In this document: piece after piece, positions 1 through 64,000 of the stretch | How positions within the stretch are numbered: position 1 is the first letter of the stretch | Layout of the letters: every line of letters starts with the position of its first letter | Assembly (NCBI GenBank): GCA_903813345.2 | Contig: CAIIXF020000001.1 | Coordinates: 7,130,001-7,194,000 of the forward strand | DNA length: 64,000 bases | Reading direction: 5' to 3' | Origin: Owenia fusiformis | Taxonomy: Eukaryota | The notes under the pieces: generated by a model | Databases searched by the model: none | Told to the model about the DNA's origin: nothing | Seen by the model: the letters and a program-made list of their open reading frames with translations, nothing else | Made by a program: the position numbers and the translations under genes

Positions 1-767
1 GAATTATGAATATTTTCTGATCATGAACATGTGTGTATCTTTTAGATCCATTCATTATCTTCAAGAAAAGTATATATATTGATAATTTAGTTAATCAGAC
101 CTCAGTAATATTGAAGAGGCAATGGGCCAATCAACATACTTTTTCAAAAATGTTGACCTAATTTTCACAAAAAATGCAACCTTTTATTATATTGTTGAAT
201 GCATAATTAGAATGTGCTTTGAGACATGTTTGATTTCCTAAAAGGAAAAGTTGATTGCTCCAGGGACTTTACAGATACTGAATTTGAATGACCAAAATGA
301 ACTAAAACCAATGGAGAAATTACATGGGGAACATTTATCTTAAAGCAATTAAGTTTTTCTTTCAAGAACTATTTGATACATCAAAATAGAGAATAGTAAT
401 GCATTAAACATTGTAAAAAATGATTGCATTTTTGGTGAAAATGGGGTCAACATCTTTGAAAAAGTGTGTTGATGGGTTGATTGCTAGTTAAATATCTCCG
501 AGTTTGTTTGACTTTATTATTACTGTATATAATTTTCTTTGAGATAATGACTTGATCTTAAAGATAAACCTGTCTTCATTGTCAGAAAATAGTCATAATC
601 CAAGACACAACCTTCTGAAATTGTTTGCGATAACCTACGTGCTCCTTTATTTAAGAGTAATAATGAATTGATCTAAAAGATAAACCTGTCTTCATTGTCA
701 GAAAATAGTCATAATCCAAGATATAACCTTCTGAAATTGTTTGCGATAACCTACGTGCTCCTTTAAA
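1..767. mobile_element. Degenerate fold-back MITE (left end outside the window) with a duplicated right terminus, in an intron of the PhyH-family gene
   Basis: ~10-200 is an imperfect reverse complement of ~400-600. The terminus ...GATAACCTACGTGCTCCTTTA occurs twice (~550-650 and ~665-767). Confidence 0.65.
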
Positions 768-957
768 ACCAATATGAACTTGCAGAAGTTTTTTGAATTC
801 TTCTCCATCGGGTTATATAATGTCAGTTTGCAAATTCTAAAATATATTATTTGAATTCAAAATGACTGAGAATTATCATTTATTTTTCATTGCCATTCAT
901 TATCATGTATGTAGGCCTAATATGCATTCACAGTACCACCTTATTTAATCTTTACAG

Positions 958-2353
958 ATATTGGTATAAGGATGGGTGTCTTTTCTCTGATATGGGCACT
1001 GTGTTTATTGCTGTCGATGAAAGCAATAAAACAAATGGATGTTTACAAGTACTTGAATTTTTATACTAAGATAATAATGATTTAGAGGGCATATTGGCTT
1101 GCCTCCAGATGTGGTCAGATAGTTTTGTAAGAACTAAACAAAAAGCTTTCTCTTAGAGCGGATATTTACTGCTTTGTATATGGTTTCTGACCTTTTCCTT
1201 CCATTACCATAATTCTGTTGTGAAAATTAGCACGGGTGGATTCCAGACTGGTAGAGCATTAGCCACTCCGAATCGACGAAAATAAATACTGTATTGGGAA
1301 ATGTTTTTTTCCTTGCAGGTAATTCCGGGTTCACACAAATGTGGCCGCATAGAGCACGTCATAGTTGGTGGTCAAACTGGTGCTGATACTGAGCGAGTGA
1401 AACAAGTTCAAAATAAACTAGGACTTGAATATGTGGAGATGAAACCTGGTTAGTTTTAATTTACAGATTAAATTCTGATATTTATATTTGAATTCAAGAT
1501 CTCATTAATTTGGACTATGTGGTGTCTTTTTGGTCACGATTTTGTCTTAGTTATTGACCACATACCCTTAGGTGATCACAAAGCAGTGTGTCTAGGGCCC
1601 CCATTTTATCATTTATTATTAAATCACAGATATAACATTTTCGGGAAATGTAATTTTTGTATACATCTAAATTCACATCCATGCATCCATTTTAGATCTA
1701 CCAAGCTGCACATATTTATGAAAGTCAAACATACAGAATCATTCCTCTTGCAGTATTGTAATATAAATAAGAGGCTGGGCGTAAATATAAAGTGGCAATC
1801 CTGAAGATTTACCTGGGCTGACTAATAAAAAGGACCCCTATTCTCACTACGCCTTGCTTTGTGGTCGAACATCCATTGCTAGTCAAAACTCTGCCTCATC
1901 TTCTACCATTTTGAAAATATTATAGGAGATGCTCTATTCTTTCATTCAAATCTTCTACACAAAAGCAATGCCAATAGCAGTGAAACCAGACGCTGGGCGT
2001 TCTTGGTAGCTTACAATTCTGTCGACAACAAACCATACAATACTACTAATCCACATTTTATATACGAGCCACTAAAAAAGGTAAAGTTGACATGTTCATG
2101 AACTGAATCCACAACATCAAACCATGAATTTGTAAACCTAATAATTTATTTCTACACTTGACAAACGCCACTTCTTGTTATGTTTTTGCCATTATTTGAA
2201 TCGTTATTCAAACAATGCTTTACCATGTCAATGATTTGCTTGTCACAGGTTCCCAACGATGCTGTTTTGAAGTGCTCTGTCAGCGACATATCTGGGAAAG
2301 ACTTCTGGAATCCCCGTAATGACAAAACGATTGTTTATGACGATGAGCTTTAA
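958..2353 (+). CDS. 3' coding exons of a PhyH/phytanoyl-CoA dioxygenase-family Fe(II)/2-oxoglutarate dioxygenase (5' part outside the window)
   Basis: Exons 958-1048, 1319-1448, 1926-2080 and 2249-2353 have AG/GT boundaries and compatible phases. They translate to (G)YWYKDGCLFSDMGTVFIAVDESNKTNGCLQ|VIPGSHKCGRIEH...VEMKPG|DALFFHSNLLHKSNANSSETRRWAFLVAYN...|VPNDAVLKC...DDEL*. NGCLxVIPGSH and GDALFFHxxLLHxSxxNxSxxxR are PhyH-family motifs. Confidence 0.9.
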
Positions 2354-2928
2354 AAATGTACAGTCGCTGAACTAAATCAAGACAACATGGTGATGTAATT
2401 GACTGATGATGTTCCGACTGTCAATAGTCCTGAGATAGGCATAAATGAGTACGAAACCAACTCTAATTAACAATGCACTGAAGTATTTTGGCGGTTTACG
2501 CGCATGTATCCCAGAACATTTTCTATGTGTACAATAGTATATAGTTTCTCTATAGCTGAATAAATCTGATATAATAGACGTCACCCTTGTCATTCTTCGT
2601 TTTGCTTGGGCCAGATTTCCATAGCCTTCCTTGTTATAAACCTGCAATAGTCGCTTAATTTAATGATTTATGAAAATGTCATCGAGTTGAATCTGTCTGA
2701 AACTCAAATGACATACTGCTGTCAATCCTATTGTGATTTATCATAATATTGTTGGTTGTCAAACGAATAAAAAAGAATCTTAGCATTGCATCAATGGAGA
2801 TGTGGCCAAAGTGTTTTTAAAAAGTCATGGAAAATTATTTAAATGACATAACTGTATAAATCAAAGTTATTATCGTGGGAAAACTTTCCACTGACTTCAA
2901 ATATGCAATAAAAAAGAAAGAAAAGTTA

Positions 2929-3615
2929 CACCCTATGCAGACAGAGCCTGTGGGAAATATTGGGTGCGGAGCAAATGAGCGGAGGGTGCGGAACTAACGG
3001 TCATTTTTGAATTTAAATTTGGGATATTTCTGAAACTAAGCCGTTTTGGGACTTCAAATATACCAAGATATGTGTATTTGACACCAAATATCAATACAAT
3101 TGTGAAAATAGTAGCGCAATTCATTCTATAGCGACGCAGTGTGCCTTAAACCTTTCCCAGACCTATATATTTTGAAATTATCCTTTTAATACTGAGTCCC
3201 CAGCACCCAATATTTAGAGGGGGCTCATATCTGAAGAACATTTCCGAATTTTTATAAAATCACACAGATACTGCCTGGCTTCCAAGATGCAAAAACAATT
3301 TGTATAGATAGTGTACCTTGAACACCATTTTTTATGAATGCTGGGGACGCAGTATTAAAAGGATAGTCTCAAAATATATAGGTCTGGGAAATGTTTAAGG
3401 CATACTGCGTCGCTATAAAATGAATTGCACTACTAGTTTCACAATTTTATTGATATTTGGTGTCAAATACACATATCTTGGTATATTTGAAGTCCCAAAA
3501 CGGCTTAGTTTCAGAAATATCCCAATTTTAAATTCAAAAATGACCGTTAGCTCCGCACCCTCCGCTCATTTGCGCCGCACCCAATATTTCCCACAGGCTC
3601 TGTCTGCATAGGGTG
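2929..3615. mobile_element. Fold-back MITE with CACCCT termini and 5-bp TSD
   Basis: ~275-bp inverted arms starting CACCCTATGCAGACAGAGCC. AGTTA at 2924-2928 and 3616-3620. Confidence 0.9.
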
Positions 3616-3620
3616 AGTTA

Positions 3621-4640
3621 GTTGCTGGAATTACACCTGGCGTTTTACAAAAGCTTCTTCGGTTTTAACCAGGTTTAAGAATTAGGTGTAATCACGATTG
3701 CGGTTTTACAAAAGCGCTTTTCTAAAACTCCAAGAACCCTTGTCACTAGTAAACGGCATAAGTCGCGTTTTAAGTGTGCAGTGTAATACCGATCGGTTTT
3801 TGTAAAACGCCTTACCCGGGTTTTTACTAGTTTTTAACATTTTCCCTAAACGAAATATTTGATACATTTGAAACATTTGATACATGATGAGACATCCGGT
3901 CACGCTGCTATCTGGCTATATCTAAATTGAAAAATGGATGATGGTCGCCAGGTCACATCGAAATCAAGTGTTATCTTCAGAGAATATGTACATATTTTCC
4001 TTTCACCTTTTATTATGTTTTCTCATAATTAATAAAAGATAAAAATTATGCAATGTCATGCATTTCTAATCAAATTATGGAAGATCAGTTTTGTCTTAGA
4101 TGCAAAAAGAATACATTTACAGGAGATGTACACATACATGTATGCTGGATGTTATCCATAACTACATCGTTAAAAGTGCACGAAAGGCGTTTTAGAATAA
4201 ACAGGTGTAATTCCAATATATAAATCCTAAGACGCTTTAGAAATGCAGCAAGGAGGATTGGCTCCCAGGATCGAAACTCGATATTTTCCAACAATGAAAA
4301 CGTCGAAATGTCGTTATTTTCTGAAATTAAAACCGACTATAAATTCAAAATAAACAGTTCAAAAGATTCGAACCAATATCTCGATCATTTCTTGTGAGTT
4401 TTGGAATTTTTCGTTTGGAAATAAGACCAAAATTCACGATTTAAATGTTGAAGTGAACAAAATGGCGGCTGTTTGAATTCGAATTTTGTATTACGACATA
4501 CCCATATATGGGACAGAATATCGGTGGTGCACTCTGGGAGCCAATCCTCCTTGGAAATGCAGGTGTAATCAGAATGGCGATTTTGTAAAGCGTCTTCCAC
4601 TAAAACGTTTTAGCGGATTTTGTGGTGTAATTTCAGCAAG
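3621..4640. mobile_element. Non-autonomous TIR element (PIF/Harbinger-like) containing a dispersed repeat
   Basis: TTGCTGGAATTACACC / GGTGTAATTTCAGCAA (15/16 match), with internal AAAACG/CGTTTT motifs. 4255-4473 recurs at ~14843-15061. Confidence 0.5.
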
Positions 4641-5513
4641 TGAGATTTCAAACCTATATCGAAACTCCTCAACTGATAATAAATTGCAACGCAATGAACA
4701 TGTCTACCAGTATATACCATACGACACTAACTGACAATGGGGGTTGGACATTGCAATTTAAGAAAAATGGAGACGAGATGAGAATAAGTTACGAAAAAAT
4801 ATCACAATTTTACAATATTTTCTCTCTCATTATTACATTTCATAGTGTTATCTGAAAAGCCAAACAGTTGTTTTGCCTTTATTTCAGTATAATCGTGTGT
4901 ATTTTAAGGTAGTTTTCGAAGGGATTGCCTTCAAGATTTTACACGATCCCTTCTTATCATTGAAGACACTGAAATACTTCCATCATAATGTTACCTCATA
5001 AGAGTACGGAGGAACAATTAGAATTCAGTTCGAAAAATATAATTCAATTCATTTAGATAATTACAGAACTATATACAAGCAACTAAACAAGAAATATTAA
5101 CATTAGAACTTCTGGATGAATATGATATTTCAAGCTACGTGAACCTTACGGCATCTCCGAATTCCTTTAGGTTATTGTCATTTGCAATTTGGTTTTACAT
5201 AAGCATGAAGCTCATGGAGATACCTTTTTATAGTACATGTATGCCGTAATGTTTAATAACATCGAGATTTAGAGTTTTATCATATTGTTGGCAATGATAG
5301 GCTGCAACTAGAACTAGCATTGACAACGTGTGATGATGGCTCGGTCATGATACTTGAATGTTTCGATGACACATTCTGACGCATTCCAGTGTCGCTTGTC
5401 TCATACAGACATGTTGTCTCCTCATTTTTTACTCCAGTTTCACTGCGTGTCGGTATAATTGGCTCCTTTGGCCAAGCGCCATTGTGACTTATGTAGCCTT
5501 TATTGATATCTAA

Positions 5514-5653
5514 TGCCTTGGTCACATAGGCTCCGATTTTCACTACGGCGCCCGGCCGATTGAGTATTTTGTTCAAAATTGAATACAATATTGAACAAAA
5601 CACTCAATCGGCCGGGCGCCGGCCGATGGATCGGAGCATATGTGACCCAGGCA
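5514..5653. mobile_element. 140-bp fold-back MITE (PIF/Harbinger-like) in the last exon of the receptor gene
   Basis: TIR TGCCTTGGTCACATAGGCTCCGAT / ATCGGAGCATATGTGACCCAGGCA plus an inner inverted repeat. Flanked by TAA (5511-5513) and TCA (5654-5656). Removing 5514-5656 joins ...YLAW to LDINKGY... in frame. Confidence 0.8.
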
Positions 5654-8600
5654 TCACCAGGCCAAGTAGGTACCATCTATACTTTGTTCTGTCGGCTCTC
5701 TGACACTACCAGGAAGGATCGGAACTTTCAAAGCTGGTGAATTTGCAATTGCTTGATCTTGTTGTTCTTCGTCACTTACTTTGATTTTGGCTCTTCTTGT
5801 AGGTCGCACTATGCCCGTCCTTGATATGTCTGCTTCCTTCTGTATTCTCAGAATGGCATCCTCGAGAATCCGTTCAACATCTATACGACTTTGCTTTTTT
5901 GGAAGACCTTTGAAGAAGCCAAGAAGGTCTTTTATGTCCTGAATCCCTGGGTTTCTCAATGTTAACTCTAAAAAGTTCAGCATTTTCCAAGTTGGACTTT
6001 GACGATGGGAGTGTTTCTGTATTTGTTCAACATCTTTTTCTGATAGACTCAGGTATGACGCTAAAATTCTCCAGTCATTACCACATATTGTATTCTCGTT
6101 GGTGTCAAGTTTGTCCACCAAGTCATTTCGTTCGTCGAGATTAAATAGCGATCCCCTCGTAGAGTTTGGGCGACTGTCAATCTTTTTGGCCTCGAGTGAC
6201 TTTTGGAATTGATTTTGTTTTTTCTGGGAGGTCGAGATAGCGACGGATTTCGATTCAAATTTGCCGAGGATTTCAATTCTACATCTAAATTGAGTCATTT
6301 TTGTCTGCGATAAATACCATCTCCTTGCTATCTCTTGGTCGAAGAAACAATTCAGTGAAGGCGACCTGAGAAAATAGAGGGATGATAATTTAGTTATTGT
6401 GGAAGGATGTCATAGTTCTCCGAACTGAAGGATTTAAAAATATAGCATAGGCCTACTAGTATGCAAATGATTATGATGCGAATTTAGTTAAAATTGTCAA
6501 AGCTGGGACAATGCATAATCACGAACAGCGCCTCGCCAAACCTGTTTGCAGGTCGAAAACACATCGTTACAATTTTAGCTCATCAATACCTCGTGCATAT
6601 TGTCTTCTTTCAAGGATGGTCCATATACACTCCATGCTTTGTCAACATCTACAAGGCTGGCAGTAATAGTCCCGTGCTCTTCACTTGGATCAATTCGAAT
6701 CTGAAAAGGGTTCGTCGATACACGCATTTTACCTTGTTGTTCTTCCTCTGTTAGAACACTCTAAAAATGAAATAACATTCTCAATTTTTAATATATTTCA
6801 AATTAATAACACTTCACAAAGACAATTCACAAAATTACACCTACCGACATTATATTACACAATATTGTAATGAACGAAGAAACACAAAACTAATTCACAT
6901 CTGGATTACCAGTTAAAAGACATACGTGTACCTCTAACTCATTCGAATCGATGCACCAAATGTACAAGATAAGATCTTCACCCTCAATGATCTGACTGGC
7001 CAGAATCAAAATCGTCTTCCAGTACATCTCGCCTCTCGGGGAAGCCTCGGAATGCTGTTGGCCAATTGTACCGAATCCAGTAAAGTGTGATAAAAACAAG
7101 GTGATGTTTTCTTTTTGAACCAAGGCGTCAGAAGAAGGGTCCTCGTCCACAAAATCATATTCCAATTGGTTGTTCGTGGTTTTAGTATAGATTGTCTTCA
7201 CCTGCCAATCTTTTAGCCGTGTCACGTAGTGTGGGTAGGAAAGTGTTATCATATTTTCAAATTTAAACCCATCAGGTCCACAAATAATGAATGGACTTAT
7301 GATCTGGCCTTGCTTATTCATGGATGCAGAAACATGTGTAGTATCTGGATGTACGTACATAAAAATACGCTGTCTCGTCCCCTTTGGAATAGCTCCCGGT
7401 GGCACGAACATAGTGACTCTGTAGGCTGGTAGCTCAAGGCGCCCTCCCTCTTCCGTCAGGATATCCTCCACGTAAAATGGGGAATCAGATGATACATCTA
7501 AGGCTGGAAGCAGCTGGTGTTGTTTGCTGCGCTTTTCGATGTTGTGACACACAGACTGCCCGATGCTATCTTGCGATTTGTGCTGTCCAAGGATGCCCTC
7601 TAAACTGTTGCCGAGACTATAATAGGCGCTGTCGGAGTCAGTTCGAATGACCTTGCTATATTTGTCCTTAGGGAGGAGCGAATCAATGTAATCACTACTA
7701 TCCAGAGCTTCAGCATTTTTTCCATCTTTTACGATAACTGCCTTGTTGAAACTGTATAGCTCATCATTTTCATCCGATTTTATTTTCACAACTTCATGTA
7801 TAGGGGTTGAAACTTTGATATCGTTGATATAATCGTTTTCTGTTTGTATCGTGGTTTCAGGCGTGCATACAGGTACTTGTATGTCTTGTGTGATTTTGTT
7901 ATCTTTATTTTCATACGGCTCACTATATATCGCCTCTTGGACGTATGAAGAGTCGGACATTGTACCATTCGCCCGTTGTTTCTGAATGAGTAAAATAATA
8001 AAATAATAAATTTATTTTTAGTATCTATATAGCCTAAGCTTCATCAGAAAGTCCTTCTTTGCCAAGCTGATGAGTGCGATGTTAATTTATATTATAATTT
8101 CAATGAGAATATACAACGCCCAACTATAAAATGATTAAATGTTTACCTTAGCTCTGAGAAAGAGAGAGGTTCCCAAGGCACTAAAGGCAACAGCAAGGAC
8201 TCCACATCCAAGTGAAATGCCTATTGTCGTTGTCAGGAACACACGGTTACTCCCCTCATCCCTGTACACTCTGCTGATTACATTCGGATCCGACGTTACA
8301 GTCCAAATCATCGTGCCATTCTCTGTTGAATTGTCGAGATAGTTCACAATTTCGCCGCTGTTTTGTAGTCTTGACTTCCATTGTTTTATTGTTTTTCCAC
8401 GGTTAAATGTTATTTTTGTTCTGTTCCTGTAGGCATATTTGCCGTTCTTTTTCATTTCCTTTCTGCACGCATTGATAAACCTATCTTCTCTTGAAATACA
8501 TCTCTTACTTGAAATACACCAGGACGTGAAATGACCTAATTCACAATTTGTCTCAATGGGATTATGACTAAAATCCAAAGACAGGCCATATACAGATCCC

Positions 8601-9567
8601 TCAATGAATGGCACAATATTGTCAATACTCTGATCAGAATAACATTATGCGATAGATTGAGAAATGGCGGTGGTTGTAAGAGGGGCAGTTTTGGATTGAA
8701 ATGAGCGATTGCATCCAGTCCTATATGACTGATGTTGTTGTTTGATACATCTATGTATATTATCTCCTTTGAATCAACTTTATCTTCATATTTTGGACGA
8801 TCTGCGTCACTAAGGGGATCCCAAACTAATTCAACGATACCATTATGTGAACTAATAAGCCTCTTTATGTGTTTGAAACAACCAAGAGGCAAGGGTCTAC
8901 CAGAAAGAGAATCTATGTCGGAAATATAGTCTTGTGAGTCGTTCTTTTTGTTACTCTGGTCAATTTGGATCCGCTGTTGAGAGACGTCCAACTCCCGTAA
9001 CAAAGGCGCAGATGATAGTTCATTCAATAATCCCCAACATACGTTAGCTATGTAATTGTTGGATAACGATAACCATTTCAAATTCGGAAGATGACTTGTG
9101 AGATCACTCTCGATCGCAATGATGTTGTTGCTCTCGAGGGATAAGTGGGTGATGTCGTGAAATATATGACGATGGAAAAACCGCTTTTGCAGTGTAACAT
9201 GTTCCCATTCATTAATGCCATCAAGAATAAACGTTACATTCCCACATTCTTGTTCATCAGTTTGCTTGCGTTTATTTGGAGACATATGTTTACTAGGCCT
9301 TGAGCTGTGTTTCTGAACAATGCTTTTGTAAAATAAACTATTACCCGACAAGTCAATATAACAAGAACGTGGAAGATTTGAAAAATGTCCACTTCTAATA
9401 AAGTTGTGTGAAAGGTTCAAAAGGGTCAAATGTCCTTTAAAATTATCAGTGTTGCTGAGTGACGGAGGTATAATACGTAAATGATTATGAGACAAATCAA
9501 TTACAGAAATGTGCTGGGTGAGAGAAAAACGATGTAAAGAATGAATATTTGAACTAATGGTGTTATT

Positions 9568-10113
9568 TTATCCCGTTCCCGGACTATAGTCCTGCACTGA
9601 TCGCATTCATTTGCCTGTACGATTACAACTTGTGAGAATTATCTACGCCCCTTACACTTAAGATACCTACCTCAATGCATTATAGAACTCAAGATGTAAC
9701 TTCTAATATATTGGAACCGCCGATTGTCTGGGTATATCGGCAGAACGGGAACATTTTCTCTTTTTCATCGAGAGAGATTCCATCACTTTTCAAAATGGCG
9801 GTTGGATTTAAAAGGGGAATCCCCCGTTTGGCTGTCCCGGATGTAGCCCGGAAGTACCAATATGGAGGAATTTGACGGTTGAAATAAGTTAAATGTTACA
9901 CGCAAATATTGCGATCAAAAACGAAAATGTCTTCGTTCTGCCGATAAACCCAGACAATTGTGGATTCAACTACACGAAAAGAATGCTAAATTACCAAGGA
10001 ATCTATTGAAGTAGGTATCTGAAGTGTAAGATCAGTAAAAAATTCTCCCATGTTGTAATCGCACAGGCAAAAGATTGAGATGTTCACAGGACCATAGTCC
10101 GGGAACGGGATAA
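9568..10113. mobile_element. 546-bp MITE with 8-bp TSD in the LRR exon
   Basis: TIR TTATCCCGTTCCCGGACTATAGTCCTG / CAGGACCATAGTCCGGGAACGGGATAA. TSD GTGTTATT at 9560-9567 and 10114-10121. Removal restores ...SNLPNNT-ISSNIHSLHRFSLTQHISVIDLSHN... Confidence 0.9.
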
Positions 10114-10715
10114 GTGTTATTGGGAAGGTTGGACAATGAGATACGAGCAAGTGGGGTACCGGAGCAGTCAACGTGCACGAATCTGTTGAGCTCAGTTGAA
10201 CAGTTGCACGAGGAGCAGATAGAGTCAGTCTCTTTCCTTCGTGGTTGCACCCCCAGTATATGATACAGGAAAACCCAGACAAATAGGAGGTGCTCAGTAT
10301 TTTGGTACGATCAGTGGTCATGAAGCTGTTCATATTTGCCTGCCATCTATATGCTCACAAGCAGACGAATCCTGCTTTTGGGAATGTCATCTAATTCTTG
10401 CATCTGAAAATATGATACACAATCTGATTTAAAAAGATACTGGGATAAACTGGGGTAAAAATCCAGTCCTCTGAGCTTTCTTTAAATGTTGTTGTTTTGT
10501 TCATCGAGTTTAAAATTTTAAAATTGTAACTCTCAAAAATTAACCAACCTAGTTATAAGTGTAGTTATAAAATTCAATCTTCAAATCAGTGAAAAAATTC
10601 TAAAAGTCCCTAAAAGTTGCTGTCCCATAGTCTGTCGTTCTTCCGGGGCCAGGTGTCCAGGTCCCGCTTCGATCCTGTTCTCGGGTGTTATTCAGGTGAT
10701 ATAGCAAATTTCATC

Positions 10716-11321
10716 AAAGGAGTAGTATCGATATGGTGAACCTTTTGAACACGCGTTTCTCTTAAACCAGTCATCAAAACATTCTGAAAATTTTACACAT
10801 CGTCAATGTAATAGTTATCTTTTGGATGGTAACATCTATCCGAACCTCATTGGAACAAAATTTATTTTCTTAGACCTCTCAATATTATAGTTATACAAAG
10901 GTAATTTTGGTTGATTTACAAAAAATATGCAAAACTTAAAACAAAACCCCCCCAAAATAGATAAAAATTAACATAAACCTTTTATTTCATCAACAAGATA
11001 CTTTTTTTTAAATCAACCAAACTTTCCTTTGTGCAATGACAATATTGAGAGACCTAAACACGTTGTGTTTATGTCGTTTTGTTCCAATGAGATAGTAAAT
11101 GTTTCATTTCATCCCGAACATATGATACCAAGAACAAAAGAAGTGGCTGATGTGTTTTCTAAAACAATATAGAGAAAAGTATATATATATATTTCAAATT
11201 ATAATTACCATCCAAAAGATGATCATTAAAATGACGATGTGTAAAATTTTCAGAATGTTTTGATGACTGGTTTAAGAGAAACGCGTGTCCAAAAAGTTCA
11301 GCATATCGATATCACTCCTTT
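10716..11321. mobile_element. Fold-back MITE (AAAGG...CCTTT termini); related copy at ~37822-38546
   Basis: ~90-bp inverted arms GAACCTTTTGAACACGCGTTTCTCTTAAACCAGTCATCAAAACATTCTGAAAATTTTACACATCGTCA / reverse complement at 11231-11321. Confidence 0.8.
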
Positions 11322-11995
11322 ATTTGACAACATAGTGCATGTAAATGTTGTTAAATAAATACTAAACATCGTGTGAAATTATATGTCACTATGACCCATC
11401 TTTTAACAGTTTTAACATTAGAGCTTATCTCTCAAATGGCGAACCTTTAATCGTTTGAAAATGTTGGAACATCCAACTGTTGCATGAAAACTTGAAATTA
11501 CAGTAGTACAATAAAAATAAACCTTGAAAATATAATTGCAGGTTTGTTCAAGGGAACGAGAAAACATGAACGCTTAAAGCGCGATTTAATAAACAACGAA
11601 AAATCTGTCAAACGACAATAGGCCTGATGACATAAATAGCAAGTACAGTGTAAGGTTAAAAGAATTAAAATGACTAATGGTGCAAATGTGACTCATAGAG
11701 AACTGATCTCAATGGGCGTCGGGTCAAACTAGATAACAGCAACGCCAAAGCGTAGCTAATCCAATCGAACAGCCATGGCTGCCAATTTTACAAAAATCCT
11801 TCAACCACTTTTTCAGTTATCGCAAAAATCGTATAATAGCACACATAAAAAAATGGCCACCATTTTCAGAATGATCGCTTAGTGACAAGCCAAATTGTCA
11901 TAAGAAAGTATAATATACTTCTAAATTAATAGGCACATAACAAAACGTACATGTAAATGGCGGCCATTTTGACAGTAGCCGCATACTAGCCAAAA

Positions 11996-12708
11996 GCCCA
12001 ATTTACACTACGCGCAGCATTTCAAGACGTTTTGGCTAAAACGTTTTAGGAAAATTAAGTTGAGTTTACATTACCACTTTCAAGACGTCTTAGGAAATAA
12101 GATCGACTTTACACCTGTTTTCCTAAAACGTCTTAGAGATATGTAGGTATACATGTAAAATGAAAAAAAAGCAGTTCAGTGCTGGTTGAACGACGGCTCA
12201 GTCAATATAGCTATTCCTTTCCCGCTTCTATACTTCGTACTCGACTTTGTACTGAAGAATGCATCGGTTTCAGAAAAATATGTCCTAAAGACAGCATTGT
12301 TAAAAGCATGAAAGAGAGCAGGAAGATTGTATGCATAAATTAGGATTATGATAAATCGCCAGCCAAATAAGTTCTTCTCAATAATTTTGGGATGATATTA
12401 GGAACAAGGGATAAGGCAAAATAAAGGACCATGCAACATATGTAAATGGAAAGTTTCAAATGTTTCGTTCGGCGAAACGCAAAAAACCGGGCTAAGAGCT
12501 CTTAGCTAAAACCGATGGATTTACACTTGCTTCGTAAAACGTTTTAACGCTAAGACGTCTTGGCTATGACTAGGGTTCTAAAACGTTTTAGCTAAGCGCT
12601 CTTAGCCGAGAGCTCTTGAGTAAATCTGGATTTACATTACATTTGTAAAACGTTTTAACGCTAAAACGTTTTAGCTAAGACGTCTTAGCGCGCAAGTGTA
12701 AATCCACC
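11996..12708. mobile_element. Harbinger-like MITE nested in a HINE-like fragment (~11735-12990)
   Basis: ATTTACACTACGCGC / GCGCGCAAGTGTAAAT ends with many AAAACGTTTT/AAGACGTCTT palindromes. It interrupts the host unit CTAGCCAAAA|GTGTCAT shared with 19674-21190. Confidence 0.6.
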
Positions 12709-13515
12709 AAAAGTGTCATAAGACAATGTGCCATGCTTGTGAGTATTTACATATCAAATATGAACAAAATCGCTCTATTACTTTATCAGTTATAGTAAAA
12801 CGTAAAATAACGTAATAATGGCAGCCATTTTCAAAATAGCCGCCGTCTAGCCAAAATGTCATGAAACAGTGTGCTTATGAGTATACATATCGAATATGAA
12901 CAAAATCGCTAGATACTACTTTTCAAGTGACAGCAAAAACTGTAAAATAGCGTTTAGCTGCTAACATAAATGCAAGTTTTAACAAAAGTGAACATGTCTC
13001 AAATGCTATGACGATTATTTGAAAATGATTTTGAAAACTTATTTTATTACTTTGAGAACTAAAAAACAATTCTATTCTACCTGTATCACATGGTTTATAT
13101 ACATCATTTTAATGTACATCTATCCTGTAAACCATCGAACACGAACTCTCCCGACTTCCAGCTCTCGCACTCTTTTGTATTCTGTTCTCGGGGTAAGAAT
13201 AAAACGGGGTATATACTATACACGTCATACCCGGGCTCTTCAGAGTCAGGGATTTTTATGAATCACTACTAGTAAGTTACGGGCGTGTTCGTCTTTTGTA
13301 AGTGTTTGTGCTGAAATAACACTTAAACTCGAATTGACACACGAGTCATCAATCGTGTTGGAAATCCTGTTGGTTTTTAACATGCGATGAAGAGGAGGGA
13401 AACCCTCAGAGCGGTAGCGATGACAGACATGCATATTACGCCTCGTTTGCGCAAATTCTCACCATTTAATCAGTTTTTGAATATAACATGTCGTTGTGAT
13501 GCTTTAATCGATGTA

Positions 13516-14574
13516 CAGGGTGTTCCAAAAGTAACAGGACTGGTGCTGGCATTTTGTTAAATATGCACCAATCAGCTTCAAAATTTTACATAATGTACTT
13601 TCATGTATCTTTACTAAAACGTCAAAGTTTCGACAAAAAATATGTAACCCGGGTAGAGTTATGGTTGCTATGGTAACATGACATCACAATACCCGGGGCA
13701 ACATTCCACGCAGAAAGTTACATTAAGACAGAAAGAGACATTAAGCATTTTGTGAATCCCATATCAAAGTTAAAATGCAACAACTGGTGGGAATTACATT
13801 TGTTTTACATAATTTGATATTCCTATGTATCCTATTTACTTTGAAAAATAGGCTCCTCTTTGGTCAGTAGAAGAGTAGCACTCTGTATCCATGACTCAAA
13901 CACATGATTGAACCCATTTGAGGACATGTCACGCATGGTCGATTGAACAACTTGGAGAAGGTCATTTTCATTTTTAAAGATCTTACAGCACTGCTTAGTA
14001 TTCCATTCTCCATATAAGTAAAAATTGGATGTTGCATGATCAGAAGAGTATGGTGCATGGTTTAAGAACTCAAGACCTAGCTCCTCTATAGCTGCATGGT
14101 CTTTAATGGTGACCTGCGGGCAGGCTTGTTATCAAGGTGGATGACTGGCTTCAAATTGGGTCTTCTCAAAAACTCAACCATGAATTGTTCAGACTAATTC
14201 ATTGTGATATTCTAGGAAATTGAATAAATATAATTATAATGAAATTATACTTGAATCTGAGTTTTATAGCAACACCTTTACAACAAAGCAACTAATAAAA
14301 TAAACAAGAAATGTTGTATTATAATAGGTAAATTAGATACTTTCTTCAGTAATACAAAAATGTTAGATATCACATTTTCAGAAAAAAGTTGCCCCGGGTA
14401 TTGTGATGTCATGTTACTATAGTAACCACAACTCTACCCGCATTTCATCATTTTTTCTGAAACTATACAATTTTAGTTGCAATACTTTAAAGTACAATTT
14501 GTGAAAGTTTGAAGATAATCAGTGCAAAATTGACAAAATGCCAGTACCAGTCCTGTTACTTTTGGAACACCCTG
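13516..14574. mobile_element. Tc1/mariner-type MITE with TA TSD
   Basis: TA-CAGGGTGTTCCAAAAGTAACAGGACTGGT ... ACCAGTCCTGTTACTTTTGGAACACCCTG-TA, with ~200-bp imperfect arms. Confidence 0.9.
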
Positions 14575-15185
14575 TAAGCATATTCCTTCCATCTTTCTTT
14601 ATCTTGATGTGAAATAACAAGCTATGATATTGGTTAACACGCCAGAAATTAACATAATATTATTCGAAGCGTTATTAGAAAATTTTTAATCTGCCATTTT
14701 TGTTTGTCGATTTGGACCAATCAGGATGGTGGGTCATCTCAATACAATTTTACTATAGACGTACGTCATATTTGAACACTGGGATTTCTCCCCTCTTATG
14801 CGTGTGTGAGCTTTTTAAATCAATCTTTGAATTTCGAGGAAGATTGGCTCCCAGGATCGACAGTCGATATTTTCCAACAATGAAAACGTCGAAATGTCGT
14901 TATTTTCTGAAATTACTACCGAGTATAAAGTCAAAGAAACAGTCCAATAGATTCGAACCAATATCTCGATCATTTCTTTTGGAGTTTGGGAATTTTTCGT
15001 TTGGGCATAAGACCAAAATTCACGATTCAAATGCTGAAGTGAACAAAATGGCGGCTGTTTTCAGAGCTTTAGCGATGACAGACATATGATAGTACGTCTC
15101 TTGCGTACCACCTTCGTTTGCGCAAATTCTCACCAGTTAGTTTTTGAATACTAGTAGAACATGTCGCTGTTATGTTTTAATCGAT

Positions 15186-15424
15186 CGTAGGCGTAGCCAG
15201 AGGGCTACGATAATACCCCCTCATAACCTATAAAACCATGAGGAAGAGGAAGACAAGAGCTTTAAAAAGCTTTTTATTCGAAGCTTCTTGCTCAATTTTG
15301 AAGGAAGTTGCATCAATAATATGTTTATGCTTGTTTATGCCACAATCGCAACCCCCTGACAGAATACCGAAATTTTTGGCGATAGCACCCCCTCCTCCCT
15401 GACTGAAAGCTGGCTACGTCCCTG
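15186..15424. mobile_element. CAGGGGCG-type MITE with 5-bp TSD
   Basis: GGCGTAGCCAG / CTGGCTACGTCCCTG ends. TCGAT at 15181-15185 and 15425-15429. Confidence 0.75.
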
Positions 15425-15744
15425 TCGATGTAAGCATATTCCTACCATCTTTCTTTATCTTGCTGTGAAATAACAAGCTATATTGGTTAACACGCCAGAA
15501 ATTAAGATAATATTATTTGAAGCGTTATTAGAAAATTTTGAATCCGCCATTTTTGTTTGTCGATTTGGACCAATCAGGACGGTGGTTCATCTCAATACAG
15601 ATTTACATTATAGACGTATGTCATTTTTGAACCCTGGGGTTTCTCCCCCTCTTACGTATGTATGTATGTACTACCTTTATTTCCTCCATAAATCTTATTA
15701 AGGGAATTCCCCCGAAATAAATAAAATTGAATATGTGATAAGTA

Positions 15745-16385
15745 CAAGGGCCGATCAAAAAGTTTCTTACCGTTGGCTCTCAATTTTATAATAAGAAGAG
15801 TTAGAAGCTCAAACTTTACCATGAGACAGGATAGTTAGTTTGCTTGGAACTGTATAAGTTTCATATTATTGATAGTGACACAGAGTCAGTTCATATTTTC
15901 AATGACATTGTTAGGTGGAGCAGCGTTATATATAAAATATCTGCCGAGTTGTGGTTCTGGAAATTTACCGACATCGTTTCAAACCTCTCATACGGAGGCC
16001 TTAAACATGTGTTTTTGGATCGAGTGGACAGATATAGAAAGTGCATTGCAACTGGGGTTGAATATATATTGAATGAGAATGATTATTAGCAGAAAAACTA
16101 ATTAAACGTGATTAAATTACAGTCTGTTGACAGATGACACTACTTAGTGTTAGAATTTTCCAAAACTGCAGCTTAGCACAATTTTTTATAAAAAACGCTG
16201 CTCCACCTAATTCAATCATTGAAAATATGTATTGACTCTGTGTCACTACCAATGAACCAATTTAAATGAAACTCAGGCAATCTCAAGCAAACTTACCACC
16301 CTGTCTTATGTAAAAGTTTGAGCATCCAACTCCTCTTATTATAAAATCTAGAGCCAACGGTAAGAAACTTTTTGATCGGCCCTTG
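15745..16385. mobile_element. Internally deleted mariner-like element with TA TSD
   Basis: TA-CAAGGGCCGATCAAAAAGTTTCTTACCGTTGGCTCT ... exact reverse complement-TA. The internal remnant RYRKCIATGVEYI resembles the mariner transposase C-terminus (RxxKCIxxxGxY). Confidence 0.85.
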
Positions 16386-17071
16386 TATGTGTTCCTTGTC
16401 AAGCTCAGCCAAGGGTCAACTGTTTTCAATTACTTCAAAAATCAACTGCTGGGCTACTACATTATATTGAGAATATTGAGTAAATGAGTTTTATTTCTCA
16501 TTCAGATTGTGATTTTGATGTCATTCCATGCATCTACAAACTAAAATTTTCAGATTTGGAACTTCACCTGCATAAACAAGAACACATTTATATTGAATTA
16601 TAGTATAATGTTAGTTTATTGTTTCAGTTAAAACAAATGCGCAACTATAAGGTTGGAAAAAACTACTACAGCTTTTTTCTCACTATAAATCACAAGATAA
16701 AGTTAACGAAAATGTGTATACATATATTATTTACCGAATACTACTGCAATATAGATAGTGTGCATAAATATCTATTTCTAACCAGGATATTTTACTGCAT
16801 TATCCCACAAAAATAATTATTACATGTTATTCTGTTATACATGTATTCAAGTTTTATTTACAATAAACTCACCTATAAAAGTAAAAAATTGGATTTAGCC
16901 ATATTACAGTTATCCTTTCAAAGAGTATGTGAAAAAAGCTTTATCCACACTCATGTGTTTCTCTTATTTCTCTTATCTTAACTCTCAATTATGCATCAGA
17001 TATGTTAAAAAACAAGATAAGATGAAATCAGATTTCAATATTAAACATATGGTCATTGTTTTTAAATTGTG

Positions 17072-20000
17072 TCAAGTTTTCTTTCTTGAGGTATTTTCCT
17101 CCACATATAACTGCATCTGCAATAAAAACAACAACAGATAAACGAACCAAAATTAAAAAGTGAAACATGTATATTCGAACACCTGGCTTATCTGAACACC
17201 TTCGTGGTCCCATTTTTTTTCCCCATTGACTCCCATGTTATTAAAAAAACTTTGAAATCTGAACACTTTACACTCATATTTGAAAAATCAACCTGCCTAA
17301 TCTGAACACTTTGCACAAAATATTACATATTTCTTAAAATTTGCTCAAATATTTTCAACTGAACATTGATAATTGTAATGATATCAAAACTTTGGAAAAA
17401 AATCAAATGGTATCATAATGGGTCTTTCTACCATGACTCACTAAACTCAATCGAATTGGTTTTTGGAATGCCATAAAGCTATGTGGTCAATAGAAATATT
17501 AATATTCATTAAGAATGCATTTATATTTCTTCAAAATCCAGAATCTTTTATGAATCATATTGTAGTCTTTTAGAAGTCAGTTCATGTACATGTAGTCATA
17601 TGCAGTATACAGTAGTCAATGAAAGAGATATCCAGAACTGCATTATTCCCACTGTCTACTTACCTTGACAACAGCATTGTCTACAGACTTCAATGGTAGC
17701 ATAGATGATTCTCCCATGTAGGTTTGCTCTCTCTCTGCTTCAACCCATGTAAATTCCTTCAACATAGCAGAAAAACATAGCCATGTGATAAAACTTATTG
17801 TTAGTACCTCAGCTAAAATACTCGATTCTGATTGGTTGATTAGCGGTCAACAATATGTACTGTTGACCGCTACTAAAAACTGTTGACCACTACTTTTGAA
17901 AAATAAGTTTCATGACATCATAATGTCTACAGAAATAATGGTAGACGGACATTTTGTAAACGTTGATGAAAGTGATATTTTGACTCTACAAGACGACAAG
18001 TATAGTAAAAATACAAATAGAAACGTAAAATTAACATTAATTTACAAATGAGTATGCATTGCTGGCATGGTTCGGAGAAAAGATTGTGAAATGAAGCCAT
18101 GCCGATTGATGATTGTTGTCTATATGTGTATTATTAGTTTCTTCGGCCAAACAAAACAATTGTAGACCTCTCCATTCGGTCAACCGTCAAAATCATATAC
18201 CTCGACTGTAAACCTTGAAACTACTGTTGACCTCGACCCTCGACCTCTGGTCTCTGTCGACAGTAGTTTCTCGGTTTACAGTCTCGGTATACAATATTGC
18301 CGGTTGACCTCTGGAGAGGTCAACAATTGTATACAGTGTGCCAAAATCTGTATATGTTTGTTATTAAAAATAATTGCCCCAGTCCTTGTTCATTCCAGGA
18401 TTATAGCCAGGAGTTTGAAATGGAAAAGGCACACTATATGATTATGAGACCACATTGACAGGAACTTTAAAAATGTAATTGTCACAGACATACATACAGC
18501 TACATTTCTTCATTTAAATGTTGTGTTTTATCTGACCATATGTGATCCATGGCATTGGTGTCGGAAGGGGGAGGGTGTTGGGGGCGACCGCCCAAAAAGT
18601 GAACACCCCCTTGGCAAATCCTGGCTACAGGCCTAGTGTATGTTTATTTCAGCATACAAGTAAGCTATTTCTGATGTATGCATAGAAATAATGCTGATAC
18701 TTACTTGAGCTAAGGTGTATGTTTATTTCAGCATACAAGTAAGCTATTTCTGATGTATGCATAGAAATAATGCTGATACTTACTTGAGCTTTAGGTGTAT
18801 GTTTATTTCAGCATACAAGTAAGCTGTTTCTGATGTATGCATAGAAATAATGCTGATACTTACTTGAGCTAAGGTGTATGTTTATTTCAGCATACAAGTA
18901 AGCTATTTCTGATGTATGCATAGAAATAATGCTGATACTTACTTGAGCTAAGGTGTATGTTTATTTCAGCATACAAGTAAGCTATTTCTGATGTATGCAT
19001 AGAAATAATGCTGATACTTACTTGAGCTTTAGGTGTATGTTTATTTCAGCATACAAGTAAGCTATTTCTGATGTATGCATAGAAATAATGCTGATACTTA
19101 CTTGAGCTAAGGTGTATGTTTATTTCAGCATACAAGTAAGCTATTTCTGATGTATGCATAGAAATAATGCTGATACTTACTTGAGCTTTAGGTGTTTGTT
19201 TCATGTCAGCATACAAGTAAGCTATTTCTGATGTATGCATAGAAATAATGCTGATACTTACTTGAGCTTTAGGTGTATGTTTATTTCAGCATACAAGTAA
19301 GCTATTTCTGATGTATGCATAGAAATAATGCTGATACTTACTTGAGCTAAGGTGTATGTTTATTTCAGCATACAAGTAAGCTATTTCTGATGTATGCATA
19401 GAAATAATGCTGATACTTACTTGAGCTTTAGGTGTTTGTTTCATGTCAGCATAAGCAATTTCTGTTGTATGAACCTGGATGCACCAACTGCATTCTTAAA
19501 ATTAAAAAATCATATCTTTTCTTAGTTCAAAAGTCACCTACAAGTTCTCAGATCTGACCTTAAATTTCAGATTTGACCTTCAAATTGTCAAAATGACTAC
19601 GAGGGCCTCCATGATATTGTTTGCAATCTTAAATTTGCATAATTGTGATAATAAAAGTTCTCTCATTTTTAACAAAGCATATTGCAACCAGAACAACGGC
19701 AACGCCAAAGCGTAGCGAATCCTATCGAACAGAAATGGCTGGCATTTTTACAAACGAATAGCAAATATCATAAAACAACACACCAGAAAGGCCACCATTT
19801 TCAAAATGGTTGCTCACTAGCCAAGTTGTCATCAGATGAAATAATATGCTTTTACGTAGCCACTCTAAAATTTTTGAAAAATCGCACACGTACTTGTAAA
19901 ATAACACACATAAAAATGGTGGTCATTTTTCAAAATGGCCAACTACTCCCCAAAGTTTTATTAGACAATGTGCCATGCTTTAAGTATTCACATATCAAAT

Positions 20001-22563
20001 TTGAACAAAATCTCTCAACTTCTTTTCGAGTTATAGTAAAATACGTTAAAATGGCGACCATTTTTCAAAATGGCCACCTTCTACCAAAAGTGTCATTAGA
20101 AATAGACAGGGTGCCATGCTTATAGTATTCACATACCAATGAACAAAATCGCTCCACTACTTTTCGAGTTATAGTAAAATATGTTAAAATGGCAGCCATG
20201 TGATAAAACTTATTGTTAGTACCTCAACTCAATTTTTCAAATTTTTTTTCAAAATTGCCGCCTTCTACCAAAAATGCCATAGGACAGTGTGCCATGCTTA
20301 TAGTATTCACATACTAAATATGAACAAAATCGCTCCACTACTTTTCGAGTTATAGTAAAATACGTTAAAATGGCGGCCATTTTTCATTTTTCTACCAAAA
20401 GTGTCTTTAGACAGTGTGCAAAGCTTATAGTATTCACATACCAAATATGAACAAAATCGCTCCACTATTTTTTGAGTTACAGCAAAAATCGTAAAATGAC
20501 GAGTAAAGGCTGCCATTTTTAAAGATGGCTGCCACGTGCTTCTTTAATATCTACATTTGTAGCATTATTAATGTCCTTTATATTCACAAATGTCCTTTAG
20601 TATTCACAAATATGAACAAAATCGCTCCACTACTTTTCGAGTTATAGCAAAATACGTTAAAATGGCGGCCATTTTTCAATTTTTTTTTCAAAATGGCCAC
20701 CTTCTACCAAAAGTGTCTTTAGACAGTGTGCAATGCTTATAATATTCACATACCAAATATGAACAAAATCGCTCCACTATTTTTTGAGTTACAGCAAAAA
20801 TCGTAAAATGACGAGTAAAGGCCACCATTTTTCAAGATGGCTGCCATGTGCTTCTTTAATATCTACATTTGTAGCATTATTAATGTCCTTTATAATTTTT
20901 TTACATTTAAAACATATTGCTATTACAGTTTTACATATTGCACCTAAATTACTGTAAAATCGGCACTAAAATGGCCGCCATTTTGAAATGAGCTGCCATT
21001 TCGAAAATCGGCTTTCGAGCAGAACTTCTACCCCCATAGGGTATATGTGTACAAAATATGAACAAAATCGGGCCAACGGTATTTGAGTTATTGCCCGGAC
21101 GGACGGACGGATGGACGGACTTACGTACGGACGGACGGACGGAGGCGTTCCCTATATCCCTCCGAACTTCGTTCGATGGGATAATAACAAAACTCATGGG
21201 CATTTTCTTGACAGATAGAATATCAAAATAATGACAAAATATTATTCAAAATGAATTAGTTTTAAACAATATTGTAACTTGTGATTTCCTTCAAGTTTTG
21301 AATCATATCTGTCATGTATAAATTGTATTCAAAATTAAAGGAATCTGTTGTTTGAACTTATCTAATTTTACAGGCCATGGGATACACAATGTTTTATAAA
21401 GCATATTATCTCTTTTGTTGAAAATTGTTTTAGATGGCCATAGGAGGCAATCATAGAAATACTTCAGCAACAATTCACTCGAACTCTTGCTTGATTGTGA
21501 TGATTATCATCTTGACTCACACTCATACTGTATAACTAAAAGGAAGTTCACCTTGTGGGTTGGTTGTAAGAATAGCATCACATATATTCAATTTGAGCAG
21601 GAAAGCCCTTAGAGCATCCTCCAAGCGCACTAGATACATGTCTTCACTGCAATGTAACCAAACAAAAGAATTCAGGTTTCATAAAATAATCACAATGTAA
21701 ATGTAGTGATATAAATTCAGCAATGAGTTTGACTAAAAGTTCTCCTAGAATAAGTGAGCTACTTAAATTCAAAAAATGATTGAAATACATGTCAATGCGA
21801 TTTAAGACATGTACCGCACATTAAGGGTTAATAGAATAAGAGTAAGAATGTACCTAAAATCACATGCTGTTGCTGAGGCAATCTCAAAGACGAATTTCTC
21901 TGTTGGTCTGCTGCTACCATCCAATATTGTCATACAGACTCGGTCAGCTGTATGCTTATCCAGCAATGGTTTCAGGCTCTGTATTGTGGCAATTATGTAT
22001 TGGTTCACATCTGGATGGGTTGACATTTGTATCGGAACATTGTATTTCTTGCGTCTTTCAAAGATACCTGCTGGGTATAGTTCTCTTGTGTAAAGAATAC
22101 TATGGAAGGCTACTTCAAGGAATTCACTTAAAATGTCAGATGTCACTGAAAGATAACAGTAAATATTGTTGCGAATAAGTTTATTTACAAAATACTTTTT
22201 AGTGATAACCTCAGAAAACTTCATATAAAACTTTTAGAAATAAATAACTGAATAATGAAGATTGATAGTGCACTGTGAATCACAATTTGCTGATGACAAA
22301 AAGAGGTGCAGTTTGACCTTAGGTTTATATTCTATTCAAATTCTATCACTGTTTTAATTGAACGATTATTGGCATAGACATAGCCTCAGAGAGCAAAAAG
22401 TGAAAAATTATTAGCAAATGCGAATGGGCGATAATGGAGAGAATTATTAGGATTTGTCTGTGGCGAATTGCAATAAATTCTTTACAAGGGACGAATATAA
22501 AATAAAAACGTTGATTTTACCTTGTGTTACATCAAGATTCGTTGAATTTCGTCCAGTATTCAT
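17072..22563 (-). CDS. MAD2L2: MAD2L2/REV7 HORMA-domain protein (DNA pol zeta / shieldin subunit), 6 coding exons, 213 aa
   Basis: Exons 22563-22521, 22145-21854, 21646-21552, 19494-19421, 17756-17664 and 17116-17072 total 642 nt, all GT/AG with consistent phases. Translation includes [72 protein letters not shown] and PLKSV..VVKMQLYVEE, matching REV7 hallmarks. Confidence 0.95.
17812..18332. mobile_element. Non-autonomous hairpin-containing interspersed element (possibly Crypton-like) in MAD2L2 intron 4
   Basis: Starts CTCGATTCTGATTGGTTGA. Internal inverted repeats GCGGTCAACA/TGTTGACCGC and a terminal long hairpin at 18160-18330. Family assignment is from recalled motif similarity only. Confidence 0.4.
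18637..19452. repeat. 79-81-bp minisatellite (~10 units) derived from the MAD2L2 exon-4 3' end and 5' splice site
   Basis: Unit on the minus strand: CATACATCAGAAATAGCTTACTTGTATGCTGAAATAAACATACACCTTAGCTCAA|GTAAGTATCAGCATTATTTCTATG. It aligns with exon 4 CATACAACAGAAATTGCTTATGCTGACATGAAACAAACACCTAAAGCTCAA|GTAAGT. Confidence 0.92.
19674..21190 (+). mobile_element. HINE/DINE-1/pearl-like (Helentron-associated) element with internal tandem repeats, in MAD2L2 intron 3
   Basis: Array of ~120-150-bp units containing AAAATGGCGGCCATTTT. (GGAC)n microsatellite at 21097-21142, then a short 3' hairpin CCCTCCGAACTTCGTTCGATGGG followed by ATAA. Confidence 0.75.
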
Positions 22564-23722
22564 GATTTTTATTGTTTTGAAAAGGACTATAATTTTTCAT
22601 TTTCTAATTAGGGATCCCGAGTGTTTTATTTTCAACAATATTGTGGAGAATCTGGTATTGCAATTCCAGTCATCCCCCTCCCACTCACTATGTATTAGGT
22701 AGAATTTTTACATTAGCTATTTGAAAGCCCATGGATTGACATACTATTTTATGACCAACTCATTTAAGCCTAAATATGAATGGAATAGTGGCAATTTCCT
22801 ACACACATGATTGGGCCTTTACTTGGGGTTTTGCCCCCCCCCCAGCTCTCGGAGGATTACTTAGTTTACTCAAAGCTATCCTGGCTATGTGCAAATATAG
22901 TAATCGGAGGAGATGTATTCAGAGGAACATATATATTGTCCTGGTACGGGATAAGGGAAGGGCAAAAGGCTTCGCAGTTAGACTCAGACTGCATAACTCA
23001 CCCATTCTCAATAAGAATGCAAAATAGGTGACCCAGGGCTCAATCTCAGCATTTACATTACCAACATCACTTTTTGTTGTATATATAAATAGTATATATG
23101 ACCCTCTACCTAGCACGTTTGTAATATATGATTTCTCAGTAACACATATTTTATTATATGTACTAGAATAGGGCTATTCATCAGTTACGTGACTGTCGCC
23201 ATATCAAAAATCAGGATTGTATGGTGCCATTAGAGAATTTTTCATGCATAACATCCCATATAAAGTGGTGTATTATACACAAGGCGATCCCAGCTTCTGG
23301 TTAAATGACAGAAACTATCATTTTGACATTTTAACCATGTTGAAACTGTTCCTTGACCAATGTCGCCAGACTTTTTTATATCAACCCCCCTGTGCTATAA
23401 ATCATATAAAAACTGGTGAAAAATTAATGTTTCATATGTGCCATATACGTATCTGGATTCCAATTTGAATACTTAATAGAAAGTCGTAAAAGTTGATATT
23501 TGAAACGTTGAGATTTTGGGGCCAGAAAATTATAATTCCCGTTTTTCATGAAGTTATAGATAAGAAAATCATTTACGTGATCATAGTTTTCACAGGCAAT
23601 AAGTGTCTGAGCAAATTAATGTTATATCACCTTATTGTATGGTAGGAGTGATCCTTGTTGATCAGTATTTTTAACTAAATTGACATTGTTTGAATATAAT
23701 ACAGCCAGCAAAAGGGTATTTC

Positions 23723-26482
23723 TGTTACGACCCTCGTGTGGTAGCGTGGTTTGGGGGTCGCAAACAGAATACAGTCTAAGAATCAATAGTTTGATTTGAT
23801 GTTTTCATTAACTTAGTTTCGGGACAAGTTCAAGTAAAAGTTGAAATGTGTATCCCTATTTATTTGAACAACATCCGTGTTCACAGTATCATAACAAAAT
23901 TGGATCAAATTGGGATAAATTTTGCGATGAAAATTTAGGGATAATTTAGGGATAAATTTAGGGATAAAAATTTAGGGATAAATTCTGGGATAAAAATAAT
24001 TGGGATGAAGTGGGACAATTTCGGGATAACAATTACGGGATAACAAAATCTGAATATAGACTAAGTAAGATTTGGCAGTTTTCAATGTAAGTTGTTTGTC
24101 TCATAAAGGCGAATGGCAACAGACTCCAGATTCTGAATGTGCCCAGTGTTCAGTTGTATCAAATAAGTATAATGTTAGGGTGTGAGTATAACCAGGTAGA
24201 AGTCTTAGCCACTGGGGGCTACAATGGACTTCAAGCTGTATATAAAGCTCACTGTTCACACTTAAAATGGGAGATTTTGTAAGAATTAACGTAGGGCTAT
24301 TTCAAATCAAGAGTCTGTCAAACTCATCAGGGGATAATATTACTTGTACACCATTTAAACAAGCAAGTAAGAAAACATTGGAAGTAAATGATGTTTGAGG
24401 TAACGACTGGGAACCAGGGTGAATGAAATTCTCACTAATATTCTCAATAAGATAAAGGTTAAATAAGAAAGTAAGATCCTGGATTGTACTTTAGCTTTGC
24501 ACTATTGCATAGTTTCTGGGAAAATATATGTATGACTTATTGTGAGTGATTGTTATTCAAAGAAGCCCTTAGCAAATATGAGCTAAGATAAAGCTTGTTG
24601 CTTGAATGTTAGTATCACTGAAGTCACCTGGAATTTAGTCAGAATCTATTTTGAATCCAGAATCTACTTTAGATAAAATGAGGGGGGATTTCTAACATAT
24701 ATATAAACAATTGAACACAAGAAGTGATATTCTGTGGATTTTTATATAATGTATAAAAACGACTCTATTTCTATGTACTAATCTACACAAACATTACACA
24801 ATTCAGTACTGCCGAGATGGTATATCAAGTAAATAATCTCTCAAACCAAACATGCATAAAACAGCACAGCTCACCCAAAAATGTAACTCAACAGTGCAAT
24901 TTTATATAATCCCTGGTGGGGTTGAAATCAGCTCTCTATACTACTCACATGAAAAGTAGAACATCATTTTGCCACTATCAGACTATGGTACAATTGGCAA
25001 GTAAACAGGAAACAGTATTTTAAAAGTATTCCAGTATCTATAATGAATTAGAATGTGGTTAACATAGAATTAGACCAGACATGGAAAACTAGAAGGGGAG
25101 GGGGTGTCTTAAGTCCGAAAATGGGCTTTGAATGACCGTGATCCTTAAAAGTACTGAACTTCAAAATGTCTGGACAGAGGCTTTAAAAGAAGCTTTAGTC
25201 TTAAAAGTGACTTCCAATGAACCTCGAAGGTACTTAATGTCAAAATATCCAAAATAGTCTTAAACTAGGCTTAAAGTCTTAAATTGAGCTTCAAATGTCC
25301 TTGACCCTTAAAAGTACTTCAATGATCAGTTGTTTGATAATGGTCCCATAAGCTCGTTATTTCACCTTTAAATTACCCAGAATTTAACATACAAATATAC
25401 AAACGAGTATTTCTAGTGTATTAATAAAATTTACCCTGTGAACAAACTAAATACAGTCCCAAACTGGATGGGGGGGGGGGAAGATGTCGTATAGAGGTGT
25501 CTATGAACCCCTGGAATTTGCAGTTGACTCTGGTTTAGAGCAAGCTACATAAGGTTCGTAAAGACAGTAACTTTCCGTACACCTTGTCAAATATTCCCAA
25601 ACGATTCCCTGTGGGGATGTTGTATAGAAGGTTCCATAAGGAACCCCGGGAACTTGCTTTCGACGCTGGTTAATAAGTTACATAGGTTCTTTAAGACAAA
25701 AACTCTGCGTGTAACTTTGCGTTAACCTTGTCAAATGTTCCTTAACAATCCCTGGGACAATTTAAACACGGGATGTTCACAAGGCAAATAAATAAAATTA
25801 AGGAAATAAATCAAGTTTACAGATACTTCTTTTCAAAGACTAAAACTCTGCAAAAATACAATTAGATCAAGTCAATTACCTTTACCAACTCGTACACCTA
25901 AGTTGGTTTATCTGCGGCAATATAAATATCCAATTTTAGTGACGATTTAATGTTTAAAATTCCACAAAATGTTTTCCATGTCTGGCCGGCTTGAATTCGA
26001 ATCATAAAAGCACAGAAAAAGACAATTCACTTAAATCGTGCTTATTTACTTAAATCAAGCTTAATAAGCCTCACTTTGGATTTTGAAAACAAACCCAGAC
26101 AACTGCCCTTTCTAAAAAGTTTGTAACATAACATTAAACATGAAACTGGGCCTAAAACCTTCATATTAAACTCATATTATGAACAAAATGTATATGTTGA
26201 CATTAATCCTGTAAATAATATTACATGAAAAACACAAGAGAAGGTTATTAACCCAAATATAAATATAGAGAAAAATGATTAAACTCTAACCATACTTTAA
26301 GAGTATAGCCAAAGTAGTAATACTGACTACCCTTTTACAGAATTTAAATTATTGTATAACTCTTTAAATATTGAGTAACTAAAAGCACAATTGATAAAGT
26401 GAAGAGCAAAAAGTTAAACAAAGTGACAATCCTTCAAGGCAATTCCATTACCATGCTCAAAGTAATCTGAAGGATCGTCACA
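23723..26482 (-). repeat. 3' LTR (2,760 bp)
   Basis: Preceded on the minus strand by the PPT. Candidate polyA signal AATAAA at 23864-23859. Confidence 0.95.
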
Positions 26483-26496
26483 CTGCTCCCCCTTTT
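26483..26496 (-). promoter_or_regulatory. Polypurine tract
   Basis: AAAAGGGGGAGCAG immediately before the 3' LTR on the minus strand. Confidence 0.88.
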
Positions 26497-28206
26497 AAAA
26501 GAGTTCGTCCTCGAACTATGAAATTATTGATAAAAGATGCAAATTATATATAAACACATTACCTAAAGTAAGCATTTCACACATCATTTACTACAACATA
26601 GTACCTAGTAAAGGAATTGATAAACATATATACACAATAAGGTTTTAATGTTTAATCAGTTTACTACTTAATAAACATAAGTCTAAATCAAATACAATGT
26701 TAGTTTACACTTTTCTCGATTTCTCAACTGAAATACATAACATAAAAAGGCTAGCATAATCTAATAAACAATCACATTTAATTACAAAAAATGTCTCTAG
26801 CAGCATTAGTGTCTTCCTTCTTTCTCTTGTAGGTCATGGTTCTTGTCAAGGGTTGAAGTAATATCCATACTGTCTGCATTAAGTTTATCAAACGTTCTTA
26901 CCATCACATTAATTGATGATACAGTCATTGTCACTGGTTCCCCACTATAATAAGGGAATATGTTAAGTATTTGGCATGGTCTCCAGTACAATATAAAATT
27001 GAGATTGTCAGCCATTCTTCGTGTCCTTCCTCAAAATGCAGAGTCATCACAAAGCTGCAGAATTAATTCTCATAAGTATAGAGTACATGTCTCTGTTTAT
27101 AAGCTTTAATTCTCAATGTCAATATTAAGAGTGGCTCCCAATATCGTCGCTTCATTGGGTACACCAAATAAGTCACTTTAATCGAACAGCAATCATGATA
27201 GTGTTCATTAAGATTACTTTTATATAGCATAGTGTACAATGTTCATTAGGTTGAAGGTCATCACATGGTTCATGCTGGGCTGAAATAAAACTGTTAGTCC
27301 TGGAAATAAGATTAGTTATTCACATAGTACAATAATAAATTTTGAATATCACACATGTGATATGAATTGGCCGAAATAAAGGGTTTTCAAATGAGATTGA
27401 ATCAATCAAACGTATGATCAAGATATATCCTTTCACAATCAGCTTCGGATTGGTAGCATTCAGATAACATCTCATAACATTTGTACTGGGAATGATTCAA
27501 ATTCAGTCACCAAGTCATTTTTGGTACAAAGGCAGTTAGGGAGGTGAGGTAGGATTCAAACTTGATGGGAACATCCATTGCTTTGGATGGGATCACAAGC
27601 TGGTACAGTTGCTTGAAAGTGGAACTGGGGGTATGAGGGGAACCTACAGTCAGTAGTAGGGAAACACTTCGATGAAGCAAATGGACAGAGCTCTTGTCCA
27701 TCGGGCACTCACCCCCAGAGGGTCACAAGTTGATCCACCTCATTTAAACAGAAGCAGGGACAAAACTATAATATTTCAATGTCATTTGGATTCCAATAGA
27801 CTTGTTTCCCAAAGCGTAAACAGGCTTCATGGCCGTAAACATTGGTTGATCAGGCCAATGTTCACAATGAACCCCATTGCTTGAGTAAAGTAGGTCACTG
27901 GTAATCCAGAACATATTGACAATCAAATAATGCTCTGCTGTGGTCATGTCATCACTACCACTGAGCATTGTAGTTTAAGCTTATCAGGAATCAAAGCTTC
28001 AACAGCTCAGGACATCTGGTAGACATAAGATGAGAAACATCAGGAATGGGACAGGAAAACTTCAGTAAAGAAAAATAAAATTCGTTTTTTTCTTACATTC
28101 ACATCAAACACATATCGTTTCACCAGCCACTCTTTGGAAGGATATGATGTACCTGTGGTGGCTTGGACTTACTATACAGATACATTCATGCAAGTTAGCT
28201 TAAAAG

Positions 28207-31200
28207 CTAACTTAGCCTTCCCTTAAGGGAGGGGCATGCATTTACACAGTGAGTGTCCTGGGCACAATAGAAGCATACTGTAGCTCCAGGAACTTTGGAG
28301 TTTGGATGTCTTTTGGTACAATCAAATACTGAATGACTTCCAGAGTCACATATTTTACAGTATTTTCTTTTCAGTTTGGAATCAGGTTTCTCCTTTGTTA
28401 TAGTTTGAGTCAGATTTCGTGCTAAAGCCTCTATCTTTTGCTCAACTATTTCCATCACATCATTCTCAGAAAGAGATAATGAGGTAGATGAGTTAACCTG
28501 AACAGGAGTTGGAGTAGCACATACACCAGGGTCTTGGAAACGTTCAAGTCTTTTCTTTCTTCCCTTGAAGAAAGCTTCATATTGTAAAGCCATGGTAAGA
28601 GCTTCATTGAGGGTTTTAGGGTTAGAAAAAGAAAGCTTGGATTCCAGTTCTTCATTATTCAAAGCATCAATGAAGGCCTGTGTAGCTAGGTCATCAATTG
28701 TCTTCTTTGACATGCTTGACTTCCCAAAAGCTTGTCTTGACAATTTTCTTATATCATGGGCTAACTTTTCAAGAGGCTCATTATTGCCCCTTAACTTATG
28801 TTTAAGCTCGGCACGGGCATGGTTACTTTGTTCGGGTGGTTCATAGTTAATTTTCAGGACATTTATGATACTAGCTAAGGTTGGCAGGTCTTCATCATCC
28901 AAATCATCTAAAACATTGACAGCCTCTCCTTCAAGACTCCTCACCATAAAGATGGCAGATTCTTCATCTGTCCAACCATTTATGTTAGAGACAAGTCTAA
29001 ATTGGACAAGAAAAGCTGAGAGACTGCACTTTCCATTGAAAAGTGGTGCTTTCATTTCCTTTCTAGAAAACGAAGTACCTCTTCTTTGCTTTTCAAGTCC
29101 AGTACAGGATTCCTGATCAGATGTATTAGGACTGGATATAAACAGATCATTGGGTTTTTCGATCCGTCTGTAGAGACCAGGGGAACTTGGATTCACTTTT
29201 GATCTACTCATAACTGTAGATCTAAGGGGAGGTAAACTATTTTCCATAGCAGATTCATACTCATCAGAATTATTCATGTAGTAAAATGGCCTTTGTCTAG
29301 TTTTTGTATGGTAAGATGGGCATTTCATACTATATTCTACATAATCTCGGTCAGAAAATTCAACAGCGGTTTCAAATTCTGGAGAGGGGAATAGTGATTC
29401 AGCTCGGGAGGATCTAGCATAATCCTCGTTTACCCCCTGTTTGAAGGGGAATTTTTGACAAGGTGTGCACACACTACAAGCATCCTGGGCTGACATCTCA
29501 TGGGAGGGCAAGGCACTTCTGTTATAGCCAGGTATTTGAGCATCAAGCCATGAATGTGTCTCCAAATCTGAATCATAGGTCTGATCCACACTTTTGGGTA
29601 GACAATATGGCTGTCTGCGATTGGCAGAAAACTTAGTGCTTTGAGATGATTTGTCTGATAAACTGAACATATCAGATCTATCAACAACTTGGATTTTGCA
29701 AGGAGGGGATTTACTAGATTCACATAAAACTCTATCATTAGGCCTCTTTAAATCTTGTCTACAAAGGGTACTTTCGGGTTGATGCATACATTCATAACGT
29801 TTGGACTTAATATCCGAGTATGGGACAGTCTGCTCAGTTAAAAATTCAGCATGTTTCAACTTGTTAGGTTCACTTAATTGAGTAATCTCTTTTGTTACTT
29901 TAGGGACATTTGGAAGCTGGAAATCCCTGTTGAGATCACATGACTCATCAGCTGATAGTGCCTCTTTAGGCAAACCTCTTGTGTATTTAAGGTCATTACA
30001 CATTGAGAGTGGTATTCTATCAGATGGGATCAGTAAAGAGCTTTGCAAAGTCTGTTTTAACAGTTCACCCCCATATGCTTCCTGGAGCATGTCACTCTCA
30101 TGAGGTACTGGTAGCACCGGAGGAAGGGATGGAACCTGGTAGTTGACTTGCACATCCTTTACTACTCCCATTTTGCTAGAATGACCTAACAAATCATAGT
30201 TTGGCTTTGTATAGTCGTCTTTTCTCTCTTGTTTGACATAAATTTGGGACTTCAGTGTCAAATTACGGGAATGAGAGAAATCTGGGGTCTTTGGTCTAAA
30301 TCTGGGAATGTCAGTTATCTTTATTGGGGGAAGTAATGGTCTAAATGGAGAGGACTGAAATTTGTTTGGCCAGCTCTGTGGCTCATTTTTCTGATTCGCA
30401 CTTGGTAATAGAGGAGAAGTATGCATTGAATGTTTGCTTGGGTTTAAATCAGAAAAACTGCCATGACTTGCAGATCTTCCATGAGAAGAAACCTTTGTGG
30501 ATGTCATTAAACCCTGTCCAGACTTTCTACCAGCTGTATGAGTAGATGCACTGGATGGCTTACCAGGGTAAGCACGAGGGAGTGTTTGGACATCTAAGGG
30601 TTTTCTAGATTGGAATGTTCCCATTGTTGACAGTTTATCCAATGGTTTTTGCAATTCAGAGGACTTAGCAATTTGAGAATCACTTGTCCTTTCATACTTA
30701 GGGTGTAAAACTCTTTGATCATTAGGCCCTAAATCCGTTTTTAAATAGGGGGCTAAACTGAGGGGTGAAAAAGCTTGTTTAGTAGTAGCTCTTGTTCCAT
30801 TGGCTGGAAGAGGCTTTAAAGGAGGTGTTTTAGATGGCATTCCCCCATAAGCACCCATCAGGGTTTCCCTTTCAAGGGACCCAGGTGCACCAGCTATGGG
30901 GGGTTCATATGCCCCACCTCTACTACTCACACTTTTTTCACCATTTTTTGAAGATACCAAATTCATGTCATTTTTGGGGTCTTTAGTCTCCTGCTTAACC
31001 CTTTTAAGCAGGGAATTAAACAACCTACCCTTGGGAAGTGGTCTAGGCCTATCTAACAGTAATTTAGGAATGCGCGTCAATTTGACAGGTGGAGAAACCT
31101 TAAAAGATGGTCTCTTTATTGGGGGTGGTGTAGTTACTGATGATTCAAGTGGAAGTGTATCGTCTTGAGCCAATTTCAACTCTTGTTCATTAAGGTGTTG

Positions 31201-31359
31201 ATGGCCCAATACAACTTCAGAATCATCAAACCACCCGGGGATAATAGTGTCAAAAGTTTCCGCCTGCGATTTCTGGCTAGACAAGGGTCTTTCAGTGGAT
31301 TCGGACATGTGTAATGGGGTGCGCTTAGCGAGATTAAAAATGTCCAACTTTTCCGACAT
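28207..31359 (-). CDS. gag: Gag-like protein (~1,050 aa): long S/P-rich N-terminal region, Ty3/gypsy capsid domain, two CCHC zinc knuckles
   Basis: Uninterrupted ORF with the first ATG ~105 nt after the PBS. Capsid-like segment PLFNGK..FLVQF..VSNINGW..SLEGEA..ARAELKHKLRGNNEPLEKLAHDIRKL..AFIDAL..PKTLNEAL. Knuckles CKICDSGSHSVFDC and CFYCAQDTHCVNAC fit CX2CX4HX4C. Confidence 0.92.
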   Translation of the reverse strand: MSEKLDIFNLAKRTPLHMSESTERPLSSQKSQAETFDTIIPGWFDDSEVVLGHQHLNEQELKLAQDDTLPLESSVTTPPPIKRPSFKVSPPVKLTRIPKLLLDRPRPLPKGRLFNSLLKRVKQETKDPKNDMNLVSSKNGEKSVSSRGGAYEPPIAGAPGSLERETLMGAYGGMPSKTPPLKPLPANGTRATTKQAFSPLSLAPYLKTDLGPNDQRVLHPKYERTSDSQIAKSSELQKPLDKLSTMGTFQSRKPLDVQTLPRAYPGKPSSASTHTAGRKSGQGLMTSTKVSSHGRSASHGSFSDLNPSKHSMHTSPLLPSANQKNEPQSWPNKFQSSPFRPLLPPIKITDIPRFRPKTPDFSHSRNLTLKSQIYVKQERKDDYTKPNYDLLGHSSKMGVVKDVQVNYQVPSLPPVLPVPHESDMLQEAYGGELLKQTLQSSLLIPSDRIPLSMCNDLKYTRGLPKEALSADESCDLNRDFQLPNVPKVTKEITQLSEPNKLKHAEFLTEQTVPYSDIKSKRYECMHQPESTLCRQDLKRPNDRVLCESSKSPPCKIQVVDRSDMFSLSDKSSQSTKFSANRRQPYCLPKSVDQTYDSDLETHSWLDAQIPGYNRSALPSHEMSAQDACSVCTPCQKFPFKQGVNEDYARSSRAESLFPSPEFETAVEFSDRDYVEYSMKCPSYHTKTRQRPFYYMNNSDEYESAMENSLPPLRSTVMSRSKVNPSSPGLYRRIEKPNDLFISSPNTSDQESCTGLEKQRRGTSFSRKEMKAPLFNGKCSLSAFLVQFRLVSNINGWTDEESAIFMVRSLEGEAVNVLDDLDDEDLPTLASIINVLKINYEPPEQSNHARAELKHKLRGNNEPLEKLAHDIRKLSRQAFGKSSMSKKTIDDLATQAFIDALNNEELESKLSFSNPKTLNEALTMALQYEAFFKGRKKRLERFQDPGVCATPTPVQVNSSTSLSLSENDVMEIVEQKIEALARNLTQTITKEKPDSKLKRKYCKICDSGSHSVFDCTKRHPNSKVPGATVCFYCAQDTHCVNACPSLKGRLS

Positions 31360-31465
31360 TGTCAATTACAGTTAATGATCCCGCTTTGAATATTAATGAG
31401 TGCAAATTAGCATAAACGTAAGTAATGGCGTAAAAATGGGCTTGGGTCAATACTTCAAGTATTGC

Positions 31466-31483
31466 ATCCCACCGCTGCCACCA
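31466..31483 (-). promoter_or_regulatory. Primer-binding site complementary to the tRNA-Leu (AAG/TAG type) 3' end
   Basis: Minus strand TGGTGGCAGCGGTGGGAT, 4 nt after the 5' LTR. The plus strand ATCCCACCGCTGCCACCA equals the 3' 18 nt (with CCA) of the conserved animal tRNA-Leu(AAG/TAG), from recalled sequence. Confidence 0.85.
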
Positions 31484-31487
31484 TTTC

Positions 31488-34247
31488 TGTTACGACCCTC
31501 GTGTGGTAGCGTGGTTTGGGGGTCGCAAACAGAATACAGTCTAAGAATCAATAGTTTGATTTGATGTTTTCATTAACTTAGTTTCGGGACAAGTTCAAGT
31601 AAAAGTTGAAATGTGTATCCCTATTTATTTGAACAACATCCGTGTTCACAGTATCATAACAAAATTGGATCAAATTGGGATAAATTTTGCGATGAAAATT
31701 TAGGGATAATTTAGGGATAAATTTAGGGATAAAAATTTAGGGATAAATTCTGGGATAAAAATAATTGGGATGAAGTGGGACAATTTCGGGATAACAATTA
31801 CGGGATAACAAAATCTGAATATAGACTAAGTAAGATTTGGCAGTTTTCAATGTAAGTTGTTTGTCTCATAAAGGCGAATGGCAACAGACTCCAGATTCTG
31901 AATGTGCCCAGTGTTCAGTTGTATCAAATAAGTATAATGTTAGGGTGTGAGTATAACCAGGTAGAAGTCTTAGCCACTGGGGGCTACAATGGACTTCAAG
32001 CTGTATATAAAGCTCACTGTTCACACTTAAAATGGGAGATTTTGTAAGAATTAACGTAGGGCTATTTCAAATCAAGAGTCTGTCAAACTCATCAGGGGAT
32101 AATATTACTTGTACACCATTTAAACAAGCAAGTAAGAAAACATTGGAAGTAAATGATGTTTGAGGTAACGACTGGGAACCAGGGTGAATGAAATTCTCAC
32201 TAATATTCTCAATAAGATAAAGGTTAAATAAGAAAGTAAGATCCTGGATTGTACTTTAGCTTTGCACTATTGCATAGTTTCTGGGAAAATATATGTATGA
32301 CTTATTGTGAGTGATTGTTATTCAAAGAAGCCCTTAGCAAATATGAGCTAAGATAAAGCTTGTTGCTTGAATGTTAGTATCACTGAAGTCACCTGGAATT
32401 TAGTCAGAATCTATTTTGAATCCAGAATCTACTTTAGATAAAATGAGGGGGGATTTCTAACATATATATAAACAATTGAACACAAGAAGTGATATTCTGT
32501 GGATTTTTATATAATGTATAAAAACGACTCTATTTCTATGTACTAATCTACACAAACATTACACAATTCAGTACTGCCGAGATGGTATATCAAGTAAATA
32601 ATCTCTCAAACCAAACATGCATAAAACAGCACAGCTCACCCAAAAATGTAACTCAACAGTGCAATTTTATATAATCCCTGGTGGGGTTGAAATCAGCTCT
32701 CTATACTACTCACATGAAAAGTAGAACATCATTTTGCCACTATCAGACTATGGTACAATTGGCAAGTAAACAGGAAACAGTATTTTAAAAGTATTCCAGT
32801 ATCTATAATGAATTAGAATGTGGTTAACATAGAATTAGACCAGACATGGAAAACTAGAAGGGGAGGGGGTGTCTTAAGTCCGAAAATGGGCTTTGAATGA
32901 CCGTGATCCTTAAAAGTACTGAACTTCAAAATGTCTGGACAGAGGCTTTAAAAGAAGCTTTAGTCTTAAAAGTGACTTCCAATGAACCTCGAAGGTACTT
33001 AATGTCAAAATATCCAAAATAGTCTTAAACTAGGCTTAAAGTCTTAAATTGAGCTTCAAATGTCCTTGACCCTTAAAAGTACTTCAATGATCAGTTGTTT
33101 GATAATGGTCCCATAAGCTCGTTATTTCACCTTTAAATTACCCAGAATTTAACATACAAATATACAAACGAGTATTTCTAGTGTATTAATAAAATTTACC
33201 CTGTGAACAAACTAAATACAGTCCCAAACTGGATGGGGGGGGGGGAAGATGTCGTATAGAGGTGTCTATGAACCCCTGGAATTTGCAGTTGACTCTGGTT
33301 TAGAGCAAGCTACATAAGGTTCGTAAAGACAGTAACTTTCCGTACACCTTGTCAAATATTCCCAAACGATTCCCTGTGGGGATGTTGTATAGAAGGTTCC
33401 ATAAGGAACCCCGGGAACTTGCTTTCGACGCTGGTTAATAAGTTACATAGGTTCTTTAAGACAAAAACTCTGCGTGTAACTTTGCGTTAACCTTGTCAAA
33501 TGTTCCTTAACAATCCCTGGGACAATTTAAACACGGGATGTTCACAAGGCAAATAAATAAAATTAAGGAAATAAATCAAGTTTACAGATACTTCTTTTCA
33601 AAGACTAAAACTCTGCAAAAATACAATTAGATCAAGTCAATTACCTTTACCAACTCGTACACCTAAGTTGGTTTATCTGCGGCAATATAAATATCCAATT
33701 TTAGTGACGATTTAATGTTTAAAATTCCACAAAATGTTTTCCATGTCTGGCCGGCTTGAATTCGAATCATAAAAGCACAGAAAAAGACAATTCACTTAAA
33801 TCGTGCTTATTTACTTAAATCAAGCTTAATAAGCCTCACTTTGGATTTTGAAAACAAACCCAGACAACTGCCCTTTCTAAAAAGTTTGTAACATAACATT
33901 AAACATGAAACTGGGCCTAAAACCTTCATATTAAACTCATATTATGAACAAAATGTATATGTTGACATTAATCCTGTAAATAATATTACATGAAAAACAC
34001 AAGAGAAGGTTATTAACCCAAATATAAATATAGAGAAAAATGATTAAACTCTAACCATACTTTAAGAGTATAGCCAAAGTAGTAATACTGACTACCCTTT
34101 TACAGAATTTAAATTATTGTATAACTCTTTAAATATTGAGTAACTAAAAGCACAATTGATAAAGTGAAGAGCAAAAAGTTAAACAAAGTGACAATCCTTC
34201 AAGGCAATTCCATTACCATGCTCAAAGTAATCTGAAGGATCGTCACA
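31488..34247 (-). repeat. 5' LTR (2,760 bp)
   Basis: Same length as 23723-26482, with no differences seen on inspection (including an 11-G run). Followed on the minus strand by GAAA and the PBS. Confidence 0.95.
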
Positions 34248-34659
34248 CTTGCATCATTTACGACACCATCATTTACGATACCTAGTAGTACGAAAATAAC
34301 GGTTACCATACTCCTAGCTCTGAATAAAGTTTATAAAGCGGGAAATTTGAGAATTCATATTCATTTGAATCTGAATAAAGAAACACTACCACCTTTGTAG
34401 AGTAAATCCACACAATTTAAGGTATATATCACACCTAATATAGTATCGCTCTTGTAAAACGAAGATGTAGTGTTAATTTGATGTTATCTATGGCATAAAG
34501 ACAGTCAGTATAAATGTGAAGATGAATATAAAAACACTTTTCTATCATTCAATTTGAATTGAAGCTATAGTCTTGCGTTTTCTATGTCATAAATTACGTT
34601 ACCATAGGTAACGTAATTGATAAATTCTATTGCACACATTTTCTGTCGTCAAATCTTTA

Positions 34660-35900
34660 CAGGTATGTTCATTTATCAACGTGTATACTTTTCGTAGATG
34701 GGAAAGCATCCTGCTGAAATTCAAAAAGACTATAGTGATAGGAAAAAGCACCAAAAAGAGCGTGCTCGGGTTCATAAATGCATTGTCTCAGTAGCTGAGT
34801 GCACTATCTGAAAAAGATAAAGACCATAAAAGAAAAAATTATGTCATTGCGCCTGAGACATGTTATGTTAGTCTCAGATAGCGTAATAATACAGGAGACA
34901 AATCAAAAAGAAGAGAGACTGTTAGCAATGACCCAAGTAATGCCGATAACAATGATTGTGACCGTGTTTATGGCAGTGGTACAAGTAACACACAATTAAT
35001 AGTTCATATAAATTTTGCCTGGAATTTTGCAAAAAGGACATGAATGGCTCTTTAGAAAACGGATTAGTAGAACTTGGGGACGTACGTACCCATAAAAAAC
35101 AAAGCTCCCCGAACATAGATAAACATGGAAAAAACAATCACAAATCATTCCAAAGGATCTCACAGAAGCAGAGAAAAATAGAACCAAGGGTCCAAGCACG
35201 CCAAAAACACCAAAGAGTGCAGGGAAAAAGTGATGCGATGCAAACTTTAACATAGTGATATCCCTAGAGTTGAGGAGAAGATTAGTACGAGGAAAACACG
35301 TAGTTGAAGAGTTGAAGCAGACGCAACATGACTGGCGGGGAAATGCCTGAAAGAGTGTTCAAGTCTAGTTGATATAATATGACTAAAGGCGATGGAAGGT
35401 GATACAAGCTTAAGGGCCTTGCTTGGCTGGACAAAAATGAAATGAGTACTCGACGTTTACCACAAGCAAAGGAATATAAATGTGTTGAAGCAAATAAACA
35501 GTGTTAAAAGCGCCCTGCACAAAAGTGAAACAAACCAGGAATGACATACAAGAAGAGACAACATAGCTATCCAAGAGTATTCTGACAGGGCCATCATGCT
35601 GACTGAGAGTGGAGATAAAGAGCTACATCTTGGCGATTTTTTCACTGCAGTTTACAATTACTGTTGGTATGTCGAAAAGGCACTGCATGTAGATACTGAT
35701 GATAATAAATACTATTTTTTAAGAAAAGAAGAATCTCCAATGGTCTCTAGAATGTTACGTTATTTGGCTGAGAGTCTCAGATTTTGAGTGTGTAGTAGAG
35801 GAGTCAATTCCAACAGGGAAGTTTAAAGGGCTATCTAAACTCTAGATCTGTGTCCTGAGATTCAAACTCGTGTTCTATGGGATTTATATGTCCAAGCTAG
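34660..35900 (+). pseudogene. Degenerate coding remnant, probably of an old DNA transposon
   Basis: Fragmented frames MGKHPAEIQKDYSDRKK..KERARV and LGDFFTAVYNYCWYVEKALHVD with many stops. Lies within a 22-bp inverted repeat pair (23002-23023 / 37741-37762). Confidence 0.3.
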
Positions 35901-36115
35901 GATTAAGTAACGTTTTCAGGAGTTCATATGTACCTATGATATTAGAGGAGACACTGAATGTTGTTACTTTTTGACGATAATCACAAATTATATAGTATAG
36001 TTTTGATCTTGCGATTGTAAGTTTTGTAATCACTTACGTTACAAAGGATTTAGCATTACAAATGTGTGAAGAAAGACTAAGTCCCTTTAATCCTGTATAT
36101 ATTCATTCCAACATA

Positions 36116-36912
36116 CAGGGTGTCCCAAAAAAAAGGAAACCAGCAATAGATTGCTTATTTCTCAAATATGAATAATGATAGGAAAATTTCACAGCTATCC
36201 TCTGATAGATTATGATGTCCTCTTTCTTATGATACCAAAGTTGTCTATTTTCCTTCACGGATGACTGAGTAATAAGGGATTTAAGTGACCATGTCAGAAA
36301 TGAGTTTGTACCACTTTCAGCCAAGTCAATTTCACCATCATAACAAAGTGATAAGTAACAACAAACATCAGGATATCACTCTTATACTCATTTATTCCAA
36401 TTAAAATTACACATATCATATTTAACACCCCTTTTAAATCCCAATGTCCAATCAGAGTTGTTTTAACCCCAGTGTCATCATCAGGGATGCAGTACGTGCG
36501 ATGAGATCAAGGGCAGACATTTGCATTGAAAGGAATGGGGGTCATGTTGAAGGATTCTGGGGTTAAAACAACTTTGAATGGACATTGGGATTTAAAAGGG
36601 GTGTTAAATATGATATGTGTAATTTTAATTGGAATAAATGAGTAAAAGAGTGATATCCTGATGTTTGTTGTTATTTATCACTTTGTTATGATGGTGAAAT
36701 TGACTTAGCTGAAAGTGGTACAAACTCATTTCTGACATGGTCACTTAAATCCCTTATAACTCAGTCATCCGTGAAGGAAAATAGACAACTTTGGTATCAT
36801 AAGAAAGAGGACATCATAACCTACCAGATGGTAGCTGTGAAATTTTCCTATTATTATTCATATTTGAGAAATAAGCAATCTATTGCTGGTTTCCTTTTTT
36901 TGGGACACACTG
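36116..36912. mobile_element. Tc1/mariner-type fold-back MITE, near-perfect ~360-bp arms, TA TSD
   Basis: TA-CAGGGTGTCCCAAAAAAAAGGAAACCAGCAATAG ... CTATTGCTGGTTTCCTTTTTTGGGACACACTG-TA. Confidence 0.92.
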
Positions 36913-38687
36913 TATAGCGTATGTGACAATATATTGATTCATTACGTGTTTTGTGCATAAATAATGGTTGTGTTAGCTTTAATGTTTCTATTGCAAAAGT
37001 TAGTTAATTTCTCCATCATTTACGTTACTTGATGGTCCACTGAACTATGTTTGTTTTAAATGTTACTATTGGTTAAAATGCAGTGTAAACATGATAAAAG
37101 AAGCACCAGTTGATGGTTTAACCACGATCACATATGATATGACTCATTCTACGATGTTACTATTTTTGGATCATATACGTTACCAAGGGTGTAATGATAT
37201 ACAAATTTCAAATAGATTTTGTATGGCATATCAAACACCAAGATATGGCTATCAATTGATTCTGAACACTATTTCTAATCAGAAAAGAAAGATAAATTTA
37301 ATGTTAACAGACTGATTTTCTATAAAATTGGAATGACATGTAGCACTTAGGTTTTGTTTCTGAAAAGGAATAATAAGTCACATGTAATTGTTGACTTCAA
37401 TGTGAATTCTTTCCACTTATGTCTCTTCAAAATGCCTGATGTATGATTTAGTATTAAGACAAAATATATCCTTATTGTTAGGAACAAAAACAGACATGAG
37501 AATAATATGTTGAATGAAAATATAGGTCTCTTGCTACGACAACCCTCTATAACGTAAATGACAGAGACTTACTTTTTTAAATAAACACTAGATAAGCTTC
37601 AACATGTGACTTTTCCATGAAGGGGTATGAGATTGATGAAGATATTTTGACTTTAGATACTTAACATATATTCAAATAAAAATACATCAACTTTAAACCA
37701 TTCAAAGCTACTTTAATTTTCGTCAGATTCATACCTGGAATTTGCATTCTTATTGAGAATGGATGAACTGGGCAACCAAAGCCCCACATAAAAACAAATA
37801 ATAATCATTGCTAATAAGCCAAAGAATGGGTATCGACAAGGCGAACTTTTTGAACACACGTTTCTCTTAAACCAGTCATCAAAAATTTCTGAAAATCTTA
37901 CAAATTGTCAATTTCAATCCTTTGAATGGTAACAATATAATTTGAAATAGATGGCATACTTTCATCTATATTGTTTTAAAAAACACATCAAACACTTGCA
38001 ATTGTTTTGTTCTTGGTATCATGTTTCCAGAGTGAAATGAAACATCTTTCCGAACCTCATTGGAACAAAACGACATAAACACAACATGTTTAGGTCTCTC
38101 AATATTGTAATTGTACAAAGGAAATTTTGGTTGATTTTAAAAAAGTATCTTGTTAATGAAATAAAAGGGTTTTCTTGATTTTTATCTATTTTTGGGGGGG
38201 GGATTTTGTTTTAATTTTTTGAATACTTTTTTAAAATCAACCAAAAATTCCTTTGTATAACTTTAATATTGAGAGGTCTAAAAACATGTTGTATATGCTA
38301 TTTTGTTCCAACAAGGTTCGGTAAGACATTTTATTTTCATTCTCAAGAATTGGTAGAAAGGAGCAAAAACAAAAAATGTTAACAAAAACAGGTTATATAA
38401 AATATTTCTAAATAATTTTCGCATTAAATTGTTGTCAATCAGTCAACATTACATAAAATACCATGTTTTTTACAGAATGTTTTCAATGATTGGTTTAAGA
38501 GAAAAACATTGTTGAATTCAGTTCTCCATATAGATACCTATCCTTTGCTCATGAACGCCAATTTAAAGGCAAGGTATAGTAGAGTGATGTTATGGGATGA
38601 AAAATATTTGTTTACATAGGAATTAGGAAGTGCCATTCAAAATATTTGGGCAAAATGAAGACTTTATTTCATAGTATTGTAAAGAAT

Positions 38688-38995
38688 CGTGGGGAGCAGG
38701 AGGGGGACTCGCCGGACTGACTAGCAAGCTAGCCTAATGTACACTAGATGCACCGCGAATGTGTTCGAGACCCACCTGATCCTCCCCTGGTTTCTCTATA
38801 AGGGTGGTCAGCTTGGCGGTTGGGTATCTACCTGTGACCTACTGAAGTTGTGGCCGAGCGGAGACCATTTTCGGACCTGTATCCCCCGGGTGAGGATACC
38901 AAGCTCCCTGTGCAAGCAGCATGCCGGGGTGTGTGTGCAGTCTTGGGGAATAAAGTTAACCTGAATGAATTTACCCTTAATAAATAACAAACATA
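38688..38995 (+). mobile_element. SINE-like element
   Basis: GC-rich ~300-bp island with a pol III B-box-like GTTCGAGAC (~38763) and a 3' AATAAA/A-rich tail. A-box not clear. Confidence 0.45.
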
Positions 38996-39793
38996 TAAGT
39001 TAAGTTTGTGCTATTAGCCAAATCTACCAAAACAATGTACAAGTATATCCAAATAAGCCAGTGTAGTGAGTTATGTGAATTGAAGCCAAAAAGCCCACCC
39101 AAATTTGCTACAAAACTGCTACTGAGAAAACACACTGAAGTTGTACCTCCTTGTTCCAGTATATGAAGTTCAGTTTAGTGAATCAGTTCAATGGATCAAC
39201 CAATCACAACACTGGACACTGAACCAAGTAACCCTAAAGTTAAACATAACTCCATAGTTTGGAGGAAATATAGATTAAACAAACAAACAAACAAACCAAC
39301 AACAGCTCAAATGGACCACATCAAAGCTTACAATGAATTATCAAAAAATATTTTCGATCTGTCAAGCTTTACATATCAAGTTTTTATCAATGTCATTGAA
39401 AGATGACAAAGTTGTTTGTATTACATGATACATTCATTTTTATAGAACTGTCGCCATCTTTCAAATCAATAGTAATTTAAAAACATGCAATTTGTTTAAC
39501 CACGGAGGACTTCTTGTTCAGGTCCATGGTTACCATGTGCATGCATGCCTAATGATCTCTGAACTTCAAATGCTTTTTTCTATGCGAGTTATTTTTTTCT
39601 TGGTTCAAACTTTGTGTCATATTTGAGCAAGTGTGTGGGTAACATGTTTCAATGATCATTTTTTATTTTTTTCTAAATAAGTATAGTATTAAGGCTTCCT
39701 AAAATTGATAAAGTGCACAGATGTTTTGTAGTTGGATCTCATAGGTTCAAAGAATAATACAGGAATATTTATTGAGCTACTGTACTGATTCTA

Positions 39794-40504
39794 CAGGGTG
39801 GTCAAAAAAATGGAAACCCTGCATTTTCCTTATATCTTTGTCACTTTAAAAAATTACTCCCTGATATTTCACACATTTGTACATCATTCAATTTCCTACC
39901 ACCCTACCATATTTCATGACCATCACACTAATAATCACAATTTTACAGCACTTTGAATATCATGCTTCAGATTTGGCCATTATCGCGCTGTAGGCAAAAC
40001 AGCACAGTTGTCAATGACCCGCATTGCACAGAATTGGTCGAATAGCCGATAGATGTCATTCATTGATTAAACATGACGTCATATTTGAGATCTTAAGATA
40101 AATCTGACGTCATGACGTCAGTGCCATAGAAACTGAGATTGTCTTATTTTATTTTGACGTCATGAATGCATTCCTCAGCAGGTATGGCCTGAATGACACA
40201 AATGATCTCACTTTTGAGGTTTGCAATTGTCCTGAGGTCATTCTCATATACTCTTTCTCTGTCATATCCCCACAGGTAAGGACATTTTAGACGATAAGTA
40301 CAGGTTTCCCCACAACGCAATTGTGGCCAATGGGCATGTTCTTTAAAGTACTGTATGACTATCAATCTGAGGGTCATGAAATAAAGTAGGCTGGTAGCAA
40401 ATTGAATGATGTACAAAAGTGTAAAATATCAGGGAGTTATTTATTAAAATGACAAAGATATGAGGAAAATGGTATTAGGGTTTCCATTTTTTTTGACCAC
40501 CCTG
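39794..40504. mobile_element. Tc1/mariner-type MITE with TA TSD
   Basis: TA-CAGGGTGGTCAAAAAAATGGAAACCC ... GGGTTTCCATTTTTTTTGACCACCCTG-TA. Confidence 0.88.
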
Positions 40505-40773
40505 TACTACAAAAGAATCTGGCCGGGATCTATGAATTTGTGCAAGAAATTCTCCCGGCATTCTGTAGTTCCCACAGAGCTCCACAGGACAGAGCATAAG
40601 GTTGACACACAGTGAGCACTATCAATCTTCATTATTCAGTTATAAGATATTAGATAGATGGTGCTGACTGTGGGTTGACAGGCTGACTTCGCGGAGTTAG
40701 GCTACAAAAACAAGTCTCACGATATGTTAAACCAAAGCAGACGATGTTTGCTTGTCGTGGCCTTAGAGGTGAC

Positions 40774-40866
40774 TGACGTCACCGGAAGCACGAGAACAGC
40801 AAACTTTTGATTTGTTTTGTTTCAACTATTATTGCAAGAACGCTGATTTCTGTCGACCTTGTAAGT
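40774..40866 (+). promoter_or_regulatory. Candidate promoter and non-coding first exon of the downstream + strand gene
   Basis: Adjacent CRE TGACGTCA (40774-40781) and ETS-like CCGGAAG (40782-40788) in a CpG-containing patch, followed by a consensus donor GTAAGT at 40861. Confidence 0.5.
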
Positions 40867-41324
40867 ATTAGGCAACATTGTTTCTTGTTAAGTTGGATAA
40901 GTAAGTTAGTTAAGTTAGTTAAGAAGAAGAAAAATGGCATGACCTTAGCTTATTTGGCAATCAAGGGTCTTCATTCCTTCATTTCAGCATGGACGTATAT
41001 CATCATTTCAGCAACTTCAAAATTTTTATTTGAAAATTCCTCAGACGTTGTCATAAATGGGGTGGTTGATTTTTCAATTCACCCCCACAACTACATGTCT
41101 ATTGAAATTTTGTTGTTGAACAGATTTCAATGTTTTCCTTTCATCAATAAAATCCAAAAATAGGGAATCGAAAGGCCGATCAAAATACCACAATGCTATG
41201 GAAAAACAAATTCATTTTGTACACAAATGACATATCTTGGATTGCTTTTGTTTTGGCCGTGGATTACTCACTTCGAGAGCCATGTTAGATTTTGAAACTT
41301 ATGGCTCTCAAACGCGGAAGTTAA

Positions 41325-41799
41325 CAGCTGATCAATAGTGACCTTTGAAATCGAATTAAGTCGATCCGCGGCTTACTTTTGGTCTCTAACTGTGTCTTAC
41401 ATCAGTATCATCAATCCGTGTAAGTATTAGAGCGCTGGAGTACTTCTTTTTCGATCAAGACTTGTAATTGTTAGTCGAGTGAATCTTTTTACTGCCAAAT
41501 TCCAATATGGCGTTTTCTGCTCGGACATTTTCGTAAATCTCCGGAGATTGTCCGAACCTAACTAATTCTCAAAATTCATTTCGTTAGTTGCGTATCTCGC
41601 AAATGAATAAAATAATAAATAAATAGGTCTAAAAAACATTCACTCGATGAACCATTTACAAGTCTTGATCGAAAAAGAAGTATTTCAGCGCTCTAATACT
41701 TACACGGATTGATGATACTGATGTAAGACACAGTTAGAGACCAAAAGTAAGCCGCTGATCGACTTAATTCGATTTCAAAGGTCACAATCATTCAGCTGT
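41325..41799. mobile_element. Fold-back MITE (~165-bp arms)
   Basis: GTGACCTTTGAAATCGAATTAAGTCGATC...CAAGACTTGTAA is mirrored at 41655-41787. Confidence 0.8.
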
Positions 41800-43437
41800 C
41801 CAAATGGTCCGTGGGAAAGCTACATTGTATTATATCAAAATTCAAATAGCTTTCGCAGGAAGTAAGCCGCGGATAGATCTGGTCTGCCTTGCGCATGGAC
41901 CTGAAGTCTAAAGTCTGTGCCTAGTGGGAAATTCTAGGCCCACTATAATCTGATTATTGCACAGCAGATTCCGCCTTTCCTGTATGGCTGTTGGGCATGG
42001 GGTTTGCGATCTGATAGAGGGTCCATTCACAAGAATAAGCACAAATGAAATAATATTAAGGGTAACACTTCAAATTCTATGAATTCTGCAATGTATAACA
42101 TTTAGGATGCCAAAGCTGGATAATCATGATAAAGAGGTGTATTATATTTCGGCCTATTTTTTGAAATATCAATATTTTTCTGAAATTACTTTCAAGACCT
42201 CTTGATCCTTGGGTTTGGCTAATAAAATGTTTCAATGGCCTCTTAAATATATTTCGATGCCTCTCTGCCAAAAAAATTAATTGGCTGAAATTACTTAAAT
42301 TACAAGAGGTCACAGGTTTATAATTAATCTGAAATATACAAATGTCATAAGTGTATATATAGGATATCCTACATTCATTTGTAGATTTGTGTATGATTTT
42401 AGTGATGCATTTTTATCCACAAATTGATATTGATATCTGGATGAGTGAATGAGTGCAGATACATGTATTGATATGAGTAGAATAAAATGATATCACGAAA
42501 ATGCATAGGATGTTCTATTTATCCCATAGTTCACTTATAAAGCTAACCAAACATTTCAAAACAATATTCATTCATTAATTCATCATGTGACGTCATCAAG
42601 TAACAATACACGTCACTTTGGCAGGAGTTTTCAAATCCATGAAAATGTGATATGCTGTGGAATTCTATTCTACAGATATTGCTTTTTTCCATGCATTTGC
42701 AAATTAATGAAAATATCATAAACATATCTACATGGTATCCTGTACAGATTTGACCTCAACTATGGGATAACATATGAATTTTCATTGCGACACTGTGACT
42801 CCTTGACTCTTTAATTTTAGGGTTTTTAACATTGTGAACAGTGTTTGGCAGTTGGTGTCCAGCTTTAGGTGATTGTGTTTGATATCTGTAACAAATAAAA
42901 AAAATATTGAAAACATTTGTCAATTTTGATCAGTATAAATAATGGCCATCAACCAAGACTTACACTATAGATAAACACAGAGTACATATGGAGGTCCAAA
43001 AAACAAACATACATTGTAACTCAATTTATTCTCATTTATTGAATAAAAATAATATGCATGAATCTATCAAATCATGTGATACAACTTGTACACATCCACA
43101 TAGTGCTGTATAAATAAACTCTTGGTTCCTCTAATGTGAGAAAATATGAGTGCGAATGTGAATTATCTGCAGTGTAAACAGTCAGTTTAATTCTGCATCA
43201 ACATTCACAGTGAACTGTAACCCAAGCTGCTAGAACAGTCACGCCATAATGATGCCTGATATCAGTTGACTTTACTCGCATGCTGTTGAATAAATGTGAA
43301 CATTCTTTTGTTCCATTGTATTCAGTAAGTGTAGCATTTCTACTTACCAATATGTTAATGAAGAACAGTTATTGTTTTCTGACTGATTTAGTAATTTACT
43401 TCCCCATCCCCCCATTATCACAGTCATTCTTGCAGTG

Positions 43438-43991
43438 ATATATATATATAACTTTTATTGACATATAGTATCATAACATGATTACATTAGTCAGAACTAT
43501 GGTAGACTACATATCTAAACTACAAAACACCAACTAAACTAAAAATACAAAAAATATATAAGGTAACAATAATAGTATGGTGCACACACAATGCATTATG
43601 ACCATGTTAAATTCTTAAATGAATGGTAAATGAATTTGCCAATATGTCTTTGCAAGGTTACATTTTTACTAGAAATAAGATTGACAAATAAATTTTCACT
43701 TTGTAAATCCAAGTTAGGTAAAATTTCACGGGCTTTTGTAAATAATATTTGCCTATTCTCATCATTTTTTGTACAAGCTAAAAAGAAATGACATTCATCC
43801 TCTACATCTTTACAAATATTACATACTCTGTCCTCTAAAGGTTTTGGTTTTGGCTTTGTATGTCTTCCAGTCTCAATTGCTAACTGATGAGAACTCATTC
43901 TAAATCTACTTGTAGCCAATCTATACTTTTTATTATCTAGTTTCAAGTACAATTCTTTACCAAAATCATTTTTAAATACATATCTATACAT
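43438..43991 (-). mobile_element. 5'-truncated LINE 3' fragment (ORF2 C-terminal Cys/His region, RTEX-like)
   Basis: FRMSSHQLAIETGRH...RVCNICKDVEDECHFFLAC, then a 3'UTR, AATAAA and a (TA)n tail at ~43438-43460. Confidence 0.75.
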
Positions 43992-44431
43992 ATATATACA
44001 TATACATACATATCAGTGTTTTGAGGGTGTTTCTTGTTACTCAAGGGGGGGGGGGCACTCAATCTGTTGAATATTTAGGGGTTTATGTTTTAATGTTCTT
44101 CACCAATTTTCTATACTCAAATACCATACATACTATACAATTATATATCATACATATTATCAAATTAATGAAAATATTATCTGTCCAACCATGGGCTTTC
44201 AACTAGGGCTTTTCTAATTGAAAGCCCATGGTCCAACACAAGGAAAAATATTTCACTTTTTGTGATCTTATAACATGGGGTCTATAGGGAATCTACTCTA
44301 CCCAGTAGTCTGACATTTTCAAAAAAAAATTAAATTTTCTGAAGTTGATAAGTAATAATGTAAATCACTTTTTTAGATGTAGATTTCAAACTATCACTTT
44401 GACTAAATTTTGAATGATGAATGACATAAAT

Positions 44432-44628
44432 CAGGGGCGGATCTGGGAACCAACAAGGGGGGGGGGGCAAATTTCAGGTCAGAGAAAAAATTTTGGGCCC
44501 GTCAAACCGAAAAGTGGGTTCACATATTCTTCAAAATTTGGCCTGAAATTATAAAATAAGGCTTTACTAGGCCCAATTTTTTCTTGGCCAACCCAAGGGG
44601 GGGCAGCCCCCCCCCAGATCCGCCAGTG
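44432..44628. mobile_element. CAGGGGCG-type MITE with 5-bp TSD; truncated relative at ~46255-46355
   Basis: CAGGGGCGGATCTGGG / CCCAGATCCGCCAGTG. TAAAT at 44427-44431 and 44629-44633. Confidence 0.85.
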
Positions 44629-45438
44629 TAAATCAATGTTATTTCTACTTGCATCTAGTCTATTGGACATTCATCTGATCAAATATCAAAGTTACAGGTT
44701 GTGACAAAGAGAATTATCAAAATTGAGGAGTGACTAATAATTCTTTTCGAATTGATAGTGGTGTTGATAAAGTGCCAATGGCAAACCAACATTGAATTAA
44801 CTGATTGCTTCAATGTTTTAAAAAAAACCTCGTAAAATCAGAAATCATTTTTTGAAATTTTTATTTTATTAAAATTATATGGATGGTTATGCAGCTTAAT
44901 GTTAGACTTTGATATCATCAGTCTTCCTGTTCATTTGAAAACAAAAGTTTATAGCAAAAGCCAATTAATAATGATAAGCTTTATTTGTTCTCATACTTAA
45001 ATATTTCACAGGTGATATGGTTTCATGGTGTTGACACTGTCTCTTATAAGCACCCCCTAAACCACTCAAATAGAAATTCATAAAGGAAAATAAAATAGAG
45101 AGTCTAATTTGAGTTTTGTTTGATTTTATATATGTGAGGTCACTCAAGAATGTCCTTATGTTCCCAGCAATGTGCCATGTCATGTATACAATCAATGGAC
45201 TTTGGACAGTACTTGTTCCTTCAGCAGGATGCATGGCTAGATAATCAATATATAAATCTTTGTACTCATAATTGACATGCTTCAGTTTACACCAAGTGTT
45301 TATCAGTTTATAGGGCAACAAACATGTCACTCCAACCCCTTGGCTTGGTGTCATATCATTATCGTTATATGGTTACCGATCAACCAAAGCAACGGTTCTT
45401 GAGTCTTAAAAACTGACTGAGCTTTAACTGAGTAAATA

Positions 45439-46234
45439 CACCCTTGGTATACGCAGCTAACGAAAATTGACCGGTACGGGTCAAAAGCTGGACCAGTACG
45501 GGTTAACGGTTTTATTTGAATTTAAAATAGCCATATCTTGCTCAATATTGACTTCCTCGTGTCTAATTTTTTGAAATATATGATGCCTCTCAATGCTTTT
45601 AAGTACCCCAATTTTTTACAGATTTTTAAACGGACCAAAACTCTCTAAATACGCATTTATGCTCTTTTCTCTCGAGAACGACTGTCTCATTTTCACGATA
45701 ACTTTTATTTAGTACTTCTAACATATAAGATCTATTTTTCCCCATCAAGGTATGATGTAAATGAACCGGTCCGTTTTCTCGCTGCAAGCAGATTGCCCTG
45801 AACTGGTCCGTCTTCTCGCTGCAAGCAGGATGAAATTCTTTGTCACAAAGTTTGGCATTTTTTATAAAATCAAACGCGCGTCATTGAAACTCACAAGATG
45901 TAAATAGCATGTCATTTACATCATACCTTGATAGGGAAAAATAGATCTTATATGTTAGAAGTACTAAATAAAAGTTATCGTGAAAATGAGACAGTCGTTC
46001 TCGAGAGGAAAGAGCATAAATGCGCATTTAGAGAGTTTTGGTCCGTTTAAAAATCTGTAAAAAATTGGGGTACTTAAAAGCATAGGGAGGCATCATATAT
46101 TTCAAATTAGACACGAGGAAGTCAATATTGAGCAAGTTATGGCTGTTTTAAATTCAAATAAAACCGTTAACCCGTACCGGTCCAGCTTTTGACCCGTACC
46201 GGTCAATTTTCGTTAGCTGCGTATACCAAGGGTG
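45439..46234. mobile_element. Fold-back MITE with CACCCT termini and 5-bp TSD
   Basis: ~325-bp inverted arms starting CACCCTTGGTATACGCAGCTAACG. AAATA at 45434-45438 and 46235-46239. Confidence 0.92.
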
Positions 46235-49200
46235 AAATACGTAGATATACATTTCAGGGGTGGATCTGGGTACCAACAAGGGGGGGGGCAAATTTCTGGT
46301 CAGAGAATTGGGCCCATTTTTTTTCTGGGCCCATCCAAGGGGGGGGGGGGGGCTTTTATAATAAACTAATAAATTCCTGGGAATATATCCTTCCAAAAAT
46401 TATTTATAGTAAATAAATGATCTATCCAATTTTGTAATCTGGCAAAAGTAGATGAAATGTTTACAATACTGCAAATGTATATCCTTCTCAATGACATACG
46501 ATCCGGGCATACGATCCTATATGCACAATGCGTGTTCAGTAGCAAGCATGTTTTTAGCTAATTGCCTGATCACCACCCACGGCGCAAACAAAATAACGGT
46601 GGAACATATTCTTGCCAAACCACTAATATGGTTAGAAAAATGCAGTTTGTCAATTTTTGAAATCTCCTGAAATAAGCTCCATTATTATATACAGATCAAA
46701 TATACTTAATTGTAAATGATAATCCTTTTTATTTGTGTCCTGGAGAATCATACATGTTTTGTTGTTGGACTTTAGTACTCTGTGGAGTTGTTGTTTTGCC
46801 CCTGAAGGTAAATGACTTTGAAAATTGAATAAATAAAAACAATGTCTGAAAAAACAAACCTTTGTAAGAGATACCAATTAACACCATAAAATTGATAATT
46901 ATATTGTTCAAAAATCGAAAACAATTTTATGAACCTAATAACCCTAAAATATTTTAATTCTTAATTTTATTCTCTTACATTATCAAATGTTTTAATTAGA
47001 TTTTGAATAGATAGTAAACTTTATTTTTTGTGATTATCGAAGTTTGGAAAACATTGTTCATGAAGATACTGAATTAAAATTTCTCTCAGAATTATGTGAG
47101 TAATATTTTCAGTTGGAACTTGTATTACTGCATGTCAGTTGAGGAATTTTTTCAAGCTTGGATATTATACTGTATTCAGAAAGAAGGTTTGCGTCCAAGT
47201 CTATTGCATTGATTGTGTAAGTTACATATCATACTGTCACGTTATATTTAGGAAAAGTTATGCAGTTGATTATAACACATCACTTGTTAAATGTAGTAGT
47301 TATAATACATCTTTATATTTTTAATACTGAGTTTCATTTTAATTCTCAGGTGTGGCATGAGAATCAAGCTACCTTGGACTATGTGCCTCTGTGCAACCTT
47401 GCATTGCAAACTACTTTAAACTACCAGACAAAGAACCGTCTGCATGTTGACATGTATTTATGATACACGTTTAACTGTTGTAATAGTTAACAGAACCCAC
47501 AAAGAAATCCAATTATGAAACAACTAATATTAATTTAACAGGGTAAAGGTTGATGATTAGAGAAATATAACCCTACTTCCACACAGGATGTGTGACTCAG
47601 TCTTGCTTGATTGCATTCAACAGTATTTCCTCTTGCAGAAACCATTCATTTGATGTTTTTGTTCCATGGAAAACATCACAAATATAATGTACCAAAGATC
47701 AAAAAATATTTGACCTTATCAAGGTCAAAAAGGTCTTTCTCAACTTGCTACAAATAGACCAATTTTTTCAAAATCATCTACAATTGTTTTCTGAAGTTCA
47801 AATCTGACTTAAGATTTGAGATTTCACCTTCAATGACCTTCTCACGGTCAAAAAAGATCTTTTTTCAACTTGTTTCAAATTGACCAATTTTTGTTTTCAA
47901 AATCATCAACAAGTTCTCAGAAATTCAAATCTGACTTAAGATTGAACTTACAGTATTGTGAGCAACAAGGTGGTGACATTTTGTCATGTTAATGCCTTGT
48001 TTGTCTTCTAGAACGATGATATTTTATATCTATCAGAAATGCACTGTAAGAATATGATCTGTAATAGAACTAGTGTGTCACAGCTAAGTATGATTGCTTT
48101 TTATGCTTGATGCATTCCGTAATGATGATTCAAAGCTCGTTAATTCCAGTCTTTGTTTTACTCAAATATTCTATTTGCCATTAGCAGCGACTTATTGATA
48201 CTGGGGCAAAGTACAATATATAATGTGCCTATATTTATCTAGCCATATTTCATTGAATTCACTGAGCATACCACGGAAAATGTCAACTTATAATTGTAGC
48301 ATTCTAAGTACTCAGCAATTCATAACTCTTATAATTCCATTTTATGTACCATTTTAAAGTCGTACCCTCTCCTCAATTATTGAGAAAGGAGAATTTCAGT
48401 TTCAGTTACTCTCATTGTAAATTTTATTTTAGGCATTTCATCCAACATTATTTCAAAATTGTAACTTTTTTATACTTTTTAATAGTTTGATTACGGCACT
48501 TTAAACTGGCCTAGAGTAACTTTTGGTCAAATATAGGAGAACTGTAACTAGAATTCCTCTAAAAAGTCAATTTATACTATCTACTAAGGAGCGGGAGTAC
48601 TAGCTGCAAGTATGTTTCAGTGGTTATGCATTTCTAAGAAACAATGATGCTGTGCTTTTTATGCATGACCACATTTTTCTATATTAGCAAGACATCATGT
48701 TTCATGATAGCAACCAAAGCTAGTATACCAGTAATGCATTCCTTAAATGACACACCACACATGTGCTTATTAATAAAAACATATTATTAGTGAAGGAGTT
48801 TTAACAGTGTTATTGCATATCATGGTCTGGTATTACATTACGTTTATTTTACGTTATTTACGTGTTTTTTTGGAAAATAAAGTCCATTGATTTATTTTTC
48901 ATTGAAACTTTACATTCAAGCACAGCAAAAAGAAGTCGAGGCTATTTCGAAAGTAAAGTTTTTCGTTGAATTCTGTTTCTGAGAATCCGAAAGTGGTAAA
49001 GTTGTTCGACATTGCATTTAATTAATTTCACCACAAGCTAATGAATGGAGCCATTTACTGAAAACATTTCGAATCATGTAAAAACTATGTCTCATCAAAG
49101 TTATCTCAATTATGTAGCATGTGTCATGGTAATTAGCTACATCCAAGTGATAACAGAGACATGTACAATAGAACAGAGAAATACAATAACAGTACAATAG

Positions 49201-52200
49201 AACAGAGAAAGTAGAAAAATTGTTACACTGAAATGAAAGTTGGCCAGAAATCAGACAGTGAATAATGATCTTATAACCTAATTTATTGAAGGACCCTATT
49301 TTCTGCCAAATAATTCTTCTATTTTTACAGCGTACCTTTAATCACATAACGACAGCTTAAAAGTGTTTAAGCACCAGTGCTTCTCTTAATGAAACGCTAA
49401 TGTATAAAAAGTCAATGTTTTGATGGTTGTTATGTATCTTTAGGCTTTCAAGGCTCGTGAATTTTTACAATTCAATGCATTTGAAAGTTCTGTGATAATA
49501 CCAGATTGTGATACTAGGCTGAGTTCAATGTTGGGTATTCATCTGCAACCATACTTAAAATTAAATGTCTGGTTTGTATAGAAGAAAGTGGATAAAGGAT
49601 ATTCACTGAATTAAGCTTAGTGGAATATTGACTCTGCATGGTGTAGAACACCCTCTTGTTAAAATAACGGGACAACAAGCTTACACTTATTAAATAAATA
49701 AATCCATACATTGTCAAATAACTACACAGCCCTCCTTGCACTGTTGATTTTCTATGGTTTTAATTAGTGTTTCCTAACTCCAGTGGACTGTAGATTTTAA
49801 TTACCAGCCAAGCAGTGCAGGAGAGTCTAATTTACTAGCATGGCATTAATTTTCATTCTGTTTCCTGTGGACCCTTTGTAAAATAATCCTGTTGGTGTGA
49901 AGCCTAGCGTGTAGACTGGATTAACTCCAAGCTGAAGTTAACTGAAGCGCTTTAGGAAACCCTAGATGTTTGCCAAGTCTAGCAGAAAGGAACAGACTGG
50001 AACATATTATTCCACAGTTTATTCTAGACTTTCACCCAATGTTGGGGGACCAGCTGCTCACATACCGTGAATTGACTTGAAAAATGTGAAACACATCGAG
50101 ACTTGTTATTTACATATTTGGACAGCTAAACTGGGTTCTTTATTGACTTGGCAAGTCTAGTGAAGTGTGTAGAGCACCCCTTATCAGTTTACATGTTAAG
50201 GTTAGGTTTAGTTCACTAGGCAGGGCGCTATAGAGGCATCAATGCGACTCAATGTAAAGGAGGCTATAGTAACCGTCTAACAGGACATGCTGTATGATAA
50301 GCTCATAAAGACAAAGGACATTTGAACCGCAATATATCAAGTCATTCAGTGTGACTTAAACTCCATTTTGAAGTACATTATTATCACCAAGATAGTCACG
50401 TCATCACGCCACAGCTATTTACAAGGTAGGAGCACAATTCAGTCAAATTCAATTTCTCAAAATATTTTGAGTTGTGTCAGTGAATAAACATGTTAAGGAT
50501 GGTGACTTTTTTGTGTAAAGTGTGACATAAGGTTTTAGGACTCTTCATGAAGTTTTCAAACTTTTCTGGGAAAGTTATAAAAATCCAGAAAATGGAAACG
50601 GAGACTTTATTCACAAGGGTATTATTCTGAGACTCTTCTCATTATACTGTAATGCAATATGTTATTGTCTCTTCTTGTATGTTATGTCACTCTGTTATCC
50701 TATGTGCTGTCTGTTATAAAATTGTGTTAGGAATTTAGGAAATGAATCCAGATCTCAAGGATTCGAGTATTTTGCTTTGGAAATCCGGCTACAATGGGCA
50801 ATAACCTGTTGATGCTGACAGCATGGCTAAATCACTATGGTATGATAACTAACAAGGCTTTAATAGAATACTAATTGAAAGTTTAGTTAAGTGAGCCTTG
50901 CGGCTGTTTGTTTACAAGTCCTCTTGTCTTGTAGACTGGTGAATAGAGAATTGATAGAATGTGGAGTAATGGTATTAGTTAGGGAGAATATGGCATTGCA
51001 AATTAGTCTAGTCTATTTGACATGCTCAAGTCTTGGTCTAGTCTCAAGAATTACTGATTACGTAAATGGGGTGGGGGTGGTAGCAATCCAAAATAACTTT
51101 TTTATGAATTTAAATGGTTTAAGCTTATTTTAAAGATTAAGAGAATGGATTAGACAATTTTTCCTGAGGATTTTATTACATGTATATGCTACATATTAAA
51201 TGTCATTACTAAGAAATACATTTCTCTTTCTAGTATATTGCACTAATAAGCATTTCCTCTCATGTTAAATTATGAATTGAACCATAACTAAACATTCAAT
51301 AAGAAGGAGATATAAAATAGAATAAAAATATCTCAAATTCTTAGGTTAGTTTCATATATTTAGTGTAATGTCAACTCAACCTTGAATTAGAACCAATTTT
51401 ATGTCTATTTATATGTCCTATTATTCATTCATTATTCAGAGTTTATTTTGATTTTCTTAAATGTAACCAGTGTCCTGTCCCATGTTGCCTTACCTCAGTC
51501 TCTTGCTCAAAAAAAATATTGGGAGATGGAGAGGGTCAATCTAAAATAAAATTTAATTGTCTTGAGACAATCTGGAAATATTTATCTTGTCCCTTTTTAG
51601 ATCACTATCAGGCAAATATATTTTATCATTGAAAATTGAATTATATATTTTTATGTTTTTAATGTTAGGCCTACATATTGCCACCTCAACACTCCATTCT
51701 CTCTCTAACAAAGAAAAATAATTTTGGAAATAGACAGAGACTTGAAACAAGACTTTTTCTGATGGAATTTAGTCCGCAAAAACCTTTCCGCTTGGTCTAT
51801 AGAGAAATAAAGCTCCTCTCATTATATACATTTATGTACAGCTTCCTAGGGAATTCTTAATAAATATCATGCATGTTAATCCTATGGGTTTATTGAAAAA
51901 ATCCATGTTCTGGGCCAAATCTATTATAATATGGCAAGGTAACATGGATAAGTCTCTCGATTGATTGATCAATATTCATTATTGTCCATTTAACCATGGT
52001 TGGGAACATTTGCTATTTCTCCATAAGCTCTATTGTTAGTTGCGGGTCCAATGATGTGAATCCAATGAAGTGTATTATAGTGCTAGAAGAGATCAATATA
52101 GTCGTTCTATAATACATTAAGCTGTTTACTCTGTTTTTGATTGTTTAACTTTCTATGACACATTTAGCAGTTTATAGTAGAAATTGGTTTTTGTTCCATT

Positions 52201-54872
52201 TTACAAATTGAGATTTTTACATTTTCGCAGTTTATTAAGAAATTAGAAATTAAAGTAAAGAGTAAAATAAAAAAAGTTTGGGAATTATATCTCATCAATT
52301 GGAGCATATATATCCAAAGAAGGTAATGTTGGTTAGATTGACAAATAACTCATTGACTGCAAATGTGACTGGCCAACTGGCAAAGAATGCAAAATTAATG
52401 TTCAACATCTGACAAGGGTAGTGTTATATTAGTTAACTCTGTAGAGATATGCATGGTTGAACTCCTTATAAGAGGCTATATACATCAGCCAGATCTCCCT
52501 CAGCTTTACGTCATAAAAACCATCAGTCATACTAGCCGCGCGGAACACTTATTGAGATATCATTGAGAAATAATGTGTCTGCTATTGTCTATGGAATGCA
52601 TCGCCACTCTTCAGTAGGCAATTTAGACGTGATTTAATTGGCGATTTTTCAAACTATATCGCATATGGAATAGTGAATAAAAGTCATCGGCACAGTGTTA
52701 TTTGGTGAATATTGTATGACGACAGTCTGAATTGTTGCATGACAGATGTGGTTCAATGCTGTCTCGTATTAAAAGATTTTCATTATCAGTTATTATTTTT
52801 AATATGAGAACAGGGGTTTTAATGATAAAGTATTTTTAATTAAATATTCATATCTGTCAGCAGCGGTGAATGCTGATTGTTAGCTAGATATCAGGAACAG
52901 GTAGAAATCACGAATCAATCCTCGTGTGAAATATTTGATAATGAATATTATATTTTTTATTAGGTTTGAGGCTATATTTTACAAGGCTGATTAAATTAAA
53001 GGCATTTACTATGAAATAATGATGTGTGATTGCTTCATATAAAAAGTAAGAAATTGATATGGACTTTTAGTCAAAAACCATAATTACCATATAATTCCCA
53101 AATTTTCAAAATGATATCCATTTTGGTGAATACAGCCTCTTGCTTATGAAACCACTGAATATATATTTTGATGGTTTCATTTTCAATGGTTTCATTTTTG
53201 AATTGATTTACAAAATTAATATTGAGTCATCATTGTGCAAGGAGTACAAGTGACGTTTTCTCCAAACACTTAATGTAAATTGACAATGTGCCTTTAACAT
53301 ATGAAGAGATCAAATAAAGCATGCATGGAACTCATATTAATTTAATTAGAAGCCATAAATGATTGTTATATTGTTTTAGGCTACTGTAACTAATGCAGTA
53401 TGTATATGTGCCCATCTGACTGTAACATTTACTACCATAGCTCCAAGCAATAATTGAGAGACTCAACGCCAGCTACATGTCTGTCTATACTGACACCAAC
53501 ACAAAGTTAATTTTTAATTTTTAGTTAGACTTTTATCGGCTGGATGTTTACTTATTAGTGATTCATCTGTTTTCACATGAGTTATTGGAAATGCAGGGTT
53601 GGTTTAAACTTTATAAGGGTTGAACAATGCGAGACAAACATCAAACCATCAGACAAAAGACATACAAAAGAAGTTTTACCTGATCCTGGACAGAGTGTGT
53701 CTTTACACTTTTATAGGAACTATCTTACATAGGTAAGATTTTTCAGTTAATGTTTGATATCATAGAGAATATATTCATATGATAATCCCCTATATTGCAC
53801 AATGTCATATAAATGCCAAAACGATAATTTTTGTCAATATTTATATCAATAATATATTTTTTACATATTCAGTAATTAATGAGGAGTACAAAGATACATA
53901 ATAAGTATATATCTATACAGCCCACAGTTAATTTAGTTCACAGCCCCAAGAAGTTCCTCAAAGTGAGGTGACCAATTTAACACCTTTTTATGAGACAATT
54001 CATACTAATTCATTAATCAACTATATCGTGAGACTATTCACTGGACTGCATTCAATGTAAAACCTAGGTATAACATATTTACACCTGAGATGAACTATAA
54101 GGTTTTTGAGTTGACTCCTCTAAGGAGATCGTAAATGTATAAATTGGTCTAATGCAGTGATGTATGGTGATATAAAGTAAATTCCATGTTGCGTGAAATA
54201 CGGGATTGAGAACAAAGAAGCAATGGGGATGAGTCATGAATTATCAGTTTCAAACTTCCTAGCAATTTGTATGGAGTAATGGACCGATGTCTCCACTCAT
54301 GTGAAACTACTAATGATGCTTCATGAATTTTTTATCAGCTCGGTTAAAGGGAAGATATCTATTGTGATATACCACCCCATTTGTAATTCCACATCAGATA
54401 CCGTAATTAAACATCAAAATATAACCGCAGATAAAAAATACCGAAAACAAGGTAATTGAGTTGAGTTAGTTTTTATTAGGCATGATAAAGCATTATCGAC
54501 ATAGTTCGGTTGGTGATATTTGTAGTCGTGTTATTTGTTTAATATTGGTGCAGTTTGAATGATTCTAAAGTCCCAAAAACCTGATAAGATTCTAAATAGT
54601 TTGGCAAATAAAAGTGTTTGTATTTCACCAGGGCATGCATGGCTTCTTTCATATTGTATGCCATTCAGCTGGTGTATGTACATTGAACAAAACTTAATGT
54701 GTGGGATTTAACGGGACAGTCTCTCCAGACAGGAATAAGATAGTCGAATATTCAGGTGAACATTTGTATAAATTGGGTATGAAATCAAGAAGTTCATAAT
54801 TTCATTGAGATTTGTAAACATGCATTTTTAGTTTAGAAATTTTGAGACATTTGGTTTTGTTTTTGTTTTCAG

Positions 54873-54975
54873 GTCACAACTAGAAAAGAAAGAAGAGAAT
54901 CTAAATGAAATGTGAAACTTTGGAAAGAAAAGAAAGATAAAACAGTTGATGTTTACTACGAAAAGACTTGTAAAT
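54873..54975 (+). other. Candidate non-coding (5'UTR) exon
   Basis: Strong acceptor TTTTGTTTTTGTTTTCAG and donor GTAAGT around a purine-rich 103-nt segment. Confidence 0.5.
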
Positions 54976-55289
54976 GTAAGTTTTGTTATAATTAATATTT
55001 ATTTATTTGTTTTTGTTATATGATCATAATATAAAATCAGAAATTCACAAGACTACATTTTTGTCTTTATGTTTCATTTCACATGATGAAACTCTCATAA
55101 AAAATATTAGATATCCTTTTGTGGTCATTAAGATCTCATCAACATAGAATTATAAGAGTATTTGTGGTAATCAGAGGGCAGTGTCAGGGCTAGCTGATGG
55201 AATTTCAGGGTAAGGGAATAACACATATGCTAAGGGCTATTGGCCAGCCATCTTGCATGGAGGTCCAGCAGATACGGAAATTGTATACA

Positions 55290-56187
55290 GAGATTGTAGG
55301 ATGGTTGTACCAAGGGAAATATGTAAAATACATTGAAATGATTGTATGATGATTGTACCAAGTGAAATATCTGAAATACTTGAAATGATTGTATGATGAA
55401 TGTACCAAAGGAAATATCTAAAATACCTTGAGATGATCATCTGATGACTGTACCAAATGAAATATCTAAAATACCTTGAAATGATTGTATGATGATTGTT
55501 CCAAATAAAATATCTAAAATACCTTGAAATGATTGTATGATGGTTGTACCTAGTGAAATATCTAAAATACCTTGAAATGATTGTATGGTGATTGTACCAA
55601 ATGAAATATCTAAAATACCTTGAAATGATTGAATGATGATTGTACCAAGTGAAATATCTAATATACCTTGAAATGATTGGATGATGATTGTACCTAGTGA
55701 AATATCTAAAATGCCTTGAAATAATTGGATGATGATTGTTCTAAATGAAATATCTAAAATACCTTGAAATGATGATTGTACCAAGTGAAGTATCTAAAAT
55801 ACCTTGAAATGATTGGATGATGATTGTACCTAGTTAAATATCTAAAATACCTAAAAATGATTGTATGATGATTGTTCCAAATGAAATATCTAAAATACCT
55901 TGAAATGATTGGATGATGATTGTACCTAGTAAAATATCTAAAATACCTTGAAATGATTGTATTATGGTTGTACCTCGTGAAATATCTAAAATACCTTGAG
56001 ATTATTGTATTATGGTTGTACCTAATGAAATATCTAAACTACCTTGAAATGATTGTATGATGATTGTACCATGTGAAATATCTAAAACACCTTGAAATGA
56101 TTGGATGATGATTGTACGTAGTATATATCTAAAATACCTTGAGATGATTATGATGATTGTACAAAGTGTTATATCTGAAACACCTTA
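55290..56187. repeat. 48-bp minisatellite, ~18 copies
   Basis: Unit GAAATATCTAAAATACCTTGAAATGATTGTATGATGATTGTACCAAGT. Confidence 0.95.
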
Positions 56188-56521
56188 GGCTAGAAGTTTG
56201 GGTAATATGATTCAGACTTTTCCAGAGTTAACTCTAATGATACCCCATCATTTATTTAAATCAATTTAAGAATCAGTTTTTATGACATTCTGATGCTAAT
56301 CTCATTTCTTCAAAATATTTTCTAAGATTCATATACGTACATGTAACATCTAACGAGTTCACTCACTTTTGGGTGGCTTCTTGGGGGAGTTTTGTTCCTT
56401 GTTGTTAATTGCTTTGTTTTCAGGTTTTACAAACAGAATGCATTCATTACCCATAAGATGAACAACATAATAATTATCACATTTTTATAGTTCTGGTTCT
56501 TGATCCATATCAGTCTTTTAA

Positions 56522-57174
56522 CCTTCTGCACTCTGACTTATTTCAGCAAATATATCCCACGCATCTGACTTATTTTTCAAAAATGATATGCCTGGACTAA
56601 ATAATTAATATCTCAATAACTACTGAATGAATCTGGATAAAATTTTCACAAAGGGAAGATACACTAGCGTGGCTCATGAGAAAAATGTTCTCATGATTTT
56701 TTTCGTACATCCGCCGTTTCGCCCCTCGGGAGATTCAACGTCTGGTCAGAATCCAAAACTGAATTTGCAGCGATCGAATGTTCTTCTTTTCAGTTCAGAA
56801 AATATTCTAGTTTCTATTTTCGATGACCATTATCGGCTTCCAAGAGCCTAAAGAGCTCGAAATCGCAATCCATTTCCTCCACATTTTCGTTGTGATCGTA
56901 TTTGGCCGTCATTTTGTACGATTTGTTCACTAAAAACGACTTAAACACTGTTTAAATTGTTGAATTGAGAAATATTTTTCGAAACATCGCCATTTCTAGG
57001 TCAACAGGAAGTCACCTACTAAGGACTGAATAAATCGGGCAATCTAATTGGATCATAAGAACGGCGGGAAAAAGTAAAGTTTTCAAAAGTTAGATTTGTG
57101 TCGTCCGGATCAGCCGGTGGATTCTGGCGGTAATTTTGAATGGGCGGACGCGGTCGCCGGTGGTCTGCTAAAGG
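56522..57174. mobile_element. Possible piggyBac-type non-autonomous element
   Basis: TTAA on both sides (56518-56521 and 57175-57178), imperfect CCTTCTGCA / CCTTTAGCA termini and a CpG-rich interior. Confidence 0.4.
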
Positions 57175-60100
57175 TTAAAGAAAATAAATACAATTTTGTT
57201 ATATTATATCTATACGATGTCAGCAAGTGGGAACATGATCAGATATAAAACTCAGCAAAAATTATTCTTGAAATATCTTTACAGGTTTTTAATTTTGGTT
57301 ATGTTGCCTCTAGTCTTGCATAAAGCCCTTGTGAAGCTCCAAACAACATCTTTGCACCTCACATTGTCACCTTACTTTACAAGTAGTCACAAGTCTATTT
57401 CTAAATATTTATATATGTCCATATATAGCGTTAGTGGTAAATAATAGAATGCAAGACTCTGTTGCCTTCATAGTTTATGCCAATTTTAGTGGAAGATAAC
57501 TTTTGTTCAATCATTGACCGAATTAAAGGCAGTCAAACAAGCCCTGCTTATCCTAGCATGCAATTCTAAATCACAAATCCTGGGATCATAGGGATCATCA
57601 ACAATTATCTGGATCAGTAATAATCATTTGGGTCAACATTGATGAATTGGATTATCAACAATCATCTGGATTAGTGATAATCATCTTGATCGACATTGAT
57701 CATGAGGGATCATCAACAATCATCTGGATCACTAAATATTATTTGGATTAACATAATAATGTAAACTTATTGTTTCATCTGATGAATCATAGGAATTGTC
57801 AAATGTTACCCTTTGTCATTGCTCGTCATATCAAAGCATCATAGCCAGACAAGACAAGATTGGTTTGTGCCTTTGGGTCCTGTCACACGATTGGTTAGTG
57901 CTCCAGTTCAATGGCTTTACAAGTTTGCTGATGTTTTTCACATATGTACTTCCGCATAGAATGCAATATTGCAAAATGCAGTGAGGTAATTAACACATTT
58001 TAGTGTCTACTCCACGGAGGGTTGGATTTCTGTACAACAGTAGAATAAACCTGTAGTTACTCTCATCACAAATGGCTGACAAAATTCTTTCCTATAATGT
58101 AGAATTTTATTGGCAAAAATGTTCAACTTGGAAACTAATTTAATGAATAGGTTTATTTCATAGATGCATGCAAGCAGCATACAATGAATAAACAAGGTTG
58201 GAGCAAATGAAACTGTTCCTGGAAACCATTATGCTTTTTAATTTATTCTTTTAAGAAAGCTAAAGATGGTGATGAATTTGGATCTGGGGGAACTGTTGTT
58301 CCAAGTTTGCATCATTTTGAAAATTGGTGATGAATCTAATAAATTCAAGACTGAAAACAACTTCATTTAAATGTATTATGGAACTATTGTAAACAAATCT
58401 CCCCCTCATATTTACCATTATAAGAGTAAAAAACAATCCTCTAGGTTTCCTGCAATTTAAAATGTTGTTTTTTGAAAATAGAGATAATTTTGTAGGATTT
58501 CTTGATAAAAAATGAAAATATAATTTTTTTATGAAAATTTTGTGATTATCCTCCATGTGACATGCTGCCATGTAGATAAGAAAACAATGGAGAAATAGAA
58601 ATCCGTTTTGGGTGAAATTGTTCCAGAATAAAACTGTAAGCATTTAAATTTGAAAATCACCATTATTCATATACTTTTTGTTAATTCAAGAAACATGTGA
58701 ATTCTACAATTCTGTGGGATAATAAAATTCCAACCACTCTCTGCAGAAACAGAGAAGAAAGAAGAATTGACATATGCCATTTAAGTCATTTTTCAAAATT
58801 TATTTAAGAAACTTAATTTGGAAAAATATTTCATCCTTCATTCAAAGGATTTCATTTATTACTCAATTCAGGGCATGGAAAGAAGTGAAATACCTTTGGA
58901 CCAAGGATGAAATATATTTGGTATTAAGATTCTAGTTGTTTTAGGTGTTGCCACAGTTTATAGGTATCGTAGGAATTTGTCTCCCATTTTGGATGAGTCT
59001 AATGTCTTACTGCAGTTTGCTTCATCCTGCTATTGATAAGTGATAATAGCGTTTAATAGAATTGTTTGCTTTACATTCTTATTAATCAGGTACATTTTTG
59101 GTTATTGTCTCATTATTATATTGTTTTGAATATGGTTCAGTGACCGCTCTAGGGGGTTAAAGTGGGGGTTATAGAAGTTCCACACCGATAATTACTGATT
59201 AGCACTTCCCTTTGGTTGGTATAAATAAGTAACTTTTCAATGCATCTTTCATTCAGTTTGGATTTGGTTTTTCAGGTGAATGTAAGTATAGAAATATTTA
59301 TTTAATATTGAATAGTTCTTTTGAATAAATTGTTACAACAAATTAAAGATAATATTCTCTTAAAATAGTTCTGGTCAGATTGACGTGAACAATGTTATTA
59401 CATGGCAATGGCTGCCAGCGGGCCTCAGGCTCAGTTGGTTGATTAATTGATTGATGATTCTAGCGTGCATTTTAAGCGCTTGGAAAACTCATAAAATCTT
59501 TGCCTAGTGCGAAATGATCTAGCTAAAAAGCCTGTAGCCACGGTAAATGATTTTGATAAATTGTTTCAAAGTTTTGCCATTATAGATAGTGTATGTTGCA
59601 TGCACTGGTATCGTACATCTTGTAATTAGTATTGTTGTTATTTTCACACTTAAAATGTGCTATAAACTTTTATTGACGAATTTTTTGCATTGCTTTAGGA
59701 ATGATGTAAATAGTCATATTTGTTTGATTAAAAATTTCAATAATTCGAAGCATTTAACTAATTTTAAGCCAAAATAATGTTTTTGCAACTTAATCCAATT
59801 CATTGTTAATTAATCAAAACAGAAGTGTTTCAGAAACCAAAATGTGAAATACATGTACAGTTACACCTTTTGCTTGTTTGTATTTATGTCTGTTTATGGT
59901 TTCATTTATCTGTACCAACACACATAAAAATTGAGTAGTTTATTAATTTCACTGCATTAGCATTACCTCTTGCTCTTTTACTTGGAATTGGAAAATGCAC
60001 TAGAAAGGATCTTGACTTTTATGGCTATTCTTTACCAAAGCAAATCACTGAGGCAGAGTACTTTTTGAAATATCAGTATTTCATGGTTTGGTTAGAATGA

Positions 60101-61047
60101 TATGATGGAATTTGTGACTAGAACTCCAGTTTAGCTTTTACAGGACATTGTGTAAGTATTCTCTATATCATTCAGATATATGGATCAGGAGAAAATTAAT
60201 TTCCAATAAAACAAACACCTAACTACTCTTAAAACATGCTAATAAATACATTATGTTTAGGGATAAGGTGGGATATATATTTTTAGTTTAGAATGAGAGC
60301 ATGTGAAGCTTAATGAAATATTATGTTGCAATTTATTGAGCAAAAGGATAATAGGGGTATGAAATCTGATTTCTTGACAAAATGCAAGAAGTTGACGGGT
60401 GGTTCATAAATCACATTGATCGTTTTATTCTGGCATCTCATAATCTATCTCAATGACCTTCTAATGACAACCAGTGGGTGAAATAGTATTGTTGTCACGT
60501 TTCAGTAAAGAAATTAAATTTAAATATACAAGAAAAAAGGTAAAACATCTATTGCTATATTTTTGAATTATGTAGAAACCTCAGAAAATTAAAAAGAAAT
60601 AGTTTACATAAGAAATAGTTCGATTTAAAGCATAATCACACTGTTTTTACACACGGGAAATAGCCTAAAATATCATATTGCTCTTTGTCATTTATAGCCT
60701 ATTTGTAACAATGGAGAGGCCAATTTGGTCTTTGGGCATTGACATTAAAACTGAATTAGTTGTGTTTAGTTAACTGTGAAAGAACTAAAATTTTGAAGCC
60801 CTGTGATCGGAGGATGCTACTACCCCAACATCTTGTTTCCGTTGGGAGATTTAGTTGTTTTTATAGTTTTCTGTTTTGGCGTATCTTGCTCTCCCAGACA
60901 TAGCCATCTGGGCATCGAATTCAGATATGATTGAAAATCACAAATGTGAAGTTGTAACTGTTCTATCCATAGAAGTCAGATTCATACATTCATTTATTCA
61001 AAAAATGCTTTATTTTGTGTGAATGCATAACCACATCGACATTATAA

Positions 61048-61402
61048 GGCCAAGGCAAAGAAATATTGTTTTTGGTCATCGGCAAAAATTTTAAGTGAAA
61101 GAATTGACCTGATTGATCCCTTATTATGCTTTACGCATAGTTAATCTTTTTTCAAAGGTATATAAAAGCAAAATGATGTACCAAAGACTCTAATAATGAT
61201 CAATTCATCCAATGACCCATCCTATCAGATGGAGTAATCAAAAATATATTTTCACAGTTTGCATTCAGTTATTGCTATTTTGTAATTTTTTAGAAAGTTT
61301 TAAAAAGACAAACATACCATTCCCATTTCCAAAAGTCTGGGTCAGGGTGATCAAAAATTCAAAACCCTGGTGACCAGAAACAAGAATGTTTTTTTCTTGG
61401 CC
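61048..61402. mobile_element. MITE with GGCCAAG termini and TAA TSD (Zator-like)
   Basis: TAA-GGCCAAGGCAAAGAAATATTGTTTTTGGTCA ... TGACCAGAAACAAGAATGTTTTTTTCTTGGCC-TAA. Confidence 0.65.
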
Positions 61403-63330
61403 TAATGTTAGCAGCGCTGGAGTGGAACTATGGCAGACAGTTCTCAATAGGAAGATGGATGGAGTGTCAACACTGATTAACGTTTAATAAAACTTTCAAT
61501 GAAATCACTGAGATCAGTTCTCTTACGCCTCTATTGGGCATGGTTCAAATAAAGTTGAATTACACCTTGGTTTTCATTCAAGTGAAACTGCGACACAAAA
61601 CAAGATTGATTCATTCATGAAGCGAGATTGATATGCCTTGTCTGGAATTATCCTACCCAATTGCTTTGTAATTCAACTTTTACCCCTTCAGCCTTGACAG
61701 CGAGGTGTGGCGCCCCGTGAAGAACATTATCATATGAACCTCCTCAGTCTCCCATGAACTTATTGAACATTACCATTATTAGAATTTTTGCCAATTTTGA
61801 TTTTAATTTTTTTCTCTAAAAATTCATGGTTGAATAGGGCTTAAAGTCATCATAACTTCTACAATGTGATTGTATTTTCATCATTAGATAGCAAAATCCA
61901 AAAAGTCTGACTTACGTTAATTTTGTTAAATTATGAAAGTAATTAAGATCTAGATCAAAATGCAATTGCCCATAGTCATAACTGAGTGATTTAACCTAAT
62001 TATATCATTCATTCTGAAATCAATTTTATTCATCATTTAAATCATACTACAATGATTGTAATCAATTTTAGAAAAATTAATATTCATAACATGTTTTATC
62101 ATTCTAGTACATGCATGTAGATAAGATAAGAGACAATGGGAAATGAATTATTATTATATCATATTGACTCTAAGCAGGTATCATCTGTCATTTAATTTGT
62201 GTAATAATTACCAGCACATGTAGTTTATGTAATTATTAGGCCTAGCGAGTCAGTCCTATGTAACATACAGTCACACCCTAGTGCAGTCTGCTATAACGTC
62301 ATATTCTCTATTAAATCGCAAAATCATGATATCATAATGTCTGGTATGCATTTTTGATTATGAAGATGACTAGTACTTTGGTAATCAGAGGTGGCTAGTT
62401 GGCATCACGATTTTTGTTGAAACTAGTAAATGCGTCATGCAGTTTTATTTCTACGGTTGTTATTTTCTGAATCACTGTCTTTGTAGATTCAACTATACAT
62501 GAACTTCAAGAGATACACATGTTTAAATAGATTTGTAATTACCAATACTTTACAGTATACGCATGATTATATATTGAACGATTTGAAATGAATACGCCTT
62601 TTGAGTTTTAGATCATAGCATAAAGAGGCTTATCAAGTTCTTTTGCATTCAGACGTAACATCAGGTAGAAAGTGAATTTTTTAGTTTTAATTTGATTGAA
62701 GTATGTAATTAAACACTGCCATTTATTGTGTGTGTAAAATTGGTTCATTGCTTTCAGAGGCCAGATGGCTTTTTTAGGATTGAACAATGCTATTGATATG
62801 GTAGGATGGTTGGCGGTCCACTGAACAGGCAGATGTGCTTTGTGATCACGGGGACTTTAATTGAATTAATCAGACCATTGTTTCTTCAACATTTCACACC
62901 TGGGTCCTATCTCATAGGCCTTAATGATGCTGGCTCTTATGAAAGGTTAATGTTATCAAGCTGCCTCAGCCCCATGGCCCACTGGAGTTGCCACACTTAA
63001 ATCTAATAAGAACCAGTACTCAAAGAGAAGGTGGATAAATGTCAATAGAGATCAGTGAGGGTACATGCAATTACAAATTCATTACAATCGCTCAGTTTAT
63101 TAATGTCTGGCTTTCTGTTCCATTTGCAGTTGACTGAAGTCCATCCAACTAGAAACACTCTGCACACGTGAGCAATAGACGCAGACAGAGAGTCCACCGC
63201 AACAATATATATCGCGCTACAGTGATAAATGATAGCCCGGGGAGGAAGGCAACATTTGACAAACTCTCATCTCAACATTTGTCATTAGACACATCATTGT
63301 GACACTAAACCTTAATGTGCTCCGGTGGCG

Positions 63331-63808
63331 ATGGCTGATACTCAGATAAAGACAGAGGCTTCATTGGAGGTGATCAACTTGACCAAGAACAATAGTGGCA
63401 TGGATTTAAGCAAGACATCGAATATCACATCTAAGTCCTTAAGTCCATCACATATACAAATGCTTCAACAGCAAGCAAATCCGACAATTTTGTCAATCCC
63501 TGCGCCATTCCAGCAGGCAGCCTACCAGTATACATTCCTCAATCAGGGGGGACTAGCGGGAGTTATGACCCCTGTGAACCTTAATACTACTGCCAAGAAG
63601 GGGAGCGAGGCCCCACAGGTCTTGGACCTCTCGAAGGGGTCCTCAAGTAATCAGAGTTCTGACAGTGAGATTCCATATGATGCAAGGTCCAGATCAAAGC
63701 TGAAAGGACTGGACCCTACCTTTTTAGATAATCAGGCCATGACGCAAGATCTCCTTAATTCTCTTACCCCAGAGGATGCCGAAAATTTGAAGAAACCCCG
63801 TCATGCTG
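63331..63808 (+). CDS. First coding exon of an unidentified, probably nuclear transcriptional regulator (continues beyond the window)
   Basis: Exon 63130-63808 (TTTGCAG acceptor, G|GTAAGT donor) with ATG in good context (GCGATGG). The 159 codons include IKTE, GMDLS, VLDLS, VINLT and PVNLN motifs and a basic KKPR. Confidence 0.75.
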
Positions 63809-64000
63809 GTAAGTAGAGCTAGTTTAACAAACTAATTAAAATTTTTGAATTTAGAATTTTAGAATAAATTCAGAAATATATTATAATACTTTTTCCTTAT
63901 AGATTACAAATTTAATTACGGTCTTTGTTGAACTCAGTTTGTAAATTTAAATTGAACGCCAGACAGCTATAATATTTCAGGTACAACCCAAAATGTATTT

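Follow-up and report, generated by a model that had tools for sequence, protein, structure and literature searches.

Positions 5280-10346 (minus strand) of the window analysed here, a 64,000-nucleotide stretch of Owenia fusiformis DNA (GenBank assembly GCA_903813345.2, contig CAIIXF020000001.1, forward-strand positions 7,130,001 to 7,194,000), raise the question of whether a single gene joins an extracellular LRR region and a TM helix to a ZU5-UPA-death tail, and what kind of receptor it would encode. A first-pass annotation of the window had described a Toll-like ectodomain spliced onto a tail of UNC5/PIDD type, a combination that it could match to no known protein. Our analysis identifies one Owenia gene in which an LRR-TM exon is joined to the exons of a ZU5-UPA-death tail, and this tail is of the UNC5CL type.

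Gene model and domain content

Read from the sequence, exon 1 ends at 8147 with GCT AAG followed by GTAAAC, a canonical phase-0 donor, and exon 2 opens at 7981 behind the acceptor TTCAG/AAA. The phase-0 splice thus lies exactly where it had been predicted; it gives the peptide LRAK/KQRANG and recurs in P0001, a gene model deposited for Owenia fusiformis (707 aa, 100% identical), which has the same 8147/7981 junction and both later introns. By our own addition the exon lengths sum to ~1,267 codons, which agrees with the ~1,270 aa reconstructed in the first pass. The features of the gene and the lesions of its reference allele are collected in Table 1.

Table 1. Features of the Owenia LRR-TM-ZU5-UPA-death gene, in window positions.
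Feature	Positions	Strand	Remarks
Putative start codon (10331-10333) and signal-peptide-like hydrophobic stretch	10245..10333	-	frame offset; hydrophobicity read from sequence
LRRNT-like cysteine cluster (C-x2-C-x-C-x11-C) and first LRR strand	10114..10217	-	ends at MITE 1 insertion site
MITE 1	9568..10113	.	546 bp, non-autonomous, 114-nt terminal inverted repeats; splits LRR exon
LRR ectodomain, main part	8645..9559	-	at least 6 clear LxLxxNxL units with irregular insertions
1-nt frameshift, ~8640	8636..8646	-	reference 1 nt short of a continuous LRR reading
Last LRR (LDFSHNPI) and four-cysteine LRRCT-like cluster	8465..8635	-	ORF shared unbroken with TM helix
TM helix VFLTTTIGISLGCGVLAVAFSALGTSLFL	8156..8242	-	hydropathy 1.99; helix 71-107 of P0001 model
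Intron 1	7982-8146	-	165 nt, GT..AG, phase 0; splice used by P0001
Juxtamembrane region	7478..7981	-	~168 aa, predicted disordered, 9 tyrosines; pLDDT <50 at P0001 residues 114-268
ZU5 domain	7050..7477	-	Pfam and pLDDT ~90; HFT motif at 7079-7087
UPA domain	6200..7049	-	split: end of exon 2, exon 3 (6590-6760), start of exon 4 (from 6365)
Introns interrupting UPA	6761-6931 and 6366-6589	-	exon layout
8-bp deletion at 6294/6295	6287..6300	-	frame shift within UPA
Death domain	5816..6139	-	six helices at P0001 547-654, pLDDT ~90
MITE 2	5513..5654	.	142-bp palindromic; last exon, C-terminal tail; very high repeat depth
C-terminal 76 codons and stop (5280-5282)	5280..5510	-	frame of the death-domain exon kept once MITE 2 is absent

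The domain content of the predicted SP-LRR-TM and ZU5-UPA-death parts is borne out by Pfam, which calls LRR_8 in 8539-9567 (E 1.1e-12, 47.9 bits against a cut-off of 27), ZU5 in exon 2 (E 9.4e-18, 64.7 bits against 21) and Death in 5657-6409 (E 1.5e-5, 25.5 bits against 22.6); scored over the entire P0001, Death reaches 21.3 bits, slightly below its cut-off. LRRNT, LRRCT and UPA receive no Pfam call. Cysteine spacing alone points to the LRRNT- and LRRCT-like clusters, and the presence of a UPA is supported by its predicted fold: the AlphaFold model of P0001 matches the UNC5b ZU5-UPA-DD structure 3g5b (Foldseek E 1e-18, 409 columns). Relatives align with this region through QFRCRIEIL, and the Atlas structure rows agree with a UPA. 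At the other end of the protein a putative signal peptide precedes an ectodomain of ~640 aa, of which a stalk of ~100 aa separates the LRRCT-like cluster from the TM helix; a C-terminal tail of ~150 aa follows the death domain. In sequence searches the relatives of the LRR exon are generic LRR proteins only, with no specific relative found, and in the PDB the LRRs match designed LRR proteins and LRRC32 best, TLR7 appearing only at E 9e-5. The description of the ectodomain as Toll-like is not upheld by these generic matches.

The gene model could have wrongly fused two neighbours, an LRR-TM surface protein and a separate cytosolic ZU5-UPA-DD gene. Reading through the donor gives LRAKVNI and a stop three codons past it, which would leave a 7-residue cytoplasmic tail; a Met 8 codons into exon 2 might serve as a start of its own, and UNC5CL-type relatives usually have their own short N-terminal anchor. 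The transcript data do not bridge the two parts: the sampled runs X18-X20 hold no RNA read over 7815-8618, hence none across the 8147/7981 junction for which RNA-seq support had been sought, so that support for it comes from the gene model and from sequence logic. However, the two parts lie only 165 nt apart between canonical phase-0 GT..AG sites and are united in P0001, and both carry sense-strand reads in run X18, which reach the LRR exon at 8820-9422. A single unbroken ORF, ending on the canonical donor, holds the last LRR together with the LRRCT-like cluster and the TM helix, and the basic stop-transfer residues after the helix (RAK/KQR) straddle the splice, so that exon 2 completes the positive-inside cluster. 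A tail starting at the exon-2 Met would, moreover, lack the membrane anchor of relatives such as P0005 and P0008, whose TM lies near residue 26-29. We therefore regard separate genes as very unlikely and treat the locus as one gene.

Reference lesions and the second haplotype

An open frame in the reference needs five repairs, of two MITEs, one 8-bp deletion and two 1-nt frameshifts, and the allele in the assembly is null. MITE 1 is flanked by an 8-bp target-site duplication (AATAACAC, at 10114-10121 and 9560-9567), and a depth in the thousands marks it as a high-copy repeat, while the insertion of MITE 2 produces a stop at 5654-5656. The 8-bp deletion is masked in P0001 by an artefactual 118-nt intron (6200-6317). 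At ~8640 the reading passes from ORF 8536-9567 to ORF 8135-8644 with an offset of 2, and LRR sequence is legible on both sides; the second frameshift, at ~10300, falls between 10311 and ~10290, a stretch with an A4 run at 10301-10304, and leaves the ATG out of the LRRNT frame.

A second haplotype, carried by another individual, is represented by contigs of run X1, which are read as DNA-like because they span the introns at exon depth. They contain neither MITE 1 (joint 9556>10114, depth 24.3) nor MITE 2 (joint 5511>5656, depth 19.3, in frame), and 8 extra bases at 6294 (depth 15.4 of 15.4) restore the frame in the UPA. Our comparison of the 18 letters at the first joint with the reference leaves 15 extra in-frame nt. 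One contig ends at ~8660, short of the frameshift site at 8636-8646. The other haplotype is thus free of at least three of the five lesions, in frame at each, and is less damaged than the reference. By an estimate from bin depths, the unique exon bins receive about 14 RNA reads in X18-X20, which indicates very low expression; all of these reads have their first mate on the plus strand, which is sense to the gene under the usual stranded library. These reads show X1-like letters at variant sites, and one X18 read passes over MITE 2 by the 5511>5656 joint. The rare sense-strand transcripts derive from the less damaged haplotype.

The five disabling lesions and the scarcity of transcripts would also be expected of a chimera that is dead or never worked, produced by accident through exon shuffling and decaying in all haplotypes, with no biology behind its architecture. 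Our searches found no orthologue or paralogue with this architecture: all non-self matches are confined to the tail, and the best non-self relative is 26-30% identical there and has no LRRs. Intact paralogues had been expected elsewhere; what we find in their place is the less damaged allele at the same locus. The gene also sits on a long branch of the tail tree (1.9 changes per column), which could reflect relaxed constraint, and the LRR exon is the more polymorphic part, with 12 differences in 324 nt and 5 in 232 nt as against 18 in 1,385 nt in the tail. It shows in addition in-frame indels of 15 nt (our count) and 36 nt, although both are multiples of three. The X1 haplotype, which is in frame where three of the lesions are absent, and the tail exons argue otherwise. 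Over 1,980 coding nt the two haplotypes differ at 13 synonymous and 10 non-synonymous positions (pN/pS 0.21, binomial p 2.4e-4), so that the tail is under purifying selection between them, as would not be expected of a gene long dead, and the decay is therefore recent. The HF-T motif and the ZU5 and death-domain cores are conserved and confidently folded in the model. A chimera without function is, in our judgement, unlikely, and we favour a receptor gene with a recently disabled reference allele.

Family of the cytoplasmic tail and its autoproteolysis motif

The first-pass annotation was right to see a ZU5-UPA-DD module in the tail; the closest family, UNC5CL, had not been among its candidates. 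Among the 30 tail matches that were looked up, 24 fall outside canonical UNC5: the names UNC5C-like or netrin receptor UNC5B/C-like cover 16 of them, 7 are unnamed or uncharacterized, and 1 is called toll-like receptor 2. Their sources are Owenia, hemichordates, crinoids, a starfish and amphioxus. The other six comprise four canonical UNC5 proteins (crinoid, starfish, mosquito and Nematostella) and two amphioxus models named UNC5C and UNC5CL. The nearest Atlas clusters are the ZU5-UPA-Death "Netrin receptor UNC5" (score 0.89) and "Unc-5 family C-terminal like" (0.87). A tree of the tails places 27 non-canonical sequences, including the Owenia gene, in one clade (SH-aLRT 98) with the canonical UNC5 proteins outside it. 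The cytoplasmic module belongs to this UNC5CL-like clade, apart from canonical UNC5, PIDD1 and ankyrin.

The ZU5 domain of the Owenia gene carries the motif SHFTGF. Of 149 listed matches 118 align over the motif, and 108 of these have HF followed by a nucleophile (HFT in 86, HFC in 15, HFS in 7), so that the third position varies among nucleophiles only; the canonical UNC5 protein P0103 has HLG at this place. PIDD1 is cleaved between F445 and S446 (PMC9162469, in the part available), the nucleophile may be serine, threonine or cysteine (PMC3210808, likewise in part), and the available portions of PMC10084454 and PMC7883297 describe autoproteolysis as retained in UNC5CL.

A proposed receptor and its relation to known systems

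The best explanation of these data, and one that we consider probable, is a single-gene type I receptor with an LRR ectodomain, a TM helix and an UNC5CL-like ZU5-UPA-DD tail. Its parts run in the order putative signal peptide, LRRNT-like cluster, irregular LRRs, LRRCT-like cluster, a ~100-aa stalk, TM helix, a ~170-aa disordered tyrosine-rich segment, ZU5 with its HF-T motif, UPA, death domain and a ~150-aa tail. Exon shuffling, already suggested in the first pass, is the natural origin of such a gene, most likely by the placement of an LRR-TM exon in phase 0 before an UNC5CL-type gene. We propose that binding of a ligand to the LRR ectodomain would cluster the receptor, and that clustering would open the closed ZU5-UPA-DD supramodule. 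The ZU5 may then cleave itself between F and T, as in PIDD1 and UNC5CL, and the death domain could nucleate a DD complex, joined either by an IRAK/Pelle-type kinase, as UNC5CL would suggest, or by a caspase adaptor. LRR sensing would in this way feed NF-kB-type or death signalling with neither a TIR domain nor MyD88 involved. The ligand, the cleavage and the signalling partners are modelled on these relatives, and the function may be that of a pattern-recognition or a dependence receptor.

The same architecture might instead serve adhesion or guidance, or act as a developmental dependence receptor as UNC5 does, with no part in microbial recognition. Adhesion molecules are common among LRR-TM proteins; the LRRs of the Owenia gene have no specific affinity to those of TLRs, and no immune gene cluster is seen in the flanks of the locus. 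The ZU5-UPA-DD module is also the signalling part of the UNC5 guidance and dependence receptors (PMC10084454, in the part available). However, the Owenia tail falls within the UNC5CL-like and not the canonical UNC5 clade, and it keeps the autoproteolytic HF-T motif that is absent from a canonical UNC5. UNC5CL, moreover, is said to activate IRAK and NF-kB signalling, in work attributed to Heinz and colleagues in 2012. Presence/absence polymorphism with a variable ectodomain is also more characteristic of receptors of the immune type than of genes acting in development. We thus think a purely adhesive or developmental role improbable.

Three familiar families each share part of the plan, and the earlier exclusion of all three stands. 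Toll-like receptors are likewise type I proteins with an LRR ectodomain between cysteine clusters and then a single TM helix, but in the Owenia gene Pfam finds no TIR at E up to 1, and its LRRs are not specifically TLR-like. PIDD1 combines LRRs, ZU5, UPA and a death domain and cleaves itself at HF/S (PMC9162469, in the part available); it is, however, a cytosolic protein that lacks both signal peptide and TM helix and has two ZU5 domains and intracellular LRRs, whereas the Owenia gene pairs a TM helix with a single ZU5. PIDD1 is also reported as undetectable in lophotrochozoans in the available part of PMC11463336. Canonical UNC5 receptors share the type I layout and the ZU5-UPA-DD tail, and no structure matches better than the solved tail of UNC5b, but their ectodomain is Ig-Ig-TSP1-TSP1 (P0103, P0132), one of them (P0103) has HLG for HFT and they lie outside the UNC5CL-like clade; neither Ig nor TSP1 was found in the Owenia gene.

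UNC5CL itself (ZUD, "UNC5C-like protein") is closest in its membrane anchor, cytoplasmic ZU5-UPA-DD and HF-[S/T]-type motif; it shares the clade of the Owenia tail, and the top-scoring named relatives bear an UNC5CL-type name. Identity between the Owenia tail and its best 25 matches is 24-36% over the matched stretches. UNC5CL lacks an ectodomain and has only a short anchor at its N terminus (PMC10084454, in the part available), in contrast to the type I layout of the Owenia gene with its long LRR ectodomain.

The claim of an unmatched architecture holds in its narrow form: LRR-TM fused directly to ZU5-UPA-DD occurs in 0 of the 149 listed relatives, and the literature searched holds no description of it. 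It fails in its broad form, since UNC5CL-like tails already stand behind several ectodomains. One example is amphioxus P0056 ("toll-like receptor 2", Branchiostoma floridae), which combines an LRR ectodomain and a TM helix with a ZU5 tail that in its B. lanceolatum counterpart P0013 runs on to Death. The tail of this amphioxus LRR-TM-TIR receptor is UNC5CL-like with HFTG, and a common clade with the Owenia gene cannot be rejected (AU test p 0.45). P0056 differs in having a TIR (E 1.2e-22) between the TM helix and ZU5; the ectodomains share generic LRR similarity only (tblastn E 8e-4), and ZU5 identity is 32%. Public proteomes of other marine invertebrates also show the UNC5CL-like tail on EGFR-like and Ig ectodomains: Furin-like/GF_recep_IV-TM-ZU5-DD proteins (Ptychodera, Glandiceps and amphioxus) and Ig-TM-ZU5 proteins (amphioxus) carry it behind an unrelated ectodomain and TM helix. 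These differ from the Owenia gene in their ectodomains, all come from deuterostome invertebrates and none has LRRs directly on the tail. The Owenia gene is thus a further variant of the known ectodomain shuffling in invertebrate receptors rather than a category of its own.

Domain anatomy and the continuity of the gene

Our analysis describes a gene of four exons, spanning 10333-5280 on the minus strand, in which an LRR-bearing ectodomain of about 640 aa stands ahead of a transmembrane (TM) helix and a cytoplasmic tail of the ZU5-UPA-death type. Behind its signal-peptide-like start, the first exon encodes an LRRNT-like cysteine cluster and an irregular LRR region (Pfam LRR_8, E 1.1e-12; at least seven clear LxLxxNxL units by motif position), followed 3' of the repeats by an LRRCT-like cluster of four cysteines, a stalk of about 100 aa that bears N-glycosylation sequons, and the TM helix. 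The sequons and cysteine clusters lie on the LRR side of this helix, and the splice of intron 1 splits the basic stop-transfer cluster RAK/KQR. The LRR region itself has generic relatives only: designed LRR proteins, LRRC32 and TLR7 at E ~1e-4, generic LRR clusters in the Atlas, and three weak generic LRR proteins in a word-index search among longer proteins. For this reason the label "Toll-like", which the first-pass annotation gave to the ectodomain, is not specific. Folding the LRR exon from its single sequence gave a pLDDT of 35, too low for use.

Exons, intron 1 and reference-allele lesions of the minus-strand LRR-TM-ZU5-UPA-death locus
Feature	Position	Location	Description
Exon 1	about 10333 to 8147		Met and hydrophobic, signal-peptide-like stretch at start
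Intron 1	between 8147 and 7981		165 nt; AAG/GTAAAC donor at 8147, TTCAG/AAA acceptor at 7981, phase 0
Exon 2	7981-6932		Disordered tyrosine-rich segment of ~170 aa, then ZU5
Exon 3 and start of exon 4	6760-6590 and from 6365		UPA domain, as placed by fold and homology, completed here
Rest of exon 4	ends at stop codon 5280-5282		Death domain, then long C-terminal tail
Lesion 1, MITE 1	9568-10113	inside LRR exon	546 bp, 114-nt terminal inverted repeats, 8-bp target duplication AATAACAC
Lesion 2, MITE 2	5513-5654	last exon	142 bp, almost perfectly palindromic; creates the stop used by the gene model P0001
Lesion 3, 8-bp deletion	6294/6295		Frame shifted inside UPA
Lesion 4, 1-nt frameshift	~8640		Between two LRRs
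Lesion 5, 1-nt frameshift	~10300		Between ATG and signal-peptide frame

In the cytoplasmic part, a single ZU5 stretch is found by Pfam (E 9.4e-18, 64.7 bits, cut-off 21) and by structure modelling, and the death domain is detected in the exon translation (Pfam Death, E 1.5e-5, 25.5 bits, cut-off 22.6), the corresponding score on the deposited O. fusiformis gene model, P0001, being 21.3 bits. When P0001 was modelled by AlphaFold with 28 relatives as input, ZU5 and a six-helix death-domain bundle each reached a pLDDT of about 90 and the UPA part 70-80. The solved structure closest to this model is the cytoplasmic ZU5-UPA-DD of UNC5b (3g5b, E 1e-18, 409 columns), followed by ankyrin-B ZU5-ZU5-UPA-DD. 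Pfam UPA was detected neither in the exon translations nor in P0001; relatives that do carry Pfam UPA align through the same stretch, and fold and homology together argue for a UPA domain between ZU5 and the death domain. The anatomy of the first-pass annotation thus holds for LRR_8, ZU5 and Death by Pfam and for UPA, which Pfam misses, by the model and its match to 3g5b.

Two neighbouring genes, one with the LRRs and one with the tail, would be an alternative reading of this locus. One unbroken open reading frame (8135-8644) holds the last LRR, LRRCT-like cluster and TM helix and reaches into the donor of intron 1, and P0001 (unnamed, 707 aa), whose sequence shows 100% identity with the window, splices at 8147/7981 and at both later introns; the junction is thus supported by gene model and reading-frame layout, and among the RNA reads sampled none crosses it, 7815-8618 being covered by zero reads in three raw-read runs of which ~6-12% each was sampled. 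About 14 stranded reads, estimated from bin depths, fall on unique exon bins in these runs, and all have their first mate on the plus strand, the orientation of sense transcripts in a standard stranded library; in the RNA run X18 they lie on the LRR exon (8820-9422) as well as on the tail exons. We consider the two-gene reading very improbable and treat the locus as one LRR-TM-ZU5-UPA-DD gene.

A null reference allele and a less damaged haplotype

The reference copy of the gene is a null allele with five lesions. The target-site duplication of 8 bp that flanks MITE 1 is of a size typical of hAT elements; with this duplication the insertion spans 9560-10121, and the element occurs in very many genomic copies, although just once within the 64-kb window, and is seen in RNA reads of either strand. 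MITE 2 is likewise very high-copy (depth above 50,000 in the sequencing run X1) and abundant in RNA runs, and its insertion is polymorphic; for both elements depth lies in the thousands in X1 and at 10-100x exon depth in the RNA runs. Both 1-nt shifts fall in short homopolymer runs and may therefore be either real or assembly errors.

These lesions have shaped the public annotation. The 8-bp deletion is masked in P0001 by a false 118-nt intron (6200-6317), and the stretch so removed, when read in the alternative frame, aligns with relatives without a break, conserved FRC motif included. Furthermore, P0001 begins at an internal Met (~8455) only because the upstream frame is broken, so that the whole LRR ectodomain is absent from the public protein. 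The locus offers a lesson for annotation, in that a frameshift was hidden behind a false intron and an entire ectodomain was lost from a gene model.

A second haplotype is seen in the contigs of X1, which behave as DNA since introns are covered at exon depth, and which differ from the reference by ~1-4%. These contigs join 9556 to 10114 without MITE 1, leaving 15 extra in-frame bases (18 joint letters were compared with the reference), and join 5511 to 5656 without MITE 2, whereupon another 76 codons stay open before the stop at 5280 is reached. Eight extra bases at 6294 restore the UPA frame in these contigs, which also have an in-frame insertion of 36 nt at 8927/8928. A less damaged allele thus exists: the X1 haplotype covers the sites of MITE 1, MITE 2 and the 8-bp deletion and is free of these three of the five lesions, its contigs ending near both 1-nt frameshift sites (~8640 and ~10300). 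At variant positions the RNA reads show the bases of the X1 type, and a single read of X18 runs past the MITE 2 site without the element.

Comparison of the two haplotypes over the tail exons gives 13 synonymous and 10 non-synonymous differences in 1,980 coding nt. The resulting pN/pS of 0.21 (binomial p 2.4e-4 against 21% synonymous sites expected) refers to one haplotype pair, with no transition/transversion correction, and to the differences listed (40 of 128 rows, the tail contigs being nearly complete); it argues that the tail was under purifying selection until recently. Divergence is higher in the LRR exon (12/324 nt and 5/232 nt) than in the tail (18/1,385 nt). Over 8860-9514 the LRR exon differs by 2-4% between haplotypes versus 1.3% for the tail, and in-frame indels of 15 and 36 nt are present.

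No immune gene cluster was seen around the locus, and no paralogue of the gene lies within the 64-kb window. Elsewhere in the window, an unbroken minus-strand reading frame of 1,052 codons (28207-31365) is serine/proline-rich, with CCHC-like Cys/His motifs near its end. Its Ty3 capsid-like match is weak and falls short of the cut-off (E 7e-4; 19.4 bits, cut-off 29.1), and the frame may represent a gene derived from gag. A HORMA-domain exon (21805-22233, minus strand, Pfam E 1.3e-7) belongs to a neighbouring unrelated gene, and a minus-strand frame at 55237-55740 consists of tandem repeats of ~13 aa (NHH.IISRYFRYF...) within a region of strong GC skew (0.14 at 52-56 kb).

Relatives of the tail and its cleavage-type motif

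An exhaustive HMMER search with P0001 returned 302 relatives at E<=1e-3, 79 at <=1e-10 and, at <=1e-30, P0001 alone; among the best 150 of the 302, all non-self matches fall in ZU5-UPA-DD and none in the ectodomain or TM part. A word-index search among longer proteins with the tail exon retrieved P0001 as sole match, and so did one with a profile of 28 tails, the latter being uninformative on architectures. The best non-self match is an Owenia paralogue (P0005, 992 aa; 26% identity over 416 aa) with an N-terminal anchor followed by ZU5-UPA-Death. Of 30 relatives whose names were checked, 24 are non-canonical: 16 bear the name "UNC5C-like protein" or netrin receptor UNC5B/C-like, seven are uncharacterized or unnamed and one is called toll-like receptor 2, and these 24 belong to Owenia, hemichordates, crinoids, a starfish and amphioxus. 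Four of the 30 are canonical UNC5 (crinoid, starfish, mosquito and Nematostella), and the remaining two are amphioxus models called UNC5C and UNC5CL, which Pfam shows to be a V-set form and a TLR-type tail, respectively.

When 31 tails were placed in a tree, 27 non-canonical sequences including our gene formed a clade (SH-aLRT 98) with canonical UNC5 outside, which points to a tail that groups with UNC5CL-like proteins and not with canonical UNC5. The gene sits on a long branch within this 27-row clade. An AU test rejects neither a clade with the amphioxus TLR-type tails (p 0.45) nor one with the Owenia paralogue (p 0.60), and so allows that the tail may share ancestry with amphioxus TLR-TIR-ZU5-DD receptors.

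At the ZU5 end the gene encodes SHFTGF (7079-7087). The site is aligned in 118 of the 149 matches listed (best 150 of 302) and reads HFT in 86, HFC in 15 and HFS in seven, together 108 of 118; the third position therefore varies among nucleophilic residues alone. One canonical UNC5 protein has HLG in place of this motif. Self-cleavage at HF/S in PIDD1, Nup98 and UNC5CL (PMC3210808, PMC9162469, PMC7883297, PMC10084454) concerns the same position and pattern, and the gene is accordingly predicted, on the strength of the motif, to be cleaved as an HF-[S/T/C] autoproteolysis-type protein.

The ectodomains carried by such tails are diverse. Among 20 of the 149 listed matches scanned with Pfam, all have ZU5 and 15 have Death, and their N-terminal parts show nothing detectable or a bare anchor in 11, the canonical UNC5 arrangement of Unc5_NetrinR_N and Ig, with TSP1 in most, in three, Furin-like plus GF_recep_IV in three (Ptychodera, Glandiceps and amphioxus), Ig or V-set alone in two (amphioxus; one below the Pfam cut-off), and LRR-TM-TIR in one, the "toll-like receptor 2" of Branchiostoma floridae (P0056). 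That several unrelated ectodomains occur on an UNC5CL-like tail makes the tail a promiscuous module. When the 149 listed matches (best 150 of 302) were searched by motif and by phmmer with LRR queries, LRRs appeared in this amphioxus TLR-type gene alone, and an LRR-TM part fused directly to ZU5-UPA-DD, with no TIR, in 0 of the 149. Our gene is thus a further ectodomain swap, the first seen with LRRs directly on the tail and the first seen from a protostome among the matches listed. The first-pass annotation had read it as an exon-shuffled receptor of chimeric architecture, which is supported in part: the joining of LRR-TM to ZU5-UPA-DD stands, and the finding is less exceptional than that annotation took it to be, because the tail module is already known on several ectodomains.

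In the amphioxus receptor P0056, ZU5 follows TIR, and the B. lanceolatum counterpart (P0013) continues to a death domain; no description of a TLR with an UNC5CL-like tail was found in the literature searched. Nor did the same literature yield an LRR-TM receptor whose tail carries ZU5 or a death domain, the supplementary lists of the amphioxus domain-combination papers, which may hold related architectures, lying outside its scope. Shuffled immune-type receptors such as the LRR-caspase and TNFR-caspase proteins of amphioxus are well described (PMC2575513, PMC2858798).

Proposed working and comparison with known receptors

We demonstrate the domain order of this gene, its membrane-topology logic, a conserved cleavage-type motif and the closed-supramodule fold class of its tail; for its working we propose the following model. 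The LRR ectodomain would bind a ligand and the receptor would cluster; clustering would open the ZU5-UPA-DD module, ZU5 would cleave itself at F/T, and the death domain could then nucleate a DD complex. UNC5CL signals through IRAK and NF-kB, and by analogy the death domain may partner with an IRAK/Pelle-type kinase upstream of NF-kB or JNK; as an alternative to such a kinase, it would pair with a caspase adaptor, or the receptor would act in guidance or as a dependence receptor.

Taken jointly, these observations could be read as a TIR-less class of LRR surface sensor with a fast-evolving ectodomain, signalling independently of MyD88 via an autoproteolytic UNC5CL-type ZU5-UPA-death module and kept as a functional-versus-null polymorphism in Owenia populations; we hold this full reading to be speculative and rather unlikely. 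If the ancestry of the tail is shared with that of the amphioxus receptors, Toll-type ectodomains would have an ancient connection to ZU5-DD signalling in bilaterians, one that has been overlooked so far. To our knowledge, the upstream input of UNC5CL-type tails in vertebrates is unknown; if the Owenia receptor is functional, such tails would gain a natural example with a ligand-binding ectodomain. The domain-shuffled receptors of amphioxus and sea urchins are joined here by one from a lophotrochozoan, and its MITE-marked null beside a less damaged allele provides a tractable natural knockout in a laboratory annelid. For its orphan architecture and its natural null allele, we regard the gene as moderately interesting.

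The gene matches none of UNC5, PIDD1 or the TLRs, as the first-pass annotation had maintained. Canonical UNC5 identity is rejected by the absence of Unc5_NetrinR_N, I-set and TSP_1 from the window translations in Pfam; the canonical UNC5 relatives P0103 and P0132 show the Ig/TSP1 ectodomain families, and P0129 an Ig part with CFP-type TSP1. PIDD1 identity is ruled out by the TM helix and single ZU5, PIDD1 being cytosolic, without signal peptide or TM, and having two tandem ZU5 domains; PIDD1 is reported as undetectable in lophotrochozoans (PMC11463336). Whereas UNC5CL has a short N-terminal anchor and no ectodomain, our gene places an LRR ectodomain of ~640 aa before its TM helix, and in contrast to TLRs it has no cytoplasmic TIR (exon translations, E up to 0.1; P0001, E up to 1), nor is a TIR exon hidden between TM and tail, intron 1 at 165 nt being too small. 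If functional, a receptor of this kind would connect LRR sensing outside the cell to death-fold signalling by a third route, the other two being TIR-MyD88 and the cytosolic NLR/PIDD systems.

What the first reader, a model, noticed from the sequence alone, without database searches (positions are those of the whole stretch)
23718..34249. Very young gag-only LTR element with 2.76-kb LTRs (TR-GAG/LARD-like) in an animal-type genome
Seen: two equal-length LTRs with no visible differences, an 18-nt tRNA-Leu PBS, a PPT and a flawless ~1,050-codon gag. Only ~1.7 kb of non-coding DNA sits where pol should be, and the LTRs make up over half of the element. Established: identical LTRs imply recent reverse transcription, and gag-only elements (TR-GAG) are described mainly in plants. 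Inference: this is an active non-autonomous lineage that builds its own capsid but borrows RT/RNase H from a helper using the same tRNA-Leu primer. That would be a satellite/helper retroelement system, and a possible intermediate toward domesticated Arc/PEG10-like capsids.
Basis: partly seen in the sequence, partly recalled or inferred. Interest (0 to 1): 0.85.

Follow-up and report, generated by a model that had tools for sequence, protein, structure and literature searches.

The report
Pol-less gag LTR retrotransposon, odd insertion
This is a very recently inserted copy of a retrovirus-like jumping gene in an annelid-type genome that encodes only a capsid protein and no replication enzymes, and its junctions suggest the host's DNA-repair machinery, not a viral integrase, pasted it in.

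Summary
Two 2,767-bp direct repeats with 0 differences flank a minus-strand unit. It carries an 18-nt PBS identical to the published complement of tRF-Leu-AAG, a 1,050-codon open gag, 1,722 bp of stop-riddled non-coding DNA and a PPT. The gag C-terminus has a retroelement capsid fold (best structural matches PNMA2 and dArc capsids) plus two CCHC knuckles. No protease, RT or integrase trace was found in the window.

Contigs of two other runs of the same species label hold many near-identical pieces of LTR, gag and the non-coding part. Both runs also hold the empty site. So this is a multi-copy family, and this insertion is polymorphic.

New point: compared with the empty allele, the insertion made no target-site duplication and lost no target base. 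It keeps 4 nt beyond the TG…CA ends that match the PPT-side and PBS-side spacers, with 3–4 nt of microhomology. That is the signature of an unprocessed linear cDNA joined without integrase.

No helper was found, and family-wide absence of pol is inferred, not shown. Gag-only LTR families are already published in animals (zebrafish BHIKHARI), so this is a new variant of a known kind.

The parts
31483..34249 (-). 5' LTR (exact-repeat copy, 2,767 bp). The TG...CA core is 31488-34247. The extra 'AG' at 34249-34248 (element orientation) equals the spacer between PPT and TG.
   Evidence: 0 mismatches with 23718-26484; termini read directly.
31466..31483 (-). Primer-binding site, 18 nt, complementary to a tRNA-Leu(AAG)-type 3' end. 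It is separated from the LTR's CA by GAAA.
   Evidence: single exact match; 0 of 100 shuffles; identical to the published tRF-Leu-AAG string, human.
28207..31359 (-). gag ORF, 1,050 codons plus a TAG stop.
   Evidence: 3,730 relatives at E<=1e-3, nearly all matching aa ~760-1046.
29053..31359 (-). N-terminal ~770 aa of gag: Ser/Pro/Leu/Lys-rich, with an internal repeat (aa ~60-175 and ~335-432). It has no Pfam family. Its only convincing relatives are two Owenia fusiformis proteins.
   Evidence: the modelled part of this stretch, gag aa 671 to about 760, has pLDDT under 50.
28534..29052 (-). Two-lobed capsid (CA) domain, gag aa ~770-942.
   Evidence: Ty3_capsid, E 7e-4, below the curated cut-off. 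(pLDDT mostly above 90). (PNMA2 capsid E 5e-4; dArc1/2 capsids, TM on target up to 0.69).
28234..28359 (-). Nucleocapsid: two CX2CX4HX4C zinc knuckles (aa 1001-1014 and 1029-1042).
   Evidence: regex. (profile hits HIV/MLV nucleocapsids and Ty3 Gag 6r22).
28191..28214 (-). 10-bp hairpin with a 4-nt loop that encloses the gag stop codon. Function unknown.
   Evidence: 81-nt context: MFE -27.6 kcal/mol, z -3.86, 0 of 200 shuffles as stable.
26497..28206 (-). Internal non-coding region where pol would be.
   Evidence: 36-44 stops per sense frame; 0 Pfam hits; no PR/RT/RNase H similarity; multi-copy in runs X1 and X24.
26486..26496 (-). Polypurine tract AAAAGGGGGAG, followed by C, AG and then the LTR's TG.
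   Evidence: read directly.
23718..26484 (-). 3' LTR (exact-repeat copy). The TG...CA core is 23723-26482. The extra GAAAT at 23722-23718 (element orientation) equals the U5-PBS spacer plus the first PBS base.
23718..23722 (.). Left insertion junction. The empty allele runs ...23721 directly into 34251...
   Evidence: table 7: loose ends behind 23721 in X3 (1 contig, 81 nt) and X1 (2 contigs); the X3 consensus equals window 34251-34280.
34248..34251 (.). Right insertion junction.

Best explanation
A recently retrotransposed, insertionally polymorphic copy of a multi-copy, pol-less Ty3/gypsy-type LTR retrotransposon in an annelid-type genome; its closest protein relatives are from Owenia fusiformis.

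The element supplies its own Gag: a ~770-aa low-complexity, likely disordered N-terminus, a two-lobed capsid and two zinc knuckles. It also carries the cis signals for reverse transcription: LTRs with TG...CA inverted ends, an 18-nt tRNA-Leu-type PBS and a PPT. It has no protease, RT, RNase H or integrase, so its RNA must be copied by enzymes supplied in trans. That last step is inferred; no helper was seen.

This particular copy did not enter by a normal integrase reaction. Compared with the empty allele there is no target-site duplication and no target loss. The insert carries 4 nt beyond TG...CA. These are exactly the nucleotides a full-length, unprocessed linear cDNA would have: AG next to the PPT and GA(AAT) next to the PBS. 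There is also 3-4 nt of microhomology (AAT/AAAT) at the PBS-side junction. The most likely mechanism is capture of an unprocessed cDNA at a chromosomal break by host end joining or annealing.
For: Shown:
- 2,767-bp LTRs with 0 differences.
- PBS and PPT.
- Intact 1,050-codon gag.
- Capsid fold and knuckles.
- 3,730 gag relatives at E<=1e-3. In the 150 listed, the match to the capsid part of this gag lies in proteins of 862 aa or fewer. The only longer listed protein is a 3,038-aa fish protein that matches the N-terminal repeat region.
- The one long relative, a Pecten gag-PR-RT-RNaseH protein, matches only gag when run against the window.
- No coding potential in the 1,722-bp interior.

Family and polymorphism:
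- In run X1, 2,644 contigs were laid on the stretch: 1,152 at >=99%, 881 at 95-99% and 611 at 90-95% likeness.
- Single-copy flank contigs have word depth 27-78. A 151-nt piece of the non-coding interior (27925-28075, 1 difference) has depth 1,289, and a 145-nt piece of gag (28379-28523, 4 differences) has depth 999.
- Summed bin depths are 7,000-16,400 for the LTR, 2,500-8,700 for the interior and 3,200-5,900 for gag. The tool warns that these are not copy numbers.
- Empty-site contigs are present in X3 (1 contig) and X1 (2 contigs), which come from two studies.

Junction:
- The X3 loose end equals window 34251-34280, so the insert is 23722-34250, shiftable by up to 2 T.
- In run X24, 49 reads leave the LTR at 26482, the CA/TG position, into heterogeneous sequence (agreement 0.42). 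This suggests that other copies end at TG...CA.

Against: - No read or contig shown confirms the filled junctions. The filled allele rests on the assembly alone.
- At 6 of 6 listed gag positions, all X1 depth carries a letter other than the window's. In X3 the same holds at 5 of these 6. So this exact copy, and any identical source copy, was not seen in those runs.
- Family-wide absence of pol is not shown. Similar depth of gag and the interior would also be seen if autonomous copies carried the same 3' non-coding segment. Contigs of ~150 nt cannot bridge the gag-to-interior junction, and only 24 of 514 loose-end rows were displayed.
- X24 reads are mostly only 90-95% alike (2,442 of 3,512), and 3,309 of 3,512 lie only partly on the stretch. 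That run is from a diverged genome, and its depths are poor copy counts.
- A single junction pair cannot say how the family usually inserts.
- In the one RNA raw-read run laid, sense-strand cover of gag is low: 0-2.5, against 14.8 on the neighbouring HORMA exon.
Confidence: 0.6

Rival explanations
1. One-off deletion derivative. The family is an ordinary autonomous Ty3/gypsy element (gag, pol, then a 3' non-coding stretch). This copy alone lost pol, either by a template jump during the reverse transcription that made it or by a deletion just after insertion.
For: No other full copy could be inspected (no genome held). Depth of gag and of the interior would look the same under this reading. The hairpin around the gag stop codon could be a relic of a gag-pol recoding signal.
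Against: No residual pol similarity on either side of a putative breakpoint. In the exhaustive protein search, the match to the capsid part of this gag lies in proteins of 862 aa or fewer among the 150 listed, and no gag-pol fusion close to this gag appears, although Owenia fusiformis transposon-derived proteins are in that library. A deletion after insertion would have had to happen within the time in which 2 x 2,767 bp of LTR gained no substitution.
Confidence: 0.22
2. Assembly artefact: one LTR wrongly duplicated, or extrachromosomal cDNA or circle reads threaded into the scaffold.
For: Perfect identity of 2.77-kb repeats is what a collapse or duplication error gives. No run laid was shown to bridge a filled junction. 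Two other runs hold the empty site.
Against: PBS and PPT abut the correct, different LTR ends. Both flanks join the element at one and the same genomic position, with no target loss and with microhomology, which random chimeras would not give. High heterozygosity for young transposon insertions is expected in such genomes (inference).
Confidence: 0.06
3. Canonical integrase-mediated insertion whose target-site duplication was later erased, or a recombinant between two copies with different flanks.
For: Elements without matching duplications are usually explained by inter-element recombination (general knowledge, recalled).
Against: The empty allele joins 23721 to 34251 with nothing missing or duplicated. 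Recombination between two insertions would delete or rearrange the sequence between them. The identity runs on past TG...CA for 2 + 5 nt, up to the PPT and PBS spacers. By chance that is about 4^-7, or 4^-4 for the 4 nt that cannot be target-derived (own arithmetic).
Confidence: 0.03
4. A host gene in the making: a domesticated Arc/PNMA-like capsid gene that merely keeps its LTRs.
For: The capsid fold is closest to the PNMA2 and dArc capsids. The ORF is intact.
Against: It is multi-copy and insertionally polymorphic, and it keeps intact PBS, PPT and LTRs. Of the 6 listed sites in gag that differ from other copies, 4 change the amino acid; that is too few to judge selection.
Confidence: 0.03

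Closest known systems
BHIKHARI families Bik-1 and Bik-2 of zebrafish (PMC12067270, passages seen); chicken ENS-1 is named there as a non-autonomous variant.
   Same: Animal LTR elements that encode gag but neither pol nor env. They are multi-copy, young, insertionally polymorphic and presumed to be mobilised by a partner that was not identified.
   Different: Those are endogenous retroviruses of vertebrates, and their polymorphic insertions have perfect target-site duplications. This element has a Ty3-type gag, sits in an annelid-type genome, has 2.77-kb LTRs and a ~770-aa N-terminal gag extension, and this copy has no duplication.
TR-GAG of plants (PMC4350172; abstract, passages).
   Same: LTRs, PBS and PPT around a single gag ORF, with no pol. 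Thought to be trans-mobilised.
   Different: TR-GAGs are under 4 kb, have copia-type (UBN2) gag, occur in plants and have 5-bp duplications. This element is 10.5 kb with a Ty3-type capsid.
LARD (large retrotransposon derivatives), as described in PMC4350172.
   Same: Over 4 kb, long LTRs, no pol, non-autonomous.
   Different: [quoted passage not shown] This element keeps a 1,050-codon gag.
Integrase-independent insertion of Tf1 and of integrase-mutant HIV-1 (Li et al. 2022, PMC11042837).
   Same: No target-site duplication, virus-derived nucleotides beyond the processed end, and short homology between the target and the primer-proximal end of the cDNA.
   Different: Those are laboratory events, mostly at pre-existing elements, that make tandems through Rad52 annealing. 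This is a natural, apparently heritable insertion at a unique site with only 3-4 nt of homology, so classical or microhomology-mediated end joining is equally possible.
Ty3 Gag, and the domesticated capsids dArc1/2, Arc and PNMA2.
   Same: Two-lobed CA fold; CCHC nucleocapsid as in Ty3.
   Different: Sequence identity in the structural alignments is 15-16%. The Pfam Ty3_capsid score of 19.4 bits is below the curated cut-off of 29.1. The element is not a single-copy host gene.

Membership tests
LTR retrotransposon, Ty3/gypsy type | Two direct LTRs with short inverted termini TG...CA | tested here: met
   2,767-bp repeats with 0 mismatches. Termini TGTGACG...CGTAACA read directly.
LTR retrotransposon, Ty3/gypsy type | tRNA primer-binding site next to the 5' LTR and polypurine tract next to the 3' LTR | tested here: met
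   PBS; PPT.
LTR retrotransposon, Ty3/gypsy type | Gag with capsid and CCHC nucleocapsid | tested here: met
LTR retrotransposon, Ty3/gypsy type | pol (protease, RT, RNase H, integrase in that order) | tested here: not met
   No Pfam hit in the interior. tblastn with a gag-PR-RT-RNaseH protein hits gag only. So it is a non-autonomous derivative; its superfamily is inferred from gag alone.
LTR retrotransposon, Ty3/gypsy type | 4-6-bp target-site duplication | tested here: not met
   Flanks differ at every boundary choice. The empty allele shows no duplicated bases.
TR-GAG | LTR element whose only ORF is gag | tested here: met
TR-GAG | Short (<4 kb), copia-type gag, plant host (PMC4350172) | tested here: not met
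   10,532 bp. Ty3_capsid-type gag. Animal-type host genes with Death, ZU5, LRR and HORMA domains.
LARD | Large element with a non-coding internal domain | tested here: not met
   The interior holds an intact 1,050-codon gag.
Active non-autonomous family with a helper (satellite/helper system) | Several independent, near-identical insertions sharing the pol-less structure | tested here: inconclusive
   Multi-copy signal for LTR, gag and interior, but no second full copy could be read.
Active non-autonomous family with a helper (satellite/helper system) | Presence/absence polymorphism of the insertion | tested here: met
   Empty-site contigs in X1 and X3.
Active non-autonomous family with a helper (satellite/helper system) | An autonomous element sharing LTR ends, PBS and PPT | not testable with these tools
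   No genome held. No pol anywhere in the window.
Integrase-independent cDNA insertion | No target-site duplication, and retention of nucleotides that integrase would remove | tested here: met
   The insert is the TG...CA core plus 4 nt that match the PPT-side AG and the PBS-side GA(AAT).
Integrase-independent cDNA insertion | Homology between the target and the primer-proximal cDNA end | tested here: met
   AAT/AAAT is shared by the target and the U5-PBS end. It is short, so it could be chance.
Domesticated gag gene (Arc/PNMA/PEG10-like) | Single-copy, fixed host locus without functional LTR, PBS or PPT | tested here: not met

The most novel reading that the evidence does not exclude
An annelid lineage of capsid-encoding 'satellite' retroelements whose cDNA ends the helper's integrase does not handle. 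The family would then enter chromosomes routinely through host break repair: unprocessed ends, no target-site duplication, microhomology. That would be a natural retroelement living on an integrase-independent pathway so far seen mainly in mutants.
Probability: 0.1. Interest if true: 0.8.

Novelty: new variant of a known kind. Interest (0 to 1): 0.55.

Why it matters
Elements that keep only gag show how a retroelement can parasitise another's enzymes while packaging itself. They are also plausible raw material for host capsid genes such as Arc and PNMA.

In the library searched, such families are described in plants (TR-GAG) and vertebrates (BHIKHARI). My searches found none described for Ty3-type elements of annelids or other invertebrates (Owenia transposon papers were seen only as a listing).

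The clean junction is a rare natural, apparently heritable example of an LTR-element cDNA inserted without integrase processing. It is directly testable by a census of the family's other junctions.

Tried and rejected
- Own-genome search: no genome is held, so copy number, a helper and dN/dS among copies could not be computed.
- Self-BLAST of the element against the window: no further copy or solo LTR, only a 70%-identical internal ~130-bp duplication in the LTR.
- Word-index protein search at 577-1,838 aa: none of 8,000 scored candidates reached E<=1e-3.
- The same search for longer proteins, using the C-terminal 350 aa: 1 hit among 3,390 candidates.
The single-protein scan gave 100 pattern matches and 0 relatives.
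- Pfam on 9 LTR frames of 50 aa or more: 8 without a hit, and one chance-level hit (SBF2, E 0.067).
- Rfam over the window: 0 matches.
- tRNA scan: 0 genes.
- Earlier findings of this scan: nothing by place or sequence. The word search returned only unrelated items.
- Run search: no RNA holder listed.
- X3 is only guessed to be RNA, and it holds intergenic and empty-site contigs, so I did not use it as evidence of expression.
- RNA cover of the LTR in X21 is confined to 24652-26619 in sense. That fits neither the predicted TATA positions (about 24746 and 24906) nor the predicted AATAAA (about 23864). I could not explain it.
- Literature search combining integrase-independent, microhomology, target site duplication and LTR: 0 papers.
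- Supplements of PMC12067270 and PMC11042837 were not opened. They may hold junction details relevant to the comparisons.
Full report
**1. What is there**

The two copies 23718-26484 and 31483-34249 are identical over 2,767 bp, and the identity stops abruptly on both sides. The only long ORF (28207-31359, 1,050 codons) is on the minus strand, so the element reads from 34249 down to 23718.

In that orientation the layout is as follows:
- The 5' LTR begins AG-TGTGACG and ends CGTAACA-GAAA.
- An 18-nt PBS follows (31483-31466).
- A 106-nt leader follows the PBS.
- gag comes next, then 1,722 bp without coding potential.
- The PPT AAAAGGGGGAG (26496-26486) is followed by C, then AG, then the 3' LTR.

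The PBS complement occurs once in the window, against 0 of 100 shuffles. It is letter for letter the string printed as 'tRF-Leu-AAG mimic' in PMC9161985 (passage seen). That is a human tRNA fragment. The host's own tRNA-Leu could not be checked, because the window has no tRNA gene and no genome is held. The LTRs make up 52.5% of the 10,532 bp.

**2. The protein is a real Gag**

Pfam gives only a sub-threshold Ty3_capsid match: aa 778-939, E 7e-4, 19.4 bits against a cut-off of 29.1. An exhaustive phmmer search of 1.84 billion representatives found 3,730 proteins at E<=1e-3, 1,378 at E<=1e-10 and 6 at E<=1e-30. Almost all of them align to aa ~760-1046.

I aligned 32 of those relatives (31 of the 150 listed, plus the Pecten protein) with aa 671-1050. 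The profile hits retroviral nucleocapsids (E 4e-5) and Ty3 Gag 6r22 (E 2e-4) among solved structures. The AlphaFold model has pLDDT mostly above 90 for model residues ~100-272, which is gag aa ~770-942. It shows nine helices in two lobes.

Foldseek against the PDB gives 2 matches at E<=1e-3, both PNMA2 capsid. They are followed by dArc1/dArc2 capsids (TM on target up to 0.69), human Arc, Ty1 and PEG10 CA-CTDs and HIV CA. Two CX2CX4HX4C knuckles lie at aa 1001-1014 and 1029-1042.

The first ~770 aa are Ser/Pro/Leu/Lys-rich, carry an internal repeat and have no family. The part of this stretch that was modelled (aa 671 to about 760) has pLDDT under 50. Their only convincing relatives are two Owenia fusiformis proteins:
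- P0001 is 79% identical over aa 312-450 and 49% over aa 957-1049, and lacks the capsid.
- P0002 is 40% identical over aa 360-614.

A 3,038-aa fish protein also scores (E 1e-45), but through 25 short stretches against the N-terminal repeat region, which I read as low-complexity matching. Other capsid relatives listed by name come from O. fusiformis, Mytilus coruscus and unnamed contigs. Together with the intron-bearing host genes in the window (Death, ZU5, LRR and HORMA domains), this places the window in an annelid-type genome.

**3. No pol**

- None of the interior's 9 stop-to-stop frames of 50 aa or more hits Pfam at E<=10.
- Each sense frame has 36-44 stops.
- The only long relative found for the capsid part is a Pecten maximus gag-PR-RT-RNaseH protein of 1,069 aa (26% identity). 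Run by tblastn against the whole window, it matches only gag (29061-28222, E 7e-21). The other 3 hits have E above 1.

**4. A family, and a polymorphic insertion**

I laid four runs with the same species label on window:21700-31530. I chose a stretch with only one full LTR.

In X1 (contigs, probably DNA), 2,644 contigs were laid: 1,152 at >=99%, 881 at 95-99% and 611 at 90-95% likeness. Contigs of the single-copy flank have word depths of 27-78. In contrast:
- A 151-nt piece of the non-coding interior (27925-28075, 1 difference) has depth 1,289.
- A 145-nt piece of gag (28379-28523, 4 differences) has depth 999.
- Summed bin depths are 7,000-16,400 for the LTR, 2,500-8,700 for the interior and 3,200-5,900 for gag.

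The tool warns that these sums are not copy numbers. I read them only as 'tens of copies, with the interior about as abundant as gag'.

X24 (raw DNA reads) also piles up on the LTR, interior and gag. But 2,442 of its 3,512 laid reads are only 90-95% alike, 3,309 lie only partly on the stretch, and the unique flank is barely covered. It is a diverged genome and gives poor counts.

At all 6 gag positions listed in table 3, all X1 depth carries a letter other than the window's. In X3 the same holds at 5 of these 6. So this exact copy was not seen there. Of those 6 differences, 2 are synonymous and 4 change the residue, which is too few to judge selection.

Both X3 (1 contig, 81 loose letters) and X1 (2 contigs) hold contigs that follow the left flank to 23721 and then continue with the right flank. 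The X3 consensus equals window 34251-34280 exactly. The X1 consensus differs at 3 of 30 letters by my reading of the two printed strings. The empty site therefore exists in two runs of two studies. None of the rows displayed shows a filled junction, so the filled allele rests on the assembly alone.

**5. The junctions**

Compared with the empty allele, the insert is 23722-34250, shiftable by up to two T. In element orientation the target GATGC-AAAT-ACCC became GATGCA-AG-[TG...CA]-GA-AATACCC. No base is duplicated and none is lost.

The insert exceeds the TG...CA core by 4 nt:
- AG on the left is exactly the dinucleotide between the PPT and the LTR's TG.
- GA on the right is the start of the GAAA spacer between the LTR's CA and the PBS.
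- The next AAT is shared by that spacer, the first PBS base and the target.

This is why the exact repeat runs 2 nt and 5 nt past TG...CA. In retroviruses the nucleotides outside TG...CA are present on the full-length linear cDNA and are removed at integration, which also creates the short duplication (established knowledge, recalled). Keeping them, with no duplication, is what integrase-independent joining gives.

Li et al. [quoted passage not shown] Some virus-derived PBS nucleotides are retained at those junctions.

In X24, 49 reads leave the LTR at 26482, which is the TG/CA position rather than 26484, into heterogeneous sequence (agreement 0.42). That suggests other copies end canonically. 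It is one line of evidence from a diverged genome.

**6. Mechanism, with shown and inferred steps marked**

Shown:
- An intact gag with capsid and nucleocapsid, complete cis signals and no enzymes.
- Identical LTRs.
- A multi-copy signal, an empty allele, and an insertion without a duplication that keeps unprocessed ends.

Inferred:
- The RNA is packaged and reverse-transcribed with enzymes from another element.
- The pol-less state is shared by the family (my estimate is about 0.65).
- This cDNA was captured at a break by end joining or annealing (about 0.65-0.7).
- The insertion is recent. Zero differences in 2,767 bp put the LTR divergence below about 0.1% at 95% (3/2,767, own arithmetic). 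No rate is available to turn that into years.

**7. Comparison and novelty**

Gag-only, trans-mobilised LTR families are published for plants (TR-GAG, PMC4350172) and for an animal. Zebrafish Bik-1 and Bik-2 encode gag but no pol or env, are polymorphic, have perfect duplications and have no known partner (PMC12067270). The present element differs in five ways:
- its lineage (Ty3-type gag, annelid-type host)
- its size (10.5 kb)
- its LTR length
- the long gag N-terminus
- the junction of this copy

My searches for such elements in invertebrates returned nothing specific: 'non-autonomous LTR' + gag + invertebrate gave 11 papers, none on this, and 'gag-only' + 'LTR retrotransposon' gave 3 papers, none on this. 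Papers on Owenia transposons were seen only as a listing and were not read. I therefore rate it a new variant of a known kind. The repair-type insertion is the most interesting and most testable detail.

**8. Verdict**

The helper, the family-wide absence of pol and the expression of this copy remain open. Interest is 0.55.

Noticed in passing
window 28191-28214 (-): A perfect 10-bp hairpin with a 4-nt loop encloses the gag stop codon UAG (81-nt context z -3.86). It might be a relic of a gag-pol recoding signal or a cis element. The frame behind the stop closes again after 3 codons.
   Followed up: partly
window 24652-26619 vs 23668-24651: In the stranded RNA run X21, element-sense reads cover only the U3-like two-thirds of the LTR (depth 2.4-14.2) and almost none of the last ~930 bp (0-0.23). 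Gag is at 0-2.5. This does not fit the predicted TATA and AATAAA positions. The LTR may be a mosaic shared with another expressed repeat: one search shows joints and loose ends at 24172/24967, 24216 and 24770.
   Followed up: partly
window 21802-22233 (-): An exon encoding a HORMA-domain protein (Pfam E 1.3e-7; it looks like REV7/MAD2L2, recalled). It is expressed in X21 with a splice-like loose end at 21854. The element's 3' LTR ends about 1.5 kb upstream of it, in the same orientation.
   Followed up: partly
window 22684-23011, centred on 22733-22793: A short, very high-copy repeat: depth spike in X24 and hundreds of loose ends at 22733 and 22767, plus an 'opposite strands' joint at 22767/22793, seen in DNA and RNA runs. 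It looks like a foldback or MITE-like element, unrelated to the LTR element.
   Followed up: no
window 5654-9567 (-): Exons of a host gene with LRR, ZU5 and Death domains.
   Followed up: partly
proteins P0001 and P0002 (Owenia fusiformis): P0001 (350 aa) joins 79%-identical N-terminal gag sequence directly to the zinc-knuckle tail and lacks the capsid domain. P0002 (420 aa) matches only the N-terminal extension. So rearranged, capsid-less derivatives of this gag family are annotated as genes in that annelid.
   Followed up: partly
window 43596-44012 (-): A 138-aa open frame with a Cys/His-rich tail that reminded me of the C-terminus of non-LTR retrotransposon ORF2 proteins (recalled). It has no Pfam hit at E<=0.01.
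   Followed up: partly
window 55237-55740 (-): A 167-aa open frame made of a ~16-aa tandem repeat. No Pfam hit. Probably a translated minisatellite.
   Followed up: no

What the first reader, a model, noticed from the sequence alone, without database searches (positions are those of the whole stretch)
23718..34249. No TSD and flanks that match unprocessed cDNA ends: integrase-independent insertion?
Seen: identity between the two LTR regions runs beyond TG...CA at both ends. On the minus strand the 3' LTR is followed by GAAAT (23722-23718), the same as the LTR-PBS spacer plus the first PBS base (31487-31483). The 5' LTR is preceded by AG (34249-34248), the same as the last two PPT bases (26484-26483). 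The flanks (..AAGGGT / TGCATC..) share no duplication. Established: linear retroelement cDNA carries extra terminal bases, sometimes including the tRNA's terminal A, that integrase trims before making a 4-6-bp TSD. Inference: untrimmed cDNA was captured at a DNA break by end joining, which fits an element lacking integrase.
Basis: partly seen in the sequence, partly recalled or inferred. Interest (0 to 1): 0.8.

Follow-up and report, generated by a model that had tools for sequence, protein, structure and literature searches.

The report
Young retrotransposon with odd insertion junctions
A very recently inserted, gag-only LTR retrotransposon kept one extra base of its DNA copy at each end instead of the clean ends and perfect target duplication that integrase normally leaves, which marks a rare non-standard insertion but does not prove that integrase was bypassed.

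Summary
The sequence facts are right. Two 2760-bp LTRs (TG..CA) are 100% identical, and identity runs on for AG (34249-34248) and GAAAT (23722-23718) and stops exactly there. The element has a 1052-codon gag-like ORF and no pol.

The new evidence is an uninterrupted copy of the target, seen in contigs of three public runs. In element sense it reads GATG-CAAA-TACCC. The filled site reads GATG-CAAG-[TG..CA]-GAAA-TACCC. So AAAT of GAAAT and the A of AG were already in the target. Only one G on each side is foreign, and each G is the base next to the LTR inside the element.

The junctions also read as a 4-bp duplication (CAAA) with its LTR-proximal base replaced on both sides. Recombination between two copies is excluded.

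Two mechanisms remain:
- Integrase-independent joining guided by microhomology, as shown for Tf1 and HIV-1 (PMC11042837), about 0.42.
- Integrase-made 4-bp staggered integration that kept bases from the cDNA 5' flaps, with a one-sided precedent in XMRV (PMC2857682), about 0.35.

This is a new member of a known kind, of moderate interest.

The parts
31488..34247 (-). 5' LTR, 2760 bp, TG..CA
   Evidence: 100% identical to the 3' LTR. X16 reads of other copies break off at the equivalent first LTR base (26482, 49 reads).
23723..26482 (-). 3' LTR, 2760 bp, TG..CA
   Evidence: X16 reads of other copies break off at 23723 (39 reads, flank agreement 0.40).
34248..34249 (-). AG in front of the 5' LTR. 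G (34248) is absent from the uninterrupted target and equals the last base before the 3' LTR. A (34249) could come from the target or from the cDNA.
23718..23722 (-). GAAAT behind the 3' LTR. G (23722) is absent from the uninterrupted target. AAAT (23721-23718) is present in the target and also equals the spacer plus the first PBS base (microhomology).
31466..31483 (-). Putative primer binding site TGGTGGCAGCGGTGGGAT, 4 nt (GAAA, 31487-31484) downstream of the 5' LTR
   Evidence: sequence. Starts with TGG as expected for pairing with a tRNA's CCA end. The tRNA identity (Leu-like) is recalled only; the window holds no tRNA gene.
26483..26496 (-). Polypurine tract region AAAAGGGGGAG-C-AG directly upstream of the 3' LTR
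   Evidence: sequence
28207..31365 (-). Single long ORF (1052 codons stop to stop, first ATG at 31359). The C-terminal third is a retrotransposon gag (capsid plus two Cys/His knuckles); the N-terminal 699 residues match no family.
   Evidence: Ty3_capsid E 7e-4, below the curated cut-off; 4280 relatives at E<=1e-3, best 34% identity; of 9 relatives scanned, 7 have zf-CCHC and 5 have Retrotrans_gag. N-terminal part has 0 families.
26497..28206 (-). 1.7 kb non-coding internal region; no protease, RT, RNase H or integrase
   Evidence: no ORF >=80 aa here; 25 ORFs >=35 aa, 11 of them on the minus strand; 10 of those 11 scanned, 0 meaningful Pfam matches (two at E about 0.1 to unrelated families).
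23555..23717 (.). Flank on the element's 3' side; part of a multi-copy host repeat into which the element inserted
   Evidence: X3 contig of 198 nt, depth 1965, matches 23555-23721 with 0 differences and runs on into 34251..
34250..34282 (.). Flank on the element's 5' side; continuation of the same host repeat, containing a 15-bp unit x2.1 (34252-34282)

Best explanation
A very young, non-autonomous (gag-only) Ty3/gypsy-like LTR retrotransposon entered a copy of another repeat as a full-length linear cDNA whose ends had not been trimmed to TG..CA by integrase.

The cDNA ends are inferred to read ..(C)AG-TG at the PPT side and CA-GAAA(T) at the tRNA-primer side. Host repair is inferred to have joined them to a chromosomal break. 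The right end would have paired through the 3-4 nt microhomology AA(A)T shared by the spacer/first PBS base and the target. The left end would have been joined with 0-1 nt of homology.

This leaves one unambiguous cDNA-derived G on each side, no target loss, and no true target-site duplication.

Shown: the junction sequences, the uninterrupted target, and the lack of pol. Inferred: the structure of the cDNA ends, the break, and the absence of integrase catalysis.
For: (1) The LTRs show 0 differences in 2767 positions, and identity stops exactly at AG and GAAAT. The chance of a 5+2 match is about 1.1e-4.
(2) The uninterrupted target seen in 4 contigs of 3 runs lacks the two G's. Both G's equal the base that flanks the LTR inside the element; the chance of that is about 0.03 by composition.
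(3) There is no perfect TSD of any length from 2 to 8 nt at the LTR borders. The longest shared word near the ends is AAAT, offset by 8 nt.
(4) The target carries AAAT exactly where the cDNA end reads GAAAT. The background frequency of AAAT is 0.012-0.015. A homology-guided join expects this.
(5) The same signature is shown experimentally (PMC11042837; abstract and sections 8, 11, 12, 13 read). Integrase-null Tf1 inserts where the downstream flank matches the first 5 nt of the PBS and the upstream flank matches the last 3 nt of the PPT. For integrase-dead HIV-1, 1 of 11 and 4 of 58 insertions lay at PBS homology, with 1-4 virus-derived PBS nucleotides absent from the host reference.
(6) In yeast, 40 of 56 Ty1 3'-LTR captures at breaks carried extra nucleotides found only in cDNA (PMC11372161, passages).
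(7) A double-stranded cDNA end carries the extra base on both strands, so both G's are inherited without further assumptions.
Against: (1) Both LTR ends are intact to the base and no target base is lost. Reported integrase-independent events mostly show LTR truncations, target changes or tandem formation (PMC11042837 sections 12-13).
(2) The junctions fit a 4-bp stagger (CAAA), which is within the 4-6 bp range of integrases. Under end joining this is a coincidence.
(3) Only 1 base per side is unambiguously from the cDNA.
(4) Other copies of the family end cleanly at TG/CA, so the family is normally integrated by a helper's integrase.
(5) There is no extended homology between the cDNA ends and the flanks. 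The best match, an exact 7-mer, was reached by 44 of 500 shuffles.
(6) The uninterrupted site comes from a roughly 25-copy repeat, so the exact pre-insertion sequence of this copy is not known.
(7) The filled junctions were not independently confirmed by reads in the output I could see (one search lists only part of its records).
Confidence: 0.42

Rival explanations
1. Integrase did the strand transfer, with a normal 4-bp stagger into CAAA. The unpaired 5' flaps of the cDNA happened to be complementary to the single-stranded gaps: minus strand 5'-TTTC (complement of the GAAA spacer) and plus strand 5'-AG. They annealed and were ligated instead of being cut off. This left a G.T mismatch on the left and a C.C mismatch on the right, next to the LTRs, and both were fixed in favour of the flap base.
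For: - The filled site GATG-CAAG-[E]-GAAA-TACCC differs from a perfect CAAA duplication only at the two LTR-adjacent positions.
- The 4-nt spacer flap fits a 4-nt gap exactly, leaving a ligatable nick (inference).
- The LTR ends are intact and no target base is lost, as in concerted integration.
- Other copies have clean TG/CA ends, so a working helper integrase exists.
- Precedent: 1 of 13 XMRV proviruses with a 4-bp TSD had the LTR-adjacent TSD base changed to the base of the unpaired viral 5' dinucleotide. The authors speculate on misincorporation or aberrant flap processing followed by mismatch repair (PMC2857682; section 5 and passages).
Against: - The flap-derived base lies on the top strand at the left junction and on the bottom strand at the right junction. 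Plain replication gives CAAG..CAAA or CAAA..GAAA, never the observed CAAG..GAAA. Mismatch repair towards the flap strand is needed at one junction at least.
- The target's AAA is then a coincidence (0.035-0.045).
- The two-sided form has no precedent that I found.
- The family's TSD length is unknown.
- The precedent is a single clone with a speculative explanation.
Confidence: 0.35
2. The insertion was canonical with a perfect TSD (for example CAAA or GCAAA). It was later blurred by two point changes, or by two assembly or polishing errors, at the junctions.
For: Only two changes are needed to restore a 4-bp (two substitutions) or 5-bp (one substitution plus one 1-nt deletion) TSD (and the reading).
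Against: - The two LTRs have 0 differences in 2767 positions. Two changes within about 10 bp, both directly abutting the LTRs and both producing the element's own neighbouring base (chance about 0.03), are very unlikely.
- Neither change is a homopolymer-type error.
Confidence: 0.05
3. DNA-level copying rather than retrotransposition. A break in the host repeat was repaired by template switching or synthesis from a tandem (LTR-internal-LTR-internal-LTR) donor or an extrachromosomal multimer. The copied tract happened to start 1-2 nt before one LTR and end 1-5 nt after the next but one.
For: Tandem LTR elements exist in many taxa, bivalves included (PMC11042837 discussion). The retained bases are the ones that flank LTRs inside such a donor.
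Against: Both breakpoints would have to fall within a few nt of LTR borders in a 7765-bp unit, which is the natural end of a linear cDNA but arbitrary for copying. No tandem or second copy is in the window.
Confidence: 0.05
4. The TSD was lost by recombination between two copies inserted at different places. The AG/GAAAT matches are chance.
For: This is the usual explanation for young TSD-less elements. In sugar beet, 229 of 1,581 full-length non-autonomous elements lack TSDs, and 11 families with >=95% LTR identity lack them, which the authors attribute to rearrangement (PMC13570524, passage).
Against: The two flanks are directly contiguous in uninterrupted copies of the host repeat in three runs, so both belong to one site. 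The chance of the 5+2 match is about 1e-4.
Confidence: 0.02
5. A broken chromosome end (+ strand ..GGGTATTT-3') paired with AAAU at the spacer/PBS border of the element's RNA. It primed minus-strand synthesis in place of the tRNA, a target-primed start for an LTR element.
For: The right junction lies exactly where tRNA-primed synthesis starts, and the target end is complementary to AAAT.
Against: Without a copied tRNA the plus-strand strong-stop DNA would lack the PBS needed for the second strand transfer, yet a complete 5' LTR was made. The model does not explain the G at the left junction. I know of no precedent.
Confidence: 0.02

Closest known systems
Integrase-independent insertion of Tf1 and of integrase-dead HIV-1 (Li et al. 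2022, Sci Adv, PMC11042837; abstract and sections 8, 11, 12, 13 read)
   Same: The flank downstream of the 3' LTR matches the sequence that follows the 5' LTR (PBS side). The flank upstream matches the end of the PPT. A few element-derived nucleotides are absent from the target. There is no canonical TSD.
   Different: - Here the homology is only 3-4 nt and lies mostly in a 4-nt spacer, with just the first PBS base.
- Both LTRs are intact and nothing is lost from the target.
- No tandem was formed with a resident element.
- The case is a natural insertion in an animal genome, and integrase status and Rad52 dependence cannot be tested.
XMRV provirus clone C-8: 4-bp TSD with its LTR-adjacent base changed to the base of the viral 5' overhang (Kim et al. 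2010, PLoS One, PMC2857682; section 5 and passages read)
   Same: An otherwise correct 4-bp duplication whose LTR-proximal base equals the unpaired terminal base of the cDNA. LTR ends are intact.
   Different: In XMRV the change is one-sided; here it is on both sides, on opposite strands. The cause in XMRV was only speculated (misincorporation or flap processing).
Capture of Ty1 cDNA at chromosomal double-strand breaks by end joining in yeast (PMC11372161, passages read; the older work of Moore & Haber and Teng et al. 1996 is recalled, not read)
   Same: The junctions carry nucleotides that exist only in the cDNA, not in genomic copies.
   Different: The yeast events are mostly short fragments, with a hotspot at the 3' LTR. 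Here a complete 10.5-kb two-LTR element was inserted.
Non-autonomous LTR retrotransposons lacking TSDs despite near-identical LTRs (sugar beet survey, PMC13570524; one passage read)
   Same: A young non-autonomous element without a recognisable TSD.
   Different: Those cases were attributed to rearrangement or recombination without empty sites. Here the contiguous uninterrupted target excludes that and shows base-level junction anatomy. The supplements of that paper, which I could not see, may hold junction data.

Membership tests
LTR retrotransposon (Ty3/gypsy-like), non-autonomous | Two direct LTRs ending TG..CA with short terminal inverted repeats | tested here: met
   2760-bp LTRs, 100% identical, TGTGACGA..TCGTAACA
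LTR retrotransposon (Ty3/gypsy-like), non-autonomous | PBS next to the 5' LTR and polypurine tract next to the 3' LTR | tested here: met
   TGG-starting 18-mer 4 nt after the LTR, and AAAAGGGGGAG-CAG before the 3' LTR. Which tRNA it matches was not tested (recalled as Leu-like).
LTR retrotransposon (Ty3/gypsy-like), non-autonomous | gag with capsid domain and zinc knuckle(s) | tested here: met
   4280 relatives; relatives carry Retrotrans_gag (5 of 9) and zf-CCHC (7 of 9). The protein's own Pfam hit, Ty3_capsid, is only sub-threshold.
LTR retrotransposon (Ty3/gypsy-like), non-autonomous | pol (protease, RT, RNase H, integrase) present | tested here: not met
   no ORF >=80 aa and no Pfam match in the 1.7 kb after gag. 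The element is therefore non-autonomous.
Canonical integrase-mediated insertion | Perfect 4-6 bp target-site duplication directly abutting TG and CA | tested here: not met
   CAAG..GAAA against target CAAA. One foreign G lies between each LTR end and the target bases.
Canonical integrase-mediated insertion | Duplication length equal to the family's fixed stagger | not testable with these tools
   No other copy with both flanks was available: none in the window, no genome held, and only chance hits in metagenome and viral scans.
Integrase-independent, homology-guided insertion (Tf1/HIV-1 type) | Target homologous to the PBS-side and PPT-side termini of the cDNA at the junctions | tested here: met
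   the target has AAAT (of GAAAT) and A (of AG) at the junctions. The homology is short.
Integrase-independent, homology-guided insertion (Tf1/HIV-1 type) | Element-derived terminal nucleotides that are absent from the empty site | tested here: met
   one G on each side
Integrase-independent, homology-guided insertion (Tf1/HIV-1 type) | Occurs without integrase catalysis; depends on host annealing or end-joining factors | not testable with these tools
   Needs genetics. Sequence alone does not separate it from flap retention after integrase strand transfer.
cDNA fragment capture at a double-strand break (Ty1 type) | Usually partial cDNA fragments, with junctions inside the element | tested here: not met
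   the element is complete with both LTRs intact

The most novel reading that the evidence does not exclude
This would be a natural germline example, in a marine invertebrate, of integrase-independent retrotransposition that delivered a complete two-LTR element. Untrimmed cDNA ends of a gag-only parasite element would have been joined to the chromosome through 3-4 nt of homology at the spacer/PBS border. It would imply that the pathway defined in fission yeast and in integrase-dead HIV-1 operates in animals. It would also imply that some young 'TSD-less' LTR elements are primary products of that pathway rather than recombinants.
Probability: 0.4. Interest if true: 0.6.

Novelty: new member of a known kind. 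Interest (0 to 1): 0.45.

Why it matters
Young LTR elements without target-site duplications are usually written off as recombinants or annotation errors. Here the uninterrupted target is available. It shows at single-base resolution that bases from the cDNA termini were built into the chromosome.

If integrase was bypassed, this is field evidence that the Tf1/HIV-type alternative pathway works in an animal germline and can deliver intact elements. If integrase was used, it is a two-sided case of flap-derived 'TSD mutation'. That would warn against reading imperfect TSDs as a sign of age or recombination.

Either way the locus defines a simple signature: the LTR-adjacent flank bases equal the PPT-end and spacer/PBS-start bases. 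This signature can be searched genome-wide.

Tried and rejected
- No whole genome is held for the window, so other copies and their TSDs could not be collected.
- The window holds no second copy of the element or of its flanks, and no other LTR pair.
- Earlier-findings look-ups by place, by sequence and twice by words gave nothing relevant.
- An 18-nt LTR-end pattern found 4 metagenome contigs and 0 viral contigs. BLAST showed only a 20-nt chance match in 1 of the 4.
- A word-indexed protein search with gag residues 700-1052 found nothing. The exhaustive search did find relatives.
- I looked for extended homology between the cDNA ends and the flanks, as single-strand annealing over longer tracts would need. 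None exceeded chance: 44, 410, 152 and 349 of 500 shuffles reached the observed scores.
- The window has no tRNA gene against which to test the PBS.
- I laid reads on 21500-31482 only (one LTR), because the tool turns away stretches with a long repeat. The 5'-side junction (34247-34250) and a direct 'joint' across the element were therefore not examined.
- Two papers on aberrant RSV integration, cited in PMC2857682, are not held. I saw only their titles.
- One literature query failed on syntax and was not repeated.
Full report
**Observation.**
On the minus strand the window carries a 10,525-bp LTR element.
- The 5' LTR is 34247..31488 and the 3' LTR is 26482..23723. Each is 2760 bp, TG..CA, with termini TGTGACGA / TCGTAACA.
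- I compared the two LTR regions base by base at offset 7765 over 23650-26559. There were 104 mismatches, none of them inside 23718..26484 (2767 positions). The first mismatches on either side are at 23717 and 26485.
- From the window's composition (A=T=0.328, G=C=0.172), a 5+2 match has a chance of about 1.1e-4.

**What the element is.**
- The 5005-bp interior has one long ORF, 31365..28207, 1052 codons.
- The C-terminal third of this ORF is a retrotransposon gag:
  - A sub-threshold Ty3_capsid match (E 7e-4, 19.4 bits against a cut-off of 29.1).
  - 4280 relatives at E<=1e-3 in an exhaustive search, the best at 34% identity.
  - Of 9 relatives scanned, 7 carry zf-CCHC and 5 carry Retrotrans_gag.
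  - One relative, at 33% identity, is an unnamed protein of the mussel Mytilus coruscus. This is only a weak hint that the host is a bivalve.
- The N-terminal 699 residues match no family.
- The 1.7 kb between gag and the polypurine tract has no ORF of 80 aa or more. Of its 11 minus-strand ORFs of 35 aa or more, I scanned 10, and none gave a meaningful match.
- The element is thus gag-only and non-autonomous. It has a TGG-starting 18-nt PBS 4 nt (GAAA) after the 5' LTR, and a tract AAAAGGGGGAG-C-AG before the 3' LTR.
- That the PBS resembles the 3' end of a leucine tRNA is my recollection, not a test. The window has no tRNA gene.

**Other copies.**
The window has no second copy and no genome is held. 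I therefore laid one raw-read run (X16) and the contigs of three runs (X1, X3, X4) on 21500-31482. That stretch holds the 3' flank, one LTR and the interior. The tool turns away long repeats, so I did not send both LTRs.
- In X16, 39 reads break off exactly at 23723 and 49 reads exactly at 26482. The continuations are heterogeneous (agreement 0.40 and 0.42). Other copies of the family therefore end at CA and start at TG, in many different flanks.
- LTR and interior are both multi-copy in X16: 2-38 reads deep per strand, against about 0.3-2 in the single-copy bins.

**The uninterrupted target.**
- Two contigs of X1, one of X3 and one of X4 follow the left flank through 23721. They then continue with GCATCATTTACG... 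That string occurs once in the window, at 34251.
- The two flanks are therefore contiguous where the element is absent.
- On the + strand the empty site reads ..AAAGGGTATTT|GCATC... The filled site reads ..GGGTATTT-C-[element]-C-TT-GCATC...
- In element sense the empty site is GATG-CAAA-TACCC and the filled site is GATG-CAAG-[TG..CA]-GAAA-TACCC.

Three things follow.
1. Loss of a TSD by recombination between two copies is excluded.
2. AAAT of GAAAT and the A of AG already belong to the target. Only one G on each side is foreign. Each G equals the base that adjoins the LTR inside the element (the last PPT-side base and the first spacer base). The chance of that is about 0.03.
3. The site is not free of duplication. 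It can be read as a 2-bp duplication (AA) around G-[element]-G. It can be read as a blunt insertion of AG-[element]-GA with no target change. Or it can be read as a 4-bp duplication of CAAA whose LTR-proximal base is replaced on both sides.

Caveats on the uninterrupted target:
- The X3 contig (198 nt, 0 differences over 167 nt) has depth 1965, against about 70-97 for neighbouring single-copy contigs. The host sequence is therefore a repeat of roughly 25 copies, and the empty site may be paralogous.
- X1 shows a variant of the right-hand continuation.
- The output I could see does not show records across the filled junctions.

**Mechanism: the two main readings.**
A canonical integrase product would have TG and CA abutting a perfect 4-6 bp duplication. 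That is not what is here. Two changes could restore one, but with 0 differences in 2767 LTR positions that is very unlikely. Two mechanisms explain the data about equally well.

(a) Integrase-independent joining of a double-stranded cDNA with untrimmed ends.
- A blunt break between the first two A's, a direct join on the left (AG) and a join through AAT/AAAT on the right reproduce the site without loss or gain.
- This signature is established experimentally. Integrase-null Tf1 inserts where the downstream flank matches the first five PBS bases and the upstream flank matches the last three PPT bases. Integrase-dead HIV-1 shows PBS homology in 1 of 11 and 4 of 58 insertions, with 1-4 virus-derived bases absent from the host (PMC11042837, sections 8, 12, 13).
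- In yeast, 40 of 56 captured Ty1 3'-LTR fragments carried cDNA-only bases (PMC11372161).

(b) Integrase-made 4-bp staggered strand transfer into CAAA.
- The 5' flaps (minus strand TTTC, plus strand AG) anneal in the gaps and are ligated. The resulting G.T and C.C mismatches are fixed towards the flap base.
- A one-sided case exists: 1 of 13 XMRV proviruses with a 4-bp TSD had its LTR-adjacent base changed to the base of the viral 5' overhang (PMC2857682, section 5).

**Weighing the two.**
- For (a): the extra base sits on both strands of a duplex end, so both G's are inherited without extra steps. The target homology is part of the mechanism rather than a coincidence (AAAT 0.012-0.015).
- For (b): LTR ends are intact, no target base is lost, the stagger is in the integrase range, and the family clearly has access to a working integrase.
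- Against (b): the flap bases lie on opposite strands. Replication alone gives CAAG..CAAA or CAAA..GAAA, and mismatch repair towards the flap is needed at least once.
- Against (a): published integrase-independent events are mostly truncated, tandem or accompanied by target changes. I also found no longer homology between the cDNA ends and the flanks. The best exact 7-mer was reached by 44 of 500 shuffles.
- I put (a) at about 0.42 and (b) at about 0.35. The rest is spread over later mutation or assembly error, DNA-level copying from a tandem donor, recombination, and a chromosome-primed start of reverse transcription.

The point that the event 'fits an element lacking integrase' does not carry weight. 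The element lacks RT as well and must be copied inside a helper's particle, which normally contains integrase.

**Comparison with what is known, and novelty.**
- The locus works like the Tf1/HIV-type integrase-independent insertions, or like the XMRV flap case. It cannot be assigned to either on sequence alone.
- Searches for natural two-sided cases or for animal germline examples returned the experimental papers above.
- They also returned a sugar beet survey in which 229 of 1,581 non-autonomous elements lack TSDs, attributed to rearrangement (PMC13570524, passage).
- I therefore rate this as a new member of a known kind, of moderate interest. It has a clear genome-wide test (see next steps).

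Noticed in passing
window 5654-9567 (minus strand): Four ORFs of a host gene with leucine-rich repeats (8536-9567), a ZU5 domain (6890-8011) and a death domain (5654-6409). This is a PIDD/ankyrin-like immune or apoptosis architecture.
   Followed up: partly
window 22733-22767: A 35-bp segment in the left flank is hugely over-represented in X16 reads (358 and 281 loose-ended reads on its two sides; depth about 25-29 per strand against under 1 beside it). It is probably the core of a very high-copy short repeat.
   Followed up: no
window 24172-24967 (inside the LTR): Runs X1, X3 and X4 each hold one contig, at single-copy-like depth (42-45), in which 794 bp of the LTR are replaced by the same 12 letters, with a second replacement at 24991-25072. 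This is a deletion-derivative LTR copy shared by the three samples (tables 5 and 5c).
   Followed up: no
window 36113-36915, 2929-3615, 3-599, 9568-10113: Stretches of several hundred bp that are their own reverse complement (68-91% identity): foldback or MITE-like palindromes. The first lies 1.9 kb from the element.
   Followed up: no
window 18636-19471 and 55292-56186: Two tandem arrays with periods of about 79-80 bp (93-98% between units) and about 96 bp (82-87%). They are satellite-like repeats.
   Followed up: no
window 23912-23997 / 31677-31762 and 25483-25754 / 33248-33519: The LTR itself contains a 12-bp unit array (GGGATAAATTTA x6.7) near its 3' end and a 130-bp internal duplication at 70% identity.
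   Followed up: no
window 29269-31365 (minus strand): The gag ORF has a 699-residue N-terminal extension rich in S/P/K with no Pfam family. Several distant relatives also carry long N-terminal parts before the capsid domain; for example, hits align from residue 459 of 762 or 517 of 828.
   Followed up: partly
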